Assembly (NCBI GenBank): GCA_036379875.1 | Contig: DASVFV010000098.1 | Span: 19,828 to 83,827 of the forward strand | Direction: 5' to 3' | Origin: Burkholderiales bacterium | Lineage (GTDB): Bacteria > Pseudomonadota > Gammaproteobacteria > Burkholderiales > SG8-39 | Length of the DNA stretch: 64,000 bases | Shown: positions 1 to 64,000 of the stretch, in pieces | How positions within the stretch are numbered: the stretch's first letter is position 1 | How the letters are laid out: each line of letters begins with the position of its first letter | The notes under the pieces: model-generated | Databases searched by the model: none | What the model was told of the DNA's origin: nothing | The model's input: the letters and a program-made list of their open reading frames with translations, nothing else | Made by a program: the position numbers and the translations under genes

Positions 1-324
1 CACGACGAGCTGAAGAAAAGCTCCGAATTCGACATCCCGTCCGCCAGGGTCACCGCGAAGGAGATGGACATGGCGATGCGCCTGGTCGAGGACATGGCGG
101 ACGACTGGAAGCCCGAGCGCTACAAGGACACGTTCCGCGACGACCTGATGAAGCGCATCGAGGAAAAGGTGAAGGCCGGGCAGACCGCGGAGATCACCGC
201 GCCGGCGAAAGAGGGCAAGGCGGAGAAAGGCGAGGTCATCGACCTGATGTCCGCGCTCAAGAAGAGCCTGGAGAGAAAACCGGCCAGGCGCGCCACCGCC
301 CACAGGAAACGCAGGGCAGCCTGA
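1..324 (+). CDS. ku: Ku (NHEJ DNA end-binding protein), C-terminal part; 5' end lies outside the window
   Basis: Frame-1 ORF is open from the window edge. The C-terminal sequence is Ku-like (EMDMAMRLVEDMADDWKPERYKDTFRDDLMKRIEEK) and ends in a basic tail. Confidence 0.75.
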   Translation, partial: HDELKKSSEFDIPSARVTAKEMDMAMRLVEDMADDWKPERYKDTFRDDLMKRIEEKVKAGQTAEITAPAKEGKAEKGEVIDLMSALKKSLERKPARRATAHRKRRAA

Positions 325-1412
325 TGCCGAAAAGACAGATCCGCTACGCCGTGGTCGGACTCGGGCACATCGCCCAGGTGGCGGTGCTTCCGGCGTTCGG
401 CAACGCGCGGCGCAACTCGAAGCTCGCCGCGCTGGTGTCCGGGGACGAATTAAAAAGAACAAGCCTTGCCGAAAAATACGGCGTGGAGAAAGCCTATTCG
501 TACGAGCAGTACGACGAATGCCTGAAGACGGTGGACGCGGTGTACATCGCGCTGCCGAATCACCTGCACTGCGAGTACGCGGTGCGTGCGGCAAAGGCCG
601 GCGTGCATGTGCTGGTCGAGAAACCGATGGCGGTCACCGAGGAGGAGTGCGAGGAGATGATCCGCGCCGCGCGCGAGGCGCGCGTCAAGCTGATGGTGGC
701 CTACCGGCTGCATTTCGAGCGCGCCAACCTGGAAGCGGGCGAGATCGCGCGCTCCGGGCGCATCGGCGAGCCGCGCCTGTTCAACTCCACATTCTGCACC
801 CCGGTGGTGCCGGGCAACATCCGCGTGCGCCGCGACACCGGCGGCGGCGTGCTGTATGACATCGGCATCTACTGCATCAACGCGGCGCGCGCACTGTTCC
901 GCGACGAGCCGATCGAGGTGCGCGCGCTGAGCGTCGGCACGCTCGACGAGGTGGAGGAAGCGGTGAGCGCGGTGCTGCGCTTCCCGAACGAGCGCCTGGC
1001 GAGCTTCACCGCCTCGTTCGGCGCGGCCAAGGTCTCGGAGTACCGCCTGGCCGGCACCAAGGGCGACCTCGCGCTCGAGCCCGCCTACGACTACGCGCGC
1101 CCGCTCAAGCACCGCCTCACGCTCGACGGCGAGATGCGCGAGCGGCGCTTCGCCAAGCGCGACCAGTTCGCGCCCGAGCTGCTCTACTTCTCCGACTGCG
1201 TGCTGCAGAACGGCACGCCCGAGCCCGGCGGCGACGAAGGCCTCGCCGACGTGCGCGTGATCCGCGCGCTGTACCGCTCGGCCGAGCGCGGCGCGCCGGT
1301 GGCGCTCGAGCCGTTCGCCAAGCGCGCGCGCCCGAGCCTCGAGCAGGAGATCCGGCGCCCGCCGGTCGAAAAACCCGACGTGATCCACGCGGCTGCCCCG
1401 TCGGGCAGCTGA
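324..1412 (+). CDS. Gfo/Idh/MocA family oxidoreductase
   Basis: 362-aa ORF with an N-terminal Rossmann motif (YAVVGLGHIA) and the EKP motif (VLVEKPMA). The start overlaps the ku stop (TGATG). Confidence 0.9.
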   Translation: MPKRQIRYAVVGLGHIAQVAVLPAFGNARRNSKLAALVSGDELKRTSLAEKYGVEKAYSYEQYDECLKTVDAVYIALPNHLHCEYAVRAAKAGVHVLVEKPMAVTEEECEEMIRAAREARVKLMVAYRLHFERANLEAGEIARSGRIGEPRLFNSTFCTPVVPGNIRVRRDTGGGVLYDIGIYCINAARALFRDEPIEVRALSVGTLDEVEEAVSAVLRFPNERLASFTASFGAAKVSEYRLAGTKGDLALEPAYDYARPLKHRLTLDGEMRERRFAKRDQFAPELLYFSDCVLQNGTPEPGGDEGLADVRVIRALYRSAERGAPVALEPFAKRARPSLEQEIRRPPVEKPDVIHAAAPSGS

Positions 1413-1437
1413 ATTTCTTACTTAACCAAAGGAGCCA

Positions 1438-1863
1438 GTGATGATGAAGACCCTGATCGCAGTCGCAGTGAGCGCCGCGTTCGCCTTCCCGGCGTTCGCG
1501 CAAACCAAGGCCGACACCAAGAACGACCCGAACCTGCCGAGCGCGCAGGAACGCGCCGAGAACCGCGAGAAGCTGAACGAGAAGCTGCCGACCGCGGAAG
1601 AACGCGCGCAGAACCGCGAGAAGGTGAGCAGGGGCGCGAGCAACGCGTCGCTCACCGCCAAGGTCAAGACCGCGCTCGCCTCCGACGCCGGCATGAAGAC
1701 CATGACCAACATCGATGTCGACTCCAACGAAGGCGTGGTCACGCTGAAGGGCAAAGTCGACTCGTCCGACGCGAAAAAGAAGGCCGAGGCGATCGCCAAG
1801 AAGGTGGACGGCGTGAAGCGCGTCAAGAACGAGCTCAAGGTCGAAGCGAAGAAGAGCTCGTAG
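1438..1863 (+). CDS. Secreted BON domain protein (OsmY-like)
   Basis: Signal peptide (…AFAFPAFA/QT) and a C-terminal BON-like segment (VKTALASDAGMKTMTNIDVDSNEGVVTLKGKV). An AAAGGAG Shine-Dalgarno sequence lies upstream. Confidence 0.85.
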   Translation: MMMKTLIAVAVSAAFAFPAFAQTKADTKNDPNLPSAQERAENREKLNEKLPTAEERAQNREKVSRGASNASLTAKVKTALASDAGMKTMTNIDVDSNEGVVTLKGKVDSSDAKKKAEAIAKKVDGVKRVKNELKVEAKKSS

Positions 1864-2094
1864 ATGGCGCAGCCCGGAACGCCGCTCCTCTCGGTCCTGC
1901 AGACCCGGGACGGCGTCTGGAGCGTCAACGAGCGCGGGCCCTCCCGCGTGGCGATCGCGTACTTCCCCACGAAATGGGGCGCGATGCGCCACGCGGTGCG
2001 CACCGCGCGGGCGAAGCCGCGCTGCCGCGTCGCGATCGTCGAGCGCGGGGGCGCGGTGCAGCTCGCTCATGACTACCAGCAGGAGGCAACATGA
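1864..2094 (+). CDS. Small hypothetical protein (DUF2188-like by eye)
   Basis: 76-aa ORF that starts directly after the BON stop (TAG-ATG). Its stop overlaps the next start (ATGA). The W-x-V…F-x-TK…A pattern resembles DUF2188. Confidence 0.5.
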   Translation: MAQPGTPLLSVLQTRDGVWSVNERGPSRVAIAYFPTKWGAMRHAVRTARAKPRCRVAIVERGGAVQLAHDYQQEAT

Positions 2095-2600
2095 AAACCA
2101 GGACCTTCGCACTGATCGCCGGCATCGCCTACCTGGGCGCCGGGCTGCTCGGCCTGATCCCGGCCGCGCTCATGCCGCCGCCGGCGGATGCGCCGCCGAC
2201 CAGCTTCACTCTGCTGTACGGCTACCTGCTCGGGCTCTTTCCCGTCAACGTGCTGCACAGCGCGGTGCACCTCGCGATCGGCTTCTGGGGTATCGCGGCC
2301 AGCCGCGATGCCACCGGCGCCAAGGTGTACGGCCGCTCGCTCGCCATCCTGTACGGCGTGCTCGCGGTGATGGGCCTCATCCCCGGCCTCAACAACGTGT
2401 TCGGCTTCATTCCGCTGCACGGCCACGACGTGTGGCTGCACGCGGGCACCGCGGCGATCGCCGCTTACTTCGGCTGGCGTACGGAGGTGGACGTGGAACG
2501 CAGGCACATGGCCGAGCGCCGGCAGCGCATGATGCCGGTCGCGCGCGAGCGCCGGCTCGGGCTCGCCGACCGCCGTCAGATGGCTTACACCGGCGCCTGA
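2091..2600 (+). CDS. DUF4383-type membrane protein, copy 1
   Basis: Four hydrophobic segments and the conserved NVLHSAVHLAIG and HGHDVWLHAG motifs. The C-terminal tail is rich in ERR/DRR units. Confidence 0.8.
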   Translation: MKTRTFALIAGIAYLGAGLLGLIPAALMPPPADAPPTSFTLLYGYLLGLFPVNVLHSAVHLAIGFWGIAASRDATGAKVYGRSLAILYGVLAVMGLIPGLNNVFGFIPLHGHDVWLHAGTAAIAAYFGWRTEVDVERRHMAERRQRMMPVARERRLGLADRRQMAYTGA

Positions 2601-2710
2601 GACGTAAAAGAAGGTTAAAGAGCCGAGCCTCCGGGTTGCAGGACAGCGGCGGACGGCGCGCACGAGCCGCAGACTGAAAAAAAGATAAACTCGCGCTGGG
2701 AGGGAGAAGA

Positions 2711-3244
2711 ATGAGAAGCGCGACGTTTGCGTTGTTCGCGGGTATCGCCTACTTGAGCGCCGGCATCATCGGCCTCATCCCGGCGGAGCTTTCGCCGCCG
2801 CCGGCCGATGCGCCGCTGGTGCGCTACAACGTGCTGTACGGCCACATGCTCGGGATATTCCCGGTCAACGTGCTGCACAGCATCGTCCACCTGGCGATCG
2901 GCGCCTGGGGGATCTCGGCGTGGCGCGCCGACCACCACTTCGGCCGCGGCATGGGCAGCCCGAAGCTGTTCGCGCGCTCGATCGCCATCTTCTACGCCGC
3001 GCTCGCCCTGCTCGGCCTGATCCCGGCCACCAACACGCTGTTCGGCCTGATCCCGATCTACGGCCACGACGTGTGGCTGCACGCCGGTACCGCGCTCGTC
3101 GCGAGCTATTTCGGCTGGCGCACCGAGAACGAGGTCGAGCGGCGCGGCGGCGAGTCGACCGACCGGCGCCAGCAGGCGGTGCCGGTCGAGGTCGAGCGCC
3201 GCCTCGGCCACGCCGACCGCCGCGTGCCGGGCAGCGAAGTCTAG
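2711..3244 (+). CDS. DUF4383-type membrane protein, copy 2 (tandem paralog)
   Basis: Aligns by eye with copy 1 over the full length, including the Arg-rich tail. Confidence 0.8.
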   Translation: MRSATFALFAGIAYLSAGIIGLIPAELSPPPADAPLVRYNVLYGHMLGIFPVNVLHSIVHLAIGAWGISAWRADHHFGRGMGSPKLFARSIAIFYAALALLGLIPATNTLFGLIPIYGHDVWLHAGTALVASYFGWRTENEVERRGGESTDRRQQAVPVEVERRLGHADRRVPGSEV

Positions 3245-3258
3245 GGAAGCTCTGAAAA

Positions 3259-3333
3259 GTCGTCCCCGCGAAGGCGGGGACCCCGTCTTTTCTTTTTAGA
3301 TTAAATGGGGTTCCCGCCTGCGCAGGAACGACG
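3259..3333. repeat. Composite palindromic REP/MITE-like element, copy 1
   Basis: GTCGTCCCCGCGAAGGCGGGGACCCC, an AT-rich spacer, then GGGGTTCCCGCCTGCGCAGGAACGAC (inverted half). It lies between convergent genes. The same architecture occurs at 14337 and 45191. Confidence 0.8.
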
Positions 3334-3356
3334 GTTTTGCGCGTGTGCCGGGATTG

Positions 3357-4442
3357 TTAGCGGCTCGCGAGCGCCGCCCCTTCGGTGAGGGATTTCAACT
3401 TCGCCCATGCGACTTGAGGATGGGAGCGCCCGCCGAAGCCGCAGTCGCACCCCGCGATCACGTTCTCGCTGCCGAGGCGCCGCACGAAGCGCCGGATGCG
3501 CTGCGCCACGAGCTCCGGGTGCTCGACCACGTCGGTGGAATGCGTCACCACGCCGGGAACGAGGATCTTGCCCTCCGGCAGCTTCACGCTGTCCCACACC
3601 GCGTACTCGTGCTCGTGGCGCGCATTCGCGCCCTCGATGAGGTAGGCCTGCGCCTTCACGCGCAGCAGCAGGTCCACCACGTCCTTCAGCTCGATGTCGA
3701 ACGCGTGCGGGCCATGCCAGCTTCCCCAGCACAGGTGGTAGCGCACGCGCTCTTCCGGCACGTTGCGCAACGCATGGTTCAGCGCTTCGATGCGCAGCAG
3801 TGACCTTTTCTTGAAAGCGGAAAGCCCCACGGGGATTCCGATGCGGTCCCACAGCGCGACCAGCCACGCGTCGTCGATCTGCAGCACCACGCCTGAAGCG
3901 GCGATCGCCTCGTACTCCACGCGCATCGCCTCGGCGATGGCGCAGACGAATTCCTCCTCGCTCCTGTAATACTCGTTGCGCCGGTAGACCTCCAGGCTCG
4001 CCGGCGCGGTGGAGGTCAGGAACGCGTCCTCCGCAGGCACGCGAGCCTTCAGCGCCTCGATCTCCTTCTGCAATGAATCGAGGCCGGTATAGGTGATGGG
4101 CGCGGTGCAGACCCAGATTGGGCGCACGCGCTTGATCTGCTCGCCCGGCGCGTAGAACAGCGTGCCCTTTTCGGCCGCGTACTTGTAGAACTCGGCGAAG
4201 GCTTCGCGGTCCCGGCCCTGCGCGATGAGCGGCACCGCCCCCGGGGCGGGCGGGCGCGGCTCGAAGCCGCCGAAGCGGCTCTCCATGTACGAGAGCCAGT
4301 CGCCGCCCTTCGTGTATTCGCCCTCGTTCACCAGGTCCAGGCCGAGCTCGCGCTGCTTGCGCACCACCCATTCGACGTCCTGCCCCTCGTACGGGAGGCT
4401 TCCCACGTGCGTGGTGAGGATCTTTTTCGTCGAGCGTTTCAT
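3357..4442 (-). CDS. Cobalamin-independent methionine synthase family protein (MetE C-terminal-like, Meth_synt_2)
   Basis: Start corrected to MKRSTKKILTTHVGSLP (ATG at 4442). A C-terminal CDCGFG motif is present. The first 27 codons of the track ORF are an extension. Confidence 0.85.
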   Translation of the reverse strand: MKRSTKKILTTHVGSLPYEGQDVEWVVRKQRELGLDLVNEGEYTKGGDWLSYMESRFGGFEPRPPAPGAVPLIAQGRDREAFAEFYKYAAEKGTLFYAPGEQIKRVRPIWVCTAPITYTGLDSLQKEIEALKARVPAEDAFLTSTAPASLEVYRRNEYYRSEEEFVCAIAEAMRVEYEAIAASGVVLQIDDAWLVALWDRIGIPVGLSAFKKRSLLRIEALNHALRNVPEERVRYHLCWGSWHGPHAFDIELKDVVDLLLRVKAQAYLIEGANARHEHEYAVWDSVKLPEGKILVPGVVTHSTDVVEHPELVAQRIRRFVRRLGSENVIAGCDCGFGGRSHPQVAWAKLKSLTEGAALASR

Positions 4443-4480
4443 TCTTTGGTATGGTAGCGGCTCCTTAGGAGGAGGAAGCC

Positions 4481-5656
4481 ATGCTTCGCATCGCCATCGC
4501 CGTCGCCGCGGCGCTCGCCGCATCCGGCACCTACGCGCAACAGACCGTCAAGATCGGCATGCCGCTCACGCTGTCCGGCCAGTTCGCCGACGCCGCGAAC
4601 CAGATGCTGAACGGCGTGAAGACCTACATGAAGATGCACGGCGACACGGTGGCCGGGCGCAAGATCGAGCTCGTCACCAAGGACGTCGGCGGCCCGGCAC
4701 CCGACGTCGCCAAGCGCCTGTCGCAGGAGCTGGTGGTGCGCGACAACGTCGACATGCTGGCCGGCTACGTGCTCACGCCGAACGCGATGGCGGGCGGCGA
4801 CGTGTCGGCCGAGGCGAAGAAGTTCATGGTGGTGATGAATGCCGCCACCTCGGTGGTGATCACCAAGTCGCCGTACATGATCCGCACCTCGGTCACGCTG
4901 CCGCAGGTGATGGAGACCTTCGGCACCTGGGCGGCGGCCAAGGGCGGCGTGAAGCAGGTGTACACCATGGTCACCGACTACGGCCCCGGGCACGACTCGG
5001 AGAGCGCGTTCCAGAGCGCCTTCAAGGCGGCCGGCGGCAACGTGGTCGGCTCGGTGCGCTTCCCGGTCGCGAACCCGGACTTCTCGGCCTTCGTGCAGCG
5101 CGCCAAGGACATCGGCCCGGAGGCGATCTTCATCTTCATTCCGGGCGGCGCGCAGCCCGCGGCGCTCGGCAAGGCGATGGCCGAGCGCGGCATCGACAAG
5201 AAGAAGACCAAGGTGCTTGGCTCGGGCGAGACCACCGCGGAGGCGGCGCTGAAGAGCATGGGCGACACCGCGCTCGACATCATCACCGCGTGGCACTACG
5301 ACTACATGGACAAGAACCCGCTCAACCAGAAGTTCGTCAAGGCCTACCAGGAAGTGTCGAACGGCCGCAACCCGGACTTCTTCTCGATCGGCGGCTATGA
5401 CGGCATGCACGCGATCTACGAGACGCTCAAGAAGACCAAGGGCAAGACCGACGCCGAGGCCATGATCGCGGCCGCCAAGGGCCTCAAGTGGGACAGCCCG
5501 CGCGGGCCGATGATGATCGATCCGGAGACGCGCGACGTGGTGCAGAACGTGTACATCCGCCGCGTGCAGAAGGTCGGCAACGAGCTGGTCAACGTGCCGT
5601 TCGACATGATCCCGATGGTGAAGGACCCGGCCGGGGAGCGCCGTAAGAAGAAATAG
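4481..5656 (+). CDS. ABC transporter substrate-binding protein, LivJ/LivK (Peripla_BP_6) family
   Basis: Signal peptide (…ASGTYA/QQ), typical length, and position as first gene of a Liv-type transporter operon. Confidence 0.9.
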   Translation: MLRIAIAVAAALAASGTYAQQTVKIGMPLTLSGQFADAANQMLNGVKTYMKMHGDTVAGRKIELVTKDVGGPAPDVAKRLSQELVVRDNVDMLAGYVLTPNAMAGGDVSAEAKKFMVVMNAATSVVITKSPYMIRTSVTLPQVMETFGTWAAAKGGVKQVYTMVTDYGPGHDSESAFQSAFKAAGGNVVGSVRFPVANPDFSAFVQRAKDIGPEAIFIFIPGGAQPAALGKAMAERGIDKKKTKVLGSGETTAEAALKSMGDTALDIITAWHYDYMDKNPLNQKFVKAYQEVSNGRNPDFFSIGGYDGMHAIYETLKKTKGKTDAEAMIAAAKGLKWDSPRGPMMIDPETRDVVQNVYIRRVQKVGNELVNVPFDMIPMVKDPAGERRKKK

Positions 5657-5665
5657 GTAGTCCCC

Positions 5666-6532
5666 GTGCTTTCTTCGCTGGCGGGCGTGCTCTTCGACGG
5701 GTTCGCCTACGGGATGCTGCTGTTCCTGCTCTCGGTGGGGCTGTCGGTGACGCTCGGGATGATGAACTTCGTCAACCTGGCGCACTACGGCTTCGCCCTG
5801 GTGGGCGGCTACGCGATGGTCACGCTGGTCAACCAGCTGGGCTGGAATTTCTTCGCCGCCCTGCCGCTCGCCTTCATCGTCGCGGCGCTGGTGTCGGTGG
5901 TGCTGGAGCGCACGCTGTTCCGGCGCCTCTACCGCGCCACGGACCTCGACCAGTGCCTGTTCACCATCGGCATCGCGTTCATCGCGATCGCGGCCTTTTC
6001 CTGGTTCTACACCAGCGAGCCGCAGTCGGTTCCGGCGCCGTTCGCGCGCGACCAGCCGATCGTGGTGATGGGCATGGGCTTCAGCCAGTACCGCACCTTC
6101 CTGATCGTGTTCGGCCTCGCGGTCACGGCTGTCCTGGTGTTCTTCCTCGAAAGGACCCGGTTCGGCGCGCGCATCCGCGCCGCGGTCGACAATCAGCGCA
6201 TGGCGCGCGGCCTGGGCATCGACGTCGACCGCGCCTTCATGTTCACCTTCGCGCTCGGCGGCGGGCTCGCCGGGCTGGGCGGCGCGCTCGCCATCGAGGT
6301 GATCGGCCTCGACCCGAGCTTCGCGCTGAGCTACCTGCTGGTCTACGTGCTGATCGTGGTGGCGGTCGGCGGCCTGGGATCGATCGGCGGCTCGTTCGCG
6401 GCCGCGACCGTGCTCGGCATCACCGACACGGCGGGCAAGTACTACTTTCCGTGGCTCGGCTCCTTCCTCATCTACCTCGTCATGGTCGGGTTGCTGATGT
6501 GGCGTCCCCAGGGTCTGTTTGGAAAACGCTGA
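5666..6532 (+). CDS. Branched-chain amino acid type ABC permease (LivH-like)
   Basis: 288-aa polytopic membrane ORF directly after the SBP gene. Confidence 0.9.
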   Translation: MLSSLAGVLFDGFAYGMLLFLLSVGLSVTLGMMNFVNLAHYGFALVGGYAMVTLVNQLGWNFFAALPLAFIVAALVSVVLERTLFRRLYRATDLDQCLFTIGIAFIAIAAFSWFYTSEPQSVPAPFARDQPIVVMGMGFSQYRTFLIVFGLAVTAVLVFFLERTRFGARIRAAVDNQRMARGLGIDVDRAFMFTFALGGGLAGLGGALAIEVIGLDPSFALSYLLVYVLIVVAVGGLGSIGGSFAAATVLGITDTAGKYYFPWLGSFLIYLVMVGLLMWRPQGLFGKR

Positions 6533-7508
6533 ATCCAACGCGGTTTCTTCGCGTCCTCTGGCCCATTTCCGGCAGAAGACGCGCTGGCACCCGCTGGAGA
6601 TCGCGTTCTGGCTGTGCACGCTGCTGCCGTTCGTGGTCACGCCGCACTACCTGTCGCTCGCCAGCCAGATCGCCATCACGGCCCTCTTCGCGCTGTCGCT
6701 CGACCTGATCCTCGGCTACGCCGGCATCGTGTCGCTCGGCCATGCGGCTTTCTTCGGTGTCGGCGCCTACACCGCGGGACTGATCGCCAAGCATTACTGG
6801 ACCGAGCCGCTCAGCGCGCTGCTCATCGCTGCCGCGCTCGCCGGCCTGGTGGGTTACGCGACCAGCCACATCATCGTGCGCTTCCGCCACCTCGCGCTCA
6901 TCATGCTGACCATGGGCCTCGGCCTGCTGCTGCACGAGGCCTTCAACAGCGCGAGCGCGCTGACCGGCGGCGCCGACGGGCTGCAGGGCTTTCGCGTGCC
7001 GGCGGTGCTCGGTTTCAAGTTCGATATGTTCGGCCGCGCCGCCTACGCCTATTCGCTGGCGGTGCTGTTCATCTGTTTCCTGGTTTGCCGAAGAATCATC
7101 CACTCGCCGTTCGGCCTGGCCCTGCGCGGGATCCGGGAGAACGCCACGCGCATGCCGGCGATCGGCGCGCCGAGCCGCGCGCACCTGCGCAAGGCCTACA
7201 CCATCGCCGCGGTGCTGGCCGGCATCGCCGGCGCGCTCCTCACCCACACCACCTCGACGGTGTCGCTCGAGACGCTGTCCTTCGGCCGCTCGGCCGACGT
7301 GCTGGTGATCCTGATCCTCGGCGGCGCCGGCCGCCTGTACGGCGGCATCATCGGCGCGATCATCTACATGGTGGCGCGCGACCAGTTCTCCGGCATCAAC
7401 CCGCAATACTGGTACTTCTGGATCGGCCTGCTGCTGGTCGCGGTGGTGATGTTCCTGCCCAACGGGATCCTGGGAGGGTTGTCAAGATTCTTTCCACGCA
7501 AAAGCTGA
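6519..7508 (+). CDS. Branched-chain amino acid type ABC permease (LivM-like)
   Basis: 329-aa polytopic membrane ORF with a TTG start that overlaps the previous gene. Confidence 0.85.
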   Translation: MENAESNAVSSRPLAHFRQKTRWHPLEIAFWLCTLLPFVVTPHYLSLASQIAITALFALSLDLILGYAGIVSLGHAAFFGVGAYTAGLIAKHYWTEPLSALLIAAALAGLVGYATSHIIVRFRHLALIMLTMGLGLLLHEAFNSASALTGGADGLQGFRVPAVLGFKFDMFGRAAYAYSLAVLFICFLVCRRIIHSPFGLALRGIRENATRMPAIGAPSRAHLRKAYTIAAVLAGIAGALLTHTTSTVSLETLSFGRSADVLVILILGGAGRLYGGIIGAIIYMVARDQFSGINPQYWYFWIGLLLVAVVMFLPNGILGGLSRFFPRKS

Positions 7509-8233
7509 ACAAGAGCTTCGGCTCGCTGGTCGTCGCGCACGACATCAGCCTCGAGCTGCCGCAGGGGGTTCGTTATGCCCTCATCGGGCCGAACGGCGCG
7601 GGCAAGACCACGCTCATGAACCTGCTCACCGGCATGCTGCGGCCGGATTCGGGCGCGGTGTTCCTGGGCGGCGAGGACGTGACCGCGCTGCGGCCCGACC
7701 AGCGCGTGAAGCGCGGGCTCGCGCGCACCTTCCAGATCAACACGCTGTTCCCGCACCTGAGCGCGCTCGAATCGGTGACGCTCGCGGTGCTCGAGCGCGA
7801 AGGCCATGCGCACAACTGGTGGCGCGGCCTGCCGCGCTTCTCTGCGGCGATCGAAGAGGCGCACGCGATCCTGCAATCGTTGAAGGTCCCTGCCGAAAAA
7901 CAGACGCGCGAGCTCCCGTACGGCCAGCAAAGGCTGCTCGAGATCGCGCTGGCGCTCGCCACGAAGCCGAAAGTGCTGCTGCTCGACGAGCCGGCCGCCG
8001 GGGTGCCGAAGGAGGAAAGCGCGGCGCTGTTCGACGCCATCGCCAACCTGTCGCGCGAGCTCACCATCCTGTTCATCGAGCACGACATGGACGTGGTGTT
8101 CCGCTTCGCGGCCAGGATCATCGTCATGGTGGGCGGGCGCATCCTGGTCGAGGGCGCACCGCAGGACATCGCGCGCGACGCTGCGGTACGCGAGGTGTAT
8201 CTAGGGAAAATGAGTCGGGAAGCGCATGCTTGA
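7481..8233 (+). CDS. ABC transporter ATP-binding protein (LivG-like); start codon unresolved
   Basis: Walker A GPNGAGKTT, signature LPYGQQRLLEIA and Walker B LLLDEP. The N-terminus should be near ILSTQKLNKSFG, but no in-frame ATG/GTG/TTG exists there. Confidence 0.8.
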   Translation, partial: VKILSTQKLNKSFGSLVVAHDISLELPQGVRYALIGPNGAGKTTLMNLLTGMLRPDSGAVFLGGEDVTALRPDQRVKRGLARTFQINTLFPHLSALESVTLAVLEREGHAHNWWRGLPRFSAAIEEAHAILQSLKVPAEKQTRELPYGQQRLLEIALALATKPKVLLLDEPAAGVPKEESAALFDAIANLSRELTILFIEHDMDVVFRFAARIIVMVGGRILVEGAPQDIARDAAVREVYLGKMSREAHA

Positions 8234-8915
8234 GCTGAAGAACGTGCGCGCCGGCTACGGCGAGGCGGTGGTGCTCGAGGACATCTCGCTCGAGCTGCCG
8301 GCGAGCGGCAGCCTCGCGGTGCTGGGACGCAACGGGGTCGGCAAGTCCACCCTGCTCCTCACCATCATGGGCTACACGCGGCTCCACCAGGGCAGCATTG
8401 CCTTCAGGGATCGAGACCTGGCGGGCCTGCCGGCCCACCGCCGCGCGCAGCTCGGCATCGGCTGGGTGGCGCAGGAGCGCGAGATCTTCCCCTCGCTCAG
8501 CCTGGAGGAGAACCTGACCGTGGCGGCGCGCCCCGGGCGCTGGGACCTCGAAGCGGTCTACCAGCTGTTCCCGCGCCTGCGCGAGCGCAGGCGCAACATG
8601 GGCAACCAGCTCTCGGGCGGCGAGCAGCAGATGCTCGCGATCGCGCGCGCGCTGATGACCAACCCGTCGCTGCTCCTGCTCGACGAGCCGCTCGAGGGCT
8701 TGGCGCCCATCATCATCGAGGAACTGGTTTCCAGCCTCAGGAATCTGCAGGGCATGGCCGTCGTGCTGGTCGAGCAGCACACCGGCATCGCGCTCTCGCT
8801 CACCGAGAACGCGGTGGTGATCGAGCGCGGCCGCATCGTGCACCGCGCCCGCTCCGCGGAGCTGGCGCGCGACCCCGACATGGCCGCGCGCGTACTAGGC
8901 CTCGCCGCCGGCTAG
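8226..8915 (+). CDS. ABC transporter ATP-binding protein (LivF-like)
   Basis: Walker A GRNGVGKST, signature LSGGEQQMLAIA and Walker B LLLDEP. Overlaps the end of the LivG-like gene. Confidence 0.9.
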   Translation: MLELKNVRAGYGEAVVLEDISLELPASGSLAVLGRNGVGKSTLLLTIMGYTRLHQGSIAFRDRDLAGLPAHRRAQLGIGWVAQEREIFPSLSLEENLTVAARPGRWDLEAVYQLFPRLRERRRNMGNQLSGGEQQMLAIARALMTNPSLLLLDEPLEGLAPIIIEELVSSLRNLQGMAVVLVEQHTGIALSLTENAVVIERGRIVHRARSAELARDPDMAARVLGLAAG

Positions 8916-9610
8916 TTGCGCGGCGCCGGCGCCGCCTCGCGCCGGCCGAGCATCGCTCCGATCACCGCGGCGAGCAGCGACAGCACCAGTCCGCCAAAGG
9001 TGATCCACGCGGCGCGCGTCGCGGCCGGCTTCATTTCCTCGGCCTTCTGCTGCAGGGCGCCGGACTTCGCGCTCTCTACCGCCTGGCCGATCTTGTCCTT
9101 GGCCTTCGCCGCGGCGTCCCCGGCCTGCTGCTGTGCCTGCTCCGGCGCCGCCTGCGCCGCCGCCTGTGCCGCGCCGCCGACCAGGTTCAACGTGCCGCTG
9201 GCCAGCATGCCCACGCCGCTCGTGGCGAGATAGAGCATGAGGAGCACGCTGACCACCCAGACCAGCGCGCCCTCGAAGAAGCCGGTGGTGCCGTCGGTGA
9301 TCGCGCCGATGCGCGTCGACACCAGGCCGCCGATGAAGAGCGACGCCAGCAACGAGACCGCGCCCCAGATGCCGGCGCCGGTGCCGAGCGTCGAGGCCTC
9401 GGTTTCGCCGGGCTGCGCGGCGGAAATGCCGACCGCCACGCCGAGCGCGGTGAGCAGCATGAGCAGGCCGACCGCGGTCAGCACGCCGCCGAACACGCCG
9501 CCCCACGACACCTTCATGCCGTCGGCATGGAGCAGCGCGGGGTAGGCGAAGCGCCGGCGCTCCGAATTGCGGCGCTCATGATATTGACCTGGATGAATGA
9601 CCGATGCCAT
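8912..9610 (-). CDS. Hypothetical membrane protein with an Ala/Gln/Lys-rich soluble segment
   Basis: Start corrected to MASVIHPGQY (ATG at 9610), with AAGGAG 7 nt upstream. Several TM helices are present, plus a LEA/YtxH-like AQAAAQAAPEQAQQQAGDAAAKAKDK stretch. Confidence 0.65.
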   Translation of the reverse strand: MASVIHPGQYHERRNSERRRFAYPALLHADGMKVSWGGVFGGVLTAVGLLMLLTALGVAVGISAAQPGETEASTLGTGAGIWGAVSLLASLFIGGLVSTRIGAITDGTTGFFEGALVWVVSVLLMLYLATSGVGMLASGTLNLVGGAAQAAAQAAPEQAQQQAGDAAAKAKDKIGQAVESAKSGALQQKAEEMKPAATRAAWITFGGLVLSLLAAVIGAMLGRREAAPAPRN

Positions 9611-9721
9611 GTTGGAATCTCCTTGGATTGACTGGGGTCTGCCGCCGCAAGCACGATGCCTGCCGCGGCGCGGGACTGTTGCTTGCTCGCAGGAAAGCGA
9701 GATCGAGCGCACCGCGCGGGC

Positions 9722-9749
9722 AAAAAAAGAGCGGGCCCAGGGCCCGCTC
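9722..9749 (-). terminator. Rho-independent terminator
   Basis: The minus strand reads GAGCGGGCC-CTG-GGCCCGCTC followed by TTTTTTT, 30 nt after the stop of the 9779-10393 gene. Confidence 0.75.
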
Positions 9750-9778
9750 CCGGCTGAGGCGGGAATCTCGCCCTAGTC

Positions 9779-10393
9779 CTAGTACTTCTTGTTCGACTGA
9801 TCCGCGTCCTGCGATTGCTGGGTGCGGTTGTTGTCGCCCTGCACGTTGGCGTTCTGGTTCTGGTTCGCCTGGTTGGTCTGCGAACCCGCGCCGCCCGAAG
9901 CGGTATTGCCCTGCTTCGTGTCGCCGCTCGCCTGGCTGCTCGAGCCCGAGCCCGCGGAGTCGTGCTTGGAATCCTGCTTCTTCTGCGACGTGTCGCCGCT
10001 GCTCGCCGAGCCGCTGTGGCGGCCGCCATGGCGCTCGTCGTTCATCCCGTGGCCCTTGCCGCGCGTATGGCCCTTCGCCCAGCCCTTGCCGTTGGCATCG
10101 GGATTCTTGTCGTCGCTGCTCGCGCCCGCGGCGCTTTGCGAGCTGGTATTAGCGCCCTGCTGAGTGGCGTTCTGGTTCTGCTCGCCCGACTGCTGGGTGT
10201 TGGAGGTCTGGTTGTCGCTGCCGATGGTCTGGCCGCTCTGGTTTCCGGAGCCAACCTGAGGGTTGGCCTGCACGTTCGGCGACACTGTTACGTCCCCGGT
10301 GCGCGGATTGGCGGTCACGCCTTGGGCAAGCGCGATCTGGCTGAAGGACACGGCCGCAAGGCCGGCAAGCGTATAGCTGAAAATCTTACGCAT
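9779..10393 (-). CDS. Secreted low-complexity Q/N/S/G-rich protein
   Basis: Clear signal peptide (…SQIALA/QG) followed by about 180 aa of polar low-complexity sequence. It has its own terminator. Confidence 0.65.
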   Translation of the reverse strand: MRKIFSYTLAGLAAVSFSQIALAQGVTANPRTGDVTVSPNVQANPQVGSGNQSGQTIGSDNQTSNTQQSGEQNQNATQQGANTSSQSAAGASSDDKNPDANGKGWAKGHTRGKGHGMNDERHGGRHSGSASSGDTSQKKQDSKHDSAGSGSSSQASGDTKQGNTASGGAGSQTNQANQNQNANVQGDNNRTQQSQDADQSNKKY

Positions 10394-10405
10394 CGATTTG
10401 CTCTC

Positions 10406-11563
10406 CTAGAGGGGTTTCCCCGTGTGCGGGGTATGGAGAGCCCTGCTGCAAGCCCTGTGCCCGAAATAAAGCGCCAGGTTGAGCGCCAGCACGATTTGCC
10501 ACACCGGATCGAGCATGAACTGGCCGTAGGTGGCGTAGTCGTGGCCGATCTCGATCGCGCTGAACACGGCGACGATCGCGAACAGGCTGCGGCCCTCGTG
10601 GCTGATCGCATCGCGCAGCGAGAACGCGCGCCGCCCTAGGCGCACCACCGCCCGCCGGGGCAGGCGCGGCGGGTCGCAAGTGAGCCAGTAGGCGAGCGCG
10701 CTGACGAGCAGCAGGGTCGCGCTGCGCATGTCGACCAGCACGCTGAGGACGATCACCAGGTTGGCGGCGTGCAGCGGGAAGCGCACGCCGAAGCCGGCCG
10801 CGGCGAAGCGCAGCGCGAAGCCGGCGAGCGCCATCAATCCGCAGCCCGCCTCCCACGCGAGATCGAACGTCTGGTCGGCAGCGAGGACCGGCGGGCCGCC
10901 TGCGCAGGCGAGCACGAACGCGGCAAGGATCGCCGCGATCGTGGAATGCCAGGTGAGCAGCACGCGTGGCGCCTGCACGCTGTAGAACTCGAAGCCGCAG
11001 CGCCGCGCGCCCGGCGAGCGGAAGGCGAGCGCCCCGCCGCGAAAGGAGACATGCCCGGCGTAGCCGACGATGGCGAAGCCGTCGCGACGCGCCGCGCGCA
11101 ACGAAGCCGGGTTGTCGGCCTGCGCCACCATCACCGCGCGCGTGCGGCCGCGCGCCAGTGCGGCGGTGTCGGCGCGCCGGTAGAGCTCCCCGGCGAGCCC
11201 GCGGCCGCGGTGCTCCGGGTGCACGAACACCTTGTAGGTATAGCGGCTGGACGCGTCGGTCCTCACCCACACCTGGTCGGTGTAGCGCGCCGCCGCGTAG
11301 GCGAGCCAGACGTACCCCGCGACCCGGCCGTTGTCGAGCGCGCCGAAGCAAATGTCGCCCCGCGCAAGGGCGCCGCGCACCCAGGTGGCGCGCAGCCGGT
11401 ATTCGGGGTCGGCGCACAGGGACAACAGCTCGGCCCGGCTCAGCGTACGGAACTCGAAGCGGCTTGATTCCCGAGCTGGCGCCGGGCCGACGTCGCGCGC
11501 CAGCACGCGGCACAGGTCGATGCCGAGATACCGGCGCAGCCTCGCGATCAGCTTGTCCAGCAC
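10406..11563 (-). CDS. GNAT acetyltransferase domain fused to a C-terminal polytopic membrane domain
   Basis: The N-terminal half has a GNAT-like core (VFVHPEHRGRGLAGELY…NPASLRAARRDGF). The C-terminal half has about 5 hydrophobic helices. GTG start. Confidence 0.7.
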   Translation of the reverse strand: MLDKLIARLRRYLGIDLCRVLARDVGPAPARESSRFEFRTLSRAELLSLCADPEYRLRATWVRGALARGDICFGALDNGRVAGYVWLAYAAARYTDQVWVRTDASSRYTYKVFVHPEHRGRGLAGELYRRADTAALARGRTRAVMVAQADNPASLRAARRDGFAIVGYAGHVSFRGGALAFRSPGARRCGFEFYSVQAPRVLLTWHSTIAAILAAFVLACAGGPPVLAADQTFDLAWEAGCGLMALAGFALRFAAAGFGVRFPLHAANLVIVLSVLVDMRSATLLLVSALAYWLTCDPPRLPRRAVVRLGRRAFSLRDAISHEGRSLFAIVAVFSAIEIGHDYATYGQFMLDPVWQIVLALNLALYFGHRACSRALHTPHTGKPL

Positions 11564-11623
11564 GGCGTCCTTTGTAGCGGGATGCGTACAGCGCCATCCA
11601 CCCGCCGCGCCATGCCGGAAGAA

Positions 11624-12433
11624 CTACCCGGCGCGCGCCTCGATGGCGAGCGCTCGCGCGCTGCCGCGGAACGGCTCGGCGCCGCCCACGCGCGCGAGCG
11701 CCGCCGCGCATTTCTCGATGATCGCGTCGAGGTCCAGGCCGCGCTTCTCGAGCAGGGTGCCGCGCGGCGTGCCGCGCAGCTGGCCGATGGCGAGCTCGCG
11801 CGCGCTGCGAAAGCGCACTTCGCGCGTCACCGGCTCGATGCGCGCGTCGCGGAACCCGGCTTGCGCGAGCAGCGCGCGCAGCAGCGCCGGGTCGTTGAAG
11901 GTGAACGGCAGGTCGAAGCGCATCTCCGGGTCGCCCGGAAAAAGCGAAATGAACACCTCGTTGGTCGCGCGGCTGTGCGGGTTGGCGTCGAGGCCGTCCC
12001 AGACGTTGAACACCAGCGCTCCGCCCGGCCTGAGCACGCGGCGCAGCTCGGCGAACAGCCGCTTCTTGTCGGGCACGAACATGACGCCGAACGCGCACGC
12101 GAGCGCGTCGAACTCGCGCTCGGCGAACGGCAGCGCGCCGGCGTCGGCCTGGCGCCATTCGATGCCGGGCGTGCCGGCGAGCTTGCGCTGCGCGAAGCCG
12201 AGCATGGCCTCGCTCAGGTCGGTGGCGACCAGGCGCACGTCGGCCGGCAGGCGCTCGCGCAGCCGGCGCGTCGCCACGCCGGTGCCGCAGGCGAGCTCGA
12301 GCACCGCGCCGGCCGGATGGGCCGGCACGCGCGCCACCAGGTCCTGCGCGAACGCGTCGAACTGCCCGGCGGCCATGATGCCATCGTAGTACTCCGGCAT
12401 CGAGCCGCCGAACGTGGCGCGGACATCCGCCAT
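11624..12433 (-). CDS. Class I SAM-dependent methyltransferase
   Basis: Motif I VLELACGTG and motif post-II LRPGGALVF. The ORF abuts the upstream gene's stop. Confidence 0.85.
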   Translation of the reverse strand: MADVRATFGGSMPEYYDGIMAAGQFDAFAQDLVARVPAHPAGAVLELACGTGVATRRLRERLPADVRLVATDLSEAMLGFAQRKLAGTPGIEWRQADAGALPFAEREFDALACAFGVMFVPDKKRLFAELRRVLRPGGALVFNVWDGLDANPHSRATNEVFISLFPGDPEMRFDLPFTFNDPALLRALLAQAGFRDARIEPVTREVRFRSARELAIGQLRGTPRGTLLEKRGLDLDAIIEKCAAALARVGGAEPFRGSARALAIEARAG

Positions 12434-12434
12434 C

Positions 12435-13469
12435 TCAGCCGCTCTTCAGCTTGAGCAGCCGGCTCGCGTTGCCGAAGTAGATGCGTCGCTTGTCCTCGGG
12501 CTTGAGCTTCATGCCGTCGAGCGCCTTGATGGTCTCGCGGATGAAGAGCGGCCCGCCCTCGGGGTCGAACGGGCAGTCGGTGCCGAACAGCACGTGGCTC
12601 GAGCCGAAGAAGTCCAGCCCGCAGCGGATGCCGCTTGCCCAGCCGTTGATCGAGGTGTCGTTGTAGAACTTCTTGAAGTACTCGACCGGGCGCTTTTTCA
12701 TGCGCTTGCGCAGCCCCTCGTAATCCTCGTCCGAGGTGCGGCTGCCGAACTGGTCCATGCCGTAGCCGACCCGGTTGGCGAGGAACGGCACCATGGCGCC
12801 GAGGTGGTGCGTGATGATCTTCAGGTTGGGCAGCTTGTCGAACATGCCCGAGAACACCATGCGCCCCATGAACACGCTGGTCTCGTACGGCCAGCCGAAC
12901 AGCCACCACATCTCGTATTTCGATTTTTCCTCGGTCTTGTAGTCGGCGAACTTTGCGGTGCGGGTGGGATGCACCCAGATCGGCAGGTCGTAGGTCTTCA
13001 CCATGCGCTCGAAGATCGGGAAGAACTCCGGGTCGTCGAGCGGCCGGCCGTTCACGTTGGTGAAGATCTGGATGCCCTTCGCGCCGAGCCTGGCGATCGC
13101 GCGGTCGATCTCCTCGAGCGCGGCCGGCACGTTGTTCATCGGCAGCGAGGCGACGAAGGCCGGGAACAGATCCGGATGCGCCTTGACGATCTCGGCCATG
13201 CCGTCATTGGCGAGGCGTGCGAGTTCCGGGGTCTCATTTTCGTTCCCCAGAAATTCAACGGCCGGCATGGAGAGGGTGAGGACCTGCCGGTAGCCCGGCC
13301 AGCGCTTCATCATCTTGATGCGCCGCTCCAGGTCCCACAGCACCGGGATGTGCAGCCAGCGCTTCAACTGCGCGGCGAGCGCGGGGTTTCGCTCAGCGAT
13401 CTGCTTCATGCGCTCGAAGTACGCGAGCGGGAAGATGTGCGGAAAGATGTCCAGCTTGACGTTCTTCAT
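12435..13469 (-). CDS. Amidohydrolase_2 family protein (ACMSD-like hydrolase/decarboxylase)
   Basis: 344-aa ORF with typical family layout (DIFPH… , IWVHP, LFGTDCPF). Confidence 0.85.
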   Translation of the reverse strand: MKNVKLDIFPHIFPLAYFERMKQIAERNPALAAQLKRWLHIPVLWDLERRIKMMKRWPGYRQVLTLSMPAVEFLGNENETPELARLANDGMAEIVKAHPDLFPAFVASLPMNNVPAALEEIDRAIARLGAKGIQIFTNVNGRPLDDPEFFPIFERMVKTYDLPIWVHPTRTAKFADYKTEEKSKYEMWWLFGWPYETSVFMGRMVFSGMFDKLPNLKIITHHLGAMVPFLANRVGYGMDQFGSRTSDEDYEGLRKRMKKRPVEYFKKFYNDTSINGWASGIRCGLDFFGSSHVLFGTDCPFDPEGGPLFIRETIKALDGMKLKPEDKRRIYFGNASRLLKLKSG

Positions 13470-13474
13470 AGGCC

Positions 13475-14323
13475 TTGAAACATAACACGCTGCACGGCGT
13501 GCTGTGGATGAGCGGCGCGGTCGCCTCGTTCATGGCGATGGCGATCGCGGTGCGCGAGCTGCAGCGCCACATGGGCTCGTTCGAGATCGTGTTCATGCGG
13601 AGCCTGGTGATGCTGGCCATCGTGCTCTTCATGCTGCCAAAGGCAGGCGTTTCCGCGGTTTTTACCAGGAGATTTCCCGAGCACCTGGCGAGGAACGTCA
13701 TCCATTTCGTCGGCCAGGTGCTCTGGGTGTACTCGATCGGCGCGCTCGCGCTCGCCACCGTGTTCGCGATCGAGTTCACCATGCCGATGTGGACGGCGCT
13801 GCTCGCCTGGCTGTTCCTGAAGGAGCGCTTCAGCGGCCCGCGCCTGGTGCAGCTCGGGCTGGGCTTCGCCGGCGTGCTGATCATCCTGCGCCCGGGCGCC
13901 GGCGAGTTTCACCCCGCGGCGCTCGGCATGATCCTCGGCTCGCTATGCTACGCCTCGTCGTTCATCTTCACCAAGCGCCTGACCTCGACCGACAGCGCGC
14001 TCGCGGTGCTGTTCTGGATGTCGGTGATCCAGACCCCGATCTCGCTCGCCGCGGCCGTGCCGCACTGGGTGACGCCGCTCTGGCGCGACGCGCCCTGGAT
14101 CCTCGGCATCGGCGCCGGCAGCTTCTTCGCGCACTACTGCATGACGCAGGCGATGCGGCTGGTCGACGCCATGGTGGCGGTGCCGATCGACTTCGTGCGC
14201 CTGCCGCTCATCGCGGTGGTCGGCGCCCTCGCCTACGGGGAGCGGTTCGACCCGATGGTGATGGTGGGCGCCGCGGTGATCTTTGCCGGCACCTACTATT
14301 CGCTAAGCCGCGAGCGACGGTGA
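13475..14323 (+). CDS. DMT superfamily (EamA-like) transporter
   Basis: About 10 hydrophobic segments in two EamA-like halves. The TTG start lies only 5 bp from the divergent gene's start, so the start is uncertain. Confidence 0.8.
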   Translation: MKHNTLHGVLWMSGAVASFMAMAIAVRELQRHMGSFEIVFMRSLVMLAIVLFMLPKAGVSAVFTRRFPEHLARNVIHFVGQVLWVYSIGALALATVFAIEFTMPMWTALLAWLFLKERFSGPRLVQLGLGFAGVLIILRPGAGEFHPAALGMILGSLCYASSFIFTKRLTSTDSALAVLFWMSVIQTPISLAAAVPHWVTPLWRDAPWILGIGAGSFFAHYCMTQAMRLVDAMVAVPIDFVRLPLIAVVGALAYGERFDPMVMVGAAVIFAGTYYSLSRERR

Positions 14324-14336
14324 AGGCTGCTGAGCA

Positions 14337-14411
14337 GTCGTCCCCGCGGAGGCGGGGACCCCGTTTCTTTTTCTGCAAATAAATGGGGTTCCCGCCTCCG
14401 CGGGAACGACG
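14337..14411. repeat. Composite palindromic REP/MITE-like element, copy 2
   Basis: GTCGTCCCCGCGGAGGCGGGGACCCC, an AT-rich spacer, then GGGGTTCCCGCCTCCGCGGGAACGAC, 14 nt after the DMT stop. Confidence 0.8.
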
Positions 14412-14498
14412 TCCAGAGAGCTTTGTTACAGTTTCAGTAGTCCTTCCGGAGCACCGGCCCGGCATCGTGGCAGCGCGGTTGCCTTCCTAAGATGGCGC

Positions 14499-14876
14499 AT
14501 GGACGCGCAATACCTGCCGCTGGCCCGGGCGGCGACGCTGCTCTACGCGCGGCTATTCCCGGGCGACAAGGTGAAGGACGCGAAGACGCTCGACCTGCTG
14601 GCGGTCGCGATCTCGGCGCGCCTGCCGCTCTACCAGCAAGAGGTGGAGAACGGCCCGGTCAGGCAGGTGGCCGCAAAGGACATCGAGCGCGGGCGCTTCA
14701 CGCGCGGCGCGGCGCGCCTGGAGGTGCCGGATCGGGCGCCGCTGCGCTTCCTCCTGGTGTCGCGCGCAGCGCTTTACGCGGCGCTCGACGCGATGGCGAA
14801 AGACCCTACTTTGACGAAGTGCCGCCCGCAGTCCCACCCACGGCTGCCGGCGTATTCTTCTGCGCGAGGCGCTTGA
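14499..14876 (+). CDS. Hypothetical protein (weak call)
   Basis: 125-aa ORF with no recognisable domain. Its 3' end overlaps the convergent MlaC-like gene by 71 nt. Confidence 0.3.
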   Translation: MDAQYLPLARAATLLYARLFPGDKVKDAKTLDLLAVAISARLPLYQQEVENGPVRQVAAKDIERGRFTRGAARLEVPDRAPLRFLLVSRAALYAALDAMAKDPTLTKCRPQSHPRLPAYSSARGA

Positions 14877-15431
14877 TCAGGCCGTCGACGCCCTCCTGCT
14901 TCACCACCGCGTCGAACTCGCTGCGGTAGGTGAGCACCAGGCTCACGCCTTCCACGACGATGTCGTAGATCTTCCAGCCGTGGTCGGTCTTGTGCATCGA
15001 GTAGTCGATCAGCACCGGCTTGCCGCCAGGGCGGATGAACTGGTTGCGCACCGTGGCCTCGCTGTCGCCCGGCTTCGCGCGCGAGGGCAGCACCTTCATG
15101 GTCTGGCCCTGGTAGGCGCTGATCGCGTTCGAGTAGGTGCGTACCAGCATGTTGCGGAACTCGGTGACCAGGCGCTTCTTCTGCTCGGCGCTCGCCTGCG
15201 CCCAGCCGCGCCCTGCCGCGAGGCGAGTGGCCTCCTCGAAGTCGACGTGCGGCAGGATCTTCTCTTCGGCGAGCTTGATGGCCTTCTGGCGGTCGCCGGC
15301 GGCGAGCTGCTTGTCGGTCTTGATCGCCTCCATCACCTCGCTCGTCAACTTCTTGACGAGCTCCTCCGGGCCGAGCTCCTGGCCGAGCGCCGGGACGGCG
15401 AAGAAAAACGCTAGTACCCATAGAAAGCGTG

Positions 15432-15435
<4 letters not shown>
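14806..15435 (-). CDS. MlaC/Ttg2D family periplasmic phospholipid-binding protein (orphan)
   Basis: Signal peptide and the hallmark WKIYDIVVEGVSLVLTYRSEF motif. The start overlaps the response-regulator stop (ATGA). Confidence 0.85.
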
Positions 15436-16814
<1,379 letters not shown>

Positions 16815-16863
16815 CACCCTTACCTCTTCTCTCCTTGAGAATGCCGATTGTTGCGATGCATCT

Positions 16864-18327
16864 TTACGCGGCGTCGGCCAGCGCACGCGCCGAACGGCGC
16901 GGCAGCGTTACACGAAAATGACCGCCGGCGTCGCCGCCCACCACCGCGATCTGGCCGCCGTGGGCCTCGACAAGTTCCCGCGCGATCGCGAGGCCCAGGC
17001 CGCTGCCCTTCACGCGTACCGCGCTGCCCGCGGTGCGCCCGCGGAAGAACAGGTTGAAGATCGAGTCGCGCTCCTCGGCCGGCACGCCCGGCCCGGTGTC
17101 GTGCACGTCGATGATCGCCTCGCCGGCCACCGCTTTCGCGGAAACCGTCACGCTGCCGCCCGCGGGCGTGAACTTCACCGCGTTCGAGATCAGGTTGTCG
17201 ACGATGGAGCGCAGCTTCTCCGGGTCCGCTTCCACGGTGGCGGACTCGGCGTCGACCAGCAGCTTGAGCCCCTTCGCCTGCGCGGCGAGCTCGTGCGCCC
17301 GGGTGGCCTCCTCGACCAGGTGCTCGAGGGAAACGGGCTGGACCTGCAGCGACGCCGCGGCGTGCAGCGCGCGCTGGTAGTCGAGCAGCTCCTCGATCAG
17401 GCGCTGCAGCTTGATGCTGTTGTCCTTCATGATCGCCACCACGCTCCGCTGCGGCGGCGCGAGCGGGCCGGCCACCTGGTCGTTCAGGAGCTCGGCGCCC
17501 TCGCGCAGCGCGGTGAGCGGCGTCTTCAGCTCGTGCGAGACGTGGCGCAGGAAGCGGTTTTTCTGCGTCTCGAACTCCTCGAGCCGCCGGCGCAGCCAGT
17601 CGAGCCTTCTCCCCAGGTAGCGCAAGTCCTCCGGCCCGCGCACCGCGATCGGGCGCGAGAAGTCGGCGCCGCCGAGCTGGCGGATCGCCGCGTCGATCTC
17701 GCCGATCGGGCGCGCGATGTAGCGGGTCAGCGCGAGGGCAATCGCGAGCGCCACCGCGGTGGAGAAGATGAGCAGCAGGATGATGTTGCGCTGGACCTGC
17801 TCGGCGCTGTGGCGCAGGCGCTCCACCTCGCGGTCCACCACGCGGTTGTTGATCGCGAGCACGTCGCGCGCGCTGTCGATCAGGAGATCGAGCCGCGCGC
17901 CGATGTCCTTGGGATTCAGGCGCTCGGTGCCCGAGGTGAGCGTCTCGTAGAGCGCCTGCTCGTGCTGCACCGTGACGCTGAGCGCGTCGGCCTGCGCGTT
18001 GTCGAGCGGCAGCTGCGCGATCTCGTCGGCGAGCTGCTTGAAGCCGCGGTGCACGCGCGCGTAGTCGAGCGCGAGCTCCGCATCCTTGAGCAGCGCCATC
18101 TGCTGCGCGACGCGCTCGATCGCCGCGATGCGATCGACCAGCGAGCGGCTCGCGCGCGCCGCCTGCGAGGCGTTGAACACCGCGGTGCGGCTCTTGCCCG
18201 CGAGGCGCTCGGTGTTCCACGCCGAATAGGCCAGCGCGCCGACCAGCGGCATGATCACGAGCGTGAAGCCGCCGAGCAACAGCGCGAGGAACGAGCGCGG
18301 GTAAAAAAGCATGCGTGATGTTTCCAC
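16864..18327 (-). CDS. Sensor histidine kinase (2 TM, periplasmic helical domain, HAMP, HisKA, HATPase; GlrK/QseE-like architecture)
   Basis: H-box HVSHELKTPL and G-box GSGLGLAIA. An alternative ATG start exists at 18312. Confidence 0.9.
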   Translation of the reverse strand: METSRMLFYPRSFLALLLGGFTLVIMPLVGALAYSAWNTERLAGKSRTAVFNASQAARASRSLVDRIAAIERVAQQMALLKDAELALDYARVHRGFKQLADEIAQLPLDNAQADALSVTVQHEQALYETLTSGTERLNPKDIGARLDLLIDSARDVLAINNRVVDREVERLRHSAEQVQRNIILLLIFSTAVALAIALALTRYIARPIGEIDAAIRQLGGADFSRPIAVRGPEDLRYLGRRLDWLRRRLEEFETQKNRFLRHVSHELKTPLTALREGAELLNDQVAGPLAPPQRSVVAIMKDNSIKLQRLIEELLDYQRALHAAASLQVQPVSLEHLVEEATRAHELAAQAKGLKLLVDAESATVEADPEKLRSIVDNLISNAVKFTPAGGSVTVSAKAVAGEAIIDVHDTGPGVPAEERDSIFNLFFRGRTAGSAVRVKGSGLGLAIARELVEAHGGQIAVVGGDAGGHFRVTLPRRSARALADAA

Positions 18328-18348
18328 GACATTGGACCGGAGCCAATG

Positions 18349-19674
18349 TCACACGTTCACGACGCTCCTGCGCTCGGGGCGTCGCTTTTCGACGACGACC
18401 TTGTCGTGCGAGGGGACGTCCTCGGTCACCACCGCGTTCGCGCCGATGCTGGCCCCGCGCCCGATGCGCACCGCGCCGATCACCTTGGCGCCCGGCCCGA
18501 TGCTGACGTTGTCCTCGATGGTCGGCCCGCCCAGCAGGCTGACCTGGTGCATGACGGTCACTCGGCTGCCGATGCGCGTGCCCGCCTCGATCACGATGCC
18601 GAAGGGGTAAGGCATCAGGACCGGCGAGCCGAGCCGCGCCCGGATCGAGCAGCCCATGAAGAACTGCACCAGCGGCAGCTTGTTCCGCACCGCGAACTGC
18701 AGCAGGCGCGCCGCGAACGGGTTCTCGCCGACCAGCGCCTCGGGGTAGCGGTGCTCGACGCGGCACTCGAGCCAGCGCAGGATCGCGCGCTCCGCGGCCA
18801 CCACGGCCTGCGCGAGGCCGCGGTCGCTGCGTACCCCGACCACGTCGGGATGGTCCTGGTGCGCGTCGAACACCACGCGCAGCCCGGGGCGCGGGCCGCG
18901 CGTGCCGGCCTCGTGCAGGGTGAGCCCGAGCGGCGCCAGGTCGCGCGCCACGTGCCCCATGACCTCGGTGCGCACCACGCTTTCGCGGCCCATGAAGAGC
19001 ACCGCGGCGCGCGCCGGCTGCACGAGGTTGCGCAGCGCCGCGGCGAGCCAGGCGATCGCGTCGGCCGGCTCGGGCAGCACCGCGCGGCGCAGCGCGCGGC
19101 GCAGCGCCGGCAGGCTGGCGCGCACCGCGCTCCATTCGCCGTGCTTGGCGGCCTGCGCGAGCAGGCGGATGTTCTGGCTGGAGCGCCAGAAGCGCGCCAC
19201 CCGCTCGATGGCGCCGCGGCTGTCCCGGGTCCACAGCGCGCACAGCCAGGCGGCGCGCTCGGCCGGCAGCTCGGCGCTCTCGACCGCGTCCACCAGCGCG
19301 TGCGCGAACTGCGCGTCCGGCGCGCCGGCGAGCAGCTCCTCGGCGCGCAGATAGCAGCGCGGGCCGCGGCAGAAGTCGCTGCAGATGCGCACGCCGAGGA
19401 AGCGCGGCCGCCCCACCTCGTCGCTCCACGCCAGCATGGCGCGCCAGGCGCGCGCGTCCTCCGGGTGGAGCTGCACCAGCTGCAGGTCGAGCTCGTGGCA
19501 GAAGCGCGCGATGGCGCGCGGCATGGCGGACAGCGCCTCGCGCGCCACCGCGAGCTGCACGAGGGGCGGAGCGCGTTCCGGGTAGCCGCTCGTGTCCCCG
19601 AGCACGCGAAAGCGCGTGCCCTCCTCGCTCAAGCGGTCGAACAGCGCCTGGGCGACGTAGCCGCGGTCGTCCAT
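18349..19674 (-). CDS. Fusion protein: uncharacterised ~300-aa N-terminal region plus a C-terminal serine-acetyltransferase-like hexapeptide (LbH) domain
   Basis: Start corrected to MDDRGYVAQ (ATG at 19674, 2 nt after the upstream stop). The C-terminus IEAGTRIGSRVTVMHQVSLLGG…IGPGAKVIGAVRIGRGASIGANAVV is a hexapeptide-repeat acyltransferase. Confidence 0.75.
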   Translation of the reverse strand: MDDRGYVAQALFDRLSEEGTRFRVLGDTSGYPERAPPLVQLAVAREALSAMPRAIARFCHELDLQLVQLHPEDARAWRAMLAWSDEVGRPRFLGVRICSDFCRGPRCYLRAEELLAGAPDAQFAHALVDAVESAELPAERAAWLCALWTRDSRGAIERVARFWRSSQNIRLLAQAAKHGEWSAVRASLPALRRALRRAVLPEPADAIAWLAAALRNLVQPARAAVLFMGRESVVRTEVMGHVARDLAPLGLTLHEAGTRGPRPGLRVVFDAHQDHPDVVGVRSDRGLAQAVVAAERAILRWLECRVEHRYPEALVGENPFAARLLQFAVRNKLPLVQFFMGCSIRARLGSPVLMPYPFGIVIEAGTRIGSRVTVMHQVSLLGGPTIEDNVSIGPGAKVIGAVRIGRGASIGANAVVTEDVPSHDKVVVEKRRPERRSVVNV

Positions 19675-19676
19675 TC

Positions 19677-20396
19677 TCAGGCTGGACTCAGCACGGTGCC
19701 GACCACGCGCGCGCGGCAGAAGCCGAGGAAATCGCGCAGCCGCTCGAGCGCGCGGCTGCGGGTCGAGAAGCGCGCCACCACCAGCGCGCCGCCGGCGTAG
19801 GCCGCGGAGAGCTGCAGATCGGGGCCGAACGCGGCCGCCGGCGTATTCACCAGCACCGCGCGGTAGCGCTTGCCCGCCGCGGCGAGCAGCTCGAGCATGC
19901 GCGGGCGGCTCAGCAGCTCGAGCGGGTCGGCGCCGGCGCGGCCGGCCACCAGGACGGTGAGGTTGTCCTCGCAGTGCGCGAGGTGCGTGGCGCGGCCTTC
20001 GAGGAAGTCGGCGAGGCCGGCACGGTTGCGCAGGCCGAAAGCGCGGTGCAGCGAGGGGTCGCGGAAGTCCGCGTCGATGAGCAGCGTCGGCTCGCCGCGC
20101 CGGGCGAGCGCGCGCGCCAGCTCGGCCGCGACCTGCGTGCCGTTGTCGCCGGTCTCCGCGCTCACCACCGCCAGCACCGGGCGCCCGCAGTCGAACCAGT
20201 GCGCGCTCAGCTGGCGCGCGAGGTCGGCTGCCGCGAGCGGGCGCGCCGCGACGATCGGCATGCCGAGCGTGGCGATGAGATCCCTTTCGGAGCGCACGCG
20301 CTCGGCGCGCCGGGAAACGAGCGACAGGCAGACCAGGCCGACAACGACCGTGGCGGTCGCGAGGGCAAGTCCCGCGGCGGTGTGCGGCTCGAGCAT
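19677..20396 (-). CDS. BY-kinase (CpsD/EpsG)-like P-loop protein with degenerate Walker A and B motifs
   Basis: The Walker A' motif LLIDADFRDP is intact. Walker A reads SAETGDNGTQ (no Lys) and Walker B reads VLVNTP (Asn for Asp). There is no C-terminal Tyr cluster. An alternative start exists at ATG 20261. Confidence 0.7.
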   Translation of the reverse strand: MLEPHTAAGLALATATVVVGLVCLSLVSRRAERVRSERDLIATLGMPIVAARPLAAADLARQLSAHWFDCGRPVLAVVSAETGDNGTQVAAELARALARRGEPTLLIDADFRDPSLHRAFGLRNRAGLADFLEGRATHLAHCEDNLTVLVAGRAGADPLELLSRPRMLELLAAAGKRYRAVLVNTPAAAFGPDLQLSAAYAGGALVVARFSTRSRALERLRDFLGFCRARVVGTVLSPA

Positions 20397-20410
20397 AGGG
20401 GCCCCTCACC

Positions 20411-20426
20411 AGCAATGCGCGTGCCA
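20411..20426 (-). promoter_or_regulatory. Sigma-54 (-24/-12) promoter
   Basis: The minus strand reads TGGCACGCGCATTGCT, a perfect TGGCAC-N5-TTGC. It is intergenic and lies directly upstream of the 20396 start, in an operon that encodes a sigma-54 activator. Confidence 0.7.
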
Positions 20427-20581
20427 CTTCGCGATCGCTTTGCAATCAACGACTTTGTACACGCGCGGCGACGCGCCCTGTCGGCCCCGCACGACAGTCC
20501 GTTTGTAGTTGTGGCGCGGCAGACAGGTCCAAAAAGCGCAGCCTAGAATCGCCGCGACCTAACAAAAGGAAGAAACGCTGC

Positions 20582-21844
20582 ATGAGGAATCGCTGGATGC
20601 GCGCGTTTGGTGTTCTGCTCCTCGTCCCGGCTACGGCTTTTGCGTTCCAGGCCGTCGACGAGATTCCCTATCCGTCGCTCGGCGGCTTCCCCGAGGCGTA
20701 TGCGCCCGCGCCCGTGTATCCGACGCGGCTGTGGGCGGAAGCCGGCACGATGTACGACAGCAATCCGTTCCGGCTCAACGACTCGGTCAATGCGCAGAAC
20801 GCGCTCGGGCACAGCGGCAAGGACGACGGCATCGTGCGCCTGGGCGCCGGCGCGGGGCTCACGCAGCGCGTGTTCGGCCGGCAGAGCGTCAACCTCGAGG
20901 CCACCGGCCATTACTACGACTACCTGCGCTTCAACCAGCTCGACCACTTCGCCTACACCCTGCTCGGCGAATGGCTCTACGAGGTCACCAACGACCTGAG
21001 CGGGACGATCGGCTACGGGCGCGACCGCGGCCTCGCCGATCCGGGCGAGGCGCAGCAGGTGAACCGCGACATGGTCACTACCGACCGCGGCTTCGCCAGC
21101 GCGAACTACCGGCTCGGCCCCAACGTGCAGCTGCGTGGCGCCGTGGACGCGCTGCGCGGCAAGCGCGAGGGCGACCGGCCCGACGCCGAGACCGACTCGC
21201 GCACCTGGCGCGTGGGCGCCGATTACGTGAGCACGCTCGCCAACACCATCGGCGCGGAATACCGCGAGACGCGCGGCAGCGCGCCGGTCAACCCGCTTGC
21301 CGACCCGACCGGCCAGTTCACCGACAACGAATACGAGGACCGCGAGATCGCCGCCGTGGCGGCGTACCGCGCGGGCGAGCAGCTGCGCTTCCTCGGCCGC
21401 TACGGCGAGACGCGCCGCCGGTACACGCAGCTCCCGGTCGACGAGTTCAAGGGCCCGACCTGGCGCGTGCGTGCCGATTGGCTGCCCACCGCCAAGGTCG
21501 GCCTGCGCTTCGACACCTTCCGCAGCGTCGAAACCGTGCTCGAGATCGACGCCACGCACGTGGTGGCGCGCGGCGTGGCGTTCGGCCCGCGCTGGGCGCC
21601 GCGCGAGAAGCTCGTGTTCTACGCCATGTTCGTGAACGAGCGGCGCGAATACCAGTCGACCGCCGACCCGACGCTCCCGGCGCGCGACGAAACCCTGCGC
21701 ATCTGGCGCCTCGCCGGCGGCTGGGAGCCGCAGCGCCACATCAAGATCGGCGGCGGCGTGGACTGGGGTGAGCGCACCTCCAACGTCCTCGGGCGCGACT
21801 ACGACTACCTGCAGGTCTCCCTCAACGCCCGCTACGACTGGTAG
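20582..21844 (+). CDS. Outer-membrane beta-barrel protein, EpsL-like / exopolysaccharide-locus associated
   Basis: Signal peptide (…ATAFA/FQ), alternating beta-strand pattern, and a C-terminal aromatic end (…SLNARYDW). Confidence 0.7.
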   Translation: MRNRWMRAFGVLLLVPATAFAFQAVDEIPYPSLGGFPEAYAPAPVYPTRLWAEAGTMYDSNPFRLNDSVNAQNALGHSGKDDGIVRLGAGAGLTQRVFGRQSVNLEATGHYYDYLRFNQLDHFAYTLLGEWLYEVTNDLSGTIGYGRDRGLADPGEAQQVNRDMVTTDRGFASANYRLGPNVQLRGAVDALRGKREGDRPDAETDSRTWRVGADYVSTLANTIGAEYRETRGSAPVNPLADPTGQFTDNEYEDREIAAVAAYRAGEQLRFLGRYGETRRRYTQLPVDEFKGPTWRVRADWLPTAKVGLRFDTFRSVETVLEIDATHVVARGVAFGPRWAPREKLVFYAMFVNERREYQSTADPTLPARDETLRIWRLAGGWEPQRHIKIGGGVDWGERTSNVLGRDYDYLQVSLNARYDW

Positions 21845-21851
21845 TCAGCAC

Positions 21852-21929
21852 AACCTAATTCGGGGCCAGGGCCACAACTCGCTTTTGCGTACGCGAAAAC
21901 GAGTCGTGGCCCTGGCCCCGAATTAGGTT
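21852..21929. terminator. 78-bp near-perfect palindrome (30-bp arms) between convergent genes; bidirectional terminator or REP-like element
   Basis: AACCTAATTCGGGGCCAGGGCCACAACTCG, an 18-nt centre, then CGAGTCGTGGCCCTGGCCCCGAATTAGGTT, with one arm mismatch. The right arm contains the manC stop codon. Confidence 0.7.
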
Positions 21930-23305
21930 CGCGCCTCGCGGCCGTAGTTGTCTTCGTAGCGCACGATGTCGTCCTCGCCGAGGTAGCCGCCGGACTGGAC
22001 CTCGATGATCTCGAGCGGCAGCTTGCCGGGGTTCTCGAGGCGATGGCGGGTGCCGGGCGGGATGTAGGTGGATTCGTTCTCGGTGAGGAGGAAGGTCTCG
22101 TCGCCGCGCGTCACGCGCGCGGTGCCGCGCACCACGATCCAGTGCTCGGCGCGGTGGTAGTGCATCTGCAGCGAAAGCGCGGCGCCGGGATCGACGACGA
22201 TGCGCTTCACCTGGAAGCGCTCGCCGTTCTCGATGCCGTCGTAGCTGCCCCACGGGCGCAGCACCTTGCGGTGGGCCAGGCACTCGGCGCGGCCGGCGGC
22301 TTTCAGCGTCGCCACCATCGCGCCGATCGCCTGCGCCTTGTCCTTGCGCGCCACCATCACCGCGTCGGGCGTCTCGACCACCACCACGTCGTCCAGCCCG
22401 ACGCACGCGAGCAGGCGATGCTGCGCGATGAGCAGCGCGTTGCGCGTGTCGGCGGCGTGCACGTCGCCGTGGATCACGTTGCCCTGCGCGTCCTTGGTCT
22501 CGATGTCCCAGAGCGCGTCCCACGCGCCGACGTCGGACCAGCCGGCCTCGAGGCGCACTACCATCGCGTCGGCGACGCGCTCCATCACCGCGTAGTCGAT
22601 CGAGTCGCACGGGCACTCGCCGAACGCCGCCGGGTCCACGCGCAGGAAGGTGCCGTCGCGCCTGCCCTGCCGGAACGCGCGCTCGCAGGCCTTCAAGATC
22701 TCGGGCCGGAAACTGCCGATCGCGTCGATCCAGACCGACGCCCGCACCGCGAAGATGCCGGCGTTCCAGAGATAGTCGCCCGAGGCGAGGTACTCGGCCG
22801 CCTTCGCCGCATCCGGTTTCTCGACGAAGCTTTCGATGAATTCGTTTCTGGAACGGATGTATCCGTACCCCGTCTCCGGGGCCAGGGGCGGCACGCCGAA
22901 GGCGACAATGCGCCCCTTCGCCGCGAGCGCGACGCCGCGCTCCACCGCGCGCTTGAAGGCGTCGCGCTGCGCGATGAAATGGTCGGAGGGCATCGCGACC
23001 AGCACCGGGTCGTCGGCGGTCACGGCCTGGATCGCGGCGAGCGTGAGCGCGGGCGCGGTGCCGCGCCCCTTCGACTCGAGGATGATGGAGCGCGGCCGCG
23101 CGCCGGCGCGGCGCAGCTGCTCCTGCACGAGGAAGCGGTGCGTCTCGTTGCACACCACGATCGGGTCGCCGGTGCAGCGCAGCGCGGTCTCCTGCAGCAG
23201 CGTGCGCTCGCCGTTCACCGCGTGCAGCGGCTTCGGATGATGCTCGCGCGACAGCGGCCACAGGCGCGTGCCGGACCCTCCGCACAGGATTACCGGTTGC
23301 ATCAT
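21923..23305 (-). CDS. manC: Mannose-1-phosphate guanylyltransferase / mannose-6-phosphate isomerase (bifunctional, type II PMI)
   Basis: N-terminus ILCGGSGTRLWPLSR and a C-terminal cupin (QMHYHRAEHWIVVRGTA). 460 aa. Confidence 0.9.
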   Translation of the reverse strand: MMQPVILCGGSGTRLWPLSREHHPKPLHAVNGERTLLQETALRCTGDPIVVCNETHRFLVQEQLRRAGARPRSIILESKGRGTAPALTLAAIQAVTADDPVLVAMPSDHFIAQRDAFKRAVERGVALAAKGRIVAFGVPPLAPETGYGYIRSRNEFIESFVEKPDAAKAAEYLASGDYLWNAGIFAVRASVWIDAIGSFRPEILKACERAFRQGRRDGTFLRVDPAAFGECPCDSIDYAVMERVADAMVVRLEAGWSDVGAWDALWDIETKDAQGNVIHGDVHAADTRNALLIAQHRLLACVGLDDVVVVETPDAVMVARKDKAQAIGAMVATLKAAGRAECLAHRKVLRPWGSYDGIENGERFQVKRIVVDPGAALSLQMHYHRAEHWIVVRGTARVTRGDETFLLTENESTYIPPGTRHRLENPGKLPLEIIEVQSGGYLGEDDIVRYEDNYGREART

Positions 23306-23315
23306 TTCCCTGGGA

Positions 23316-23828
23316 CTAGACGCGCGCTGCGCGCCGCCGCTCGCCGTAGAGTCTCTGATAGCTCCAGTCTGCGAGGAAGTGCGCCTGGTAGTCTGCCTTC
23401 GCGCACTCCCCCATCTGGCGCATCTTCTGCGGAAACGCCTCGGCCCAGGCGAGCCGCCGCGCGAGGTCCCGCGCCGAGCCCGGCTCGAAGAGCAGGCCGT
23501 TGCGCCCCGGCTCGATCAGCTCGGCGAGCCGCCCGACGCGGCTCGCGATCACCGGCAGGCCGTTAGCGAACGCCTCGACCAGCGGGCGCGGCTGCAATTC
23601 GTAAGAGAGGCTGGGCAGCACGACGTAGCTCGCGCCGCGCATGCGCGCCTGCACCTCCGCGGGGCCGACGCGTCCGAGCAGCCGGATGTTCGGGTGGCCG
23701 GCGAGGCGCCACTCCTCGGGGCCGGATCCCACCACGGCAATCTGCGCGCCGGGGAAAAGATCGAGCGCCTCCACCAGCGTGGCGATGCCCGACTCGGCCT
23801 GCAGGCGGCCGAGGAACAGCCCGCTCAT
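23316..23828 (-). CDS. GT4-type glycosyltransferase, C-terminal domain only (split enzyme or gene remnant)
   Basis: 170 aa containing an E-x7-E motif (ELQPRPLVE) and the Glycos_transf_1 core. No N-terminal GT-B domain is encoded upstream in any frame. Confidence 0.6.
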   Translation of the reverse strand: MSGLFLGRLQAESGIATLVEALDLFPGAQIAVVGSGPEEWRLAGHPNIRLLGRVGPAEVQARMRGASYVVLPSLSYELQPRPLVEAFANGLPVIASRVGRLAELIEPGRNGLLFEPGSARDLARRLAWAEAFPQKMRQMGECAKADYQAHFLADWSYQRLYGERRRAARV

Positions 23829-24079
23829 TCCGGCGTCCAGCGGCGCTTGCGGTACTCGATCTTCGGCGTCTTGCGCGGCGCTGCGCTGCGCGTCTCGCCG
23901 GGCTCGGGGAGCACGGCGACGCGCACTTCCTTGCGCGCCGCCGGACGCTCCGCACGGCGCTCCTGGTGCTGGCGCTCGTGCGGGTGCGGGTGTTGCTGTT
24001 GTTCCTGCTCGCGGGCGCCGCGGCCGCGCAGGCGGCCCGAGGCGTAGAGATAGCCCGCTGCAGTTGCTGCTGCCGACAT
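23825..24079 (-). CDS. Hypothetical 84-aa highly charged/disordered protein
   Basis: Starts 1 nt after the kinase-like stop. Its stop overlaps the GT start (ATGA). No domain recognised. Confidence 0.4.
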   Translation of the reverse strand: MSAAATAAGYLYASGRLRGRGAREQEQQQHPHPHERQHQERRAERPAARKEVRVAVLPEPGETRSAAPRKTPKIEYRKRRWTPE

Positions 24080-24080
24080 T

Positions 24081-24824
24081 TCAGGTCTCCTTCATCCAGG
24101 TCGATCGTTTCTCGAGAAGCTTCCAGTACGCGGCCACCACCGGATCGGCGCGATCCGCCTTGCGATGCAGGATCACGCCGAGCAGGTAGACCAGCGTGAG
24201 CGCACCGATCACGCGCGGGCGCCACGACCACTCGGGGTAGGCGGCGAGCGCGAACTCGTGCGCGCGGCTCATCGCGCGGCACAGGAGCGGCACGGTCTTC
24301 AGGCGCCGCTGGATCATCAGGTAGTGCAGCACGTCGTCGAGCGGGCTTGCGTCGGTGTGCGCCTCGCCCCAGTCGAACACGAAGAGCTGCGAGCCGAAGG
24401 TGCGGATGTTCCAGGGCGCGAAGTCGCCCTGCGACAGGACGTACGGCCCGGTCCAGTAGAGGAGCGCCTTCTCGACGTCGTAATACGCCTCCTGCAGCAA
24501 CGGCTCGTTGGGCAGCGCGCGCTGGATCCACTGGCACTTCGCGGCGTGCTCGAGCTCGGTGGAGCGGAAGCGCGCCCTGCCGAGCGCCTGCAGGAAGCGC
24601 GCGTGCCCCATCGTGAAAGCGCGGGTTTCACCGGTGCCTGGCGGGATGCTCAGCACGAGGTAGGGCGAGCCCGCGTCGTCGGTGCCCTGCTCGAGCAGGC
24701 GCGGCAGCTGGCCTTCGAGCGTGCGCTCGCGCCCGAGCTCGCGCAGCCACACCGCCTCGCGCGCGAGGCGCTTCGCCGTCTCGGCGTCGGTGGCGGTCTT
24801 GACCAGGCGTAGCTCGAGCGCCAT
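24081..24824 (-). CDS. Phosphotransferase (APH/choline-kinase-like) family protein
   Basis: Catalytic-loop-like QGDFAPWNIR and a VFDWGEA (DxD/DFG-equivalent) motif. It directly abuts the EF-hand gene's stop. Confidence 0.65.
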   Translation of the reverse strand: MALELRLVKTATDAETAKRLAREAVWLRELGRERTLEGQLPRLLEQGTDDAGSPYLVLSIPPGTGETRAFTMGHARFLQALGRARFRSTELEHAAKCQWIQRALPNEPLLQEAYYDVEKALLYWTGPYVLSQGDFAPWNIRTFGSQLFVFDWGEAHTDASPLDDVLHYLMIQRRLKTVPLLCRAMSRAHEFALAAYPEWSWRPRVIGALTLVYLLGVILHRKADRADPVVAAYWKLLEKRSTWMKET

Positions 24825-25169
24825 CTAGCGGCGTACCTGCAAGATCTGCAGCCCTTGCGCGAATTCGTCGCGGTCGAGCTTGCCGTCGCCGTTGCGGTCG
24901 GCGCGCTCGAAGTTGGCCGACAGGCCCGGCACCATGCCGCACTCGGACTTGTCGAGGAAGCCGTCCTTGTTGCGGTCGGCCTTGTCGAAGTCGTTGGCGT
25001 GCTCGGGCGCAGGCGCGGGCTGGCTCGCGCCGCCCGCGGCGGATTGGGTCTGGGCGTCGTCCTTGTGCACCTGGGCGGTGACGATCGGCAGCGCCGCGAT
25101 CAACGCCACGAAGCACGCGCCCAGGAACAGCAGGAAAACGCTGCGCTGCTGGCGGAGTCTCGGATTCAT
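24825..25169 (-). CDS. Secreted EF-hand calcium-binding protein (two EF loops)
   Basis: Start corrected to MNPRLRQQRS (ATG at 25169). It has a signal/anchor helix and the loops DRNKDGFLDKSE and DRNGDGKLDRDE. Confidence 0.75.
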   Translation of the reverse strand: MNPRLRQQRSVFLLFLGACFVALIAALPIVTAQVHKDDAQTQSAAGGASQPAPAPEHANDFDKADRNKDGFLDKSECGMVPGLSANFERADRNGDGKLDRDEFAQGLQILQVRR

Positions 25170-25211
25170 GACAGGGCTCTTGGAGTTGGCACTTGTGTTC
25201 GGGCGGCTCCT

Positions 25212-25227
25212 TGCAAGCCGCGTGCCA
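25212..25227 (-). promoter_or_regulatory. Sigma-54 (-24/-12) promoter
   Basis: The minus strand reads TGGCACGCGGCTTGCA, a perfect TGGCAC-N5-TTGCA. It is intergenic; its 3' end lies about 42 nt upstream of the EF-hand gene ATG. Confidence 0.7.
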
Positions 25228-25297
25228 CTCGCCCTGCTTCCTGCTGCAACAAGCACTTAAGCCCGCGCGCAAGACGCGTGCTTCGTCGGGCAATGCA

Positions 25298-25316
25298 AAC
25301 CGCGCCGCGCGCGGTT
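25298..25316 (-). terminator. Possible terminator hairpin after the LigJ-like gene
   Basis: AACCGCGC-GCG-GCGCGGTT followed by TGCATTG on the minus strand. The U-tract is weak. Confidence 0.35.
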
Positions 25317-25377
25317 CTAGGAAGCGCTTGTTTTCAGTACTTTTTCGTCGTCTCGAAACGCCGACGTCGACGAGTCA

Positions 25378-26397
25378 CTAAGCGTGTCGTTTCTTCAGCC
25401 GCGCGTCGAGGCGCGGGTAGACCCTGCGCGCGTTTCCCTCGAAGATTTTCTGCTTCTCGGAGGAGCTCAGGTTCAACCGGTCGATGTAGCGCTTCGTGTC
25501 GTCGTAGTTCTGACCGGTTTCCGGATCGACGCCCTTCACCGCGCCGAGCATCTCGGAGGCGAACAAGATGTTGTCGACCGGAATCACCTTGGCCATGCAG
25601 TCGATGCCCGCCTGGTGGTAGACGCAGGTATCGAAGAACACGTTCCCCAGCAGGTGATCCTTGAGGAGCGGCTTCTTCATCTCCTGCGCCAGGCCTCTAT
25701 ACCTTCCCCAGTGGTACGGCACCGCGCCGCCGCCGTGCGGGATCACGAAGCGCAGCGCCGGGAAATCCTTGAACAGGTCGCCCTGGATGAGCTGCATGAA
25801 CGCGGTGGTGTCGCCGTTGATGTAATGCGCGCCGGTGTAGTGGAACACCGGGTTGCACGACGAGGTGACGTGGATCATCGCCGTCATCTCGTGCTCGCAG
25901 AGCTTCTCGTACAGCGGATACCACCACTTGTCGGTGAGCGGCGGGTCGGTCCAGTAGCCGCCCGCCGGGTCCGGGTTCAGGTTCACGCCGATAAAGCCGA
26001 GCTTCGCCAGGCGCTCGAGCTCGGCGATGCAGTTCTTCGGCGGCACGCCCGGATGCTGCGGGAGCTGGCCGACCGGCGCGAAGTTGTCCGGCAGGAGCGT
26101 GCAGATGCGGTGGATGAGATCGTTCGACATGCGCGACCACTCGATCCCGGTCGCCTCGGTGCCGACGTGGTGCGCCATGCCGGCGGCGCGCGGCGAGAAA
26201 ATCGTCAGGTCGGACCCGCGCTCCTTCTGCAGCTTCAACTGCGGCTCGACGCTCTTCTTTAGCTCGTCGTCCGTTATGCCGAGCTCGTTGGTCGCCGGCC
26301 TGCGCATCGGGTCGGCCAGGCCGGCGAGCTGCTTGTCGCGGAATGCGAGCAGCTTCTGCGGCTCGGTGGTGTAGTGACCGTGGATGTCGATGACCAT
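25378..26397 (-). CDS. Amidohydrolase_2 family hydratase, 4-oxalomesaconate hydratase (LigJ/PmdE)-like
   Basis: Start corrected to MVIDIHGHYTTEP (ATG at 26397). Strongly family-typical blocks are present (SDLTIFSPRA, NLNPDP…PPLTDKWWYPLYEKL, IPHGGGAVPYHWGR, FDTCVYHQ). The upstream 194 codons of the track ORF are an artefact. Confidence 0.85.
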   Translation of the reverse strand: MVIDIHGHYTTEPQKLLAFRDKQLAGLADPMRRPATNELGITDDELKKSVEPQLKLQKERGSDLTIFSPRAAGMAHHVGTEATGIEWSRMSNDLIHRICTLLPDNFAPVGQLPQHPGVPPKNCIAELERLAKLGFIGVNLNPDPAGGYWTDPPLTDKWWYPLYEKLCEHEMTAMIHVTSSCNPVFHYTGAHYINGDTTAFMQLIQGDLFKDFPALRFVIPHGGGAVPYHWGRYRGLAQEMKKPLLKDHLLGNVFFDTCVYHQAGIDCMAKVIPVDNILFASEMLGAVKGVDPETGQNYDDTKRYIDRLNLSSSEKQKIFEGNARRVYPRLDARLKKRHA

Positions 26398-26404
26398 GGG
26401 GACG

Positions 26405-27127
26405 ATGCTAGCATTGAAAAAAATGCTCGCCGACCTCCAGTCCATGAAGCAGGCCGGGCGCAAGATCGTCGGCGTGGTGGCCTGGGATTTCCAGGTCGCG
26501 CAGATCGCCGACCGCGCCGGCGTCGACCTCGTCTCCGTCGGCGACAGCGTCGGCGTCAACCTGTGGGGCCAGGCGCCCGACGAGATCACCATCGAGGAGA
26601 TGCTCACCGTGTGCCGCGCGGTGCGCCGCGGCGTGAAGCGCGCGGTGGTGAGCGCCGACCTGCCCGCGCACGAGCAGAACGTCGACGCGGCGCTGCGCCT
26701 CAAGGCGTGCGGCGCGGACATGGTAAAGCTGCTCGGCTCGGCCGACCTGGTGCGCAGCGTGGTGCGCGAGGGCGTGCCGGTGTTCGCCGAGTTCCACGGC
26801 GGCAAGGACGAGCCCGCGATGCTGGTCGACCACGCGAAGCGCCTCGAGGACGCGGGCGCCGCGCTGCTCGACTTCCGCCAGTCCGGGCCGGTGGCCGGGG
26901 CGGCAGTGGCGCGCGCGGTGAAGATCCCGGTGATCGGCGGCCTCGGCGGCGGACCGTGGCTCGACGGGCGCATGCGCATGGCGACCGCGGCGATCGGCTA
27001 CGCGTTCTCCCATCTGGATCAGCCCGTGGAAACCTACGCCAACGTGGCCCGCATCACGCTCGAGGCGTTGAGCGAGTACGCGGGCGACGTGCGCGCCGGC
27101 AAGCAGATCAAGGGGCAGCGTGGCTAG
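26405..27127 (+). CDS. PanB-like (3-methyl-2-oxobutanoate hydroxymethyltransferase / ICL-PEPM superfamily) protein
   Basis: KQAGRKIVGVVAWDF…VGDSVGVNLWG resembles the PanB N-terminus. Start chosen at ATG 26405 (GGGGA SD); earlier ATGs at 26384-26396 are possible. Confidence 0.65.
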   Translation: MLALKKMLADLQSMKQAGRKIVGVVAWDFQVAQIADRAGVDLVSVGDSVGVNLWGQAPDEITIEEMLTVCRAVRRGVKRAVVSADLPAHEQNVDAALRLKACGADMVKLLGSADLVRSVVREGVPVFAEFHGGKDEPAMLVDHAKRLEDAGAALLDFRQSGPVAGAAVARAVKIPVIGGLGGGPWLDGRMRMATAAIGYAFSHLDQPVETYANVARITLEALSEYAGDVRAGKQIKGQRG

Positions 27128-27965
27128 CACCATCGTCGACGGCATCCGCACCCGCTACGAGGTGCTCGGCGAGGGGCCGCCGCTCCTCATGTACGCGCCC
27201 GGCGGCTTCGACGCCACGCTGGAGAAGTGGCGCACGCTCGGCGTGTACGAGCGCATCAGGCTGCTCGAGCACCTGCCGAAGAAATTCCGCTGCATCGTGT
27301 TCGACCGGCGCGAGTGCGGGGAGTCGGGCGGGCGCGTCGAGCAGGTCACCTGGCGCCACTACGCCGACCACGGCAAGGCGCTGCTCGGCCACCTCGGCAT
27401 CAAGCGCGCGCACGTCATGGGCGGCTGCATGGGCTGCTCGTGCGTGCTGTCGTTCGCGGTGTCCTACCCCGAGGCCACGCAGAGCATGGTGCTGTGGTGG
27501 CCGGTGGGCGGCGCGAAGTACCGCATCAAGTCGCGCGCGCGCTTCACCGACCACGTCGCCTTCGTGCGCGAGAGCGGCCTGCACGCCGCGGCCGCGCTGG
27601 TGCAGAAGGAAGGCAAGGCGTTCAACGCCGACCCGCGCGGCGGGCCGTGGGCCTCGCCGATCCGCACCGACGCGCGCTTCGCGACCGCGTTCCAGTCCAT
27701 GAACCGCGGCGTCTACACCAGCATCGTGAAAGGCATGCGCGATGCGCTGTTCGACCGCGATACCTCGCCGGGCGCCACGCCGGAAGACCTCTTCAAGCTC
27801 GACATCCCGGCCTACATCGTGCCGGGGCGCGACGAGTCGCACGCCACCTCAGCCGCGCGCTACCTCGAGGAGTGCCTGCCGAAGTCGCAGTACTGGGACG
27901 TGCCGCCCGAGCACCAGACCGAAGCGACCTCGGCGCCGCGGCTGATCGAGTTTCTGGCGCGCTAG
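27120..27965 (+). CDS. Alpha/beta hydrolase fold protein with Cys at the nucleophile elbow
   Basis: 281 aa. The elbow reads VMGGCMGCS (G-x-C-x-G) where G-x-S-x-G is expected. GTG start overlaps the previous gene by 8 nt. Confidence 0.8.
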   Translation: MASTIVDGIRTRYEVLGEGPPLLMYAPGGFDATLEKWRTLGVYERIRLLEHLPKKFRCIVFDRRECGESGGRVEQVTWRHYADHGKALLGHLGIKRAHVMGGCMGCSCVLSFAVSYPEATQSMVLWWPVGGAKYRIKSRARFTDHVAFVRESGLHAAAALVQKEGKAFNADPRGGPWASPIRTDARFATAFQSMNRGVYTSIVKGMRDALFDRDTSPGATPEDLFKLDIPAYIVPGRDESHATSAARYLEECLPKSQYWDVPPEHQTEATSAPRLIEFLAR

Positions 27966-28618
27966 CGGCTGGCCGAGCCGCCGCCGCTGGCCGGCTTCGC
28001 CTCGTCCAGCGGCTTGATCGCCACCTTGCGGAACTTGATCGGCCCGCCCTCGGCGTTCTTGCCGTTCGCGCCGTACTCGAGGGCGAGCGCGCCGCGCGCG
28101 AACTTGGCGTGCTGGATGTTCACGGTCTGCACGCCGTTCAGCACCACCACGAGCTGCTGGCCCTTCGCGGTGATCTCGACGGTATTCCACTTGCCGCCCG
28201 CCTTGGGCGGCTGCGCCACCTTGGCGTACTTCACGATCGCGCCGGTGCCGTAGGCCGGGTCGCGGTCGGAGATGTTCATTTCATACGCGTTGTCGGCGCC
28301 GATGCGCTTCGGATTGGTGACGCGGAAGAAGATCCCGCTGTTGGTGGTCGGGTCGGCCCAGAACTCGGCGCGCAGCTCGAAGTCCTTGTACAGGCCCTTG
28401 GACACCAGGTAGCCGCCCTTGCCGCGGTAGGCGACGATCGCGCCGTCCTCGGCGCGCCAGTTGGCGTCGCCGACGCGCGTCCAGTTCTCCAGGCCCTGCT
28501 CCCCGTCGATCAGCGCGGTCCAGCCGCCGATCTTCGCCAGGTCGGACGGCAGCTGCGCGCAAGATTGAATGCCAAAGCCTGCGATGGCGGCCAGCAACAC
28601 GAACCAGCGGCGTTCCAT
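27962..28618 (-). CDS. Secreted DUF1080 (3-keto-disaccharide hydrolase-like) domain protein
   Basis: Signal peptide, and W..V.DG.I…GYL.S…Y.DFELR.EF…NSGIFFR blocks typical of DUF1080. Confidence 0.85.
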   Translation of the reverse strand: MERRWFVLLAAIAGFGIQSCAQLPSDLAKIGGWTALIDGEQGLENWTRVGDANWRAEDGAIVAYRGKGGYLVSKGLYKDFELRAEFWADPTTNSGIFFRVTNPKRIGADNAYEMNISDRDPAYGTGAIVKYAKVAQPPKAGGKWNTVEITAKGQQLVVVLNGVQTVNIQHAKFARGALALEYGANGKNAEGGPIKFRKVAIKPLDEAKPASGGGSASR

Positions 28619-28763
28619 GGATTCCCCCTTCCTCTCGGAACCGGAAAGTCTAGCGCTAGCAGCCGCCGCAGTCAGTGCCCGGCGTCACGGAAGCGCGCGT
28701 CGCGATACCACGCGGGAGGGGCGCACGTCGGCCTCCGGCGCGGGTTCGATCCATTAAACTCGA

Positions 28764-29879
28764 TTGATTATGAGCGAAAAAGTCCTGGCCGCCGTCAGGA
28801 CCGGGCCGAGCCGGACCGAGCTGCGCGAATTCCCGATGCCGGACATCGCGCCTGACAGCGCGCTGATGAAGATGGAAGTGGCCGGGATTTGCGGCACCGA
28901 CGTCAAGCTCTACAAGACCCCGCCCTCGCCCGCCCCGGTCATCATGGGGCACGAAAACATCGGCGTGATCGCCAGGGCCGGGCGCGAATTCACCCGGCGC
29001 AAGGGCTTCAAGGAAGGCGACCTGGTGTTCGTCGAGCACTACGTGATGTGCGGCAAGTGCGAGTGGTGCCACGCCGGGCAGTACCGCCACTGCCAGAACA
29101 CCGACTGGCGCACCAACCCGGAAGGCATCCGCTACGGCTACACCTCGGCCGAGCGCGCGCCGCACCTCTGGGGCGGGTTTGCGCAATACGTCTACCTGCC
29201 GTGGAACGCGGTGATCCATCGCGTGCCGGAGGGCGTGAGCGCCGAGCTCGCCGGGCTGGTGACGCCGATGGCGAACGGCGTGGAGTGGTCGCTGTTCGAC
29301 GGCGGCGTGGGCTACGACTCGACCGTGCTCATCCAGGGGCCGGGTCAGCAGGGCCTGTCGCAGACCGTGGTCTGCAAGCAGGCCGGCGCCTCGCTCATCA
29401 TCGTCACGGGCACTTCAAAAGACGGCGCACGACTGAAAGTCGCGAAACAGCTCGGCGCCGATTTCACCATCGATGTCGATAAAGAAGATCCGCTCGCGCG
29501 CATCGGGGAAATCACCGGCGGCAAGGGCGTCGACGTGGTGCTCGACTGCACCGCGGGCGCCGGCACCATTGCGGTGCTGCTCGGCATCGAAGCGCTGAAG
29601 CGCAAGGCCGGCACCCTCGTCGTGCAGGGCGAGCTGAAGGAATTCCCCAGCTTCCCGCTCGAGCGCGTCACCACCAAGGCGATCACCATCAAGAGCGCGC
29701 GCGGCCACAGCTACAAGGCCTGCGAGCTGGCGCTCGCCCAGCTCGCATCAAGAAGATTTGCCTTGGAAAAAATGACGACGCACCGCTTCGCGCTGAAGGA
29801 CGTGGACACCGCCATCAAAGCGGTCGGCGGGCAAGGCGTGCCCGACGTCATCCACGCCTCCCTGATGCCCTGGCTTTGA
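28764..29879 (+). CDS. Zinc-dependent alcohol dehydrogenase (MDR family)
   Basis: GICGTDV, GHENIG, structural Zn site CGKCEWC, and nucleotide fold GPGQQGL. Confidence 0.9.
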   Translation: MIMSEKVLAAVRTGPSRTELREFPMPDIAPDSALMKMEVAGICGTDVKLYKTPPSPAPVIMGHENIGVIARAGREFTRRKGFKEGDLVFVEHYVMCGKCEWCHAGQYRHCQNTDWRTNPEGIRYGYTSAERAPHLWGGFAQYVYLPWNAVIHRVPEGVSAELAGLVTPMANGVEWSLFDGGVGYDSTVLIQGPGQQGLSQTVVCKQAGASLIIVTGTSKDGARLKVAKQLGADFTIDVDKEDPLARIGEITGGKGVDVVLDCTAGAGTIAVLLGIEALKRKAGTLVVQGELKEFPSFPLERVTTKAITIKSARGHSYKACELALAQLASRRFALEKMTTHRFALKDVDTAIKAVGGQGVPDVIHASLMPWL

Positions 29880-29978
29880 ACGGCGCGGAATAGTTGTCCG
29901 GCGCGCGCTGTTCTCCCGTTCGCAGCTCTCGCGCGGGCACTGCAACTCGTTCACTAACCAGAATGGAGGAGCGTGCTC

Positions 29979-30449
29979 ATGAGGAACATCTTTGTCATAG
30001 CGATGGCGCTCGGCTTCGCCCTGCCCGCCGCGGCCGACGATCGCCTGGTCCGGTTCGACGGCGGCATCGGCGTGATTCCTACCGGGTCGACGAACACCAC
30101 GGTGCGCGGCGTCGCGGCGGCCGGGCAGATCTGGGTGATCTCGCGCCTTACGGCCGACGTGCAGACCGACGGCAGCATCACGGTCGACGGACGCGGCCTG
30201 CTGCTCGGCGCCGGCAACAATGTCGGCTTGAACGCCAACGCCAGCGTGTTCGCCACGCTGATCTGCGAGACCGCGGCGCCGTTCGTGCAGCGCAATACTG
30301 ACCTCGCCGGCGTGGCGCTGGAGCCGAACGGCGATTTCCGCATCCGGGGAACGCTGACCCCCGCGCCGACCGGCTGCCCCAGCCCGGTGCTGCTGATCCG
30401 CAATGCCGCGAACGGCGGCTGGTTCGCCGCCGGGATCCTGAAGCTCTAG
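29979..30449 (+). CDS. Secreted hypothetical protein
   Basis: Signal peptide MRNIFVIAMALGFALPAAA/DD with a GGAGGA SD 8 nt upstream of ATG 29979. No recognisable domain. Confidence 0.6.
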   Translation: MRNIFVIAMALGFALPAAADDRLVRFDGGIGVIPTGSTNTTVRGVAAAGQIWVISRLTADVQTDGSITVDGRGLLLGAGNNVGLNANASVFATLICETAAPFVQRNTDLAGVALEPNGDFRIRGTLTPAPTGCPSPVLLIRNAANGGWFAAGILKL

Positions 30450-31361
30450 CTACTCGGGCTTCACGCCGGCGGAGCGGATCACCGCGCCCCAGCGCTCGGT
30501 CTCCGCCTTCATGAACGCCGCGGTCTCGGCGGGGTTCATGCCGAGGGGATCGGCGGACAGCTCGGAGAGGCGGCGCAGGATGTCCGGATTGCGCAGCGCC
30601 GCCTCGACGCCGGCGGCAACCTTGTCGGCAATCGCCCGCGGCGTCTTCGGCGGGCCGACGATGCCGGACCATGCCACCGACTCGAAGCCGGGCAGCGTCT
30701 CCGCGACGGTCTGCACGTCCGGAAGCGAGCGATAGCGCCGCGTGCTCGCCACCGCGAGCGCGCGCAGCTTGCCGGCCTTCACGTGCGGCAGCGCGACGTC
30801 GAGGCGGTCGAACAAGATGTCCGCCTGCCCGGATGGGACGCGCCTGATTTGCAGCCCGCCCGCCATGCTCTTGAAGAGCTCCGCCGCCAGGTGTGAAGCC
30901 GTGCCGCCGCCCTGCGAGGCGTAGCTCAGCTTGCCCGGGTTTTGCCTTGCGTAAGCCATCAATTCCGGGACGGTGCGCGCCTGCACCTTCGGCTGCACGA
31001 GCAGCACGTTCGGGACCGCGGCGATCACCGTGATCGGCACGAAGCGCGTCGCGTCGTATCCGGGCTTGGGATAAAGCAGCGGGTTGATGACGAACGGCGG
31101 CGCAGCGGAAAGGAGCGTGTAGCCGTCGGGTGCGGCCTGGTACACCGCGGCGGCGCCCAGGTTGCCGTCGGAGCCCGGGCGGTTGTCCACGATGACCGGC
31201 TGTGCCCACTGCTTCGCCAGGCTCTCGGCGATGTAGCGCGGCAGCAGATCGGCGCTGCCGCCGGCCGCGGCCGGCACGACGATGTGCACCGGCTTGGCGG
31301 GCCACTCCTGCGCGAGCGCGCTTGCGGCGAGGAGAACGAAACCGAGGAAGAGCGCGCGCAC
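30450..31361 (-). CDS. Bug family (TctC-like) tripartite tricarboxylate transporter substrate-binding protein
   Basis: Start corrected to GTG 31361 (VRALFLGFVLLAASALA/QEWPAKPVHIVVP). The AAGGSADL block is typical of Bug proteins. Confidence 0.85.
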   Translation of the reverse strand: MRALFLGFVLLAASALAQEWPAKPVHIVVPAAAGGSADLLPRYIAESLAKQWAQPVIVDNRPGSDGNLGAAAVYQAAPDGYTLLSAAPPFVINPLLYPKPGYDATRFVPITVIAAVPNVLLVQPKVQARTVPELMAYARQNPGKLSYASQGGGTASHLAAELFKSMAGGLQIRRVPSGQADILFDRLDVALPHVKAGKLRALAVASTRRYRSLPDVQTVAETLPGFESVAWSGIVGPPKTPRAIADKVAAGVEAALRNPDILRRLSELSADPLGMNPAETAAFMKAETERWGAVIRSAGVKPE

Positions 31362-31374
31362 GCGCTGATTATAA

Positions 31375-31418
31375 TGAGGCGCGCATCGTGACCAGGTGAG
31401 GCGCGCATCGTGACCAGG
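31375..31418 (+). repeat. Perfect 22-bp tandem duplication (TGAGGCGCGCATCGTGACCAGG x2) spanning the cupin start codon
   Basis: Read directly from the sequence. Copy 1 is 31375-31396 and copy 2 is 31397-31418. Confidence 0.95.
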
Positions 31419-31694
31419 CCCAAGGCATCGTCGAAGCGTCTGCAGGAAACCGAGCGGGTCATCATCACGGAGTGGCGCCTCTCCGCCGGCGCCGAGACCG
31501 GATGGCACCGCCACGCGCACGATTACATCGTGGTGTGCCTGACTGCCGGGCAGCTCACCGCCGAGACGAAGGACGGGAACGTCGTCAACAATCTCGCCAT
31601 GGGCCAGACCTACACCCGCCCGGTCGGCGTCGAGCACAACATCGTCAATACCGGCGCGGCGGAATTCGCCTTCATCGAGGTGGAGCTCAAATGA
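31410..31694 (+). CDS. Cupin domain protein
   Basis: GWHRHAHDYIVVCL…GVEHNIVN cupin motifs. GTG start lies inside repeat copy 2. Confidence 0.7.
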   Translation: MTRPKASSKRLQETERVIITEWRLSAGAETGWHRHAHDYIVVCLTAGQLTAETKDGNVVNNLAMGQTYTRPVGVEHNIVNTGAAEFAFIEVELK

Positions 31695-32080
31695 CGCGCA
31701 AGCTGGTCTCGTCGGGATCGGGCTTCGAGCCGCGCATCGGGTTCTCGCGCGCGGTGCGGGTAGGCAACATGGTGGCGGTCTCGGGCACGGCGCCGATCGC
31801 GCCGGACGGCGGCGTCGCGGCGCCGGGCGATTGCTACGGGCAGACCCGGCGTTGCCTGGAGATCATCGCGCAGGCGATCGCGAAGGCGGGTCTCGGCCTG
31901 GACAGCGTGATTCGAACCCGCGTCATGCTCACCGACATCTCGCGCTGGGAAGAAGCGGCGCGCGCGCACGGCGAGGTGTTCGGCGAGATCCGGCCGGCGT
32001 CCACGTTCGTGGAAGTGAAAGGCTTGATCGAGCGCGGCTGGCTGGTCGAGATCGAAGCGGACTGCGTCGCCGAAAAGTGA
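31691..32080 (+). CDS. RidA/YjgF family protein
   Basis: Start at ATG 31691 (ATGA overlap). Blocks VRVGNMVAVSGT and PASTFVEVKGL…LVEIEA are present. Confidence 0.85.
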   Translation: MTRKLVSSGSGFEPRIGFSRAVRVGNMVAVSGTAPIAPDGGVAAPGDCYGQTRRCLEIIAQAIAKAGLGLDSVIRTRVMLTDISRWEEAARAHGEVFGEIRPASTFVEVKGLIERGWLVEIEADCVAEK

Positions 32081-32877
32081 GCTACGCGTACGTCCACGGC
32101 TACGAGCGGCGCGCCAACGCGCGCCTGCAGGACCAGCACGACGCGCTGGTCGATCTGCTGCACCACGACACGCGCTATCCCGAGGGCAGCCGGGTGCTCG
32201 AGGCCGGCTGCGGCACCGGTGCCCAGACGGCCACGCTGACGCGGAACAGTCCGCGCGCGCAATTCGTGTCGATCGACATCTCGACCAAGTCGCTGGCCGC
32301 GGCGAAGGAGAAAGTGCCGGCCGCGAACGTGCAGTTCCAGCAGGCCGACGTGCTCGCGCTGCCCTTCGCGCCCGCGTCGTTCGACCACGTGTTCGTCTGC
32401 TTCCTGCTCGAGCACCTGCCGCGGCCGCTCGAGGCGCTCGAGCGCCTCAAGGCGGTGCTCAAGCCCGGCGGCACGATCACGGTGATCGAGGGCGACCATG
32501 GCTCGACCTACTTCCATCCCGATAGCGCGGCCGCTTATGACGCGATCCGCTGCCAGGTCGAGCTGCAGCGCCGCTCGGGCGGCAACGCCAACATCGGGCG
32601 CGAGCTCTACCCGCTCGTCACGCGCGCCGGGTTCGACGCGGTGCGCGTGTCGCCGCGCATGGTGTACGTGGACTCGAGCCGCCCGCACCTGGTTGAGATG
32701 TTCACGCGCCGCACCTTCGCCGCGATGATCGAGGGCGTGCGCGAAGACGCGCTGCAGGCGGGCCTGATCTCGGCCGAGCGCTTCGACGAGGGTATTCGCG
32801 CGCTGTACCGCAGCGCCGACACGGACGGCGTGTTTTGCTATACCTTCTTCAAGGGGACCGGAACGAGACCGAAATGA
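32077..32877 (+). CDS. Class I SAM-dependent methyltransferase
   Basis: GTG start 32077 (GTGA overlap). Motif I VLEAGCGTG and LKPGGTITV are present. Confidence 0.8.
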   Translation: MSYAYVHGYERRANARLQDQHDALVDLLHHDTRYPEGSRVLEAGCGTGAQTATLTRNSPRAQFVSIDISTKSLAAAKEKVPAANVQFQQADVLALPFAPASFDHVFVCFLLEHLPRPLEALERLKAVLKPGGTITVIEGDHGSTYFHPDSAAAYDAIRCQVELQRRSGGNANIGRELYPLVTRAGFDAVRVSPRMVYVDSSRPHLVEMFTRRTFAAMIEGVREDALQAGLISAERFDEGIRALYRSADTDGVFCYTFFKGTGTRPK

Positions 32878-35800
32878 AGCCCTGGCTGCGCAGGATCCCG
32901 CGCCCGAAGCTGCTCCTCGCGCTCGCCACGCTGTTCGCCCTTTACCTCCTGCTCGGCGGCTATTTCCTGCCGCGCTACATCGAGCGCGCCATCCCGCAAT
33001 ACGTCGCCGAGCAGCTCAAGCGCAAGGCGAGCGTGCGCTCGGTCAGCTTCAACCCGCTGCTCTTCAAGCTCGAGCTGAACGACGTCGTGCTCATGGAGGC
33101 CGACGAGCGGCTGATCGCGCGCTTCCGGCGCCTGCTGGTGGACTTCGAGCTCTCCAGCCTCGCGCGCTGGGCGTGGACCTTCCAGACCGTCGCGCTCGAC
33201 GGGCTCGAGGTGCTGATCGACATCGCGCCCGACGAGAGCGTGAACCTGGCGGCGCTGGCCGACAGCCTGCCGAAGGGCGAGCCCAAGCCCGACGCCGCGC
33301 CGCCGCGCCTCGTGCTGCAGCACATCGACATCACCGACGCGGCCCTCACGTTCAGCGACCGCTCGGGCGAGCGGCCGCGGTTCGAGAGCGTGCGCGCGCT
33401 CGCGCTCGAGCTGCGCGACATCAGCACCCTGCCCGACCACCGCGGGCCCTACAGCATCGCGGCGCGCCTGCCCGCCGGCGCCACGCTATCGTGGCGCGGC
33501 GAGGTCTCGCTGCAGCCGATCTTCTCCGCCGGCGAGGTCGAGCTGAAAGCGGCCAAGCCGGCCACCGTGTGGCGCTTCCTGCAGGACGAGCTGGAGATCG
33601 CCGAGCCGCAGGGCGAGGTGGACGTCGCGCTGCGCTATCGCACCGCGTACGCGAAGGGCGCGCTCGAGCTCGGCGTGGAGGACCTGCGCGTCGCCGCGCG
33701 CGATCTCGCCGTTTCGCTGCGCGGCGCGAAGCAGCCGTTCTTCGCGCTCAAGGCCGCGCGCGCCAGCGGCGGGCGCTTCGACCTCGGCCGGCGCGAGCTG
33801 CGCGTGCCGCAGATCGAGCTGCGCGGCAGCACGGTGCGAGCCGAGATCGACGCGGCCGGCAAGCTCGACCTCGCCAGCCTGACGCGCGGTTCCCCGGCGG
33901 CGCCGCAAAAGCCCTCCGCGGGCGCGCCGTGGCGCGTGAACCTCGATTCGGTGCGGCTCGGCGACATCGCGCTCCAGCTGCGCGATCTCAGCCGCGTCGC
34001 GCCGCTCGCACTCGGCATCGGCTCGCTGGAGGCGGACCTTTCGGTGGCGCTGCAAACCGGCGCCGCGTCGCAGCTTACGATCGGCGACATCGGCGTGCGG
34101 CTCTCGAGCGTCACGGCCGGCCCTGCCGACGCCGAGCCGCTCATCGCGCTCTCGAGCATCGCCCTCGAAGGCGGCAGCGTCGACCTCGCCGGGCAGCGCT
34201 TCGCGGCACGCCGCCTGCGCCTCGAGGGCGGCTCGATCCAGCTCGCGCGCGAAGCCGACGCACGGCTGCCGCTGCTCGACCTTTTCACCTCGAAAATCCC
34301 TAAGCAGGAGAACAGCGGCGGCAAGCCCTGGGGGCTCGCGCTCGATGCCTTCGAGCTGCAAGCGCTCAAGATCGCGCTCGCCGACCGGAGCTTCACGCCG
34401 CCGGTGGCGTACGACATCGACCCGCTCACCGTGGCGGTGAAGAACATCAGCAACGAGGGGCGCGCGCCGATCCGCATGGAGGCCGCGCTGCGCGTCGCGC
34501 AGGGCGGCACGCTGCGCGTGAGCGGCGAGACCGTGCCGGCCGGGAACCGCGCCTCCGCGCGGGCGACGCTCGAGCGCCTGAGCCTCAAGCCCCTGCAGCC
34601 CGTGGTCGCGACGCATACCACGCTCGCGCTCGGCTCGGGCGACGTCTCGGCCTCCGTGCAGGCGCAGTACCGCGCGCTCAAGGATCGCGCCGAGGTGCGC
34701 GCGAGCGGCAGCGCGAGCCTCGACGACCTGCTGCTCGCCGAGGCTGCGAGCGGCGAGCCGCTGCTCGGCTGGAAATCGGTCGCGGCGAGCGGCATCGCGT
34801 TCAGCCTGGCGCCCGACCGCCTGGCGGTCGCCGATATCGTGCTGCGCGGCCTGCAGGCGAAGATCGTGGTCGCGAAGGACCGCAGCCTCAATCTCGCGCA
34901 GGCCATCAGGCCCGCGCCGGACGCGGCGAAAAGCGAGCCGCCGCGCGCCGAGCCGTTTCCCCTCGCGATCGAGCGCGTGCGCCTCGACAAGGCGGCGGTC
35001 GACTTCAGCGACCTCAGCCTGGTGCTGCCGTTCGCCGCCAAGATCGAGGACTTCGAGGGCGACGTGCTCGGCCTGAGCACCGACAGGGCGAGCCGCGCGG
35101 TGACCAAGATGGAGGGCCGCGTCGACCAGTTCGGCCTCGCGCGCGTGGAGGGCAGCCTCGCGACCTTCGACCCGAAGGCGTTCCTCGACCTGCGCGTGAC
35201 GTTCCGCAACGTCGAGATGGTGCCGCTCTCGCCCTATACGGCCACCTTCGCCGGCCGGCGCATCGAGGCGGGACGGCTCGGCCTCGATCTCCAGTACAAG
35301 ATCGACAAAGGCGCCCTCGCCGGCGACAACAAGGTGGAGCTCGACAAGTTCACGCTCGGCGAGCGCGTCGAGGCGCCCGGCGCGCTCAACCTGCCGCTCG
35401 ACCTCGCGGTCGCGCTGCTTACCGACTCGGAGGGGCGCATCGCGCTAGCCGTCCCGGTGAAGGGCAACGTCAACGAGCCGGAGTTCTCCTACGGGCACGT
35501 GATCTGGCAGGCGATCACGACCGTGCTCACGAACATCGTCACCGCGCCGTTCCGCGCGCTGTTCGGCGGCGGCGGCGACGCGGTGGAAAGCATCGCCTTC
35601 GACGCCGGGCGCGGCGCGCTCACGCCGCCCGAGCGCGAGAAGCTGAAGCGCGTCGCCGAGGCCCTCGCCAAGCGTCCGCAGCTCAAGCTGGTGGTCGAGG
35701 GGCAGTACGGCGAGGCCGACCGCGCCGCGCTGCGCCAGCGCGACGTGGCCATGGCGATCTCGACCAGGCTCGAGCGCGAGGTCGAGGGCGGCGAGCCGCA

Positions 35801-36194
35801 GCCGGTCAACGCACGCGACGCGCGCACCCAGCGCGCGCTGGAAGAGCTGTTCGTCGAGCGCGCTTCCGAACAGGCATTCACCGCTTTTGCGGAGGAAACC
35901 GCCAAGGCGCGCGGCAAGCCGGTGCAGCGCGTCAGCCGGCTGGCCGCGCTGACCGGCAACGCGAGCGAAGACGGAGAGTTCTACGACGCCCTGCTCGCGC
36001 GCCTGGTCGAGAGCGCGCCGCTGCCCGCCGAGGCGCTCGAGAAGCTCGGCGCGGCGCGCGCCGGCGCGGTCGAGCAGCACCTCGTCCAGGCGCTCGCGGT
36101 GCCCGCCGCGCGCGTCGAGCGCAAGCCCGCCTCGAGCGCCGACGGCGTGCGCGCGAAACTCGCGCTCGACGTGGCGGGCTCCACTAAGATGTAG
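32874..36194 (+). CDS. DUF748 domain protein (AsmA-like, N-terminally membrane-anchored, 1106 aa)
   Basis: Start at ATG 32874 (ATGA overlap). It has an N-terminal TM helix and long repetitive beta-rich sequence. DUF748-type blocks are recognised by eye. Confidence 0.8.
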   Translation: MKPWLRRIPRPKLLLALATLFALYLLLGGYFLPRYIERAIPQYVAEQLKRKASVRSVSFNPLLFKLELNDVVLMEADERLIARFRRLLVDFELSSLARWAWTFQTVALDGLEVLIDIAPDESVNLAALADSLPKGEPKPDAAPPRLVLQHIDITDAALTFSDRSGERPRFESVRALALELRDISTLPDHRGPYSIAARLPAGATLSWRGEVSLQPIFSAGEVELKAAKPATVWRFLQDELEIAEPQGEVDVALRYRTAYAKGALELGVEDLRVAARDLAVSLRGAKQPFFALKAARASGGRFDLGRRELRVPQIELRGSTVRAEIDAAGKLDLASLTRGSPAAPQKPSAGAPWRVNLDSVRLGDIALQLRDLSRVAPLALGIGSLEADLSVALQTGAASQLTIGDIGVRLSSVTAGPADAEPLIALSSIALEGGSVDLAGQRFAARRLRLEGGSIQLAREADARLPLLDLFTSKIPKQENSGGKPWGLALDAFELQALKIALADRSFTPPVAYDIDPLTVAVKNISNEGRAPIRMEAALRVAQGGTLRVSGETVPAGNRASARATLERLSLKPLQPVVATHTTLALGSGDVSASVQAQYRALKDRAEVRASGSASLDDLLLAEAASGEPLLGWKSVAASGIAFSLAPDRLAVADIVLRGLQAKIVVAKDRSLNLAQAIRPAPDAAKSEPPRAEPFPLAIERVRLDKAAVDFSDLSLVLPFAAKIEDFEGDVLGLSTDRASRAVTKMEGRVDQFGLARVEGSLATFDPKAFLDLRVTFRNVEMVPLSPYTATFAGRRIEAGRLGLDLQYKIDKGALAGDNKVELDKFTLGERVEAPGALNLPLDLAVALLTDSEGRIALAVPVKGNVNEPEFSYGHVIWQAITTVLTNIVTAPFRALFGGGGDAVESIAFDAGRGALTPPEREKLKRVAEALAKRPQLKLVVEGQYGEADRAALRQRDVAMAISTRLEREVEGGEPQPVNARDARTQRALEELFVERASEQAFTAFAEETAKARGKPVQRVSRLAALTGNASEDGEFYDALLARLVESAPLPAEALEKLGAARAGAVEQHLVQALAVPAARVERKPASSADGVRAKLALDVAGSTKM

Positions 36195-36197
36195 GCC

Positions 36198-36530
36198 ATG
36201 AAGAACGACGCCCCGCTGTACGAAGTCGAGCGCCGCGCCGAGCACGCCGCGCGCCCCGGCTTCCGCATCACCGAGCTGCAGATCTCGAAGAGCCAGAAGG
36301 TGCCGTGGCACTACCACAGCAACGTGCAGGACACCTTCTACGTGCTGGAAGGCGAGCTGCGCATCTTCCTGCAGGAGCCGAAGGAGGAAGTGCGTTTGAA
36401 GCCCGGCGAGAGCTTCACCGCGCGCGTGCGCCGCCCGCACCTCGTGACCAACGCCGGCGAGACCTCCGCCACCTTCCTCGTGCTGCAGGGCATCGGCCAA
36501 TACGACTTCGTCCCCCTGGTGAACAAATGA
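36198..36530 (+). CDS. Cupin domain protein
   Basis: VPWHYHSNVQDTFYVLEGEL…PHLVTN. Confidence 0.8.
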   Translation: MKNDAPLYEVERRAEHAARPGFRITELQISKSQKVPWHYHSNVQDTFYVLEGELRIFLQEPKEEVRLKPGESFTARVRRPHLVTNAGETSATFLVLQGIGQYDFVPLVNK

Positions 36531-37243
36531 TGGACGCAAAACAGGAGCTCGCTCCGGGCGGCAAGCTGCGCGTGGGCCTCAACTACGGCAACTTCCTCCT
36601 CGTCTTGAAGGACAACCCCGACGGCTCGCCGCGCGGCATCGCGCCCGACCTCGGCCGCGAGCTCGGCAAGCGGCTCGGCGTGCCGGTCGAGTTCGTGAAA
36701 TTCGCGCAGGCCGGCCAGCTCGCCGACGGCGTGCGCGACGGCAAGTGCGAAGTCGGCTTCCTCGGCGCGGAGCCGCAGCGCGCCAACGAGATCGCCTTTA
36801 CCAAGGCCTACCTCGAGATCCCGGTCACCTTCCTCGTGCCGGCGGGGTCGAAGATCCGCAGCATCGCGGACGTGGACCGCGAAGGCGTGCGCATCTCGGT
36901 GTCGGCGCGCAGCGCCTACGATCTTTACCTCAGCCGCACGCTCAAGCACGCGAAGCTCCTGCGCGTCGAAGGAATCGACGCCTCCTACGAGCAATTCAAC
37001 AAAGACGGGCTCGAGGTGCTGGCCGGCCTGAAGCCGCGCCTGGTCTCGGACGCCGAGAAGCTGCCCGGCTCGCGCGTGCTCGACGGCCAGGTGACGGGCG
37101 TGCAGCAGGCAGTCGGTGTCCCGAAGAAACATGAGAGCGCGGCGAAGTTCACGCGCGAATTCGTCGAAGAGATCAAGCGCTCCGGGCTGGTGGCCAAGAC
37201 CATCGAGAAGCACGGCGTGAAAGGAGTGACGGTAGCCCCATGA
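36527..37243 (+). CDS. SBP_bac_3-like (type 2 periplasmic-binding fold) protein without a signal peptide
   Basis: Start at ATG 36527 (ATGA overlap). GKLRVGLNYGN…GIAPDLGRELGKRLGVPVEFV is typical of family 3 SBPs. The N-terminus MMDAKQELAPGG is hydrophilic. Confidence 0.75.
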   Translation: MMDAKQELAPGGKLRVGLNYGNFLLVLKDNPDGSPRGIAPDLGRELGKRLGVPVEFVKFAQAGQLADGVRDGKCEVGFLGAEPQRANEIAFTKAYLEIPVTFLVPAGSKIRSIADVDREGVRISVSARSAYDLYLSRTLKHAKLLRVEGIDASYEQFNKDGLEVLAGLKPRLVSDAEKLPGSRVLDGQVTGVQQAVGVPKKHESAAKFTREFVEEIKRSGLVAKTIEKHGVKGVTVAP

Positions 37244-38004
37244 ATGCACCCAATGAGCTGAAGGTTTACTGGCGCCCCGGCTGCTCGAGCTGCGTGAAGG
37301 TGAAGGAGTTCCTCCAGCAGCAGGGCGTGGAGTTCGAGTCGATCGACGTGTCGGCGCGGCCGGAGGCGATGAACGAGCTGCTCGAGCTCGGCGTGAAGAG
37401 CGTGCCGGTGGTGTCGCGCGGGCGCGAGTACGTGTTCGCGCAGGCGCTCGAGGACGTGTCGAAGTTCATCGGAAAATCGGTGGAGTTCAAGCGCCTGGCG
37501 CCGGAGGAGCTGATGCGCAAGTGGCTGCACGTGCTGCGCGCCGCGCAGCGCCATGCGCTGCAGATCCCGGCCGAGCGCCTGAACCAGCGCGCCACGCCGG
37601 GCCGCGACCGCAGCATCCGTACCCTCGCCTACCACATCTACCAGATCCCCGACGCCTTCCTGCAGGCGATCCAGAACGGCGTGCCGAACCTCGCGCAGGT
37701 GTACGACGTGCCGCCGCCCGCAGAGGTGAAGACCGGCAAGGACATTGCCGCCTTCGGCGCGCAGATGGAAAAGAAGCTGCAGGCCTGGTGGAGCGCGCTC
37801 CCGGACAAGTCGGGCCGCCAGAAGGTGCACACCTACTACGGCGACCGGCCGATGCACGAGCTGCTCGAGCGCTGCACCTGGCACTCGGCGCAGCACGCGC
37901 GCCAGATCATCTCCGTGCTCGAGGGCTTCGGGGTCAAAGTCGACGGCCCGCTCACCGCGGCGGACTATGCCGGGCTCCCGCTGCCGAAGGGAATGTGGGA
38001 GTAA
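37240..38004 (+). CDS. Glutaredoxin-like domain fused to a DinB-family domain
   Basis: N-terminus VYWRPGCSSCVKVKEFL (CxxC). The C-terminal part is a DinB-type helical bundle (…TWHSAQHARQI). ATGA overlap with the previous gene. Confidence 0.8.
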   Translation: MNAPNELKVYWRPGCSSCVKVKEFLQQQGVEFESIDVSARPEAMNELLELGVKSVPVVSRGREYVFAQALEDVSKFIGKSVEFKRLAPEELMRKWLHVLRAAQRHALQIPAERLNQRATPGRDRSIRTLAYHIYQIPDAFLQAIQNGVPNLAQVYDVPPPAEVKTGKDIAAFGAQMEKKLQAWWSALPDKSGRQKVHTYYGDRPMHELLERCTWHSAQHARQIISVLEGFGVKVDGPLTAADYAGLPLPKGMWE

Positions 38005-39038
38005 GCAAGGAGCAGGCAAAGCAGGCGCTCGACAAGCTGTTCGGCGACATGGCGGGCGCCATGGCCGCCGGCATGGCGTACATCGGCGTGCGCACCGGGC
38101 TTTTCAAGGTGATGGCGGGCAAGGGCGCGCTCTCTGCTTCCGACATCACGAGACTCTCTGGCTTAACACCACGGTATGTCGAAGAGTGGCTGAAGGGCAT
38201 GGTGGCTTCCGGCTACCTGCTCTACGACCCGGCGGCGCAGACCTACGCGCTTCCCGAAGAGCTCGCCTACTTCCTCGCGTCGGACGACACCGACCACTTC
38301 GTCGGCGGGCTGTTCGCCATGGTGCCGCCGCTCATGCGCGTCGCTCCCGGCGTCGCGCGCGCCTTCGCGGAGGGCGGCGGCGTGCGCTTCGAGGAGTTCG
38401 GGCCCGACTGCGTCCACGCCCTCGACCTCATCAACCACGGCCAGTACCAGGCGCGCCTCGCCGAATACTGGCTGAAGTCGCTTCCGGACGTCGCGGCGAA
38501 GCTCGCGGCGGGCGGGCGCGCGCTCGACGTGGGCTGCGGCTCGGGCGCGGTGAGCGCGGCGCTGGCCAAGGCCTTCCCGAAGGCCGAAGTGATCGGCATC
38601 GACCCGGACGCGCAATCGATCGAGCGGGCGCGCGAGGCCGCGCCGGGAGCGAAGTTCGTCACCGGAACGACCAGGGATCTCCCCCGGAACGAAAAATACG
38701 ACCTGATCACGCTCTGCGACGTGCTGCACGACCTCGCCGAGCCGCAGAACACGCTCGAGGAGATCCGCGCGCTGCTCAAGCCCGACGGCACGCTGTTCAT
38801 CGTCGAGCCGCGCGCCGCCGACCGGCTCGAGGACAACCGCAACGCGGTGTCGGCCACGTTCTACGGCTTCAGCCTGTTCCACTGCATGACCCAGTCGCTG
38901 GCGCGCGGCGGGCCGGGGCTCGGCACCTGCCTGGGGCCCGCCGCCACCGAGGCGCTGGTGCGCCGGGCGGGCTACACCCGCTTCCACCGCCTGGACATCC
39001 GCAGCCTCACCAATCTGTTCTATTCTGCGCAGGCATGA
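37995..39038 (+). CDS. SAM-dependent methyltransferase with an N-terminal winged-helix-like domain
   Basis: Motif I ALDVGCGSG and LKPDGTLFIVE. GTG 37995 chosen as start (10-nt overlap), so the start is uncertain. Confidence 0.75.
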   Translation: MGVSKEQAKQALDKLFGDMAGAMAAGMAYIGVRTGLFKVMAGKGALSASDITRLSGLTPRYVEEWLKGMVASGYLLYDPAAQTYALPEELAYFLASDDTDHFVGGLFAMVPPLMRVAPGVARAFAEGGGVRFEEFGPDCVHALDLINHGQYQARLAEYWLKSLPDVAAKLAAGGRALDVGCGSGAVSAALAKAFPKAEVIGIDPDAQSIERAREAAPGAKFVTGTTRDLPRNEKYDLITLCDVLHDLAEPQNTLEEIRALLKPDGTLFIVEPRAADRLEDNRNAVSATFYGFSLFHCMTQSLARGGPGLGTCLGPAATEALVRRAGYTRFHRLDIRSLTNLFYSAQA

Positions 39039-39391
39039 TCCTGCGGCTGTTGCTGGTCTGGCTGATCAATGCCGTGGCACTGATCGCGGTCGCCTACCTG
39101 ATGCCGAGCATCAGCGTGTCGAGCTTCGGCGCCGCGCTGGTCGCGGCGCTGGTGCTCGGCCTGATCAACGCGGTGGTGCGCCCGGTGCTCGTGCTGCTCA
39201 CCCTGCCGGTCACCATCCTCACGCTCGGCCTCTTCATCTTCGTGCTGAACGGCCTCTTGTTCTGGGCGGTCGGCGCCTGGCTGGAAGGCTTCAACGTGGG
39301 CGGCTTCTGGGCCGGCGTGCTTGGCGCGATCCTGTTCAGCATCGTCTCTTGGCTGCTTTCCGCGCTCGTCCAAAGCGCTCCGACCCGGTAA
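39035..39391 (+). CDS. DUF360 / phage-holin-4-like (YvlD-type) small membrane protein
   Basis: ATG 39035 (ATGA overlap). 118 aa with four hydrophobic helices and an N-terminus MILRLLLVWLINAVALI typical of the family. Confidence 0.75.
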   Translation: MILRLLLVWLINAVALIAVAYLMPSISVSSFGAALVAALVLGLINAVVRPVLVLLTLPVTILTLGLFIFVLNGLLFWAVGAWLEGFNVGGFWAGVLGAILFSIVSWLLSALVQSAPTR

Positions 39392-40386
39392 TCATCCTCC
39401 CGTATCTCGGATACGGGACCGCCAGGAACCTGACCGTCTGCGGCCGCGTGCTCGAGGACGCCGGCTTCCGCCCCGCGCGCGAGCGCGATAGCCGCTGGGG
39501 CAACCTGATCGAGTTCTGGAAGCGCCTCGAGTCCGACGAGCTGCCCGGCGCGCGGCTGCGCGCGCGCTTCCTCGGCCGCGAGGTCGAGGGCGTGACCGAC
39601 CGCGAGGGCTATTTCAGGCTCGAGATCAAGCCGCGCGGGCGCCTCGGACCCGGGCTGTGGCAGGAGGTCGGGCTCGAGCTGCAGGATTTCAATGCGAAGG
39701 CGACGGCCGGTGTGCTCGTACCGTCGCCGCGCGCGCGCTTTGGCCTGATCAGCGACATCGACGACACCATCGTGGCGAGCAATGTGACGCGCAAGGTGCG
39801 CATGCTGCTCACCGTCGCGCTGAACAGCGCGCGCACGCGCAAGCCGTTTCCCGGCGTGGCGGCGTTCTACCGCGCGCTGCACGCCGGCGTGAACCCGGTG
39901 TTCTACGTCTCGAAGAGCCCGTGGAACCTCTACGCGCCGCTCCTCGAGTACCTCGAGGTGCAGCGATTCCCGCACGGACCGCTGCTGCTGCGCGATTTCG
40001 GCTGGAGGCCGGAGAAGGAGCACAAGCGCAAGGCGATCGAGGAGATCCTCGCCACCTATCCCAGGCTGCCGTTCATCCTGAGCGGCGACAGCGGCGAGCA
40101 GGACCCCGAAGTCTACGCCGCGCTGGTCAGGCGCTTTCCGAAGCGCATCCGGGCGATCTATATCCGCTCCGTGGATCCGAAGCGCATCACGGCGATCGAA
40201 AAGCTGGCCGCGGAGGTCGCGAAAACCGGCTGCCAGCTAGTGCTCGCGCCGGACAGCGAGCCGGCCGCGGCGCACGCCGCGGCCGAGGGGCTGATTCAGG
40301 CTTCCGAGCTGCGCGCGGTGCGCGCCGACGCGGCCTCGGACAGGAGCTCCTCGAAGCCGGCGCTGTCGAGCGGCGCGCTGAAGTAG
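39349..40386 (+). CDS. App1-like phosphatidate phosphatase family protein (DUF2183)
   Basis: PYLGYGT…GRVLE N-terminus and the DxDxT motif ISDIDDTIV. The TTG start overlaps the DUF360 gene by 43 nt. Confidence 0.7.
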   Translation: MAAFRARPKRSDPVIILPYLGYGTARNLTVCGRVLEDAGFRPARERDSRWGNLIEFWKRLESDELPGARLRARFLGREVEGVTDREGYFRLEIKPRGRLGPGLWQEVGLELQDFNAKATAGVLVPSPRARFGLISDIDDTIVASNVTRKVRMLLTVALNSARTRKPFPGVAAFYRALHAGVNPVFYVSKSPWNLYAPLLEYLEVQRFPHGPLLLRDFGWRPEKEHKRKAIEEILATYPRLPFILSGDSGEQDPEVYAALVRRFPKRIRAIYIRSVDPKRITAIEKLAAEVAKTGCQLVLAPDSEPAAAHAAAEGLIQASELRAVRADAASDRSSSKPALSSGALK

Positions 40387-42899
40387 TGGCCCTGCCATTC
40401 CTCGCAGCCTAGTCCCAGCAGGCGCTCGAGCTGCGGCGCGGTCTCCACGCCCTCCGCCGCGACCGAGATGCCGAGCGTGGCGGCAAGCGCGGTGATGGCG
40501 CGCACGATCGCCGCGTCGGCGGCCTGCGAGTCGATGGCCTGCAGGAACGAGCGGTCGATCTTCAGCTTGTCGATCGGCAGGCTGCGCAGGTAGGCGAGGC
40601 TCGAGTAGCCGGTGCCGAAGTCGTCGATCGCGAAGCGCACGCCGAGCTTGCCGATCGCCTCCAGCGTGGCGACGTTCTCCTGCAGGCCCGACATCAGCAC
40701 GCGCTCGGTGACCTCGAGCTCGACGCTCCTGCCGTCCAGGCCGTTCGCGACCAGCGCGTGCTCGAGGCGCTGCAGGTAGTCCTGCCCCTGCGCGAGGCCG
40801 GGCGCCGAGACGTTCACCGCGTACCAATAGCGCCGGCCGTAGCGGCGCTGCCAGGCGCCGGCCTGCGAGAGCGCGCGCTCGAGCGTCCAGTCGTCGATGG
40901 CGCGGATCAGGCCGCACTCCTCGGCGAGCGGCACGAAGTGCTCGGGCCCGAGCAGGCCGCGCTCCGGGTGCTGCCAGCGCACCAGCGCCTCGGCGCCCAC
41001 CACGCGCCCGCGCCAGTGCAGCGGGCTCGCCGCGCGGTCGGGCGGCCAGCCGCGCACCACCGGCTGCCAGTACAGCACCAGCTCGCCGCGCGTGAGCGCC
41101 GAGCGCAGCTCGTTCTCCAGGCGCAGGCGCTCGGCGGCGCGCGCATTCAGCGCCGGCGCGAAGAAGCGCCAGGTGCCCTTGCCGCTTTCCTTCGCGTGGT
41201 AGAGCGCCGCGTCGGCGTTCTTCAGCAGCTCGATGAAGTCGCGCCCGTCGTTCGGGTAGATGCTGATGCCGATCGACGCCGCCACGTTGAGCGTCTTGCC
41301 CTGCACGGTGAAGGGCCGCGCCAGCACGCCGAGCAGGCGTTGCGCGAGCGCTGCGGCATCTTCAACGGTCTTGACTGCTTGCAGAAGCACGAAATCGTCG
41401 CCGCCCAGGCGCGCCAGCGTGTCCTCGCCGTGCACCAGGTTGCCGAGCCGCTCGGCGACCGAGCGCAGCAACGCGTCGCCGGCGCGGTGCCCGAGCGAGT
41501 CGTTGACCAGCTTGAAGCGGTCGAGGTCGATGCACAGCAGCGCGAACTGCGAGCGGCTGCGCGCCGCGGTGAGGATCGCCTGGCTCGCGCGGTCGGCGAG
41601 CAGCGTGGAGTTGGGCAGGCCGGTCAGCGCGTCGCGCGTGGTGAGCTGCTCGATGCGCGCCTCGGCGTGCTTGCGCGCCGTGATGTCGGCGCCGGTGCCG
41701 CGCCAGCCGATCACCTGGCCGGAGGGGTCCTTCACCGGCACGCCGCTGACCGCGAGCCAGATCACCCCGCCCGACTTCGTGATCATGCGGTGCAGCAGGT
41801 CGCGGAACGGCTGGCCCTCGCGCCCGGCGAACCACTCGTCGACCGCCTTCGGCTCGCCGAGCGGCATGAAGTCTTTCGGCTTGCGGCCGAGCAGCTCGGC
41901 GCGCGAGTAGCCGAGCACCGCCTCGACGCGTTCCGAGAGATACGTGTAGCGCCATTGCGCGTCGGTCTCCCACACGTATTCGCCCGCCGCGTCCACCACG
42001 TCGCGGAAGCGCTGCTCGCGCTCGGCGACCGCGGCCTCGGCGCGCTTGCGCTCGTCGATGTCGGCCACCGTGCCGGACACGTGCTTGGCGCGCCCCTGCG
42101 CGGTGTGCTCCGTGACGCGCCCGCGCGCGTACAGCCACTTCCACTCGCCGCGCGAGGTGCGGATGCGGAACTCGGTCTCGAACACCGGCGCCTCGCCCTT
42201 CAGCGCGCGCACCAGCGCCTCGGTGTAGGGCACCCGGTCGTCGGGGTGCATCATCGCGATCAGCTCGGCGCCGAGGGTCACGCCGCTCGGCGAGCGCTTG
42301 TGGCCGAGGAAGCGCACCCAGCCGTCGCCCGCCGAGAGCTCGTTGCGCTCGGTGTCGAAGTGGAACTCGGCCAGGTTGCCGCCGTCGAGCGCGAGCTCGA
42401 GCCGTTCCTTGGCCAGCCACAGCGCGCGTTCCGCGGCGCGCTGCTCGGTGACGTCGCGGCCCACGCCGCGGTAGCCGAGGAACTCGCCGTCGGCGTCGAA
42501 GCGCGACTGCCCGGAGATGATGTGTACCTGGCGCGCGCCGCGCTCGTCCACGCGCGAGATCTCCATGTCGAAGAAGGTCTGGCCTTCCTTGAGGCGCTCG
42601 AGGTGGGCCTGCAGCGCGGCCGGCTCGACCTCCACGCCGGGGATTTCCCAGATGCGCTTGCCGTAGGTCGGCATCTGGCCGAAGAAGGTGGCGACCGGCG
42701 CGCCGCCCGACAGCCAGACCAGGCGGTGCTCGACGTCGGTTTCCCAGAACCAGTCGGCGGTGAGCTCGGTCAGGCCGCGGAAGCGCGCCGACTCGCCGCG
42801 CGCGCGGTCGAGGTCGGCGTCGCGCTTGCGCGAGAACACGTGCATCGCCACGTACACCGCGACCCCGGTGGCCGCGACGAGCAGGACGATGTCGAGCAC
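40296..42899 (-). CDS. Membrane-anchored multi-PAS/PAC GGDEF-EAL signalling protein (GGDEF motif reads GGDDF; EAL motifs intact)
   Basis: GTG start with an N-terminal TM helix. Several PAS/PAC repeats are present. Motifs: RLGGDDFVLL, EALVRW, DDFGTGYSSL. Confidence 0.9.
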   Translation of the reverse strand: MLDIVLLVAATGVAVYVAMHVFSRKRDADLDRARGESARFRGLTELTADWFWETDVEHRLVWLSGGAPVATFFGQMPTYGKRIWEIPGVEVEPAALQAHLERLKEGQTFFDMEISRVDERGARQVHIISGQSRFDADGEFLGYRGVGRDVTEQRAAERALWLAKERLELALDGGNLAEFHFDTERNELSAGDGWVRFLGHKRSPSGVTLGAELIAMMHPDDRVPYTEALVRALKGEAPVFETEFRIRTSRGEWKWLYARGRVTEHTAQGRAKHVSGTVADIDERKRAEAAVAEREQRFRDVVDAAGEYVWETDAQWRYTYLSERVEAVLGYSRAELLGRKPKDFMPLGEPKAVDEWFAGREGQPFRDLLHRMITKSGGVIWLAVSGVPVKDPSGQVIGWRGTGADITARKHAEARIEQLTTRDALTGLPNSTLLADRASQAILTAARSRSQFALLCIDLDRFKLVNDSLGHRAGDALLRSVAERLGNLVHGEDTLARLGGDDFVLLQAVKTVEDAAALAQRLLGVLARPFTVQGKTLNVAASIGISIYPNDGRDFIELLKNADAALYHAKESGKGTWRFFAPALNARAAERLRLENELRSALTRGELVLYWQPVVRGWPPDRAASPLHWRGRVVGAEALVRWQHPERGLLGPEHFVPLAEECGLIRAIDDWTLERALSQAGAWQRRYGRRYWYAVNVSAPGLAQGQDYLQRLEHALVANGLDGRSVELEVTERVLMSGLQENVATLEAIGKLGVRFAIDDFGTGYSSLAYLRSLPIDKLKIDRSFLQAIDSQAADAAIVRAITALAATLGISVAAEGVETAPQLERLLGLGCEEWQGHYFSAPLDSAGFEELLSEAASARTARSSEA

Positions 42900-42908
42900 G
42901 CCGGGCGC

Positions 42909-44699
42909 CTAGCGGACGGCCGCGTCGCGCACCGGCGGCGCGACCTTGAGCACTTCGTCCATCGTGGTGATGCCCGCGCCGACCTTCATCGCGCCGGAGA
43001 TGCGCAGCGGCTTCATGCCGTCCTTGAAGGCCTGCTCGCGCAGCGCGGTGAGATCGGCGTTCTGGCTGACCAGGCTTTTCAGGGACGAATTGAAAACCAG
43101 CGTTTCGTAGATGCCCATGCGCCCCATGTAGCCGGTCATGCGGCACTCCAGGCAGCCGACCGGCTTGTAGAGGCGCGCCGGGTGCTTGGACTTCCACGGC
43201 GCGACCAGCGCGTCCCACGCTTCCTGGTCCTCGGCGCGGTTGAGCTCCACGGTCTGCTTGCAGTGCGTGCAAAGCGTGCGCACCAGGCGCTGCGCCATGA
43301 TGCCGTTCAGCGTCGCGTTCAGCAGGTACGGCGGAACGCCGAGCTCGATCAGCCGCGCGATCGCGCTCGGCGCGTCGTTGGTGTGCAGGGTGGAAAGCAC
43401 GAGGTGGCCGGTGAGCGCGGCCTGCACCGCCATCTCGGCGGTCTCCAGGTCGCGGATCTCGCCCACCATGATGATGTCCGGGTCCTGGCGCATCAGCGCG
43501 CGCACGCCCTCGGCGAAGCCGAGCTCGATCGCCTGCACCACCTGCATCTGGTTGAACGCGGGCTCGATCATCTCGATCGGGTCCTCGATGGTGCACACGT
43601 TCACTTCGATGGTGGCGAGCGACTTGAGCGTCGAGTACAGCGTGGTGGTCTTGCCCGAGCCGGTCGGCCCGGTAACCAGCACGATGCCGTTCGGCCGCTC
43701 GGTCATCTCCTTCCAGCGCCTCTGGTCGTCCTCCGAGAAGCCGAGCTCGCTGAAGTCGCGCACCAGCACCTCGGGGTCGAAGATGCGCATCACCAGCTTC
43801 TCGCCGAACGCGGTCGGCAGCGTGGAGATGCGCAGCTCGATGTCCTGGTCGTTGGAGCGCGTCTTGATGCGCCCGTCCTGCGGCCGGCGCTTTTCCACCA
43901 CGTCCATGCGCGCGAGGATCTTGATGCGGCTCGTCATCGCGGCGAGCACGCCGGCGGGGATCTGGTACACCTGGTGCAGCACGCCGTCGATGCGGAAGCG
44001 CACGATGCCGTGCTCGCGGCGCGGCTCGACGTGGATGTCGCTCGCGCGCTGCTCGAAGGCGTACTGCCACAGCCAGTCGACCACGCGCACCACGTGCGCG
44101 TCGTTCGCGTCGAGCTGCTTGTCGGACTTGCCGAGCTCGACGAGCTGCTCGAAATTCGCCAGCCCCGACTGGCCGCTGGTTCTCTGGCCGGCACCCTTGA
44201 TCGACTTCGCCAGGTTGTAGAACTCGACCTGGTAGCGCTCGATGTCGAGCGGGTTGGCGATCACGCGCCGGATCTCGCGCTTGATCATGCGCCCGAGCTC
44301 AGGCTCCCAGTCGCGCACGCCCGGCTCGGCGGTGGCGATCAGCGCTTCCTTGGTATTGATCGCCACCGGCAGGATGCGAAAGCGCGTCGCGTACGCCGAC
44401 GACATCACTTCGGTGACCGCGGAGAAATCGATCTTGAGCGGATCGATGTGCAGGTATTCCATGCCGAAGCGCCTGGCGAGCCACTCGGTCAGCGTTTCCA
44501 GGGTGAGAGCGGTGTTGCCTTTCTTCCACTTCTGGTCCGCCACGATGACCAGCGGATGTATCGTGCCGCGGTAGTAGCGGCGCTCCTTCCTGAGCTGCTC
44601 GGCCGCCGCCGGATCGGCCATCTTGTCCTCGATCATCCAGTCGAGGATCTGGGCGAGGCTCAGCCGGCTTCCGGTTTCCGTCTTAACTGCTTGTTGCAT
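42909..44699 (-). CDS. GspE/PulE/PilB family secretion ATPase (orphan)
   Basis: Start corrected to MQQAVKTETG (ATG at 44699). It has a T2SSE_N-like region, Walker A GPTGSGKTT, Asp/His boxes, and a tetracysteine (CTHCK…GCLECRMTGY). Confidence 0.85.
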   Translation of the reverse strand: MQQAVKTETGSRLSLAQILDWMIEDKMADPAAAEQLRKERRYYRGTIHPLVIVADQKWKKGNTALTLETLTEWLARRFGMEYLHIDPLKIDFSAVTEVMSSAYATRFRILPVAINTKEALIATAEPGVRDWEPELGRMIKREIRRVIANPLDIERYQVEFYNLAKSIKGAGQRTSGQSGLANFEQLVELGKSDKQLDANDAHVVRVVDWLWQYAFEQRASDIHVEPRREHGIVRFRIDGVLHQVYQIPAGVLAAMTSRIKILARMDVVEKRRPQDGRIKTRSNDQDIELRISTLPTAFGEKLVMRIFDPEVLVRDFSELGFSEDDQRRWKEMTERPNGIVLVTGPTGSGKTTTLYSTLKSLATIEVNVCTIEDPIEMIEPAFNQMQVVQAIELGFAEGVRALMRQDPDIIMVGEIRDLETAEMAVQAALTGHLVLSTLHTNDAPSAIARLIELGVPPYLLNATLNGIMAQRLVRTLCTHCKQTVELNRAEDQEAWDALVAPWKSKHPARLYKPVGCLECRMTGYMGRMGIYETLVFNSSLKSLVSQNADLTALREQAFKDGMKPLRISGAMKVGAGITTMDEVLKVAPPVRDAAVR

Positions 44700-44754
44700 A
44701 GGCAAAAGACTATACCGGAACCGCCGGGGCACGTTTGTTGCGGCGTCCGGCGGG

Positions 44755-45189
44755 ATGCAGGACAAGCTGATCGATCGGCAAAACCGTGTGTACGCCGTGA
44801 TCTTCGACACGGGCGAAGACCCGGTCGCCGGCCTCACGCGCTTCGCGGAGAAGGAAAAGCTCGACGCCGCGAGCTTCACCGCGATCGGCGCGTTCAGCGA
44901 GGCCACGCTCGGCTACTTCGACTGGCAGACCAAGGACTACGAGCACATCCCGGTGCGCGAGCAGACCGAGGTGCTCTCGCTCATCGGCGACATCGCGCTC
45001 GAGGAACGCGGCGGGCGCAAGGTGCACGCGCACGTGGTGCTCGGCAAGCGCGACGGCGCGGCGCTCGGCGGCCACCTCCTCGCGGCCAAGGTGCGGCCGA
45101 CGCTCGAGGTCGTGCTGGACGCTTCGCCCGGGTGCCTCAAGCGGCGCCACGACCCGGCAAGCGGACTTTCGCTGATCAAGCTGGACTAG
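44755..45189 (+). CDS. PPC (DUF296) domain protein
   Basis: Start corrected to MQDKLIDRQ (ATG at 44755). Typical blocks are FTAIGAFSEATLGYFD…VHAHVVLG. Confidence 0.75.
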   Translation: MQDKLIDRQNRVYAVIFDTGEDPVAGLTRFAEKEKLDAASFTAIGAFSEATLGYFDWQTKDYEHIPVREQTEVLSLIGDIALEERGGRKVHAHVVLGKRDGAALGGHLLAAKVRPTLEVVLDASPGCLKRRHDPASGLSLIKLD

Positions 45190-45190
45190 T

Positions 45191-45266
45191 GTCATCCCCG
45201 CGCAGGCGGGGATCCCATTCAGAAAATTCGAAAACCAAACGGGGTCCCCGCCTGCGCGGGGACGAC
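45191..45266. repeat. Composite palindromic REP/MITE-like element, copy 3
   Basis: GTCATCCCCGCGCAGGCGGGGATCCC, an AT-rich spacer, then GGGGTCCCCGCCTGCGCGGGGACGAC, 2 nt after the PPC gene stop. Confidence 0.75.
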
Positions 45267-45297
45267 AGCATTCCGCGCTTCCATTAACCTTGCGCGC

Positions 45298-46569
45298 GTG
45301 CCGCGCGCGCTCGCCCCGGAAGTCAAGCTTCGCGAAGTGTGGGCGTGGTCGATGTACGACTTCGCCAACTCCGCCTACACCACGGTCGTCATTACCGCGG
45401 TGTTCAGCGCCTATTTTGTTTCCGTCGTCTCGAATAACGCGCCCTGGGCCACTTTCGCCTGGACGGCCGCGCTGTCCGTGTCGTACGCGGCAATCCTGCT
45501 CACCGGCCCGCTGATCGGCGCGTGGGCGGATGCGCATGCCGCCAAAAAGGTTTTGTTGTTAATGACAACCTTGGGTTGTGTGCTGTTCACGGTATTGCTC
45601 TACTTCGCGCAGCCCGGCGCGGTCGCCATCGCGCTCGCCTTCCTCATCCTTTCGAACTATTTCTTCGGCGCCGGCGAGAACCTGATCGCTGCGTTCCTCC
45701 CCGAGCTCGCCGATTCGCGCGCCATGGGCCGCGTGTCCGGCTGGGGCTGGAGCTTCGGCTACCTGGGGGGGCTCGCGGCGCTCGGCATCTGCCTCGCGTA
45801 CATCCTCGGCCAGGCCGGACGGCCGGCGAGCGAGACGGTGCCGGTCACCATGCTGATCACCGCAAGCTTCTTCGCCGTCGCCGCGATCCCCACCTTTCTC
45901 TGGCTCAAGGAGCGCGCGCTGCCGCAGCCCCGCATGGAGAACCCCTGGGCGCGCGTGCGCCAGACGCTGCGCGAGGCGCAGAAGTACCAGGACCTGCGCC
46001 GCTTCCTGATCTGCATCCTGTTCTACCAGGCGGGCATTACCGCGGTGGTCTCGCTCGCCGCAATCTACGCCGAGCAGGCGATGAAGTTCACCACCCAGCA
46101 GACCATCACGCTGATCCTGGTGGTGAACATCACCGCGGCGATCGGCGCGTTCGGCTTCGGTTACCTGCAGGACGCGGTCGGCCACGTGCGCGCGGTGGCG
46201 ATCACGCTGGTCGGCTGGATCGTGATGGTCGTGGTGGCGGGCCTTTCCACGACCCATTTTTCCTTCTGGCTCGCCGCCAACCTCGCCGGGCTGTGCATGG
46301 GCTCGGCGCAGGCCGCCGGGCGCGCGGTGGTGGGCTACCTCGCGCCGCCCGCGCGGCTCGCCGAGTTCTTCGGCCTTTGGGGCCTGGCGGTAAAGGCGGC
46401 GTCCATCTTCGGCCCGCTCACCTACGGCGCGGTAACGCTCGCCTTCCCCGGCAACCACCGGCTCGGCATCTTCGTCACCGGCATCTACTTCGTGATCGGG
46501 CTCCTGCTGCTGCGCAAGATCGACGTCGAGCGCGGCCGCGCCGCGGCGCTAGAACACCAGCATTCCTAG
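45298..46569 (+). CDS. MFS transporter (UMF1/Atg22-like family)
   Basis: GTG start, N-terminus [15 protein letters not shown] typical of the family, and 12 predicted helices. Confidence 0.85.
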
Positions 46570-46722
46570 CATCACGCCGAACACCAGCACGATCAGGAAA
46601 ATCGCCAGCGCGATGAAGAACAGCACCTTGGCGATGGTGCGGGTGGTCGATGCCACCCCCGTGAAGCCGAAATACCCGGCGATCACCGAGATGACGAAGA
46701 AGATGATCGCCCACTTGAGCAT
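46549..46722 (-). CDS. DUF1328 (UPF0391/YtjA-like) small membrane protein, 57 aa; not in the supplied ORF track
   Basis: My translation is [57 protein letters not shown]. The start abuts the upstream gene's stop. Confidence 0.7.
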
Positions 46723-46992
46723 TTAGCGCTGCGACTGCGACAGGTCGATGTCGACCGCGGACGCGGGGGGACGCGGGCTCAGCCGGCGCTCCACCATGCC
46801 GCGCGCGTCCGCGGCCATGCCCTGCGCGCGGTTGCGCAGGTCCTGCGCCGTGCCCTCGGCGTAAGTGGTGAGTTCCTTCTGGTAACGCGTGAGCTTGTCT
46901 CGCGCCAGCGCGCGGCGCCGGCGCCCGTTTTCCGGGTCGAAGAAGTACATCGCCGCGGCACCGATTCCCAGCGCTCCGAGCAATCGCAACAT
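46723..46992 (-). CDS. YtxH-like small stress protein
   Basis: Start corrected to MLRLLGALGIGAAAMYFFDPENGRRRR (ATG at 46992). It has one N-terminal helix and a charged tail. Confidence 0.5.
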   Translation of the reverse strand: MLRLLGALGIGAAAMYFFDPENGRRRRALARDKLTRYQKELTTYAEGTAQDLRNRAQGMAADARGMVERRLSPRPPASAVDIDLSQSQR

Positions 46993-47065
46993 GACAGGCC
47001 TCCGATGATTGGATGAGCAGCCCGAAGCAAGGCGCGGGCCTGAAGCTTGCAGCACGGGTCTCGCC

Positions 47066-48460
47066 ATGAAACGACTCGCCTTCGCCATCCTTCTGACCGC
47101 CTTCGCCACGCTCGCGCCCGCGCAGGCCCCCAAGTCCGCCGCCGGCGGCCGCACTGCCAACCTCCCGGACTTCACCGCCCTCATGAAGCAGCAGGGGCCG
47201 GCGGTGGTCAACGTGATCACCAAGCGCGCGGAGGCGAAGGGCACGAAGCCCCAGGCGCAGGCCGATGATCCGCTGCAGGAGTTCTTCCGCCGCTTCATGC
47301 CCGATTCGCCCGACCGCGAGCGCGGCCCGGGCGGCGTCGGGCTCGGCTCGGGCTTCATCATCAGCCAGGACGGCTACGTGCTCACCAACGCGCACGTGGT
47401 CGGCGGCGACGAGGTCACCGTGCGGCTCGCCGACGCGAAGCGCGAGTTCAAGGCGAAGGTGATCGGCGCCGACGAGCGCACCGACATCGCGCTGCTCAAG
47501 ATCGAGGCCACCGGGCTGCCGACCGTCAAGCTCGGCAAGTCGGCGTCGCTGCAGCCCGGCGAATGGGTGGCGGCGATCGGCTCGCCGTTCGGCTTCGAGA
47601 ACACCATCACCGCCGGCATCGTGAGCGCGACCGGGCGCTCGCTGCCGGCCGAGACCTACGTGCCGTTCATCCAGACCGACGTGGCGGTGAACCCGGGCAA
47701 TTCGGGCGGCCCGCTCATCAACCTCGCGGGCGAGGTGGTGGGCGTGAACTCGATGATCTACAGCCAGACCGGCGGCTACATGGGCGTGTCGTTCGCGATT
47801 CCGATCGAGGTGGCGCTCGAGGTGAGCAAGCAGCTGCGCGCCGAGGGCAAGGTGACGCGCGGGCGCCTCGGCGTGCGCATCCAGCCGATCACCAAGGAGC
47901 TCGCGCAGTCCTTCAAGCTCAAGGAAGCGAGCGGCGCGCTGATCGCGAGCGTCGAGCCGGGCAGCCCGGCCGACCAGGCCGGCCTCAAGCCCGGCGACGT
48001 GGTGCTCGCGTTCAACGGGCAGGAGATCGACGACCCGAACAAGCTGCCGCGCCTGGTCGCGGCGACCAAGCCCGGCCAGAGCGCCACGCTGCGCATCTGG
48101 AGGAACGGCAAGGCCGAGGAGGTGAAGTTCACCGCCGCGGAGCTGGTCGCTGAGTCGAAGGCGGCCAAGCCGGAGCCCGAGAAGGCGACCCAGCCCAACC
48201 GGCTCGGCCTCGTGGTGAGCGAGCTGCCGCCCGCGCAGCGCAAGCAACTGGGCATCGAGTACGGGCTGCTGGTCGAGCGCGCCGACGCGTCGAAGACGCC
48301 GCTGCGCCCCGGCGATGTGATCGTGGGCGTGGGGCGCGAGCGCTTCTCGAGCCTCGAGGACTTCAACCGCCTGATCGAAGAGCAGAAGCAGGGCGACACC
48401 GTCGCCCTCCTCGTCAAGCGAGGAGAAGCGACGGTCTACGTCCCGGTCGAAGTGGGTTAA
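47066..48460 (+). CDS. Do/DegP/DegQ family periplasmic serine endoprotease with two PDZ domains
   Basis: Start corrected to MKRLAFAILL (ATG at 47066). It has a signal peptide, the triad context TNAHVV / DIALLK / GNSGGPL, and two PDZ-like regions. Confidence 0.9.
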   Translation: MKRLAFAILLTAFATLAPAQAPKSAAGGRTANLPDFTALMKQQGPAVVNVITKRAEAKGTKPQAQADDPLQEFFRRFMPDSPDRERGPGGVGLGSGFIISQDGYVLTNAHVVGGDEVTVRLADAKREFKAKVIGADERTDIALLKIEATGLPTVKLGKSASLQPGEWVAAIGSPFGFENTITAGIVSATGRSLPAETYVPFIQTDVAVNPGNSGGPLINLAGEVVGVNSMIYSQTGGYMGVSFAIPIEVALEVSKQLRAEGKVTRGRLGVRIQPITKELAQSFKLKEASGALIASVEPGSPADQAGLKPGDVVLAFNGQEIDDPNKLPRLVAATKPGQSATLRIWRNGKAEEVKFTAAELVAESKAAKPEPEKATQPNRLGLVVSELPPAQRKQLGIEYGLLVERADASKTPLRPGDVIVGVGRERFSSLEDFNRLIEEQKQGDTVALLVKRGEATVYVPVEVG

Positions 48461-49140
48461 GACGGGCTCAGGACGATCTCGACCCGGCGGTTGAGGCTGC
48501 GGCCGCCTTCGGTCTCGTTGGAAGCCACCGGGAACGACGCGCCGTAGCCGCGCGCGTCGATGCGGCTCGGCTCGATGCCTTTCTGCACCAGCGCGAATTT
48601 CACCGCCTGCGCGCGCCGCTCCGAGAGGCGCTCGTTCGCGGACGCCGGTCCCTCGCTGTCGGTGAAGCCCTCGATCGCCACGCTGTGCTCCGGGTGCTTG
48701 CGCAGGAACTGCGCGAGGCGCTCGAGCGTAGCGCCGGCCGAAGGGGCGAGCGTGATGCCCTGCTCGAACATCCGATCGTTGTTGAGCGTCAGCACCCAGC
48801 CGCGCTGGGTCTCGCGCGCGCGAATGTCGGCGCTCTCGAGGCCCTTCACTTCGGCGGCCAGCTCGCTCGCCGCGAGCGCCTGCCGGGCCCGCTCGGCGAG
48901 ATAGGCGTTGTGCTCCACGAGCTCGGAGTACCTGCCCTCGGCGGCAATGCGCTCGGCGTCGTTCAGCGCGTTCGCCGCACCCTGCAGCTCGGGCTGCGCG
49001 TAGCGCTGCACCGCGGGATCGGCGGCCGCGCTGCGGTAGGTGGCGCGCGCGGCGTCTAGGCGCTCCTGGGCGGGCTGGGAAATGGCGCAGCCGCCGGCCA
49101 GCACGGCTGCGAGCAAGGTCAACTGGTACGGGGTTTTCAT
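48457..49140 (-). CDS. OmpA-family lipoprotein with an N-terminal DUF4398-like helical domain
   Basis: Start corrected to MKTPYQLTLLAAVLAGGC (lipobox, ATG at 49140). The C-terminal OmpA_C block is FTDSEGPASANERLSERRA…NRRVEI. Confidence 0.85.
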   Translation of the reverse strand: MKTPYQLTLLAAVLAGGCAISQPAQERLDAARATYRSAAADPAVQRYAQPELQGAANALNDAERIAAEGRYSELVEHNAYLAERARQALAASELAAEVKGLESADIRARETQRGWVLTLNNDRMFEQGITLAPSAGATLERLAQFLRKHPEHSVAIEGFTDSEGPASANERLSERRAQAVKFALVQKGIEPSRIDARGYGASFPVASNETEGGRSLNRRVEIVLSPS

Positions 49141-49451
49141 CGGCGGCTCCTTTCTTCCTGCAGCTCGCGCTGCGCGCGAGTGTTCTCGGCGGCGCTCCAG
49201 GCCAGCTTGGCGTCTGCCTCGGCCTCCAGCGCCAGCATGCGCGCGTGCTCGTAATGCCCGCGCTGGAAGGCAGCCTCGGCGCGCTCGAGGGTGCCCTGCG
49301 CGGTGGCGAGCTGCGCCGGCGCGTCGGCCTGCGCCACCGGGCGCGCCTGCGCCACCATGGCGCGCGCCGCGGCCATCTCGGATTCGGGTGGATCGGTGGT
49401 GGCGCACGCAGCCAGCGCCGCGAGCGCGGAAAGAAATACGACACGTTTCAC
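49137..49451 (-). CDS. DUF4398-like lipoprotein
   Basis: Probable GTG start at 49451 (VKRVVFLSALAALAAC lipobox) and an Ala-rich helical body. Its stop overlaps the next start. Confidence 0.6.
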   Translation of the reverse strand: MKRVVFLSALAALAACATTDPPESEMAAARAMVAQARPVAQADAPAQLATAQGTLERAEAAFQRGHYEHARMLALEAEADAKLAWSAAENTRAQRELQEERSRR

Positions 49452-49580
49452 GGTTCTTCCTTTCCTGTAGAAGTTATACGACACGGAATGTGTTACAGCG
49501 CATCGGACTGAGCCGTAAGGAGCAAGCCGCGCTCCGGCCCCCGGCCTGCCGATTGCAGGAGCAGGAGCGGACTACACGCG

Positions 49581-49982
49581 ATGCGTTACGCCGCGCTGCT
49601 TTGCATGGTTCTGCTGGCCTCGTGCTCGCCGGCCCCGGACACGCGGTTGCGGCTCGTCACCGTCGATACGGAAGCGGGCCTCAGCCTGCGCGAGCTGCCG
49701 CCGCAGGTGCTGCGCTCTATCGGCTTGTCTTACGGGCTGGCGGTGGTGAAGACCGGCGGGCTCGCCGAGCGCGCGGGGTTGAAGATCGGCGACGTGGTCT
49801 ACGGCATCAACCAGAAGCGGGTCAACAACCTCGAGGAATTCAACCGCATGCTCGCGCAGCAGGCGGGGGGACGGCTCGGATTCCTGGTGCGCCGCGGGCG
49901 CAGCGACTTCTACGTCTCCGTCGATCCGGGAAGCGGCGCGCCGAAGGGCCCGCCGCCTAGAGATACTCTTCTGCGCACTTGA
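49581..49982 (+). CDS. PDZ domain lipoprotein
   Basis: Lipobox LLASC and a PDZ-like core (GLAVVKTGGLAERAGLKIGDVVYGINQKRV). Confidence 0.7.
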   Translation: MRYAALLCMVLLASCSPAPDTRLRLVTVDTEAGLSLRELPPQVLRSIGLSYGLAVVKTGGLAERAGLKIGDVVYGINQKRVNNLEEFNRMLAQQAGGRLGFLVRRGRSDFYVSVDPGSGAPKGPPPRDTLLRT

Positions 49983-50181
49983 TGATTTCGGTGTTGGTCG
50001 GCAGCTCGAGGCAGTGGCGCGCGTCCTCGGTCCAGCGCTTGTGCTTCTTCGACGAGGCGGAAGCCTGTTTCTTGGCTTCCGGCTTCGCGGCTTCCTTGGC
50101 CGGCTCCTGAGGCGCGGGCTTGTCCTGCGCGAGCGCCGGCACGGCGAGAAGCATGGCCGCCAAAAAGATCAGTGGTTTCAT
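49957..50181 (-). CDS. Small secreted Lys-rich protein with a C-terminal Cys pair
   Basis: Signal peptide (…AVPALA/QD). 74 aa. Overlaps the 3' end of the PDZ gene by 26 nt. Confidence 0.5.
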   Translation of the reverse strand: MKPLIFLAAMLLAVPALAQDKPAPQEPAKEAAKPEAKKQASASSKKHKRWTEDARHCLELPTNTEIIKCAEEYL

Positions 50182-50262
50182 GGACCTACCCCTGTTTCAT
50201 GAAACGATACCTGAAGAATACCGCGTTTTGCCCAAAGCTGCGAACGCGGAGCTTTCGCGGCG

Positions 50263-50652
50263 CTACTGAGCGGACGAGCTCTCGCCCAAGCCCAGCCAGC
50301 GCAAGGCCGCTGCGCGCTCCTTGAAGAACTCGACGCGCACCCCGCGGTTTTGCGAAACGTCCATGAAGAAGCGCGTCTGGCCGTCCGGGGCGTAGCCGTA
50401 GAAGCAGCAGGCGATCGACATCCCGGTGAGCGTGCTGCCGATCAGCGAGCCGAGGCTGAAGGAATCCATGGTGCCCATGCTGCGCCGGCCGATCGTGCCT
50501 TCGATCAGCACGCGGCGCAGCTCCTGGCGCGCGCACACGTCGGCGATCGCCATGATGAGCTGCGTGGTGCCCTCGGGACCGATCTCGTAGTCGCGCGCGA
50601 GCTCGACCTGCAGGTAGAGAGGATGCAGCGTGACTTTGAAGTCCGTGCTCAT
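50263..50652 (-). CDS. Hypothetical protein (STAS/SpoIIAA-like by eye)
   Basis: Start corrected to MSTDFKVTLHP (ATG at 50652). 129 aa. The domain call is weak. Confidence 0.5.
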   Translation of the reverse strand: MSTDFKVTLHPLYLQVELARDYEIGPEGTTQLIMAIADVCARQELRRVLIEGTIGRRSMGTMDSFSLGSLIGSTLTGMSIACCFYGYAPDGQTRFFMDVSQNRGVRVEFFKERAAALRWLGLGESSSAQ

Positions 50653-50666
50653 CGCGCACGATGATG

Positions 50667-51350
50667 CTACGGCGCGCTGCGCACCGCCATCAGGAAATCT
50701 TGAATGCGCCGCGCGTTCGCGCCGAGGTCGCTGCGCCCGACGCGCGAGCGCGAGCGCACGTCGACGCGGCTGCCCGCGCCGGACGCGGAGATACGCACCG
50801 CTATGTCGTCCTGGAAGCCGAACCAGCGCGTGGTGGCGACCGCCTCGATGCGCCCCGCACGCTCGTCGGACGCGACGAGCTCCCACCCGGACGCGAGCGC
50901 CACCGCGCGTGCGCGCGCGAAGGCCTGCGCGGGCGGCACGCCGATGTCGAGCGCGCGCAGCTCCGGGTAGCCGATCTGCTGCAGCTCGGCGAAATGCGCC
51001 GGGTACGGCTTGGGCGGCGAGAACTGCGGCGGATTCGCCGTATCGGTGGTGATGTCGTTGATGTACGGCAGCGACTTCACGCGCCGCACGTGGTCGAGCG
51101 GCACCGCGGCGCTCGCGAGCCCGACCAGCAGGCTGAACGACAGAACCGCGCGCGCGCCGGCGCGCAGGCGCGGCACCATCAGCGCGAGCGCCGCGACGCC
51201 CGCCGCGGCGAGCCCGAAAAAGAGCGCTGCCGCGAACAGGCCGAAGCCGAAGCGAAATGGCCACAAGCCCGCGCGCACGCCGAGGCCGGAGGCGGCAAGA
51301 AGGAAAACCGCGCCGAGCGCGAGGGCAAGCGCGATGCGCCTGTGCCACAT
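50667..51350 (-). CDS. DUF1499 domain protein with N-terminal TM helices
   Basis: C-terminal block FGFQDDIAVRI…VDVRSRSRVGRSDLGANARRI is typical of DUF1499. Confidence 0.75.
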   Translation of the reverse strand: MWHRRIALALALGAVFLLAASGLGVRAGLWPFRFGFGLFAAALFFGLAAAGVAALALMVPRLRAGARAVLSFSLLVGLASAAVPLDHVRRVKSLPYINDITTDTANPPQFSPPKPYPAHFAELQQIGYPELRALDIGVPPAQAFARARAVALASGWELVASDERAGRIEAVATTRWFGFQDDIAVRISASGAGSRVDVRSRSRVGRSDLGANARRIQDFLMAVRSAP

Positions 51351-51365
51351 GCCGTGAGGCTACCG

Positions 51366-51417
51366 GAAAAGAGGTCAGGACCCTTTTTCCGAAGGAACGA
51401 AAAAGGTCCTGACCCTT
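51366..51417 (-). terminator. Intrinsic terminator (long hairpin plus U-tract)
   Basis: The minus strand reads GGGTCAGGACCTTTTTC-gttccttc-GGAAAAAGGGTCCTGACC followed by TCTTTTCC, immediately after the PRC-barrel gene stop. Confidence 0.65.
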
Positions 51418-51939
51418 TTAGAGTTGCACTTCCGGAGCGGCGAGGATGTCTTCGCGCGCGAGGCGCAGGTGCACCTTCTTCTCCGGCCAGTCGATGCGCT
51501 CGATCACCGCGGGCGAGATGATGAGCAGCTTGCCCGGCAGCCAGTCGCGCGAATCGACCAGCACGTCGGTGATCTCCCAGGTCTCGTCGTCGACCACGAG
51601 ATCCGCCACGCTGCCGACCTCGCCGTCGGTGGCCTCGATGCCGCAGCCGATCACCGCGGCGCTCGAGCGCAGGTTGGGCTGCTCGGCGGCGGGCGGGCAG
51701 CGGCTGATCTGCTCGCGCGTGAGCTCGACGCGGATGTCGCCCGCCTCGAGCGGGCGCTCGCGGTCGATGGCGATCGGCGACACCAGGTAGCGGCGCCCCG
51801 GGATCCAGCGCCGCGTGTTGACCACGAGGTAGCGCACGTCCCACCCCTCGTCGTCGAAATAGAGGTCGTCGACCGACCCGACCTCGCCGTCCTCGGCGTG
51901 GATCGCGTCGCCCTGGAGGTCCCGTACCTTGTGGAGCAT
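51418..51939 (-). CDS. PRC-barrel domain protein (two PRC repeats)
   Basis: Duplicated pattern DGEVGSV.DL..DDE.W…YLVV / DGEVGSVADLVVDDETWEITDVLV. Confidence 0.8.
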   Translation of the reverse strand: MLHKVRDLQGDAIHAEDGEVGSVDDLYFDDEGWDVRYLVVNTRRWIPGRRYLVSPIAIDRERPLEAGDIRVELTREQISRCPPAAEQPNLRSSAAVIGCGIEATDGEVGSVADLVVDDETWEITDVLVDSRDWLPGKLLIISPAVIERIDWPEKKVHLRLAREDILAAPEVQL

Positions 51940-51972
51940 CTCAATGCGGGAGCAATTCCTGCGCCCGTGTAG

Positions 51973-52194
51973 CTAGCGGTCGCGCCGCAGGGCGCGCCGG
52001 ATGGCGTTCAGCTCCCAGAGCACGAAGCCGCCCACCAGCAGCACCGCCGCCACCAGCAGGAGCACGAAGCCCTTGATCTCGTTCGCCACGCCGCGCTCGG
52101 TGAAGAACACGAACAGGCCGCCCGCGCCGAGCAGCGCGCCGATCGCGACCAGTGCCATGCCGAGGTGTCTCATGCCCGGCGCGTAAAGTATCAT
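51973..52194 (-). CDS. Small two-helix membrane protein (weak call)
   Basis: 73-aa version starting at MILYAPGM. It has two hydrophobic helices and a basic tail. Confidence 0.35.
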   Translation of the reverse strand: MILYAPGMRHLGMALVAIGALLGAGGLFVFFTERGVANEIKGFVLLLVAAVLLVGGFVLWELNAIRRALRRDR

Positions 52195-52222
52195 TTCGCT
52201 TCCCCAAAAGAGGAGACCTGCC

Positions 52223-52729
52223 ATGGCAATCAAAGTGGGCGACCGCCTGCCCGATGGAAAACTCATGGAATCGACCGAATTCGACTCCGCCACGCAGTGC
52301 GCGATGGCGCCGAAGGAAGTGAACGTGGCGGACGCCGTGAAGGGCAAGAAGATCGCGATCTTCGGCCTGCCCGGCGCGTACACGCCCACCTGCTCGGCGA
52401 AGCACGTGCCGAGCTACGTGCAGAACAACGACGCGCTGAAGAAGAAGGGCGTGAGCGAGATCTGGTGCGTGGCGACCAACGACGCCTTCGTCATGGCGCA
52501 CTGGGGCCGCGACCAGAAGGCGCTCGGCAAGATCCGCTTCCTCGGCGACGGCAGCGGCACCTGGACCAAGGCGCTCGGCCTCGACCTCGACCTCAACGCG
52601 CGCGGCATGGGCACGCGCATGCAGCGCTTCTCCATGCTGGTCGACAACGGCGTGGTGAAGCAGCTCAACGTCGAGGCGCCCGGCAAGTTCGAGGTCTCGG
52701 ACGCCGCCACCATGCTCAAGCAGCTGTGA
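52223..52729 (+). CDS. Peroxiredoxin, Prx5 (type D) subfamily
   Basis: FGLPGAYTPTCS active-site block. 168 aa. Confidence 0.9.
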   Translation: MAIKVGDRLPDGKLMESTEFDSATQCAMAPKEVNVADAVKGKKIAIFGLPGAYTPTCSAKHVPSYVQNNDALKKKGVSEIWCVATNDAFVMAHWGRDQKALGKIRFLGDGSGTWTKALGLDLDLNARGMGTRMQRFSMLVDNGVVKQLNVEAPGKFEVSDAATMLKQL

Positions 52730-52810
52730 AATAGAAAGTTACAAAGACGCGGTCGGCGCAGGCGGGGCCTCGTGCGTTTCTCGGGGCGGGAATTCCCCCA
52801 AGGAGAAAAC

Positions 52811-53194
52811 ATGAAACTGTCACTGTTGGTCGGTACCGCCCTGCTGGCGGCCAGCACCCTGGCCGGCGCGCAGGCCCCCAAGGCCGACGCGCCGAAGCCC
52901 CGGCGCTTCGACTGCTCGCAAGCCAAGGACCCCAAGGCCTGCGAGGAGCGCGTCGCCAAGGCGCGCGAAATGCACGCCAAGGCCACCCAGGCTTGCGAAG
53001 CGAGCAAGGGCAAGGCCGCCGAGCACCGCGACTGCATGCGGCGCGAGATGTGCGCACAGACCAAGGACGCGGCGCAATGCGAGGCGCGCGCCAAGGAAGC
53101 CATGGCGCGGCGCGACAAGGTGCGCGAAGCCTGCAAGGGCAAGCAGGGCGAAGAACTTCGCGCCTGCATCAAGGAGCATCGCGGTAAGAGTTAG
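52811..53194 (+). CDS. Secreted Cys-rich helical protein (8 Cys; PsiF-like internal repeats by eye)
   Basis: Start at ATG 52811 after a GGAGAA SD. It has a signal peptide (…TLAGAQA). The AC..(S)KGK…R.C pattern is repeated. Confidence 0.6.
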   Translation: MKLSLLVGTALLAASTLAGAQAPKADAPKPRRFDCSQAKDPKACEERVAKAREMHAKATQACEASKGKAAEHRDCMRREMCAQTKDAAQCEARAKEAMARRDKVREACKGKQGEELRACIKEHRGKS

Positions 53195-53231
53195 CCATCA
53201 GTTCCGCCAGGGGGCACGGGCCACGCTGCCC

Positions 53232-53876
53232 GTGCTCCTCGGCATCATCCCCTTCGGCGTCATCACCGGCGTCGCCATGGTGGCGAGCGGCATCCCGCCG
53301 CTCGTCGCCATGCTCATGTCCATCTTCGTCTTCGCCGGCGCCTCCATGGTGGCGTCGGCCCAGCTGCTCGCGAGCAGCGCGCCCGCGCTGCTCATCGTCT
53401 TCACCACGCTGGTCATCAACCTGCGCTTCATGATGTACAGCGCCTCGCTGCGCCTGCACTTCGCCGACGCGCCGCTCGGCCGCCGCCTGGCGGTCGCCTA
53501 CCTCACCGCGGACAACGTCTACGGCCTGATGCTCGCGCGCTTCTCCGAGCACCCGGACGACCCGGGCAAGTACGATTACTTCCTCGGCGCCGGCCTGGTG
53601 GTGTGGCTAGCCTGGCAGGCCGCGGTGCTCGCCGGCGTCCTGATCGGCGCCGGCGTGCCGGCGGCGTGGCGCCTGGAGTTCGCCGCGCCGCTCGCGTTCG
53701 TCGCCATGACCATTCCGCTCCTGCGCGACCGCGCGATGGTCGCGGCGGCGCTCGCCGCCGCCGTGGTGATCGCTTTTTCCTCCAGCCTGCCCCTGAAATT
53801 GAACATCCTGCTGGCCGCGGCGACGGGAATCGCCGTCGGCCTGGCCGTGGAAAGAAGAAAATGGAACTCTGGCTGA
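53232..53876 (+). CDS. azlC: AzlC family branched-chain amino acid exporter subunit; N-terminus probably longer than callable
   Basis: Polytopic membrane ORF. The family-like FRQGARATLPVLLG sequence continues in frame upstream of the first canonical start (GTG 53232). Confidence 0.75.
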   Translation: MLLGIIPFGVITGVAMVASGIPPLVAMLMSIFVFAGASMVASAQLLASSAPALLIVFTTLVINLRFMMYSASLRLHFADAPLGRRLAVAYLTADNVYGLMLARFSEHPDDPGKYDYFLGAGLVVWLAWQAAVLAGVLIGAGVPAAWRLEFAAPLAFVAMTIPLLRDRAMVAAALAAAVVIAFSSSLPLKLNILLAAATGIAVGLAVERRKWNSG

Positions 53877-54148
53877 TCCTCGCCGGCATGACGCTGGTCA
53901 CCTTCGCGCTGCGCGCGGCCTTTCTCCTCCTGCCGCCGGGCGTGGAGATGCCGGCGCTCCTGCGCCGCGCGCTGCGCTACGTGCCGGCCGCGGTTCTCAC
54001 CGCGATCTGGGCGCCCGAAGTGCTGGTGCAAAATGAACAACTGCCCGCCGGCGCTGTCGCAATAGCGGTGGCGTGGCGCTGGCGCACCACCTTCGCTACG
54101 ATAATCGCGGGGCTCCTGGCATTGCATCTCTTCGCATGGCTGATCTGA
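53861..54148 (+). CDS. azlD: AzlD family protein
   Basis: Start at ATG 53861. 95 aa with three helices. Overlaps the azlC 3' end, as is usual for azlCD. Confidence 0.7.
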   Translation: MELWLILAGMTLVTFALRAAFLLLPPGVEMPALLRRALRYVPAAVLTAIWAPEVLVQNEQLPAGAVAIAVAWRWRTTFATIIAGLLALHLFAWLI

Positions 54149-56835
54149 GAAGGCTTTTTTTCGCGTTCCTGCTGTGCTTCGCCGGCAGCGGCCTCGGCGC
54201 CGACCTGCCGAAGAAGGCCGTCTCGGTGGAAGGCATCACCGAGTGGCAGCTCGCCAACGGCCTGAAGCTCCTCACGCTGCCCGACCCGGGCGCCGATACG
54301 CTCACCGTGCACATCACCTACCTGGTGGGCTCGCGCCACGAGGGCTACGGCGAGAAGGGCATGGCGCACCTGCTCGAGCACCTGCTGTTCAAGGGCTCGA
54401 AGCGCCACCCGAACGTGAAGGAGGAGTTCACGCGGCGCGGCGCGCGCTGGAACGGTACGACTTCGAACGACCGCACCAACTACTTCGAGACCCTCGCCGC
54501 CACCGACGACAACCTGCAGTGGGCGATCGCCATGGAAGCCGACCGCATGGTGAACTCGTTCGTGTCCAAGGCGGATCTCGACAGCGAGATGACGGTGGTG
54601 CGCAACGAGTTCGAGCTGGGCGAGAACAACCCCGGCCAGGTGCTGTTCCAGCGCATGCAGCAGCTCGCCTACCCCTGGCACAACTACGGCAACCCGATCA
54701 TCGGCCAGCGCACCGACATCGAGCGCGTGCCGATCGACAAGCTGCAGGCCTTCTACAGGACCTGGTACCAGCCCGACAACGCGGTGCTGATCGTGGCCGG
54801 GCGCATCGACGAGACGCAGGTCGCCGCGCTGGTGCAGAAGCATTTCGGCGCGATCCCGCGGCCGAAGCGCGTGCTGCCCGCCTACTACACCGACGAGCCG
54901 ACGCAGGACGGCGAGCGGCGCGTGCGCCTGGAGCGCGTCGGCGACACCCAGATCGTCAGCACCCTGTATCGCGTGCCGGCGGGCAGCCATCCCGACTACC
55001 CGGCGATCGACGTGCTGACCAACATCCTCGGCGACGTGCCGGCCGGCCGCCTGCATCGCGCCCTCGTGCAGAAGGGGCTCGCCTCGCACGCCTGGGGCGC
55101 GGAGCGCGGCCTGCACGACCCGGGCTACGCGTTCTTCGGCGCCTCGCTCGGGCGCGAGCTCAAGCTCGAGGAGGCGCGCGCGCGCCTGATCGAGGTGGTC
55201 GAGGGCGTGAAGTCGGACAAGATCCGCCCCGAGGAAGTCGAGCGCGCGCGCACCGCGCTGCTCAACGACTTCGAGAAGGTGCAGCTCGACAGCGGCATGC
55301 TGGTGCGCTCGCTCTCCGAATTCATCGCGCTCGGCGACTGGCGGCTGTTCTTCCTCTACCGCGACCGGCTGCGCAAGGTGAGCGTCGAGGACGTGCAGCG
55401 CGTCGCGGAGCAGTACCTGAAGCCCGCCAACCGCGTGCTCGGCGAATTCGTGCCCACCGACCGCCCGGACCGCGCCGAGATCCCGCCCACGCCGGATCTG
55501 CAGCAGGCGCTGCAGGGCTACAAAGGCGGCGCGAGCGTGGCGCTCGGGGAAGCCTTCGATCCGTCACCGAAAAACATCGAATCCCGGGTGCAGCGGAAAA
55601 ATCTTTCAAACGGCATCCGGGCAGCCCTGCTGCCGAAGCAGACGCGCGGCGGGCGCGTGGTGGCGGACCTCACGCTGCACTGGGGCGACGAGAAGACCCT
55701 CACCAACCGCGAGACCGCGTGCAACTTCGCCGGCGCGATGCTGATGCGCGGCACGAAGCAGCGCTCGCGCGCCGAGCTGAAGGAAGCGCTCGAGAAGCTG
55801 AACGCCAGCGTCTCGGTGGGCGGCGACGGCGCGCACATCGAGGTGCGCGGCGAGAACCTGATTCCCGCGCTGCGCCTGGTGGCCGAGATGCTGCGCGAGC
55901 CGGCCTTCCCGCGCGGCGAGTTCGACGAGATGAAGCGCGCCGCGCTCACCGGCGCGGAGGCGCAGCGCAACGAGCCGGCCTCGCTCGCGAGCGTGCGCCT
56001 CGCACGCCACCTGCAGGAATACCCGAGCGGGCACCCGCATTACACGCCGACCGTCGACGAGCGCATCGCGCTGATGCGCGAGACCACGCTCGAGGACGCG
56101 ATGGCGTGCTACCGCGACCTGTTCGGCGCCAGCGGCGCGGAGTTCGTCGCGGTGGGCGACTTCGATGCCGGGGCGGTGGCGAGCGCGGTCGACGAGCTGT
56201 TCGGCACCTGGAAGACGCCCTACCCCTTCAAGCGCGTGCCGACCCACTACTTCGACAAGCCCGGCCTCGAGGACCTGCTCGTCACGCCGGACAAGGCGAA
56301 CGCCACGCTGCGCGCCGGCCTCAACGTGCGCATGCGCGACGACCACCCGGATTTCCCGGCGCTGGTGCTCGCCAACCACCTGCTCGGCGGCTCGTCCACG
56401 GCGCGCGTGCCGGCGCGCGTGCGCGAGAAGGAAGGCCTCTCCTACAGCACCTACACCAGCTTCACCTCGAGCGCGCTCGACGAGTCCGGCGCGTTCCGCC
56501 TGTCCTCCATCTTCGCTCCGCAGAACCGCGCGCGCGTCGAGCGCGCGATCCGCGAGGAGCTGGCGCGCGCGCTGCGCGACGGCTTCAGCGCCGAGGAAGT
56601 CGCCGCGGCCAAGCGCTCGGTGCTGGAGGCGCGGCGCCTCGCGCGCGCCCAGGACCGCGCGCTCGCCGGACGCCTGGGACACTACCTGTTCGTGAACCGC
56701 ACCTTCGCCTGGGACGTCGAGTTCGAGAAGAAGATCGCCTCGCTCACCGCGCAGCAGGTCAACGCCGCGCTGCGCCGGCACATCGACCCGTCGAAGCTCG
56801 CCGTGGTGGTCGCGGGCGACCTGAAGAAGCCCTGA
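54136..56835 (+). CDS. M16 (pitrilysin/insulinase) family zinc peptidase, two tandem M16 modules
   Basis: Start corrected to MADLRRLFFAFLL (ATG at 54136). It has a signal peptide and the HxxEH motif (HLLEHLLFKG). Confidence 0.9.
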   Translation: MADLRRLFFAFLLCFAGSGLGADLPKKAVSVEGITEWQLANGLKLLTLPDPGADTLTVHITYLVGSRHEGYGEKGMAHLLEHLLFKGSKRHPNVKEEFTRRGARWNGTTSNDRTNYFETLAATDDNLQWAIAMEADRMVNSFVSKADLDSEMTVVRNEFELGENNPGQVLFQRMQQLAYPWHNYGNPIIGQRTDIERVPIDKLQAFYRTWYQPDNAVLIVAGRIDETQVAALVQKHFGAIPRPKRVLPAYYTDEPTQDGERRVRLERVGDTQIVSTLYRVPAGSHPDYPAIDVLTNILGDVPAGRLHRALVQKGLASHAWGAERGLHDPGYAFFGASLGRELKLEEARARLIEVVEGVKSDKIRPEEVERARTALLNDFEKVQLDSGMLVRSLSEFIALGDWRLFFLYRDRLRKVSVEDVQRVAEQYLKPANRVLGEFVPTDRPDRAEIPPTPDLQQALQGYKGGASVALGEAFDPSPKNIESRVQRKNLSNGIRAALLPKQTRGGRVVADLTLHWGDEKTLTNRETACNFAGAMLMRGTKQRSRAELKEALEKLNASVSVGGDGAHIEVRGENLIPALRLVAEMLREPAFPRGEFDEMKRAALTGAEAQRNEPASLASVRLARHLQEYPSGHPHYTPTVDERIALMRETTLEDAMACYRDLFGASGAEFVAVGDFDAGAVASAVDELFGTWKTPYPFKRVPTHYFDKPGLEDLLVTPDKANATLRAGLNVRMRDDHPDFPALVLANHLLGGSSTARVPARVREKEGLSYSTYTSFTSSALDESGAFRLSSIFAPQNRARVERAIREELARALRDGFSAEEVAAAKRSVLEARRLARAQDRALAGRLGHYLFVNRTFAWDVEFEKKIASLTAQQVNAALRRHIDPSKLAVVVAGDLKKP

Positions 56836-57180
56836 CTAGGGGTTGGCTCGAAGCAGGTAGAAGGCGATCAACACCAGCATGACCAGCGAGACCGCCTGCA
56901 AGCTCACCGCGAGCAGGTAGGGCGGCGTGTCGAGCAGCTCCTGCGAGATGCTGTGCAGGCGGCGCAGCGTCGCGGCCGCGAGCAAGGCGACCAGGACGAG
57001 CTTCACTCCGCGCTCTTTCAGCCAGGCATTCGGGATCAGAGCGCCGAGCACCAGGGCAACCGCGGGCGTGACGCCGTAAGCGGCGAACAGCGGAGCGTCC
57101 AGGCTCGCCATCGTGTAGGCGTAGCCGAAGAATTCCACCAGCCCCCAGCCCAGCGCCGCGAGGCGCAGCGCCAGCGGCAA
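56836..57180 (-). CDS. Hypothetical membrane protein
   Basis: 114 aa with four hydrophobic segments. It directly follows mscL. Confidence 0.5.
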   Translation of the reverse strand: MPLALRLAALGWGLVEFFGYAYTMASLDAPLFAAYGVTPAVALVLGALIPNAWLKERGVKLVLVALLAAATLRRLHSISQELLDTPPYLLAVSLQAVSLVMLVLIAFYLLRANP

Positions 57181-57181
57181 G

Positions 57182-57549
57182 CTAGCCTTTTTTCTTCAGC
57201 AGGTCGCGGATCTCTTCCAGCAGCACTTCCTGGCGCGGCGGTGCGGCCGGCTTCTGTTCTTCTTTTTTCCTGAGATTGTTCAGAATCTTGATCGCGACGA
57301 AGATCGCCAGCGCGATGATCATGAAGTCGACGCAAGTCTGGATGAACTTGCCGTACAGGATCTTCGCGTCGCCGACCTGCCACATCAGGTCCTTGAAGTC
57401 GACGCGGCCGATCGCGCCGACCGCCGGCATCACGATGTCCTCGACCAGCGAGGCCACGATCTTGCCGAACGCGCCGCCGATGATCACCGCGACCGCCAGG
57501 TCGACGATGTTTCCCCTCATCGCGAATTCACGGAACTCCCTTATGAAGC

Positions 57550-57553
<4 letters not shown>
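57182..57553 (-). CDS. mscL: Large-conductance mechanosensitive channel
   Basis: [27 protein letters not shown]…MPAVG is the canonical MscL N-terminus. Confidence 0.9.
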
Positions 57554-58086
<533 letters not shown>

Positions 58087-58165
58087 CGCAAGGCATTTTA
58101 TCGCTTGCAAGGGGGCGTGCCCTCTTTCAGAATGCGCTCGGGGCAGGGTTTAGGGGATAGGGGAG

Positions 58166-58888
58166 ATGGCGGAGAAGAAGAAGGAAGGCCTGGATTTCCT
58201 GACGCGGCTGCGCATCCGCGAGCTGATCCTGATGGGGCTCATCCTGATCAGCGCGGTGACGGCCAACCTGCCGGAAGAGTACGTCGAGGAAACGCTCGGC
58301 CTGAACCGCGGCATGCTGGTCGCGTGCCTCGGCATCGCGGTGATCATCGGCCTGTTCCTGTACCTGAAGACCGGCCTGTTCATCGCGGTGGTGCTGCTGA
58401 TCGCGGGCGCCAACATGCCCGACCAGATCGCCGAAGGCCTGAACATCTCGAAGATCCCGATCGTGCTCGCGCTGGTCGCGCTGATCGGCGTGGGCGTGAT
58501 CAACTACTTCGTCAAGCTGATCCCCACCGGCCTGGAGCCCAAGCCCAAGGAAAAGAGCGCCGAAGGCATCCGCGCGCTGTTCTACGCCATCGAGAAGAAC
58601 AACCTGGTGTACGCGCAGAAGGTGCTGTCGATGAACTTCGACCCGAACCTGCACCACGACAACGGCTACACCCCGCTCGCCTACGCCGCGATGCGCGGCA
58701 GCCTGCCGATGATCGAGCTCCTCCTGAGCAACGGCGCCAACCCGCTGCAGACCACCAAGGACGGCGACAGCGCGGTCGAGCTCGCGCTGCGCTTCGGCCA
58801 CGCGGAGGTCGCCGACACGCTGAAGCAGGCGCGCCGCGCCGCCGCCGCGCCGGAACAAGCCCCCGCGACGGTTGCCGCCGGTAGTTAA
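58166..58888 (+). CDS. Membrane protein (about 4 TM) with C-terminal ankyrin repeats
   Basis: Repeat units [27 protein letters not shown] and [21 protein letters not shown]. Confidence 0.75.
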
Positions 58889-58940
58889 AATCGCTTGTTT
58901 TTGAAGAGTTTCGCGCCGGCCCGGCCCCGTGCCGCGCCGG

Positions 58941-58959
58941 ACTGTATACTTTTACAGTA
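58941..58959. promoter_or_regulatory. LexA (SOS) box candidate
   Basis: ACTGTATACTTTTACAGTA fits CTGT-N8-ACAG and closely matches the E. coli-type consensus TACTGTATATATATACAGTA. It ends 1 nt before the nrdJ ATG. Confidence 0.6.
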
Positions 58960-61782
58960 ATGGAAATCCAGCTCCCCTCCCCGGTCTCCGAACAGGAGAT
59001 CAGCCGCGACACGCTGCTCGAGAAGTACGCCAAGGGCAGCGAGCAGACCGTCACCGAAGTGCGCCGCCGCGTGGCGCGCGCGCTCGCGCAGGTCGAGCGC
59101 GACAGCGAGCGCGCGCAGTGGGAGCGGCGCTTCCTGCAGGCCCAGGAAGACGGCTTCATCCCCGCGGGGCGCATCAATTCCGCGGCCGGGGTGCAGCTGC
59201 AGGCCACGCTCATCAACTGCTTCGTGCAGCCGGTGGGCGACTCGATCTCGGAGGTGGTGGACGGCCGGCCGGGCATCTACACCGCGCTGCAGGAAGCCGC
59301 CGAGACCATGCGCCGCGGCGGCGGCGTGGGCTACGACTTCTCCTCGATCCGCCCCAAGGGCGCCGAAGTGAAAGGCACGCAGTCGCGCGCGAGCGGCCCG
59401 CTCTCCTACATGCGCGTGTTCGACCGCTCGTGCGAGACCGTCGAATCCGCCGGCGCGCGCCGCGGCGCGCAGATGGGCGTGCTGCGCTGCGACCACCCGG
59501 ACATCGAAGACTTCATCCGCGCCAAGGACCACGGCGACCTCGCGAACTTCAACATCTCGGTCGGCGTGACCGATGAGTTCATGCGCGCGGTGGAGAACGA
59601 CTGCGAGGTCGAGCTGGTGCACAAGGCCAAGCCCTCGGGCAAGGAGGCGCGCCAGCGCGAGGACGGCCAATGGATCTACAGGACGGTTCGCGCGCGCGAG
59701 CTGTGGGACCGGATCATGCGCTCGACCTACGACCACGCCGAGCCCGGCATCCTGTTCCTCGATCGCATCAACATCGACAACAACCTGCGCTACTGCGAGA
59801 GCATCGAGGCGACCAATCCATGCGCCGAGCAGCCGCTGCCGCCCTACGGCTGCTGCTGCCTCGGGTCGGTCGATCTCACGCGCTTCGTGAAGGAGCCTTT
59901 TTCGGAAAAGGCTGCGTTCGATTTCGACCATTTCGGCAAGGTCGTGGCGGTGTCGATCCGCATGCTCGACAACGTGCTCGACGTGACCGCATGGCCGCTC
60001 GAGCAGCAGCGCCAGGAAGCCATGGCGAAGCGGCGCGTCGGGCTCGGCTTCACCGGCCTGGGCGACGCGCTCATCATGCTGCGCCTGCGCTACGACAGCG
60101 CCGAGGCGCGCGCCATGGCGGCGCGCATCTCGGAGGCGATGCGCGACCACGCCTACCGCGCATCCGCCGACCTCGCGAAGGAGCGCGGCGCGTTTCCCCT
60201 CTTCAACGCCGACCTTTATCTTTCCGGGACGAGCTTTGCCACTCGCCTGCCGGAAGGCTTGAAGGACCTGATCCGCAAGAACGGCTTGCGCAACTCCCAC
60301 CTTCTGTCGATCGCGCCCACCGGCACGATCAGCCTGGCGTTCGCCGACAACGCGTCGAACGGCATCGAGCCGCCGTTCTCGTGGACCTACACGCGGCGCA
60401 AGCGCGTCGACGACGGCTGGCAGGAATATTCGGTCGAAGATCACGCGTATCGCCGCTATCGCTCGATGGGCGGCGACATGAATGCGCTGCCGCCCTACTT
60501 CGTGACCGCACTGGAGCTTTCCGCGCGCGCACACCAGGAAATGGTCGCCGCGGTCGCGCCGTTCATCGACACCAGCATCTCGAAGACGGTGAACGTGCCG
60601 GAGGACTATCCGTACGGCGAGTTCCAGGACCTTTACTTCCTCGCGTGGAAGTCGGGCCTGAAGGGGCTCGCCACCTATCGACCGAACAAGGTTCTGGGTT
60701 CTGTCTTAAGCGTCAGCGCGCCCCAGGATTTCGCGCAGGACGACGTCAATCGCAGGATCTCGGTCAAGAGCGTGCCGGCACCCGTCCTCGCTTCCTTGCG
60801 CTGGCCCGGGCGCCCGGACCTGTCGGCGGGCAACCCGGCGTGGACCTACATGATCGAGCACCCGCAGTACCGCTTCGCGGTATTCGTGGGCCACGTGGAG
60901 AACGGGCGCGCGCACCCGTTCGAGGTCTGGGTGAACGGCAGCGAGCAGCCGCGCGGCCTGGGCGCGCTCGCCAAGACGCTGTCCATGGACATGCGCGCCG
61001 ACGACCGCGAGTGGCTGAAGCTCAAGCTCGACACGCTGGCGAAGAGCGGCGGCGACGAGCCCTTCGAGATGCCGTTCCCGCCCAAGGGCGAGAAGAAGCT
61101 CATGCCTTCGGTGGTTTCCGCGTTCGCGCAGATCGTGCGTTGGCGTGTCGAGCAGCTTCAATCGGGTTTGGAACAAGATTTCTCTCTCTCCAGCGAGCAG
61201 GCGTCATCTCCGGTCCTCGACGCGATGTTCGCGCTCAAGGAGCCGAAGACCGGCACCGACGGGACGATGTCGTGGACGGTGGACGTGCTCAACCCGCGCA
61301 CCGGCGACGACTTCGTGCTCGGGCTGAAAGAGATCACCCTGCCCGACGGGATCACGCGGCCCTACTCGGTATGGCTGTCGGGCGAGTACCCGCGCACGCT
61401 CGACGGGCTGTGCAAGATCCTGTCTTTGGACATGCGCGTGCTCGATCCGGCCTGGGTCGGCATGAAGCTGAAGAAGCTGCTGGAATTCCCCGAGCCGCTC
61501 GGCGACTTCATGGCGTTCGTGCCGGGCAGCCGCAAGCAGCAGACCTTCCCTTCGACGGTGTCGTACCTCGCGCGGCTCATCCTGCACCGCTACGCGATGC
61601 TCGGCATCCTCGACGACGTGGGCGGCGCCAGGCAGTCGATGGGCATCCTCGAGAAACCCGCCGAGAAGTCCAACCCGGTCATGGCCGGCGCCAAGTGCCC
61701 GGACTGCGGGAACAAGACGCTGATCCGCAAGGACGGCTGCGACTACTGCACGGCGTGCGGGTATGTGGGGGTCTGTGGTTAG
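58960..61782 (+). CDS. nrdJ: Adenosylcobalamin-dependent (class II) ribonucleotide reductase
   Basis: 940 aa. [18 protein letters not shown] active-site block and a C-terminal Cys-rich ribbon (CPDCGNK…CDYCTACG). Confidence 0.9.
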
Positions 61783-62443
61783 GCGCGCCGCATTCATGGC
61801 CGCCGCGCTCGCGCTCGCCGCGGCGGCGCTCGCGCAGGAGCTGCCCAAGCCTTCCGCGCTCACGCAGAAAGAGCTGGACGCGAAGCAGATCAGCTACAAC
61901 GACTGGCTGTTCTTCCACGGCATCCGGTCGGGCAATCTGGACTGGGTCAACGCGGCATTCAAGGCCGGCGCCGACATCCACAAATCGCGCAACCCGATCG
62001 GCGAGCTGCCGCCGCTCATGGTGGCGGTCTCGACCCCGGCGGCGAAGCGGGAAATCGTCGAGCTGCTGATCCAGCGCGGCGCCGACGTGAACCAGCGCTG
62101 GACGCCGCGATCAGGCGGCCAGGGCGGCGGCTTCTTCCCGCTCTACCAGGCGGCGCGCAACAGCAACTCCGAGATCGTCGAGCTGCTGATCCAGCGCGGC
62201 GCGGACGTAAAGGCGCGTACCGCCAACGGAAATACCGCGCTCCACAACACTTTCGACGCCGACATCGGGCGCGTGCTGCTGCGCCACGGCGCCGAGGTCA
62301 ACGCGCGCAACAAGATGGGCCAGTCGCCCCTTGGGGTCGCCAAGCGGGCGATCTCGATGCTCGACCGGGAGCCCAACCCGGAGCTGCGCCCCAAGGTCGT
62401 CGCTTATCAGGCATTCCTGCGCTCGCAGGGCGCCGTCGAATAA
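61763..62443 (+). CDS. Secreted ankyrin-repeat protein
   Basis: Signal peptide (…AAAALA/QE) and repeated [13 protein letters not shown] units. Start is ATG 61763 or GTG 61775, both overlapping the nrdJ 3' end. Confidence 0.75.
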
Positions 62444-62488
62444 ATATTTACGCCACCTTTGGTGGCGCATCGGGGAAAATTCGCCGCA

Positions 62489-63262
62489 ATGCCGCTGGTC
62501 TACTCGCTAACCGAGCTCGGTCAGGACACCCTGACTACCGACTCCGTCAAGTCCAACCTGCCGCAGGACTACCGCCGCCTGCTCGCCATGATCGAGGTCG
62601 GCGGGCACATCGAGGTGCTGCGCGGCCGGCTGCGCCGCTTCCCCGACCGCCTGATCGACGAGTGGCTGCAGGAGCTGCAGCAGCTCAAGATGATCGATGC
62701 GCACGAGGCGGGCGACCTCGACGCCATCACCTTCACCGGCGCGCGCCTGCCGCTGCAGCCGCCGCTCACCGACGACGACCGCAAGCGCCTCGCCAAGGCC
62801 ACCGTGGTCGGCGGCGCCACGCTGCTGCGCTCGGGCTCGTTCCTCGCCGCCGACCGGGTCGCCAACCTGCCGCGGCTGGGCAAGCCGCCCTCCGACACCG
62901 TGATCCTGCTGGTCGAGGACGACCCCGACCAGGCCGCGCTCGGCGAGCTGCGCATCCAGATGGCGGGCTACCAGGTGCGCACCGTCGATCGCGCCAAGGC
63001 GCTTTCGCGCTACCTGCGCGAGGAAGCGCGCCCCGACCTGCTGCTGCTCGACGTGATGCTGCCCGACGGCAACGGCTTCGACATCCTCGCCCAGCTGCGC
63101 GGCCGGCCGGAGTTCTCCACCCTGCCGATCGTCATGCTGACCGTGAAGGCGGAGCTCGTGCACATCCGCAACGGCCTCGCGCTCGGCGCCGACGGCTACA
63201 TCACCAAGCCCTACAGCAAGACCCAGCTGGCCGAGGTAATCGGCCACGTGCTGAAGAATTAG
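62489..63262 (+). CDS. Response regulator with a C-terminal REC domain and an uncharacterised N-terminal domain
   Basis: Start chosen at ATG 62489 (MPLVYSL). REC motifs are ILLVEDD, LLLLDVMLPDGNG and ADGYITKP. Confidence 0.8.
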   Translation: MPLVYSLTELGQDTLTTDSVKSNLPQDYRRLLAMIEVGGHIEVLRGRLRRFPDRLIDEWLQELQQLKMIDAHEAGDLDAITFTGARLPLQPPLTDDDRKRLAKATVVGGATLLRSGSFLAADRVANLPRLGKPPSDTVILLVEDDPDQAALGELRIQMAGYQVRTVDRAKALSRYLREEARPDLLLLDVMLPDGNGFDILAQLRGRPEFSTLPIVMLTVKAELVHIRNGLALGADGYITKPYSKTQLAEVIGHVLKN

Positions 63263-63951
63263 GGTAGATCGAAGAGCAGGACTTCGGCGCCCGCGCCGTT
63301 TTCCAGCTCGAGCACGGCGTCCTCGGTCTTCAGCGCGTCGCCCGCCGCCAGCTCGTGGCCGTTCACGGTGATGCGGCCGCGCGCCACGTGCACGTAAGCG
63401 CGCTCGTTCTTCAGGTCGTAGCTCGCGTTCTCCCGGCCGTCGAACAGCCCCGCGTACACCAGCGCGTCCTGGTGGATCTTCACCGAGCCGTCGCGCCCGT
63501 CGGGCGAGGCGATCAAACGCAGGCGGCCGCGCTTGTCCTCGGGCCTGAAGTGCTTCTGCTCGTAGGACGGCGCGATGCCCGCCACCTTCGGCTCGATCCA
63601 GATCTGCAGGAAGTGCGTGACGCCGGCCTTCTCATGGTTGAACTCGCTGTGCCGCACGCCGCTGCCCGCCGACATGCGCTGCACGTCCCCCGGCACGATG
63701 GTCGAGCCGTTGCCCATCGAGTCCTGGTGTCCGAGCGAGCCTTCCAGCACGTAGCTGATGATCTCCATGTCGCGGTGGCCGTGCGTGCCGAAGCCCTTGC
63801 CGGGCTGCACGCGGTCCTCGTTGATGACGCGCAGTGGGCCGAAGCCCATGTGGCGCGGATCGTAGTAATCGGCGAACGAGAAGCTGTGGTACGAGTCGAG
63901 CCAGCCGTGGTCGGCGTGGCCGCGCTCGGCGGAGCGGCGCAATTCGGTCAT
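63259..63951 (-). CDS. Pirin family protein
   Basis: HADHGWLDSYHSFSFADYYDP and GFGTHGHRDMEIISYVLEG are canonical pirin blocks. Confidence 0.9.
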   Translation of the reverse strand: MTELRRSAERGHADHGWLDSYHSFSFADYYDPRHMGFGPLRVINEDRVQPGKGFGTHGHRDMEIISYVLEGSLGHQDSMGNGSTIVPGDVQRMSAGSGVRHSEFNHEKAGVTHFLQIWIEPKVAGIAPSYEQKHFRPEDKRGRLRLIASPDGRDGSVKIHQDALVYAGLFDGRENASYDLKNERAYVHVARGRITVNGHELAAGDALKTEDAVLELENGAGAEVLLFDLP

Positions 63952-64000
63952 GGCATGTTTCTCGCTGGAGGGTTTGCTTCCATATGGAGGCAGACCATGG

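Follow-up and report, generated by a model that had tools for sequence, protein, structure and literature searches.

A conserved sigma-54 promoter with GlrR/QseF-type sites probably drives a small cell-envelope sugar operon in Burkholderiales

Introduction

The closest described relatives of the switch analyzed here are two systems that join a two-component activator to sigma-54. In the Enterobacteriaceae, GlrK/GlrR (QseE/QseF) acts on glmY and glmZ, and the published GlrR site is TGTCN10GACA, flanked by IHF sites (PMC3045617). In Zoogloea and Aquincola, PrsK/PrsR and RpoN control PEP-CTERM and exopolysaccharide (floc) genes (PMC9850573). Here, we analyzed a window of 64,000 nucleotides from a Burkholderiales bacterium (contig DASVFV010000098.1 of GCA_036379875.1), for which a sequence-only reading had proposed one regulon that ties an EF-hand protein and GDP-mannose supply to a two-component signal. 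Comparative genomics supports this proposal in silico: the promoter is conserved, GlrR-type sites stand at both promoters of the locus, a GlrR homologue adjoins them, and the same module is found elsewhere. The hosts of this system are uncultured soil Burkholderiales.

Results

The promoter of the operon, P2, is a sigma-54 -24/-12 element, TGGCACGCGGCTTGCA, at 25212-25227 on the minus strand. It was read exactly where it had been claimed, with 42 nt (25211-25170) between it and the ATG at 25169 of the EF-hand gene. The transcript is predicted to start at about 25201, which would give a 5' UTR of about 32 nt. Exactly two matches to TGGCAC-N5-TTGCW occur in the window, at 25227-25212 (P2) and 20426-20411 (P1), versus 0.05 expected, and 0 of 100 shuffles reached two. 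The pattern occurs only four times across the 3.68-Mb assembly, and rpoN was found in this genome. One shared detail of the two sites is not meaningful: of the GCG that follows TGGCAC in both, only the first G is kept in relatives.

We compared related loci drawn from some 38 MAG species of the Burkholderiales. A P2-type element, TGG[CT]ACG-N4-CTTGC, is kept in 33 of the 36 related loci that have upstream sequence; by chance, a given locus would have it with a probability of at most 5.6%. It precedes the EF-hand gene or, where that gene is absent, lies about 50 nt before the kinase-fold gene. Could the motif nevertheless be a chance or decayed one, with transcription of the operon coming instead from a sigma-70 promoter or running in from the upstream gene? 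That gene, for an amidohydrolase, shares the operon's strand at a distance of 208 nt; no obvious terminator follows it, and some of its transcription may continue into the operon. The locus also has the look of a larger glycan operon reduced to a remnant. However, the element holds its position over about 38 species while the neighboring bases vary, no sigma-70-like site was found on the operon strand between 20300 and 25500, and purifying selection acts on each of the four core proteins. We regard this explanation as very improbable.

Upstream of P2, cGTC-N10-GACg at 25350-25365 on the minus strand, inside a strongly conserved block, is a candidate distal activator-binding site. Of 34 loci, 31 have this GTC-N10-GAC between -136 and -149 relative to the TGG, and the genome-wide density of the motif is only 0.13 per kb. 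Farther downstream, at a spacing of exactly 66 nt, 22 of the 34 relatives have an intact proximal GTC-N10-GAC. In our window the corresponding position is 25285-25300 on the minus strand, where the site is degenerate (GTT-N10-GAC, one core mismatch) and its offset is 65 nt. P2 in this genome has a single intact palindrome core, flanked by C/G instead of T/A. Between the two palindromes is an IHF-like box, AAACAAGCGCTTC (25321-25333, minus strand), with two mismatches to the IHF consensus WATCARNNNNTTR (PMC3045617); AAaCAA-N4-tT is kept there in the profile anchored on the distal palindrome. A second box, TAAG-N2-CTTG (25250-25259, minus strand), lies 23 to 32 nt upstream of the TGG and equals the YAA-N4-TTG core of an inverted IHF-type site; P1 has a related yTTGATT box at the same upstream position. 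Both IHF-like boxes of P2 are weak consensus matches, and the conserved columns in the information profile of this region are the palindrome blocks and these two boxes.

We then looked at the same arrangement across the genus, using a composite pattern of palindrome, 48 to 53 nt, palindrome, 52 to 70 nt, and TGGYAY-N5-TTGC. It gave 36 matches in 29 of 61 genomes, and the reversed-pattern control gave none in the 61. The module stands before at least four classes of genes, small membrane-protein genes among them. Among the host genome's best sigma-54-like sites, only P1, P2, and a site on another contig (C56:4307) have such palindromes spaced in this way. In one relative, G010, the composite pattern is present and no GlrR-like gene was detected, which may reflect MAG incompleteness. 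The matches show the module to be independent of the upstream gene, and they suggest that the regulon extends beyond the two operons to small membrane-protein genes elsewhere.

These data also bear on whether the palindromes might instead serve to terminate or process the amidohydrolase transcript, or to bind an unrelated repressor, with the P2 activator binding elsewhere. The distal block begins 13 nt past the amidohydrolase stop codon, a short GC stem is possible there, and the flanking bases depart from the TGTC/GACA consensus. However, the stem has no T-run after it and is not called as a terminator, and paired palindromes with equal spacing also precede sigma-54 promoters of unrelated genes that have different upstream neighbors. 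The motif, moreover, agrees with experimentally defined GlrR sites. We consider it improbable that these palindromes serve something other than the activator.

A candidate for this activator, a GlrR/QseF-like response regulator, is encoded at 15432-16817 on the minus strand. The sequence-only reading had named it the sole sigma-54 activator in the window; it is, and the weak point of the argument is that the genome has eight. Over 445 aa, the regulator is 59% identical to Escherichia coli GlrR, with an identical AGRNRTEFY-LL recognition helix. Its score on the NCBIfam GlrR model (636 bits) is under the cut-off of 763 and is higher than its score on the PrsR model (376 bits versus a cut-off of 502.6), a cut-off that none of the genome's activators passes. 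The adjoining gene (16864-18327, minus strand) encodes a sensor histidine kinase with HAMP, HisKA, and HATPase domains that shares 35% identity with E. coli GlrK across 457 aa (E = 1e-74). In relatives, the GlrR-like gene is single copy and always lies beside this cluster, in the order kinase, regulator, MlaC.

In the host genome, three of the eight sigma-54 activators are near-identical GlrR copies. The other two copies, C121 and C196, are about 92% identical to the local regulator, and the local copy is not singled out in this genome because they share its DNA-binding helix. P2 could thus be a true sigma-54 promoter that answers to a different enhancer-binding protein, either one of these copies with its own kinase or one of four unassigned activators. 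Identity between the C196 kinase and the local kinase is only 67%, so the former may respond to another signal. However, relatives with only the cluster-adjacent copy still retain the P2 module, and on the GlrR model none of the five activators that are not GlrR copies, one of which is NtrC, exceeds 339 bits. The extra copies might also stem from strain material binned together with this MAG, whose contamination is 2% and in which contigs break off inside these genes. Control of P2 by another activator is unlikely, if less so than the alternatives above.

The operon that encodes the regulator is headed by P1, the first sigma-54 promoter, TGGCACGCGCATTGCT (20411-20426, minus strand). P1 was detected in 14 related loci; when the 28 loci with an EpsL-like match are considered, the site is present in 16 and absent from 12. 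Upstream of P1 by 69 nt is a perfect GlrR-type site, TGTCGTGCGGGGCCGACA (20479-20496, minus strand), of the same TGTC-N10-GACA form as E. coli glmY ABS2, TGTCGCTTTCTGGCGACA. The two operons bracket, as had been described, a plus-strand gene for an EpsL-like outer-membrane beta-barrel (20582-21844; TIGR03014, 199 bits, below the cut-off of 275), whose place is conserved in relatives.

The five genes downstream of P2 are all on the minus strand and as tightly packed as had been claimed. The EF-hand stop and the kinase-fold ATG are 0 nt apart, 1 nt separates the kinase-fold stop from the orf84 ATG, orf84 and the half-glycosyltransferase gene overlap in ATGA (-4), and 10 nt lie before manC. No terminator-like site was found on the minus strand within the operon. 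Gene 1 (24825-25169) encodes a 114-aa EF-hand protein (Pfam E = 1e-10) that has a signal or anchor segment at its N terminus and contains two canonical 12-residue EF-hand loops, DRNKDGFLDKSE and DRNGDGKLDRDE. It is missing from about one-third of related loci; judged by this distribution, it is an optional first gene, and the conserved core is the kinase-fold gene, orf84, and manC.

Gene 2 (24081-24824) encodes a 247-aa protein of the APH/FN3K/CcrZ kinase fold. Its Pfam APH score (22.5 bits) is just below the cut-off of 23.2, and a sequence search of the PDB gave no match for it. Its QGDFAPWN and FDW motifs are invariant. The best Foldseek matches of its AlphaFold2 model (pLDDT 72) are APH(2'')-IIIa, CcrZ, and FN3K, with TM scores of 0.43 to 0.51. 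Gene 3, orf84 (23825-24079), is a conserved open reading frame with a Shine-Dalgarno sequence, an invariant N terminus, MSAAATAAGYLYASGRLRGR, a variable charged linker, and a conserved C terminus, PKIEYRxRRW. The protein encoded by codons 1 to 20 is identical across 38 loci with third positions varying in 19 of the 20, and on this codon pattern orf84 is a real small protein. It has no Pfam family, and its homologues form 1660 protein clusters, every one unnamed and likewise lacking a Pfam family. Gene 4 (23316-23828) encodes the lone C-terminal, donor-binding domain of a GT4 glycosyltransferase (Pfam Glycos_transf_1 at 4-144 of 170 aa), which aligns with residues 196-371 of PimA-type enzymes and has an intact E-x7-E motif (ELQPRPLVE); its homologue in distant relatives is a full 390-aa GT4. 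Gene 5, manC (21923-23305), encodes a bifunctional mannose-1-phosphate guanylyltransferase/mannose-6-phosphate isomerase (TIGR01479, 643.7 bits versus a cut-off of 372.95). No second copy was found in the assembly by tblastn (E <= 1e-3). The biochemical roles suggested by these folds and domains for the kinase-fold and half-glycosyltransferase proteins, like any role of orf84, are putative.

The operon had been said to end at a 78-bp palindrome (21852-21929), which lies between the convergent manC and EpsL-like genes. The palindrome does overlap the manC stop codon, but it is a dispersed repeat and not dedicated to this operon. Its 39-nt arms are 92% complementary, and its RNA fold has an energy of -80.9 kcal/mol (z = -13.7). 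At least 10 full-length copies, 84 to 93% identical, lie on other contigs, and in most relatives it is not retained at the manC/EpsL site. It belongs to a dispersed REP-like family, and its probable role is to terminate transcription from both sides or to stabilize RNA.

Discussion

Our data make it likely that a conserved sigma-54 promoter with GlrR/QseF-type sites drives a small cell-envelope sugar operon. From the motifs, conservation, spacing, regulator homology, and synteny that we observed, we infer activator binding, sigma-54 dependence, co-transcription, and the sensing of a signal. The GlrK-like kinase would phosphorylate the GlrR-like activator, which would bind GTC-N10-GAC upstream of P2, at the distal site (25365-25350) and at the proximal one that is degenerate here. 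An IHF-type bend would carry the activator to sigma-54 polymerase at TGGCAC-N5-TTGCA and so open the promoter, yielding one mRNA for the EF-hand protein, the kinase-fold protein, orf84, the GT4 C-domain, and ManC. The same activator would drive its own operon from P1, through the perfect site at -69, and thus give positive feedback; it would also act on promoters of small membrane-protein genes elsewhere in the genome. Through such an envelope regulon, a two-component system would control the single detectable enzyme that forms GDP-mannose in this cell.

The locus resembles PrsK/PrsR in placing surface-polysaccharide-type genes of Burkholderiales and Rhodocyclales under sigma-54 and a two-component activator, and in the EpsL-like gene that adjoins the regulator genes. 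The host genome also has an exosortase/PEP-CTERM cluster, on contig C170. However, the regulator falls short of the PrsR cut-off, and the P2 operon has neither a PEP-CTERM protein nor an exosortase. Full glycan operons in Pelomicrobium sp. and other distant relatives (L039 to L044) have homologous kinase-fold, GT4 C-domain, and ManC proteins in the same order; the kinase-fold proteins are 38 to 51% identical (L039 to L043) and the GT4 C-domains 56 to 60%. In contrast, these operons add a methyltransferase, a GT2, a second GT4, a beta-helix protein, a full two-domain GT4, and a WecG/TagA transferase. Four of them (L039, L040, L042, and L044) have no upstream sigma-54 site, and in L041 and L043 over 1.1 kb separates the upstream site from the kinase-fold gene. 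The operon in our window appears to have lost those extra genes and gained orf84.

The likeness to GlrK/GlrR is in the regulator, similar over its full length and identical in its helix, in the more distant kinase, in activator sites of the form (T)GTC(G)-N8/10-(C)GAC(A), in the several sites upstream of a TGGCAC-N5-TTGC promoter with IHF-type boxes in between, and in the tie to envelope sugar-precursor supply. Unlike that system, the targets here would be protein-coding (the P2 operon, the activator's own operon, and small membrane proteins) rather than the sRNAs GlmY and GlmZ, and no Rfam family was found in the window. The two-component operon would itself be driven by sigma-54; it has no QseG lipoprotein gene between kinase and regulator, and a MlaC-like gene follows. 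The host is a betaproteobacterium, and its regulator scores under the GlrR cut-off. The design of the switch is classical, and its target genes are new.

A conserved sigma-54-type promoter heads the operon

P2, the second predicted sigma-54 promoter, precedes genes for an EF-hand protein, a kinase-fold protein, an 84-residue protein (orf84), half of a glycosyltransferase (the GT half) and ManC. The minus strand at 25227-25212 reads TGGCACGCGGCTTGCA, a perfect match to TGGCAC-N5-TTGCW with the GG and GC doublets of a sigma-54 promoter exactly 10 nt apart. The ATG of the first gene lies at 25169, 42 nt downstream. Both the site and this distance, as given in the sequence-only reading, are borne out by the minus-strand sequence. 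The whole assembly (3.68 Mb, 68.5% G+C) has only four perfect matches. Two are in the 64-kb window, where shuffled sequences led us to expect 0.05: P2 and the site at 20426-20411 (minus strand). The latter is P1, which heads the neighboring operon with a GlrK-like kinase and a GlrR-like regulator. The genome encodes rpoN (7431-7901 on the window's contig, C98, plus fragments of a second copy) and eight proteins with strong Sigma54_activat matches.

We gathered 44 related loci with the kinase-fold protein, nearly all from metagenome-assembled genomes (MAGs) of uncultured soil Burkholderiales. Of the 36 loci with sequence upstream, 33 have a GG-N10-GC element of the type TGG[CT]ACG-N4-CTTGC[AT] ahead of the first gene, in which both doublets and most of the consensus bases around them are kept. 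The relaxed motif has a background of 0.13 per kb per strand; therefore, the chance of a random match is at most 5.6% per 450-nt window. In six loci that lack the EF-hand gene, the element is found about 50 nt before the kinase-fold gene. The predicted promoter element tracks the head of the operon and no particular gene. By this comparative evidence P2 is a real promoter, with predicted sigma-54 dependence. The GCG that follows TGGCAC in both P1 and P2, once read as a regulon signature, is not conserved in relatives. We also dropped a conserved hairpin in the 5' leader after P2, as single-sequence folds of 19 leaders gave z values of ~0.

The upstream region of P2 points to a GlrR-type activator

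Activator sites of sigma-54 promoters are expected ~70 to 200 nt from the promoter. When 34 upstream regions were anchored on the promoter, four further conserved blocks appeared. The first is a GTC-N10-GAC palindrome at -136 to -149 from the TGG, kept in 31 of the 34 loci, which is a candidate activator site. A second GTC-N10-GAC follows exactly 66 nt later (-70 to -83; 22 of 34 loci), and an AAACAA-N4-TT box is conserved in the profile between the two palindromes, as is a TAAG-N2-CTTG box at -32 to -23. In silico, both palindromes lie within the expected range. In the window, the distal candidate (25365-25350, minus strand) reads cGTC-N10-GACg, an intact core with C/G flanks, and the proximal site (25300-25285, minus strand) reads GTT-N10-GAC, with one mismatch. 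GTC-N10-GAC is rare in this genome (0.13 per kb). The 533-aa amidohydrolase ORF that lies upstream (25378-26979, minus strand) is probably over-extended at its 5' end, with an Amidohydro_2 domain that begins at residue 197; in most relatives, the similarity sets in only near residue 195.

At glmY and glmZ, GlrR binds TGTCN10GACA sites that lie upstream of the sigma-54 promoter, and it depends on IHF sites flanking them (PMC3045617). As a positive control, the same scan of the E. coli glmY region returned its three sites, including TGTCGCTTTCTGGCGACA and TGGCACAGTTACTGCA. The regulator encoded at 15432-16817 shares 59% identity with GlrR of E. coli over its whole length (445 aa). GlrR is its best NCBIfam match, at 636 bits, below the cut-off of 763. 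Its recognition helix reads AARLAGRNRTEFYRLL versus AARMAGRNRTEFYKLL in E. coli, with an identical GRNRTEFY core, and the adjoining kinase is 35% identical to GlrK. NtrC is among the other activators of the genome; the remaining four are unassigned and do not exceed 339 bits on the GlrR model. PehR of Ralstonia was set aside as a betaproteobacterial comparison; the paper aligns PehR with GlrR and gives no binding site.

P1 carries a perfect TGTC-N10-GACA site, TGTCGTGCGGGGCCGACA, 69 nt upstream (20496-20479). Seven related loci keep TGTCG-N8-CGAC[AG] at -68 to -91 of P1, and most of the remaining ones read TGTC-N10-AACA. The sequence-only reading had suggested one regulon for the two operons, and this is supported by the conserved promoter module, the GlrR-type sites, the homologous neighboring regulator and synteny. 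These comparisons likewise support the assignment of the putative activator to the GlrR type, all regulatory steps being predicted from sequence.

Between the two operons, the EpsL-like gene (EpsL score of 199 versus a cut-off of 275) has a sigma-70-like promoter, CAGACA-18-TAGAAT, at 20520-20549 (plus strand). Relatives keep its -10 box, which reads GATTCTAG on the opposite strand, and its -35 box overlaps a conserved TGTCTG box adjoining the P1 activator site. Because of this overlap, the EpsL-like gene might respond to the activator as well.

Of 12 further genomes from the genus, 6 yielded one full-length GlrR-like gene each. In the four of these whose loci were retrieved, the gene is part of a kinase-regulator-MlaC unit; manC is also present on the two longer contigs, and the kinase-fold gene on one. 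The promoter pattern was present in six of eight genomes with a GlrR-like gene (G012 being counted on C-terminal fragments) versus one of four without. We set this correlation aside because the 12 genomes are too few and the MAGs too incomplete.

The predicted regulon extends beyond two operons

We scored 78 sigma-54-like sites in the window's genome. Only P1, P2 and one site on another contig of the assembly (C56:4157-4686, plus strand) unite a top score with palindromes at typical distances. The C56 promoter has TGTCGTCACGGCCCGACA at -150, CGTCGGGCGCTCCCGACA at -83 and then TGGCATGCGCTTTGCA, and it heads a gene for a 108-aa membrane protein with a GGIGGTIYKVISPEGW motif and no family. This arrangement is conserved in at least seven other genomes of the genus.

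To follow the module, we searched 61 genus genomes for a composite pattern (palindrome, 48 to 53 nt, palindrome, 52 to 70 nt, TGGYAY-N5-TTGC). There were 36 matches in 29 genomes, and the reversed pattern, used as a control on the same 61 genomes, gave none. Thirty matches were fetched as loci: ~18 lie before the EF-hand/kinase-fold operon, 8 before the 108-aa membrane protein, two or three before another small membrane protein and one before a 320-aa membrane protein. As the same module stands ahead of several gene classes, the distal block is not a by-product of the upstream amidohydrolase gene. By this pattern, the predicted regulon extends beyond the P1 and P2 operons.

Two further sites were observed in the assembly. 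At C88:27900 (plus strand), the sigma-54-like site GGGCATGCTGTTTGCA, with TGTCGACAGACGTCGACA 136 nt upstream, precedes a gene for a 201-aa membrane protein that has an N-terminal zinc-ribbon-like segment and is PqiA-like by eye. At C135:20246 (plus strand), one more of the four perfect matches, TGGCACGAGGTTTGCA, is followed after 7 nt by a type IV pilin-like gene, whose product begins MAKKKRAGMSKRSQSGLTLVELL.... No GTC-N10-GAC was found near this site, which is presumably served by another activator.

Further GlrR-like copies in the assembly

The assembly holds three GlrR-like genes, in the window's contig, at C121:15381-16697 and at C196:2431-5734. They are ~92% identical and share the same helix-turn-helix. 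The kinase of the C196 copy is 67% identical to that of the window. Only C196 has a 180-aa ORF with a lipoprotein-like N-terminus between kinase and regulator, the place of QseG in E. coli; its first 50 aa had no Pfam match. Two shared genes follow both the C121 and the C196 regulator, the first of them a similar gene of ~257 aa (CSSC motif). One full-length copy is usual in the other genus genomes that we searched, though two of these (G011 and G012) show fragments of two. The copies on C121 and C196 may represent genuine paralogues, or material from other strains that was binned together. Whichever their origin, the GlrR-like copies in this genome may cross-activate.

The five genes of the P2 operon

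The five gene identities proposed earlier hold, as does their tight packing: the first two junctions measure 0 and 1 nt, the third is an ATGA overlap and the last measures 10 nt. The order (EF-hand), kinase fold, orf84, GT half, manC is kept in ~38 of the 44 loci. Beyond manC, these loci have a convergent EpsL-like gene and then a divergent unit, (EpsG-like) ... kinase-regulator.

The first gene encodes 114 aa, including a segment that may be a signal or an anchor. Its two canonical loops, DRNKDGFLDKSE and DRNGDGKLDRDE, have the paired 12-residue form D-x-[DN]-x-[DN]-G-x-[ILV]-x-x-x-E of an EF-hand protein. It is a putative calcium binder.

The kinase-fold protein (247 aa) scores 22.5 on Pfam APH versus a cut-off of 23.2. 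APH and eukaryotic-like kinases have an HxDxxxxN catalytic loop, a metal-binding D and a two-lobed fold. Here, an invariant QGDFAPWN retains the D and N with Q in place of H, and an FDW motif is 90% conserved. A sequence-profile search of the PDB found no match at E <= 1. The AlphaFold2 model is of moderate confidence (pLDDT of 72, below 50 in the catalytic segment). Its best Foldseek matches are APH(2'')-IIIa, CcrZ and fructosamine-3-kinase, which are small-molecule and sugar kinases, at a probability of 1.0 and a TM score of only 0.43 to 0.51. The model weakly suggests a kinase of this small-molecule or sugar type.

orf84 (23825-24079, minus strand) is preceded by a Shine-Dalgarno sequence. 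Its 20-residue N-terminus, MSAAATAAGYLYASGRLRGR, is invariant in 38 species-level loci, and 19 of the third positions of these 20 codons vary, including Ser TCG/AGT and Arg CGC/AGA switches. The C-terminus, PKIEYRxRRW, is conserved. By this codon evidence, the predicted orf84 product is a genuine protein under very strong selection. Its homologues fill 1,660 metagenome clusters, all unnamed and with no Pfam family, which exposes an abundant unnamed family of small proteins.

GT4 (GT-B) enzymes have two Rossmann-like domains, an N-terminal acceptor and a C-terminal donor domain with E-x7-E. The GT half (170 aa) has only the C-terminal half, with E-x7-E intact, and aligns with residues 196 to 371 of PimA-type mannosyltransferases. 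The 255 nt upstream of it encode orf84 and no N-terminal domain. ManC is full length (TIGR01479, residues 2 to 456, 643.7 bits versus a cut-off of 372.95), and no second copy of its gene was found in the assembly, which is 90% complete. No GDP-mannose dehydratase scored above the cut-off in the assembly.

The 78-bp palindrome reported at the end of the operon is real (21852-21929). It is one member of a dispersed REP-like family, of which other contigs hold 10 or more full-length copies at 84 to 93% identity (C181, C16, several on C116, C144, C43, C172, C112 and C54), plus many half copies, and it is absent from the manC/EpsL-like site in most relatives. As a dispersed repeat that most relatives lack here, it was rejected as a dedicated operon terminator. 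At the window's site it probably terminates transcription in both directions, although the element itself is mobile and REP-like.

The operon as a reduced glycan locus

In distant relatives (L039, L042 and L044; e.g., Pelomicrobium sp.), the kinase-fold gene lies inside a full glycan operon with genes for a methyltransferase, GT2, kinase fold, GT4, a beta-helix protein, a complete GT4, WecG/TagA and ManC. The pairing of methyltransferase and kinase presumably recalls the chain-terminating enzymes of polymannose O-antigens. The kinase fold of these three loci bears an N-terminal extension of ~130 aa. Upstream of the kinase-fold gene, L039, L040, L042 and L044 have no sigma-54 site, and in L041 and L043 the site is more than 1.1 kb away. 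Given the full glycan operon in distant relatives, the window's operon is best read as a reduced form of it, to which orf84 and control by sigma-54 were added. Two loci without the GT half still keep orf84, and thus the core is kinase fold, orf84 and manC.

It is also conceivable, though we think it quite improbable, that the kinase fold, orf84, the GT-B donor domain and ManC form an undescribed minimal module for mannose-dependent envelope modification or signaling and not a remnant. If so, orf84 would either replace the missing acceptor half of the glycosyltransferase or be the substrate of the kinase or transferase, and the GlrK/GlrR-type system would activate this module and, with it, the only source of GDP-mannose in the cell.

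Comparison with known systems

The EpsL-like gene prompted us to consider PrsK/PrsR, a PEP-CTERM-box regulator, which was rejected: the window's regulator scores higher on the GlrR model and reaches only 376 on PrsR versus a cut-off of 502.6, which no activator in the genome passed. In contrast to the XrtB/PEP-CTERM locus with EpsL and PrsK/PrsR, the exosortase, EpsA and PEP-CTERM protein are not in this locus but on another contig. There, C170:1-3872 encodes the regulator EpsA and a PEP-CTERM surface protein, along with a member of the FemAB family and part of exosortase A. A weaker sigma-54-like site near the left edge, TGGCCCGGTAGTTGCT (minus strand at 90), reads off the contig and is preceded by TGTCGTGAACCAGCGACA, 156 nt upstream.

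Most of what is understood about GlrK/GlrR (QseE/QseF) comes from two enterobacterial small RNAs. The predicted mechanism here would be the classical one, sigma-54 with a GlrR-type activator and IHF-type bending, and its targets would be new, in a group of soil Burkholderiales that is widespread and uncultured. The resulting promoter grammar (two GTC-N10-GAC 66 nt apart, IHF-type boxes and TGGYACG-N4-TTGC) could serve regulon prediction elsewhere. P1 has the perfect TGTC-N10-GACA of the known system, whereas P2 has the GTC-N10-GAC core with C/G flanks. In E. coli the QseG lipoprotein gene lies between kinase and regulator, but the 46 nt from the kinase stop (16864) to the regulator ATG (16817) hold no gene. 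The known targets are the small RNA genes glmY and glmZ, whereas the predicted promoters here head protein-coding genes, and an Rfam scan of the window found no family. The locus suggests that, unlike in the enterobacterial case, a GlrK/GlrR-type system activates itself and directly switches on protein-coding envelope genes. Among these suggested targets is the only detectable route to GDP-mannose, a link that parallels that of enterobacterial GlrK/GlrR to amino-sugar supply.

Follow-up and report, generated by a model that had tools for sequence, protein, structure and literature searches.

The S-transferase-like (STL) thiol transferases of the DinB/YfiT type, among them BstA-H of B. subtilis and the mycothiol S-transferases, form a superfamily defined by a His triad and metal dependence, and no residues other than this triad are universally conserved in BstA-H (PMC5815605). 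In canonical glutathione S-transferases (GSTs), an all-helical domain follows a domain of thioredoxin fold, and cyclohexadienyl dehydratase (PaCDT) and its solute-binding-protein (SBP) ancestors belong to the type II SBP fold family. Among the small-molecule methyltransferases, Rv2258c of M. tuberculosis shows a winged-helix N-terminal domain (PF21320) and TnmJ is found in enediyne biosynthesis. Regarding gene organization, uber-operons and accreted accessory operons of compact high-GC genomes show co-directional genes, 4-nt stop-start overlaps, and a conserved core with a variable periphery in a fixed chromosomal slot.

The 64-kb stretch of DNA analyzed here (the window) contains a real array, very tightly packed, in which ten chromosomal genes (g1 to g10) of an uncultured soil Burkholderiales run in one direction; it occupies positions 31410-40386 of the plus strand (Table 1) and shares all these organizational features. 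An earlier note on this DNA had described ten plus-strand genes joined by stop-start overlaps or tiny gaps, and every ORF and junction was read again exactly so: ATGA at 31691, 32874, 36527, 37240 and 39035, GTGA at 32077, a 3-nt gap between g4 and g5 (36195-36197), and overlaps of 10 nt between g7 and g8 at 37995 and of 43 nt between g9 and g10 at 39349. Each of the ten ORFs shows coding-type codon-position GC, with GC3 of 0.88-0.95. All nine junctions are at most 3 nt and six of them are exact 4-nt overlaps, while same-strand neighbors outside the array show gaps of at most 3 nt in 31-34% and exact 4-nt overlaps in 9-14%, according to our own gene calls with a simple GC3-based caller. Assuming independent junctions, the chance of nine tight junctions out of nine is about 5e-5 at p = 0.33. 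No other tight run in the window is as long, the second longest having five genes, and the array differs from uber-operons and accreted operons in this unusually long run of consecutive tight junctions and in their re-formation after gene loss or gain.

Table 1. Features of the ten-gene array and its flanks (window coordinates).
Feature	Position	Strand	Basis or remarks
TctC-family receptor, divergent; upstream backbone gene, outside the array	30450..31361	-	Pfam TctC, 204 bits
Palindromic ATTATAAT, candidate -10 element	31368..31375		no other TATAAT hexamers in the 64 kb; one on each strand
Exact tandem duplication, GAGGCGCGCATCGTGACCAGG x2, 22-nt period	31376..31419	+	0 expected by chance
g1, small cupin, 94 aa	31410..31694	+	Pfam Cupin_2, 29 bits
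g2, Rid/YjgF-family protein, 129 aa	31691..32080	+	Pfam Ribonuc_L-PSP, 90 bits
g3, class I SAM methyltransferase, 266 aa	32077..32877	+	Pfam Methyltransf_11/25
g4, DUF748 giant protein, AsmA/YhdP-like, 1106 aa	32874..36194	+	PF05359, 830 bits, full length
g5, small cupin, 110 aa	36198..36530	+	Pfam Cupin_2, 49 bits
g6, SBP-fold protein, 238 aa, core gene	36527..37243	+	Pfam SBP_bac_3
g7, glutaredoxin/NrdH-like + DinB/YfiT-like fusion, 254 aa, core anchor	37240..38004	+	Pfam Glutaredoxin + DinB_2
g8, Rv2258c/TnmJ-type methyltransferase, N-terminal winged-helix, 347 aa	37995..39038	+	Pfam HTH_65 + Methyltransf_12
g9, DUF360/Phage_holin_4_2 small membrane protein, 118 aa	39035..39391	+	PF04020, 115 bits
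g10, App1-like HAD-type phosphatase, 345 aa	39349..40386	+	PF09949 APP1_cat, 166 bits
PAS-GGDEF-EAL gene, convergent; downstream backbone, 3' end of the slot	40296..42899	-	syntenic in >20 loci
MshEN-T2SSE ATPase, next after the PAS-GGDEF-EAL gene	42909..44906		

The ten genes probably share one promoter at the head of the array and are probably transcribed as a single unit. No terminator excess was found within the array, and no mobile-element repeats, compositional break or RNA family were found at the block. Between g1 and the divergent TctC gene lie 48 nt, within which ATTATAAT might act as the -10 element of such a promoter; it accounts for both TATAAT matches in the window (0.64 expected by chance; two or more in 13 of 100 shuffles). 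The consensus scan did not find a -35 partner for it, and the sigma-70 scan found a full promoter nowhere. Through the duplication of GAGGCGCGCATCGTGACCAGG, both the GTG start of g1 and an SD-like GAGG are present twice, and a 3-codon mini-ORF (GTG ACC AGG TGA) starts in the first copy; the duplication is absent upstream of g1 in the related loci L072 and L069. The TctC gene is syntenic in relatives, and the slot extends from it (accompanied in many relatives by a Rieske-dioxygenase pair) to the convergent GGDEF-EAL/MshE-ATPase pair. The 3' end of g10 overlaps the GGDEF-EAL gene by 91 nt, and the same overlap is found in at least 13 other contigs. Among uncultured soil Burkholderiales, the core of the array keeps to this fixed chromosomal slot.

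Profile searches of each ORF reproduced the domain assignments of all ten genes, and no described pathway emerged from the Pfam, NCBIfam and literature searches, in agreement with the earlier note; two labels, RidA for g2 and cyclohexadienyl dehydratase for g6, are too specific. In g2, the position of the catalytic Arg105 of RidA is a Ser ('PAS' vs 'PAR') and the score against TIGR00004 is 60.9, below the cut-off of 106, therefore g2 was rejected as a bona fide RidA; its best PDB relative, 3i7t, likewise lacks Arg105. The nearest solved relatives of g6 are AncCDT-3 (5jos, E 8.5e-13) and AncCDT-1. It belongs to the same fold family as PaCDT and retains the Arg of the 'PER/PQR' motif that binds the carboxylate, and its orthologs are strongly conserved, EPQR85A motif included. 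However, an Arg replaces the CDT general acid Glu173 despite the resemblance. Furthermore, no signal peptide or other export signal was found in g6, therefore it is predicted to be cytoplasmic, unlike PaCDT, and no ABC transporter genes lie next to it. Every specific NCBIfam model fell far under its cut-off on g3. The g4 protein shows an N-terminal hydrophobic anchor and a weak match to the YhdP N-terminus, and AsmA matches are also present in its homologs. The g8 protein aligns full-length with Rv2258c and TnmJ (5f8c, E 9e-45; 8g5s, E 6e-42) and has the same type of winged-helix domain as Rv2258c, while its genomic context, in contrast to that of TnmJ, is unrelated to enediyne biosynthesis. 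The sequence search gave no solved relative of g10, in which the DxDxT motif ('DIDDT') is invariant. Two TTG codons, at 39349 and 39448, are candidate starts of g10. Twenty loci conserve the protein sequence of the N-terminal stretch 'IILPYLGYGT..GRVLEDEGF', upstream of which no in-frame start other than 39349 exists, therefore 39349 was assigned and 39448 rejected; in several orthologs, a GTG or TTG start aligns with it.

The AF2 model of g7 has a pLDDT of 87, and Foldseek related its C-terminal domain to the four-helix bundles of YfiT (1rxq) and DR0053 (6iz2, TM 0.83) and its redoxin domain to NrdH/BC3987 (TM 0.89). Residues C15, C18, H132, H215 and H219 of g7 are invariant, and the three His, with HxxxH spacing, correspond to the conserved His of BstA-H (PMC5815605). 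Fold and catalytic signature agree with the His triad and metal dependence of the STL superfamily (PMC5815605), which suggests that the C-terminal domain of g7 is a metal-dependent thiol S-transferase-like domain. In contrast to the STL enzymes, g7 is extended at its N-terminus by a glutaredoxin/NrdH-like domain that carries a CSSC motif, and in its proteobacterial host the expected thiol is glutathione rather than bacillithiol or mycothiol. A Grx-DinB fusion was not described in the literature searched. The domain layout of g7 is the same as in GSTs, many of which appear in the Foldseek list; however, they match weakly (TM about 0.3-0.4, rmsd >10 A), and a DinB bundle takes the place of the GST C-domain, so the likeness is an analogy of architecture and not homology. 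The g7 family contains more than 1150 clusters at 90% identity, and 121 representatives at 50% identity with E <=1e-30.

Neighborhoods were surveyed around g7 in 57 other species and around g4 in four more contexts. Most loci are from fragmented MAG contigs, therefore absence was scored only at loci with enough flank; some taxonomic labels are unreliable. Conservation of the whole block, which the earlier note had proposed to check with the g7 and DUF748 anchors, was not found: all ten genes occur together at none of the loci that could be judged. The recurrent core is g6 and g7, usually joined by g8, g9 and g10. Near g7, g6 is found at 33 of 55 loci, and the 4-nt overlap of both genes is kept in 26 loci besides the window. 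Among the usual partners, g8 is found at 28 of 54 loci, either downstream of g7 with the 10-nt overlap (14 loci) or upstream of g6 with a 4-nt overlap (15 loci), g9 at 28 of 51 and g10 at 17 of 41; g8 is absent from L072, the P0126 contig, L023 and L038, and L027, with only a partial copy at the contig edge, was left unscored. The 5' genes are less frequent: g5 is near g7 at 10 of 53 loci (duplicated in L002 and L007), g3 at 10/33, g2 at 4/31 and g1 at 3/31 evaluable loci, the last also on the P0126 contig, and both g1 and g2 are confined to the nearest relatives. The array position of g4 is kept at three of 33 g7-anchored loci, as well as in L073 and the P0126 contig, and more distant DUF748 homologs (48 and 34% identity) stand alone in contexts unrelated to the array. 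Within the relatives whose g7 is 88-90% identical to that of the window, L072 also lacks g4, L069 and L070 lack g5, and some carry extra GFA or SnoaL genes; the junctions of these relatives are still tight. The P0126 contig shows nine of the ten genes (g4 identity 76%), and L002 and L073 keep g3 to g10 together (g4 identity 63-66%). The arrangement follows the g7 tree: clade A shows g6-g7-g8 with 5' additions, clade B g8-g6-g7-g9, and other clades g7 alone, about 22 species having it without any of the other nine genes. Genes interleaved in relatives encode small single-domain enzymes (GFA, SnoaL/DUF4440 and extra DinB).

The earlier note had led to the hypothesis that the ten genes form one undescribed system of fixed stoichiometry, in which small-molecule tailoring is tied to envelope/lipid functions. 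Nine junctions tighter than the background, the lack of a matching known pathway and the eight or nine genes kept in L002, L073 and the P0126 contig agree with it, but we consider it highly improbable: the absence of the full set from every evaluable locus largely refutes it, and the single losses of g4, g5 or g8 in close relatives, the foreign GFA and SnoaL insertions, the narrow range of g1 and g2, and the occurrence of g7 and DUF748 genes on their own also argue against it. The inference from tight coupling to stoichiometric co-production of ten components is likewise not supported. Overlaps re-form whatever the neighbor, therefore the junctions reflect operon compaction in this lineage rather than complexes of fixed stoichiometry. 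That unrelated neighbors were simply pressed together, with a biologically meaningless co-transcription, would suit the fluid gene content and a lineage in which 31% of background pairs are within 3 nt; it is nevertheless very unlikely, as more than 25 species, with two gene orders among them, retain the g6-g7 pair and its link to g8, g9 and g10, which exceeds what neighborhood drift would preserve.

Two other explanations assign the function to part of the array. A dedicated three-enzyme route for one metabolite formed by g6, g7 and g8, for example one in which a carboxylate-bearing compound is conjugated to a thiol, reduced and methylated, with the remaining genes incidental, is possible but doubtful. 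The conserved g6/g7 overlap, the joining of g8 by overlap in both orders, the very strong conservation of g6 and the invariant motifs of g7 favor it; however, g8 is missing from four of the loci named above, the species with g7 alone have no g6, no substrate clue was found and g6 lacks the known CDT catalytic residue. A role in envelope/lipid homeostasis, with g4 as AsmA-like DUF748 lipid bridge, g9 as DUF360 membrane protein, g10 as App1-like phosphatidate phosphatase, and the soluble enzymes as accessories, is unlikely. All three families are membrane- or lipid-related, g9 and g10 are adjacent in at least 17 loci with the g10 motif intact, and the DUF360 protein YvlD is among the proteins that rise in the membrane-stress (phage shock protein) response of Listeria (PMC12791056). 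Nevertheless, very few loci combine g4 with g9 and g10, four genes separate g4 from these two, its homologs elsewhere do not adjoin DUF360 or App1 genes, and loci with g9 often lack g10.

In relatives, only a two- to five-gene core is retained, therefore we regard the array as having grown by accretion and not as one ten-part system: with moderate confidence, it is a stress/detoxification-type accessory operon, an evolutionary mosaic around a small core. In this accretion, g6 and g7 would be the old part, with g8, g9 and g10 as usual partners, and the clade of the window would have gained its 5' genes stepwise, g5 and g3 before g4, and finally g1-g2. Since then, each addition has been lost singly in one close relative or another, and GFA or SnoaL-like genes occur in the same array in other relatives. 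The joint retention of eight or nine genes in L002, L073 and the P0126 contig despite their divergence makes some functional cohesion beyond the core possible. By analogy at the family level, a stress or detoxification role is the most likely one. The g7 protein would use a low-molecular-weight thiol, which in a proteobacterium is presumably glutathione, on a small molecule that is electrophilic or oxidized or on a protein thiol, and its CSSC redoxin domain would recycle the thiol. The g6 protein may bind a carboxylate-bearing ligand and g8 may methylate a small molecule, while g4, g9 and g10 would work on the membrane or envelope, and the cupins (g1 and g5), the Rid protein g2 and g3 would act independently on other small molecules.

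Codon-position GC profiles show ten successive coding frames on the plus strand (g1 to g10), in a region of approximately 70% GC whose composition is unbroken with respect to the flanks, between a divergent minus-strand gene upstream and a convergent minus-strand gene downstream. The same ten genes were recovered independently by a simple GC3-based gene caller, and every detail of the junctions claimed in the earlier note agrees with the sequence read directly (Table). The gap is 3 nt or less at all nine junctions and six of the nine are exact 4-nt overlaps, compared with 31-34% and 9-14%, respectively, of the background pairs, which are adjacent genes on one strand in related loci and in the rest of the window. 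No other tight run in the window is as long, the block having ten genes and the runner-up five; its packing is real and above the local norm. The second-longest tight same-strand run is formed by five minus-strand genes, none separated by more than 60 nt from the next.

Table. Features of the ten-gene array and its surroundings, with Pfam matches and the presence of each gene near g7 in related loci (loci with the gene/evaluable loci)
Feature	Position in window	Strand	Pfam match	Near g7
Five-gene tight run	14806-20396	-		
Palindrome with TATAAT hexamers	31368-31375			
22-nt-period tandem duplication	31376-31419			
Array g1-g10	31410-40386	+		
g1, cupin	g1/g2: ATGA at 31691	+	Cupin_2	3/31
g2, Rid family	g2/g3: GTGA at 32077	+	Ribonuc_L-PSP	4/31
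g3, SAM methyltransferase	g3/g4: ATGA at 32874	+	class I methyltransferase	10/33
g4, DUF748	g4/g5: 3-nt gap, 36195-36197	+	DUF748 (PF05359), 830 bits, residues 9-1081; weak YhdP N-terminal match	3/33
g5, cupin	g5/g6: ATGA at 36527	+	Cupin_2	10/53
g6, SBP fold	g6/g7: ATGA at 37240	+	SBP_bac_3	33/55
g7, Grx-DinB fusion	g7/g8: 10-nt overlap at 37995	+	Glutaredoxin (52 bits) and DinB_2/DinB, above cut-offs	
g8, Rv2258c-type methyltransferase	g8/g9: ATGA at 39035	+	HTH_65 (Rv2258c-type; PF21320, 63 bits) and Methyltransf_12	28/54
g9, DUF360 membrane protein	g9/g10: 43-nt overlap at 39349	+	Phage_holin_4_2 (= DUF360)	28/51
g10, App1-like phosphatase		+	APP1_cat (PF09949), 166 bits	17/41
g10/PAS-GGDEF-EAL convergent 3' overlap	40296-40386	+/-		
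PAS-GGDEF-EAL gene	40296-42899	-		
MshEN-T2SSE ATPase gene	42909-44906			

The GC3-based caller placed the g10 start at 39448, which would abolish the overlap with g9, and N-terminal protein conservation rules this start out. The 33 residues that it drops contain IILPYLGYGT..GRVLEDEGF, a motif that 20 related loci conserve at the protein level. Upstream of this motif, the TTG at 39349 is the one start codon in frame, and several g10 orthologs are opened by GTG or TTG at the position aligned with it. The g9/g10 overlap of 43 nt is therefore retained.

The only two TATAAT hexamers of the 64 kb, one per strand, both lie in the palindrome ATTATAAT, which sits in the 48 nt that separate g1 from the divergent TctC gene, whose GTG start is at 31361; on the minus strand, the hexamer and the start codon of TctC are only approximately 7 nt apart. 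Judged from sequence, the palindrome could serve as a -10 element in both directions, and its placement is consistent with, rather than proof of, a promoter in front of the whole array; internal promoters may also occur within the array. The adjacent 22-nt-period duplication is exact and covers the SD-like GAGG as well as the GTG start codon of g1, and its upstream copy makes a three-codon mini-ORF (GTG ACC AGG TGA) just before the true g1 start. This duplication is missing upstream of g1 in two related loci (L072 and L069). The Rfam search of the whole window gave zero family matches and the promoter scan zero full sigma-70 sites, and terminator-like sites were at chance level with none in the gaps between genes. 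The overlaps are compatible with one transcript with translational coupling, and the compact array is probably co-transcribed.

All ten domain labels proposed in the earlier note were recovered by Pfam (Table), and its view that the genes fit no named pathway held, as Pfam and NCBIfam matches were at domain level only and specific NCBIfam equivalogs were all far under their cut-offs. An anti-phage defence system was rejected, PADLOC yielding just generic methyltransferase-domain (mad2) matches and a weak Rid match. The RidA label of g2 is right for the Rid family and wrong for RidA proper: Arg105, which is required for RidA, is absent, and TIGR00004 gave 60.9 bits, well short of its cut-off at 106.25. 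The g2 sequence PAS is aligned to PAR of PH0854 and TM0215-type proteins, with Ser in place of the catalytic Arg, which is likewise absent from the best solved relative of g2 (3i7t). The N-terminus of g4, 'LLLALATLFALYLLLGGYFL', is hydrophobic and would act as a membrane anchor; together with the full-length domain and AsmA matches in homologs, it predicts an AsmA-like/DUF748 envelope protein. The g8 protein aligns over its full length to Rv2258c (5f8c, E 9e-45) and TnmJ, shows a readable SAM motif DVGCGSG, and is assigned from its winged-helix N-terminal domain and class I SAM domain as a putative Rv2258c-like methyltransferase. In g10, the HAD-type DxDxT motif (SDIDDT) is invariant in 18 orthologs and, with the APP1_cat domain, points to a putative phosphatase of the App1/lipin type, a family of Mg-dependent phosphatidate phosphatases. 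The literature searched on DUF748, DUF2183, DUF360, Rv2258c and Grx-DinB fusions yielded no functional description, and none at all of the fusion.

The earlier note had proposed the ten coupled genes as a candidate undescribed system and named conservation as a unit as its test. An alignment of 15 relatives of g7 led to 57 loci with a full-length g7 and up to 10 kb of flank each, all from distinct GTDB species and nearly all from soil Burkholderiales or Betaproteobacteria MAGs. The ten window proteins were mapped onto these loci, and presence was scored just where the flank reaches far enough; L067 (g7 96% identical), which ends inside g4, was left out of the ten-gene count. All ten genes were found together in none of the approximately 31 evaluable loci, and close relatives differ by single genes. 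L072 (g7 90% identical) shows the order g1-g2-g3-g5-g6-g7-g9-SnoaL-g10, without DUF748 and g8, and L069 and L070 (g7 88%) show g1-g2-GFA-g3-g4-g6-g7-g8-g9-g10, without g5 and with an extra GFA-family gene. DUF748 served as a second anchor. Among the loci reached through it, the P0126 contig (g4 76% identity) carries nine of the genes but not g8, and L073 (g4 66% identity) has g3-g10 with different genes in front. DUF748 homologs at 48 and 34% identity stand alone, one with glycosyltransferase neighbours and the other in an Ideonella-type setting. Variant junctions are still tight (-4 at g3/g5 in L072, +2 at g7/g9 in the P0126 contig, -4 and -4 at g2/GFA/g3 in L069), and overlaps arise between whatever genes adjoin. 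Two g7-anchored loci, L002 and L007, show two tandem g5-like cupins (~8579-8902). Several titles among L018, L022, L028, L053, L035, L040 and L055 read 'uncultured Enterobacteriaceae', 'Clostridia', 'Deltaproteobacteria' or 'Myxococcales'; such labels on Burkholderiales-type loci are probably binning or labelling errors and not the true distribution.

When the called proteins of every locus were clustered, a fixed chromosomal slot emerged. The slot has a TctC-family gene on its upstream side, where many relatives also show a Rieske dioxygenase alpha/beta pair that is absent from the window, and some an ABC1 kinase and a GNAT; on the downstream side, the PAS-GGDEF-EAL gene, which is convergent, is accompanied by genes for an MshEN-T2SSE ATPase and an MFS transporter. 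MshEN is a c-di-GMP-binding domain. The PAS-GGDEF-EAL and MshEN-T2SSE ATPase genes keep their synteny in more than 20 species and seem to be a c-di-GMP signalling pair with no relation to the array. The convergent overlap of g10 with the PAS-GGDEF-EAL gene is 91 nt, with third codon positions in register, and the C-terminal tail of g10 within it is conserved as protein. At least 13 related contigs share this overlap (L002, L004, L010, L016, L019, L050, L051, L067, L069, L070, L072, L073 and the P0126 contig).

The recurrent unit in the slot is g6-g7, with a 4-nt overlap common to 26 loci besides the window. The g8 gene is placed after g7 with a 10-nt overlap in 14 loci and before g6 with a 4-nt overlap in 15; g9 comes next, and g10 is often found behind g9. 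On a neighbor-joining tree of g7, the gene arrangements form clades. Clade A has g6-g7-g8 with a 5' side that grows stepwise (first g5 and g3, next g4 and finally g1-g2), the order in clade B is g8-g6-g7-g9, and several clades (approximately 22 species) carry g7 without any of the other nine genes. In clade B, the overlap between the g10 end and the PAS-GGDEF-EAL gene is different. This clade pattern argues that the ten-gene state is the end point of an accretion in steps, during which single genes were now and then lost, and not an ancestral unit.

As a single ten-component system the block is refuted by its non-conservation as a unit; of the original reading, the compact array and the lack of a known pathway match remain. 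An integron-like cassette array or mobile island was rejected on nil intergenic room, repeats at chance level, the lack of Rfam matches, GC uniform with the flanks and syntenic flanking genes. The block is best explained as an accessory operon that accreted around a conserved g6-g7 core, to which g8, g9 and g10 are usually attached. It is a cautionary case for genome scanning: a long overlap run indicates co-expression and compaction but is no proof of a shared pathway, and such junctions form anew after gene loss or insertion.

The AlphaFold2 model of g7 (pLDDT 87, pTM 0.81) has a thioredoxin fold over residues 7-76, and residues 88-229 form a four-helix bundle. Foldseek matched the N-terminal domain to NrdH and BC3987 with TM up to 0.89 (3zit 0.89), PDB NrdH and Grx were matched by sequence, and C15 and C18 (CSSC) are invariant in the alignment of 15 sequences; with its thioredoxin fold and CxxC, this domain is glutaredoxin/NrdH-like. 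The C-terminal domain matched 6iz2 (DR0053; TM 0.83), as well as 1rxq (YfiT), 3di5 and 2p1a. H132, H215 and H219 are invariant in the 15 sequences, at 69-100% identity, and H215/H219 show the HxxxH spacing of BstA, whose metal-binding histidines are H67, H160 and H164 (PMC5815605). In the S-transferase-like superfamily, which is metal-dependent, three histidines are the sole residues common to eight B. subtilis bacillithiol transferases (PMC5815605). The C-terminal domain has both the DinB fold and the three histidines of this superfamily, and g7 is a predicted thiol transferase on the basis of sequence and model. Classical GSTs gave weak Foldseek matches (TM 0.3-0.4), a likeness of architecture and not homology. 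More than 1150 relatives of g7 were found at 90% clustering and 121 representatives (E ≤1e-30) at 50%; since many of the latter span both domains, the Grx-DinB fusion is a moderately large uncharacterised family. Where record titles name a taxon, all are MAGs, mostly with Burkholderiales or Betaproteobacteria labels. The g7 of the window itself had its exact match in a 1.5-kb contig alone. In L008, L009, L011, L012, L017, L031, L034 and L042, g7 is flanked by LigD-like ligase/polymerase, DUF72 and glyoxalase-like genes and by none of the other nine, a setting that may point to a connection with electrophile stress or DNA damage.

The nearest solved relatives of g6 are reconstructed cyclohexadienyl dehydratase ancestors (AncCDT-3 5jos, E 8.5e-13). 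Around 100 positions of its orthologs are conserved at 95% or more across 33 species, among them the Arg of an EPQRA motif. This Arg corresponds to the one through which amino-acid-binding proteins bind a carboxylate, and their Asp for the alpha-amino group is absent. Because the Arg is kept and the Asp absent, the sequence suggests a carboxylate ligand other than an alpha-amino acid, a state like that of the non-catalytic Pu1068/AncCDT-2 (10.1101/157495). A periplasmic ABC-transporter SBP was rejected, as g6 has neither an export signal nor adjacent permease/ATPase genes: its N-terminus 'MMDAKQELAPGGKLRVG' is without a hydrophobic signal, orthologs of approximately 237 amino acids begin at the -4 overlap, and no ABC genes occur within the array in the window or the examined relative loci. 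A cyclohexadienyl dehydratase was likewise discarded, since Glu173, the general acid of this enzyme (10.1101/157495), is missing; in the HMMER alignment to AncCDT-3, residue 184 of the 5jos chain (Glu173) faces an Arg in LKPRLV of g6. Two tandem g6 paralogs are found in L005 (8137-9608) and L006 (7812-9321), with 68 and 49% identity.

By analogy at the family level, the accreted operon would likely serve to handle reactive small molecules by thiol-dependent chemistry and to maintain the membrane, and the genes that relatives insert into the array (GFA, SnoaL-like and an extra DinB) are consistent with this theme. The remaining novelty is the uncharacterised Grx-DinB fusion with its persistent cytoplasmic SBP-fold partner, a widely conserved pairing of modest biological interest. 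A bolder and rather unlikely reading is that g6-g7-g8 and the g9/g10 pair form a dedicated undescribed thiol-dependent module of uncultured soil Burkholderiales, which would act on one specific carboxylate-bearing compound by binding it, conjugating it to a thiol or reducing it, and methylating it, with the Grx-DinB fusion as a convergent metal-dependent counterpart of the classical glutathione S-transferases. If the fusion were indeed a glutathione- and metal-dependent S-transferase, the DinB thiol-transferase family, so far characterised with bacillithiol and mycothiol, would reach the Gram-negative glutathione users and would give a handle on the detoxification chemistry of abundant uncultured soil bacteria.
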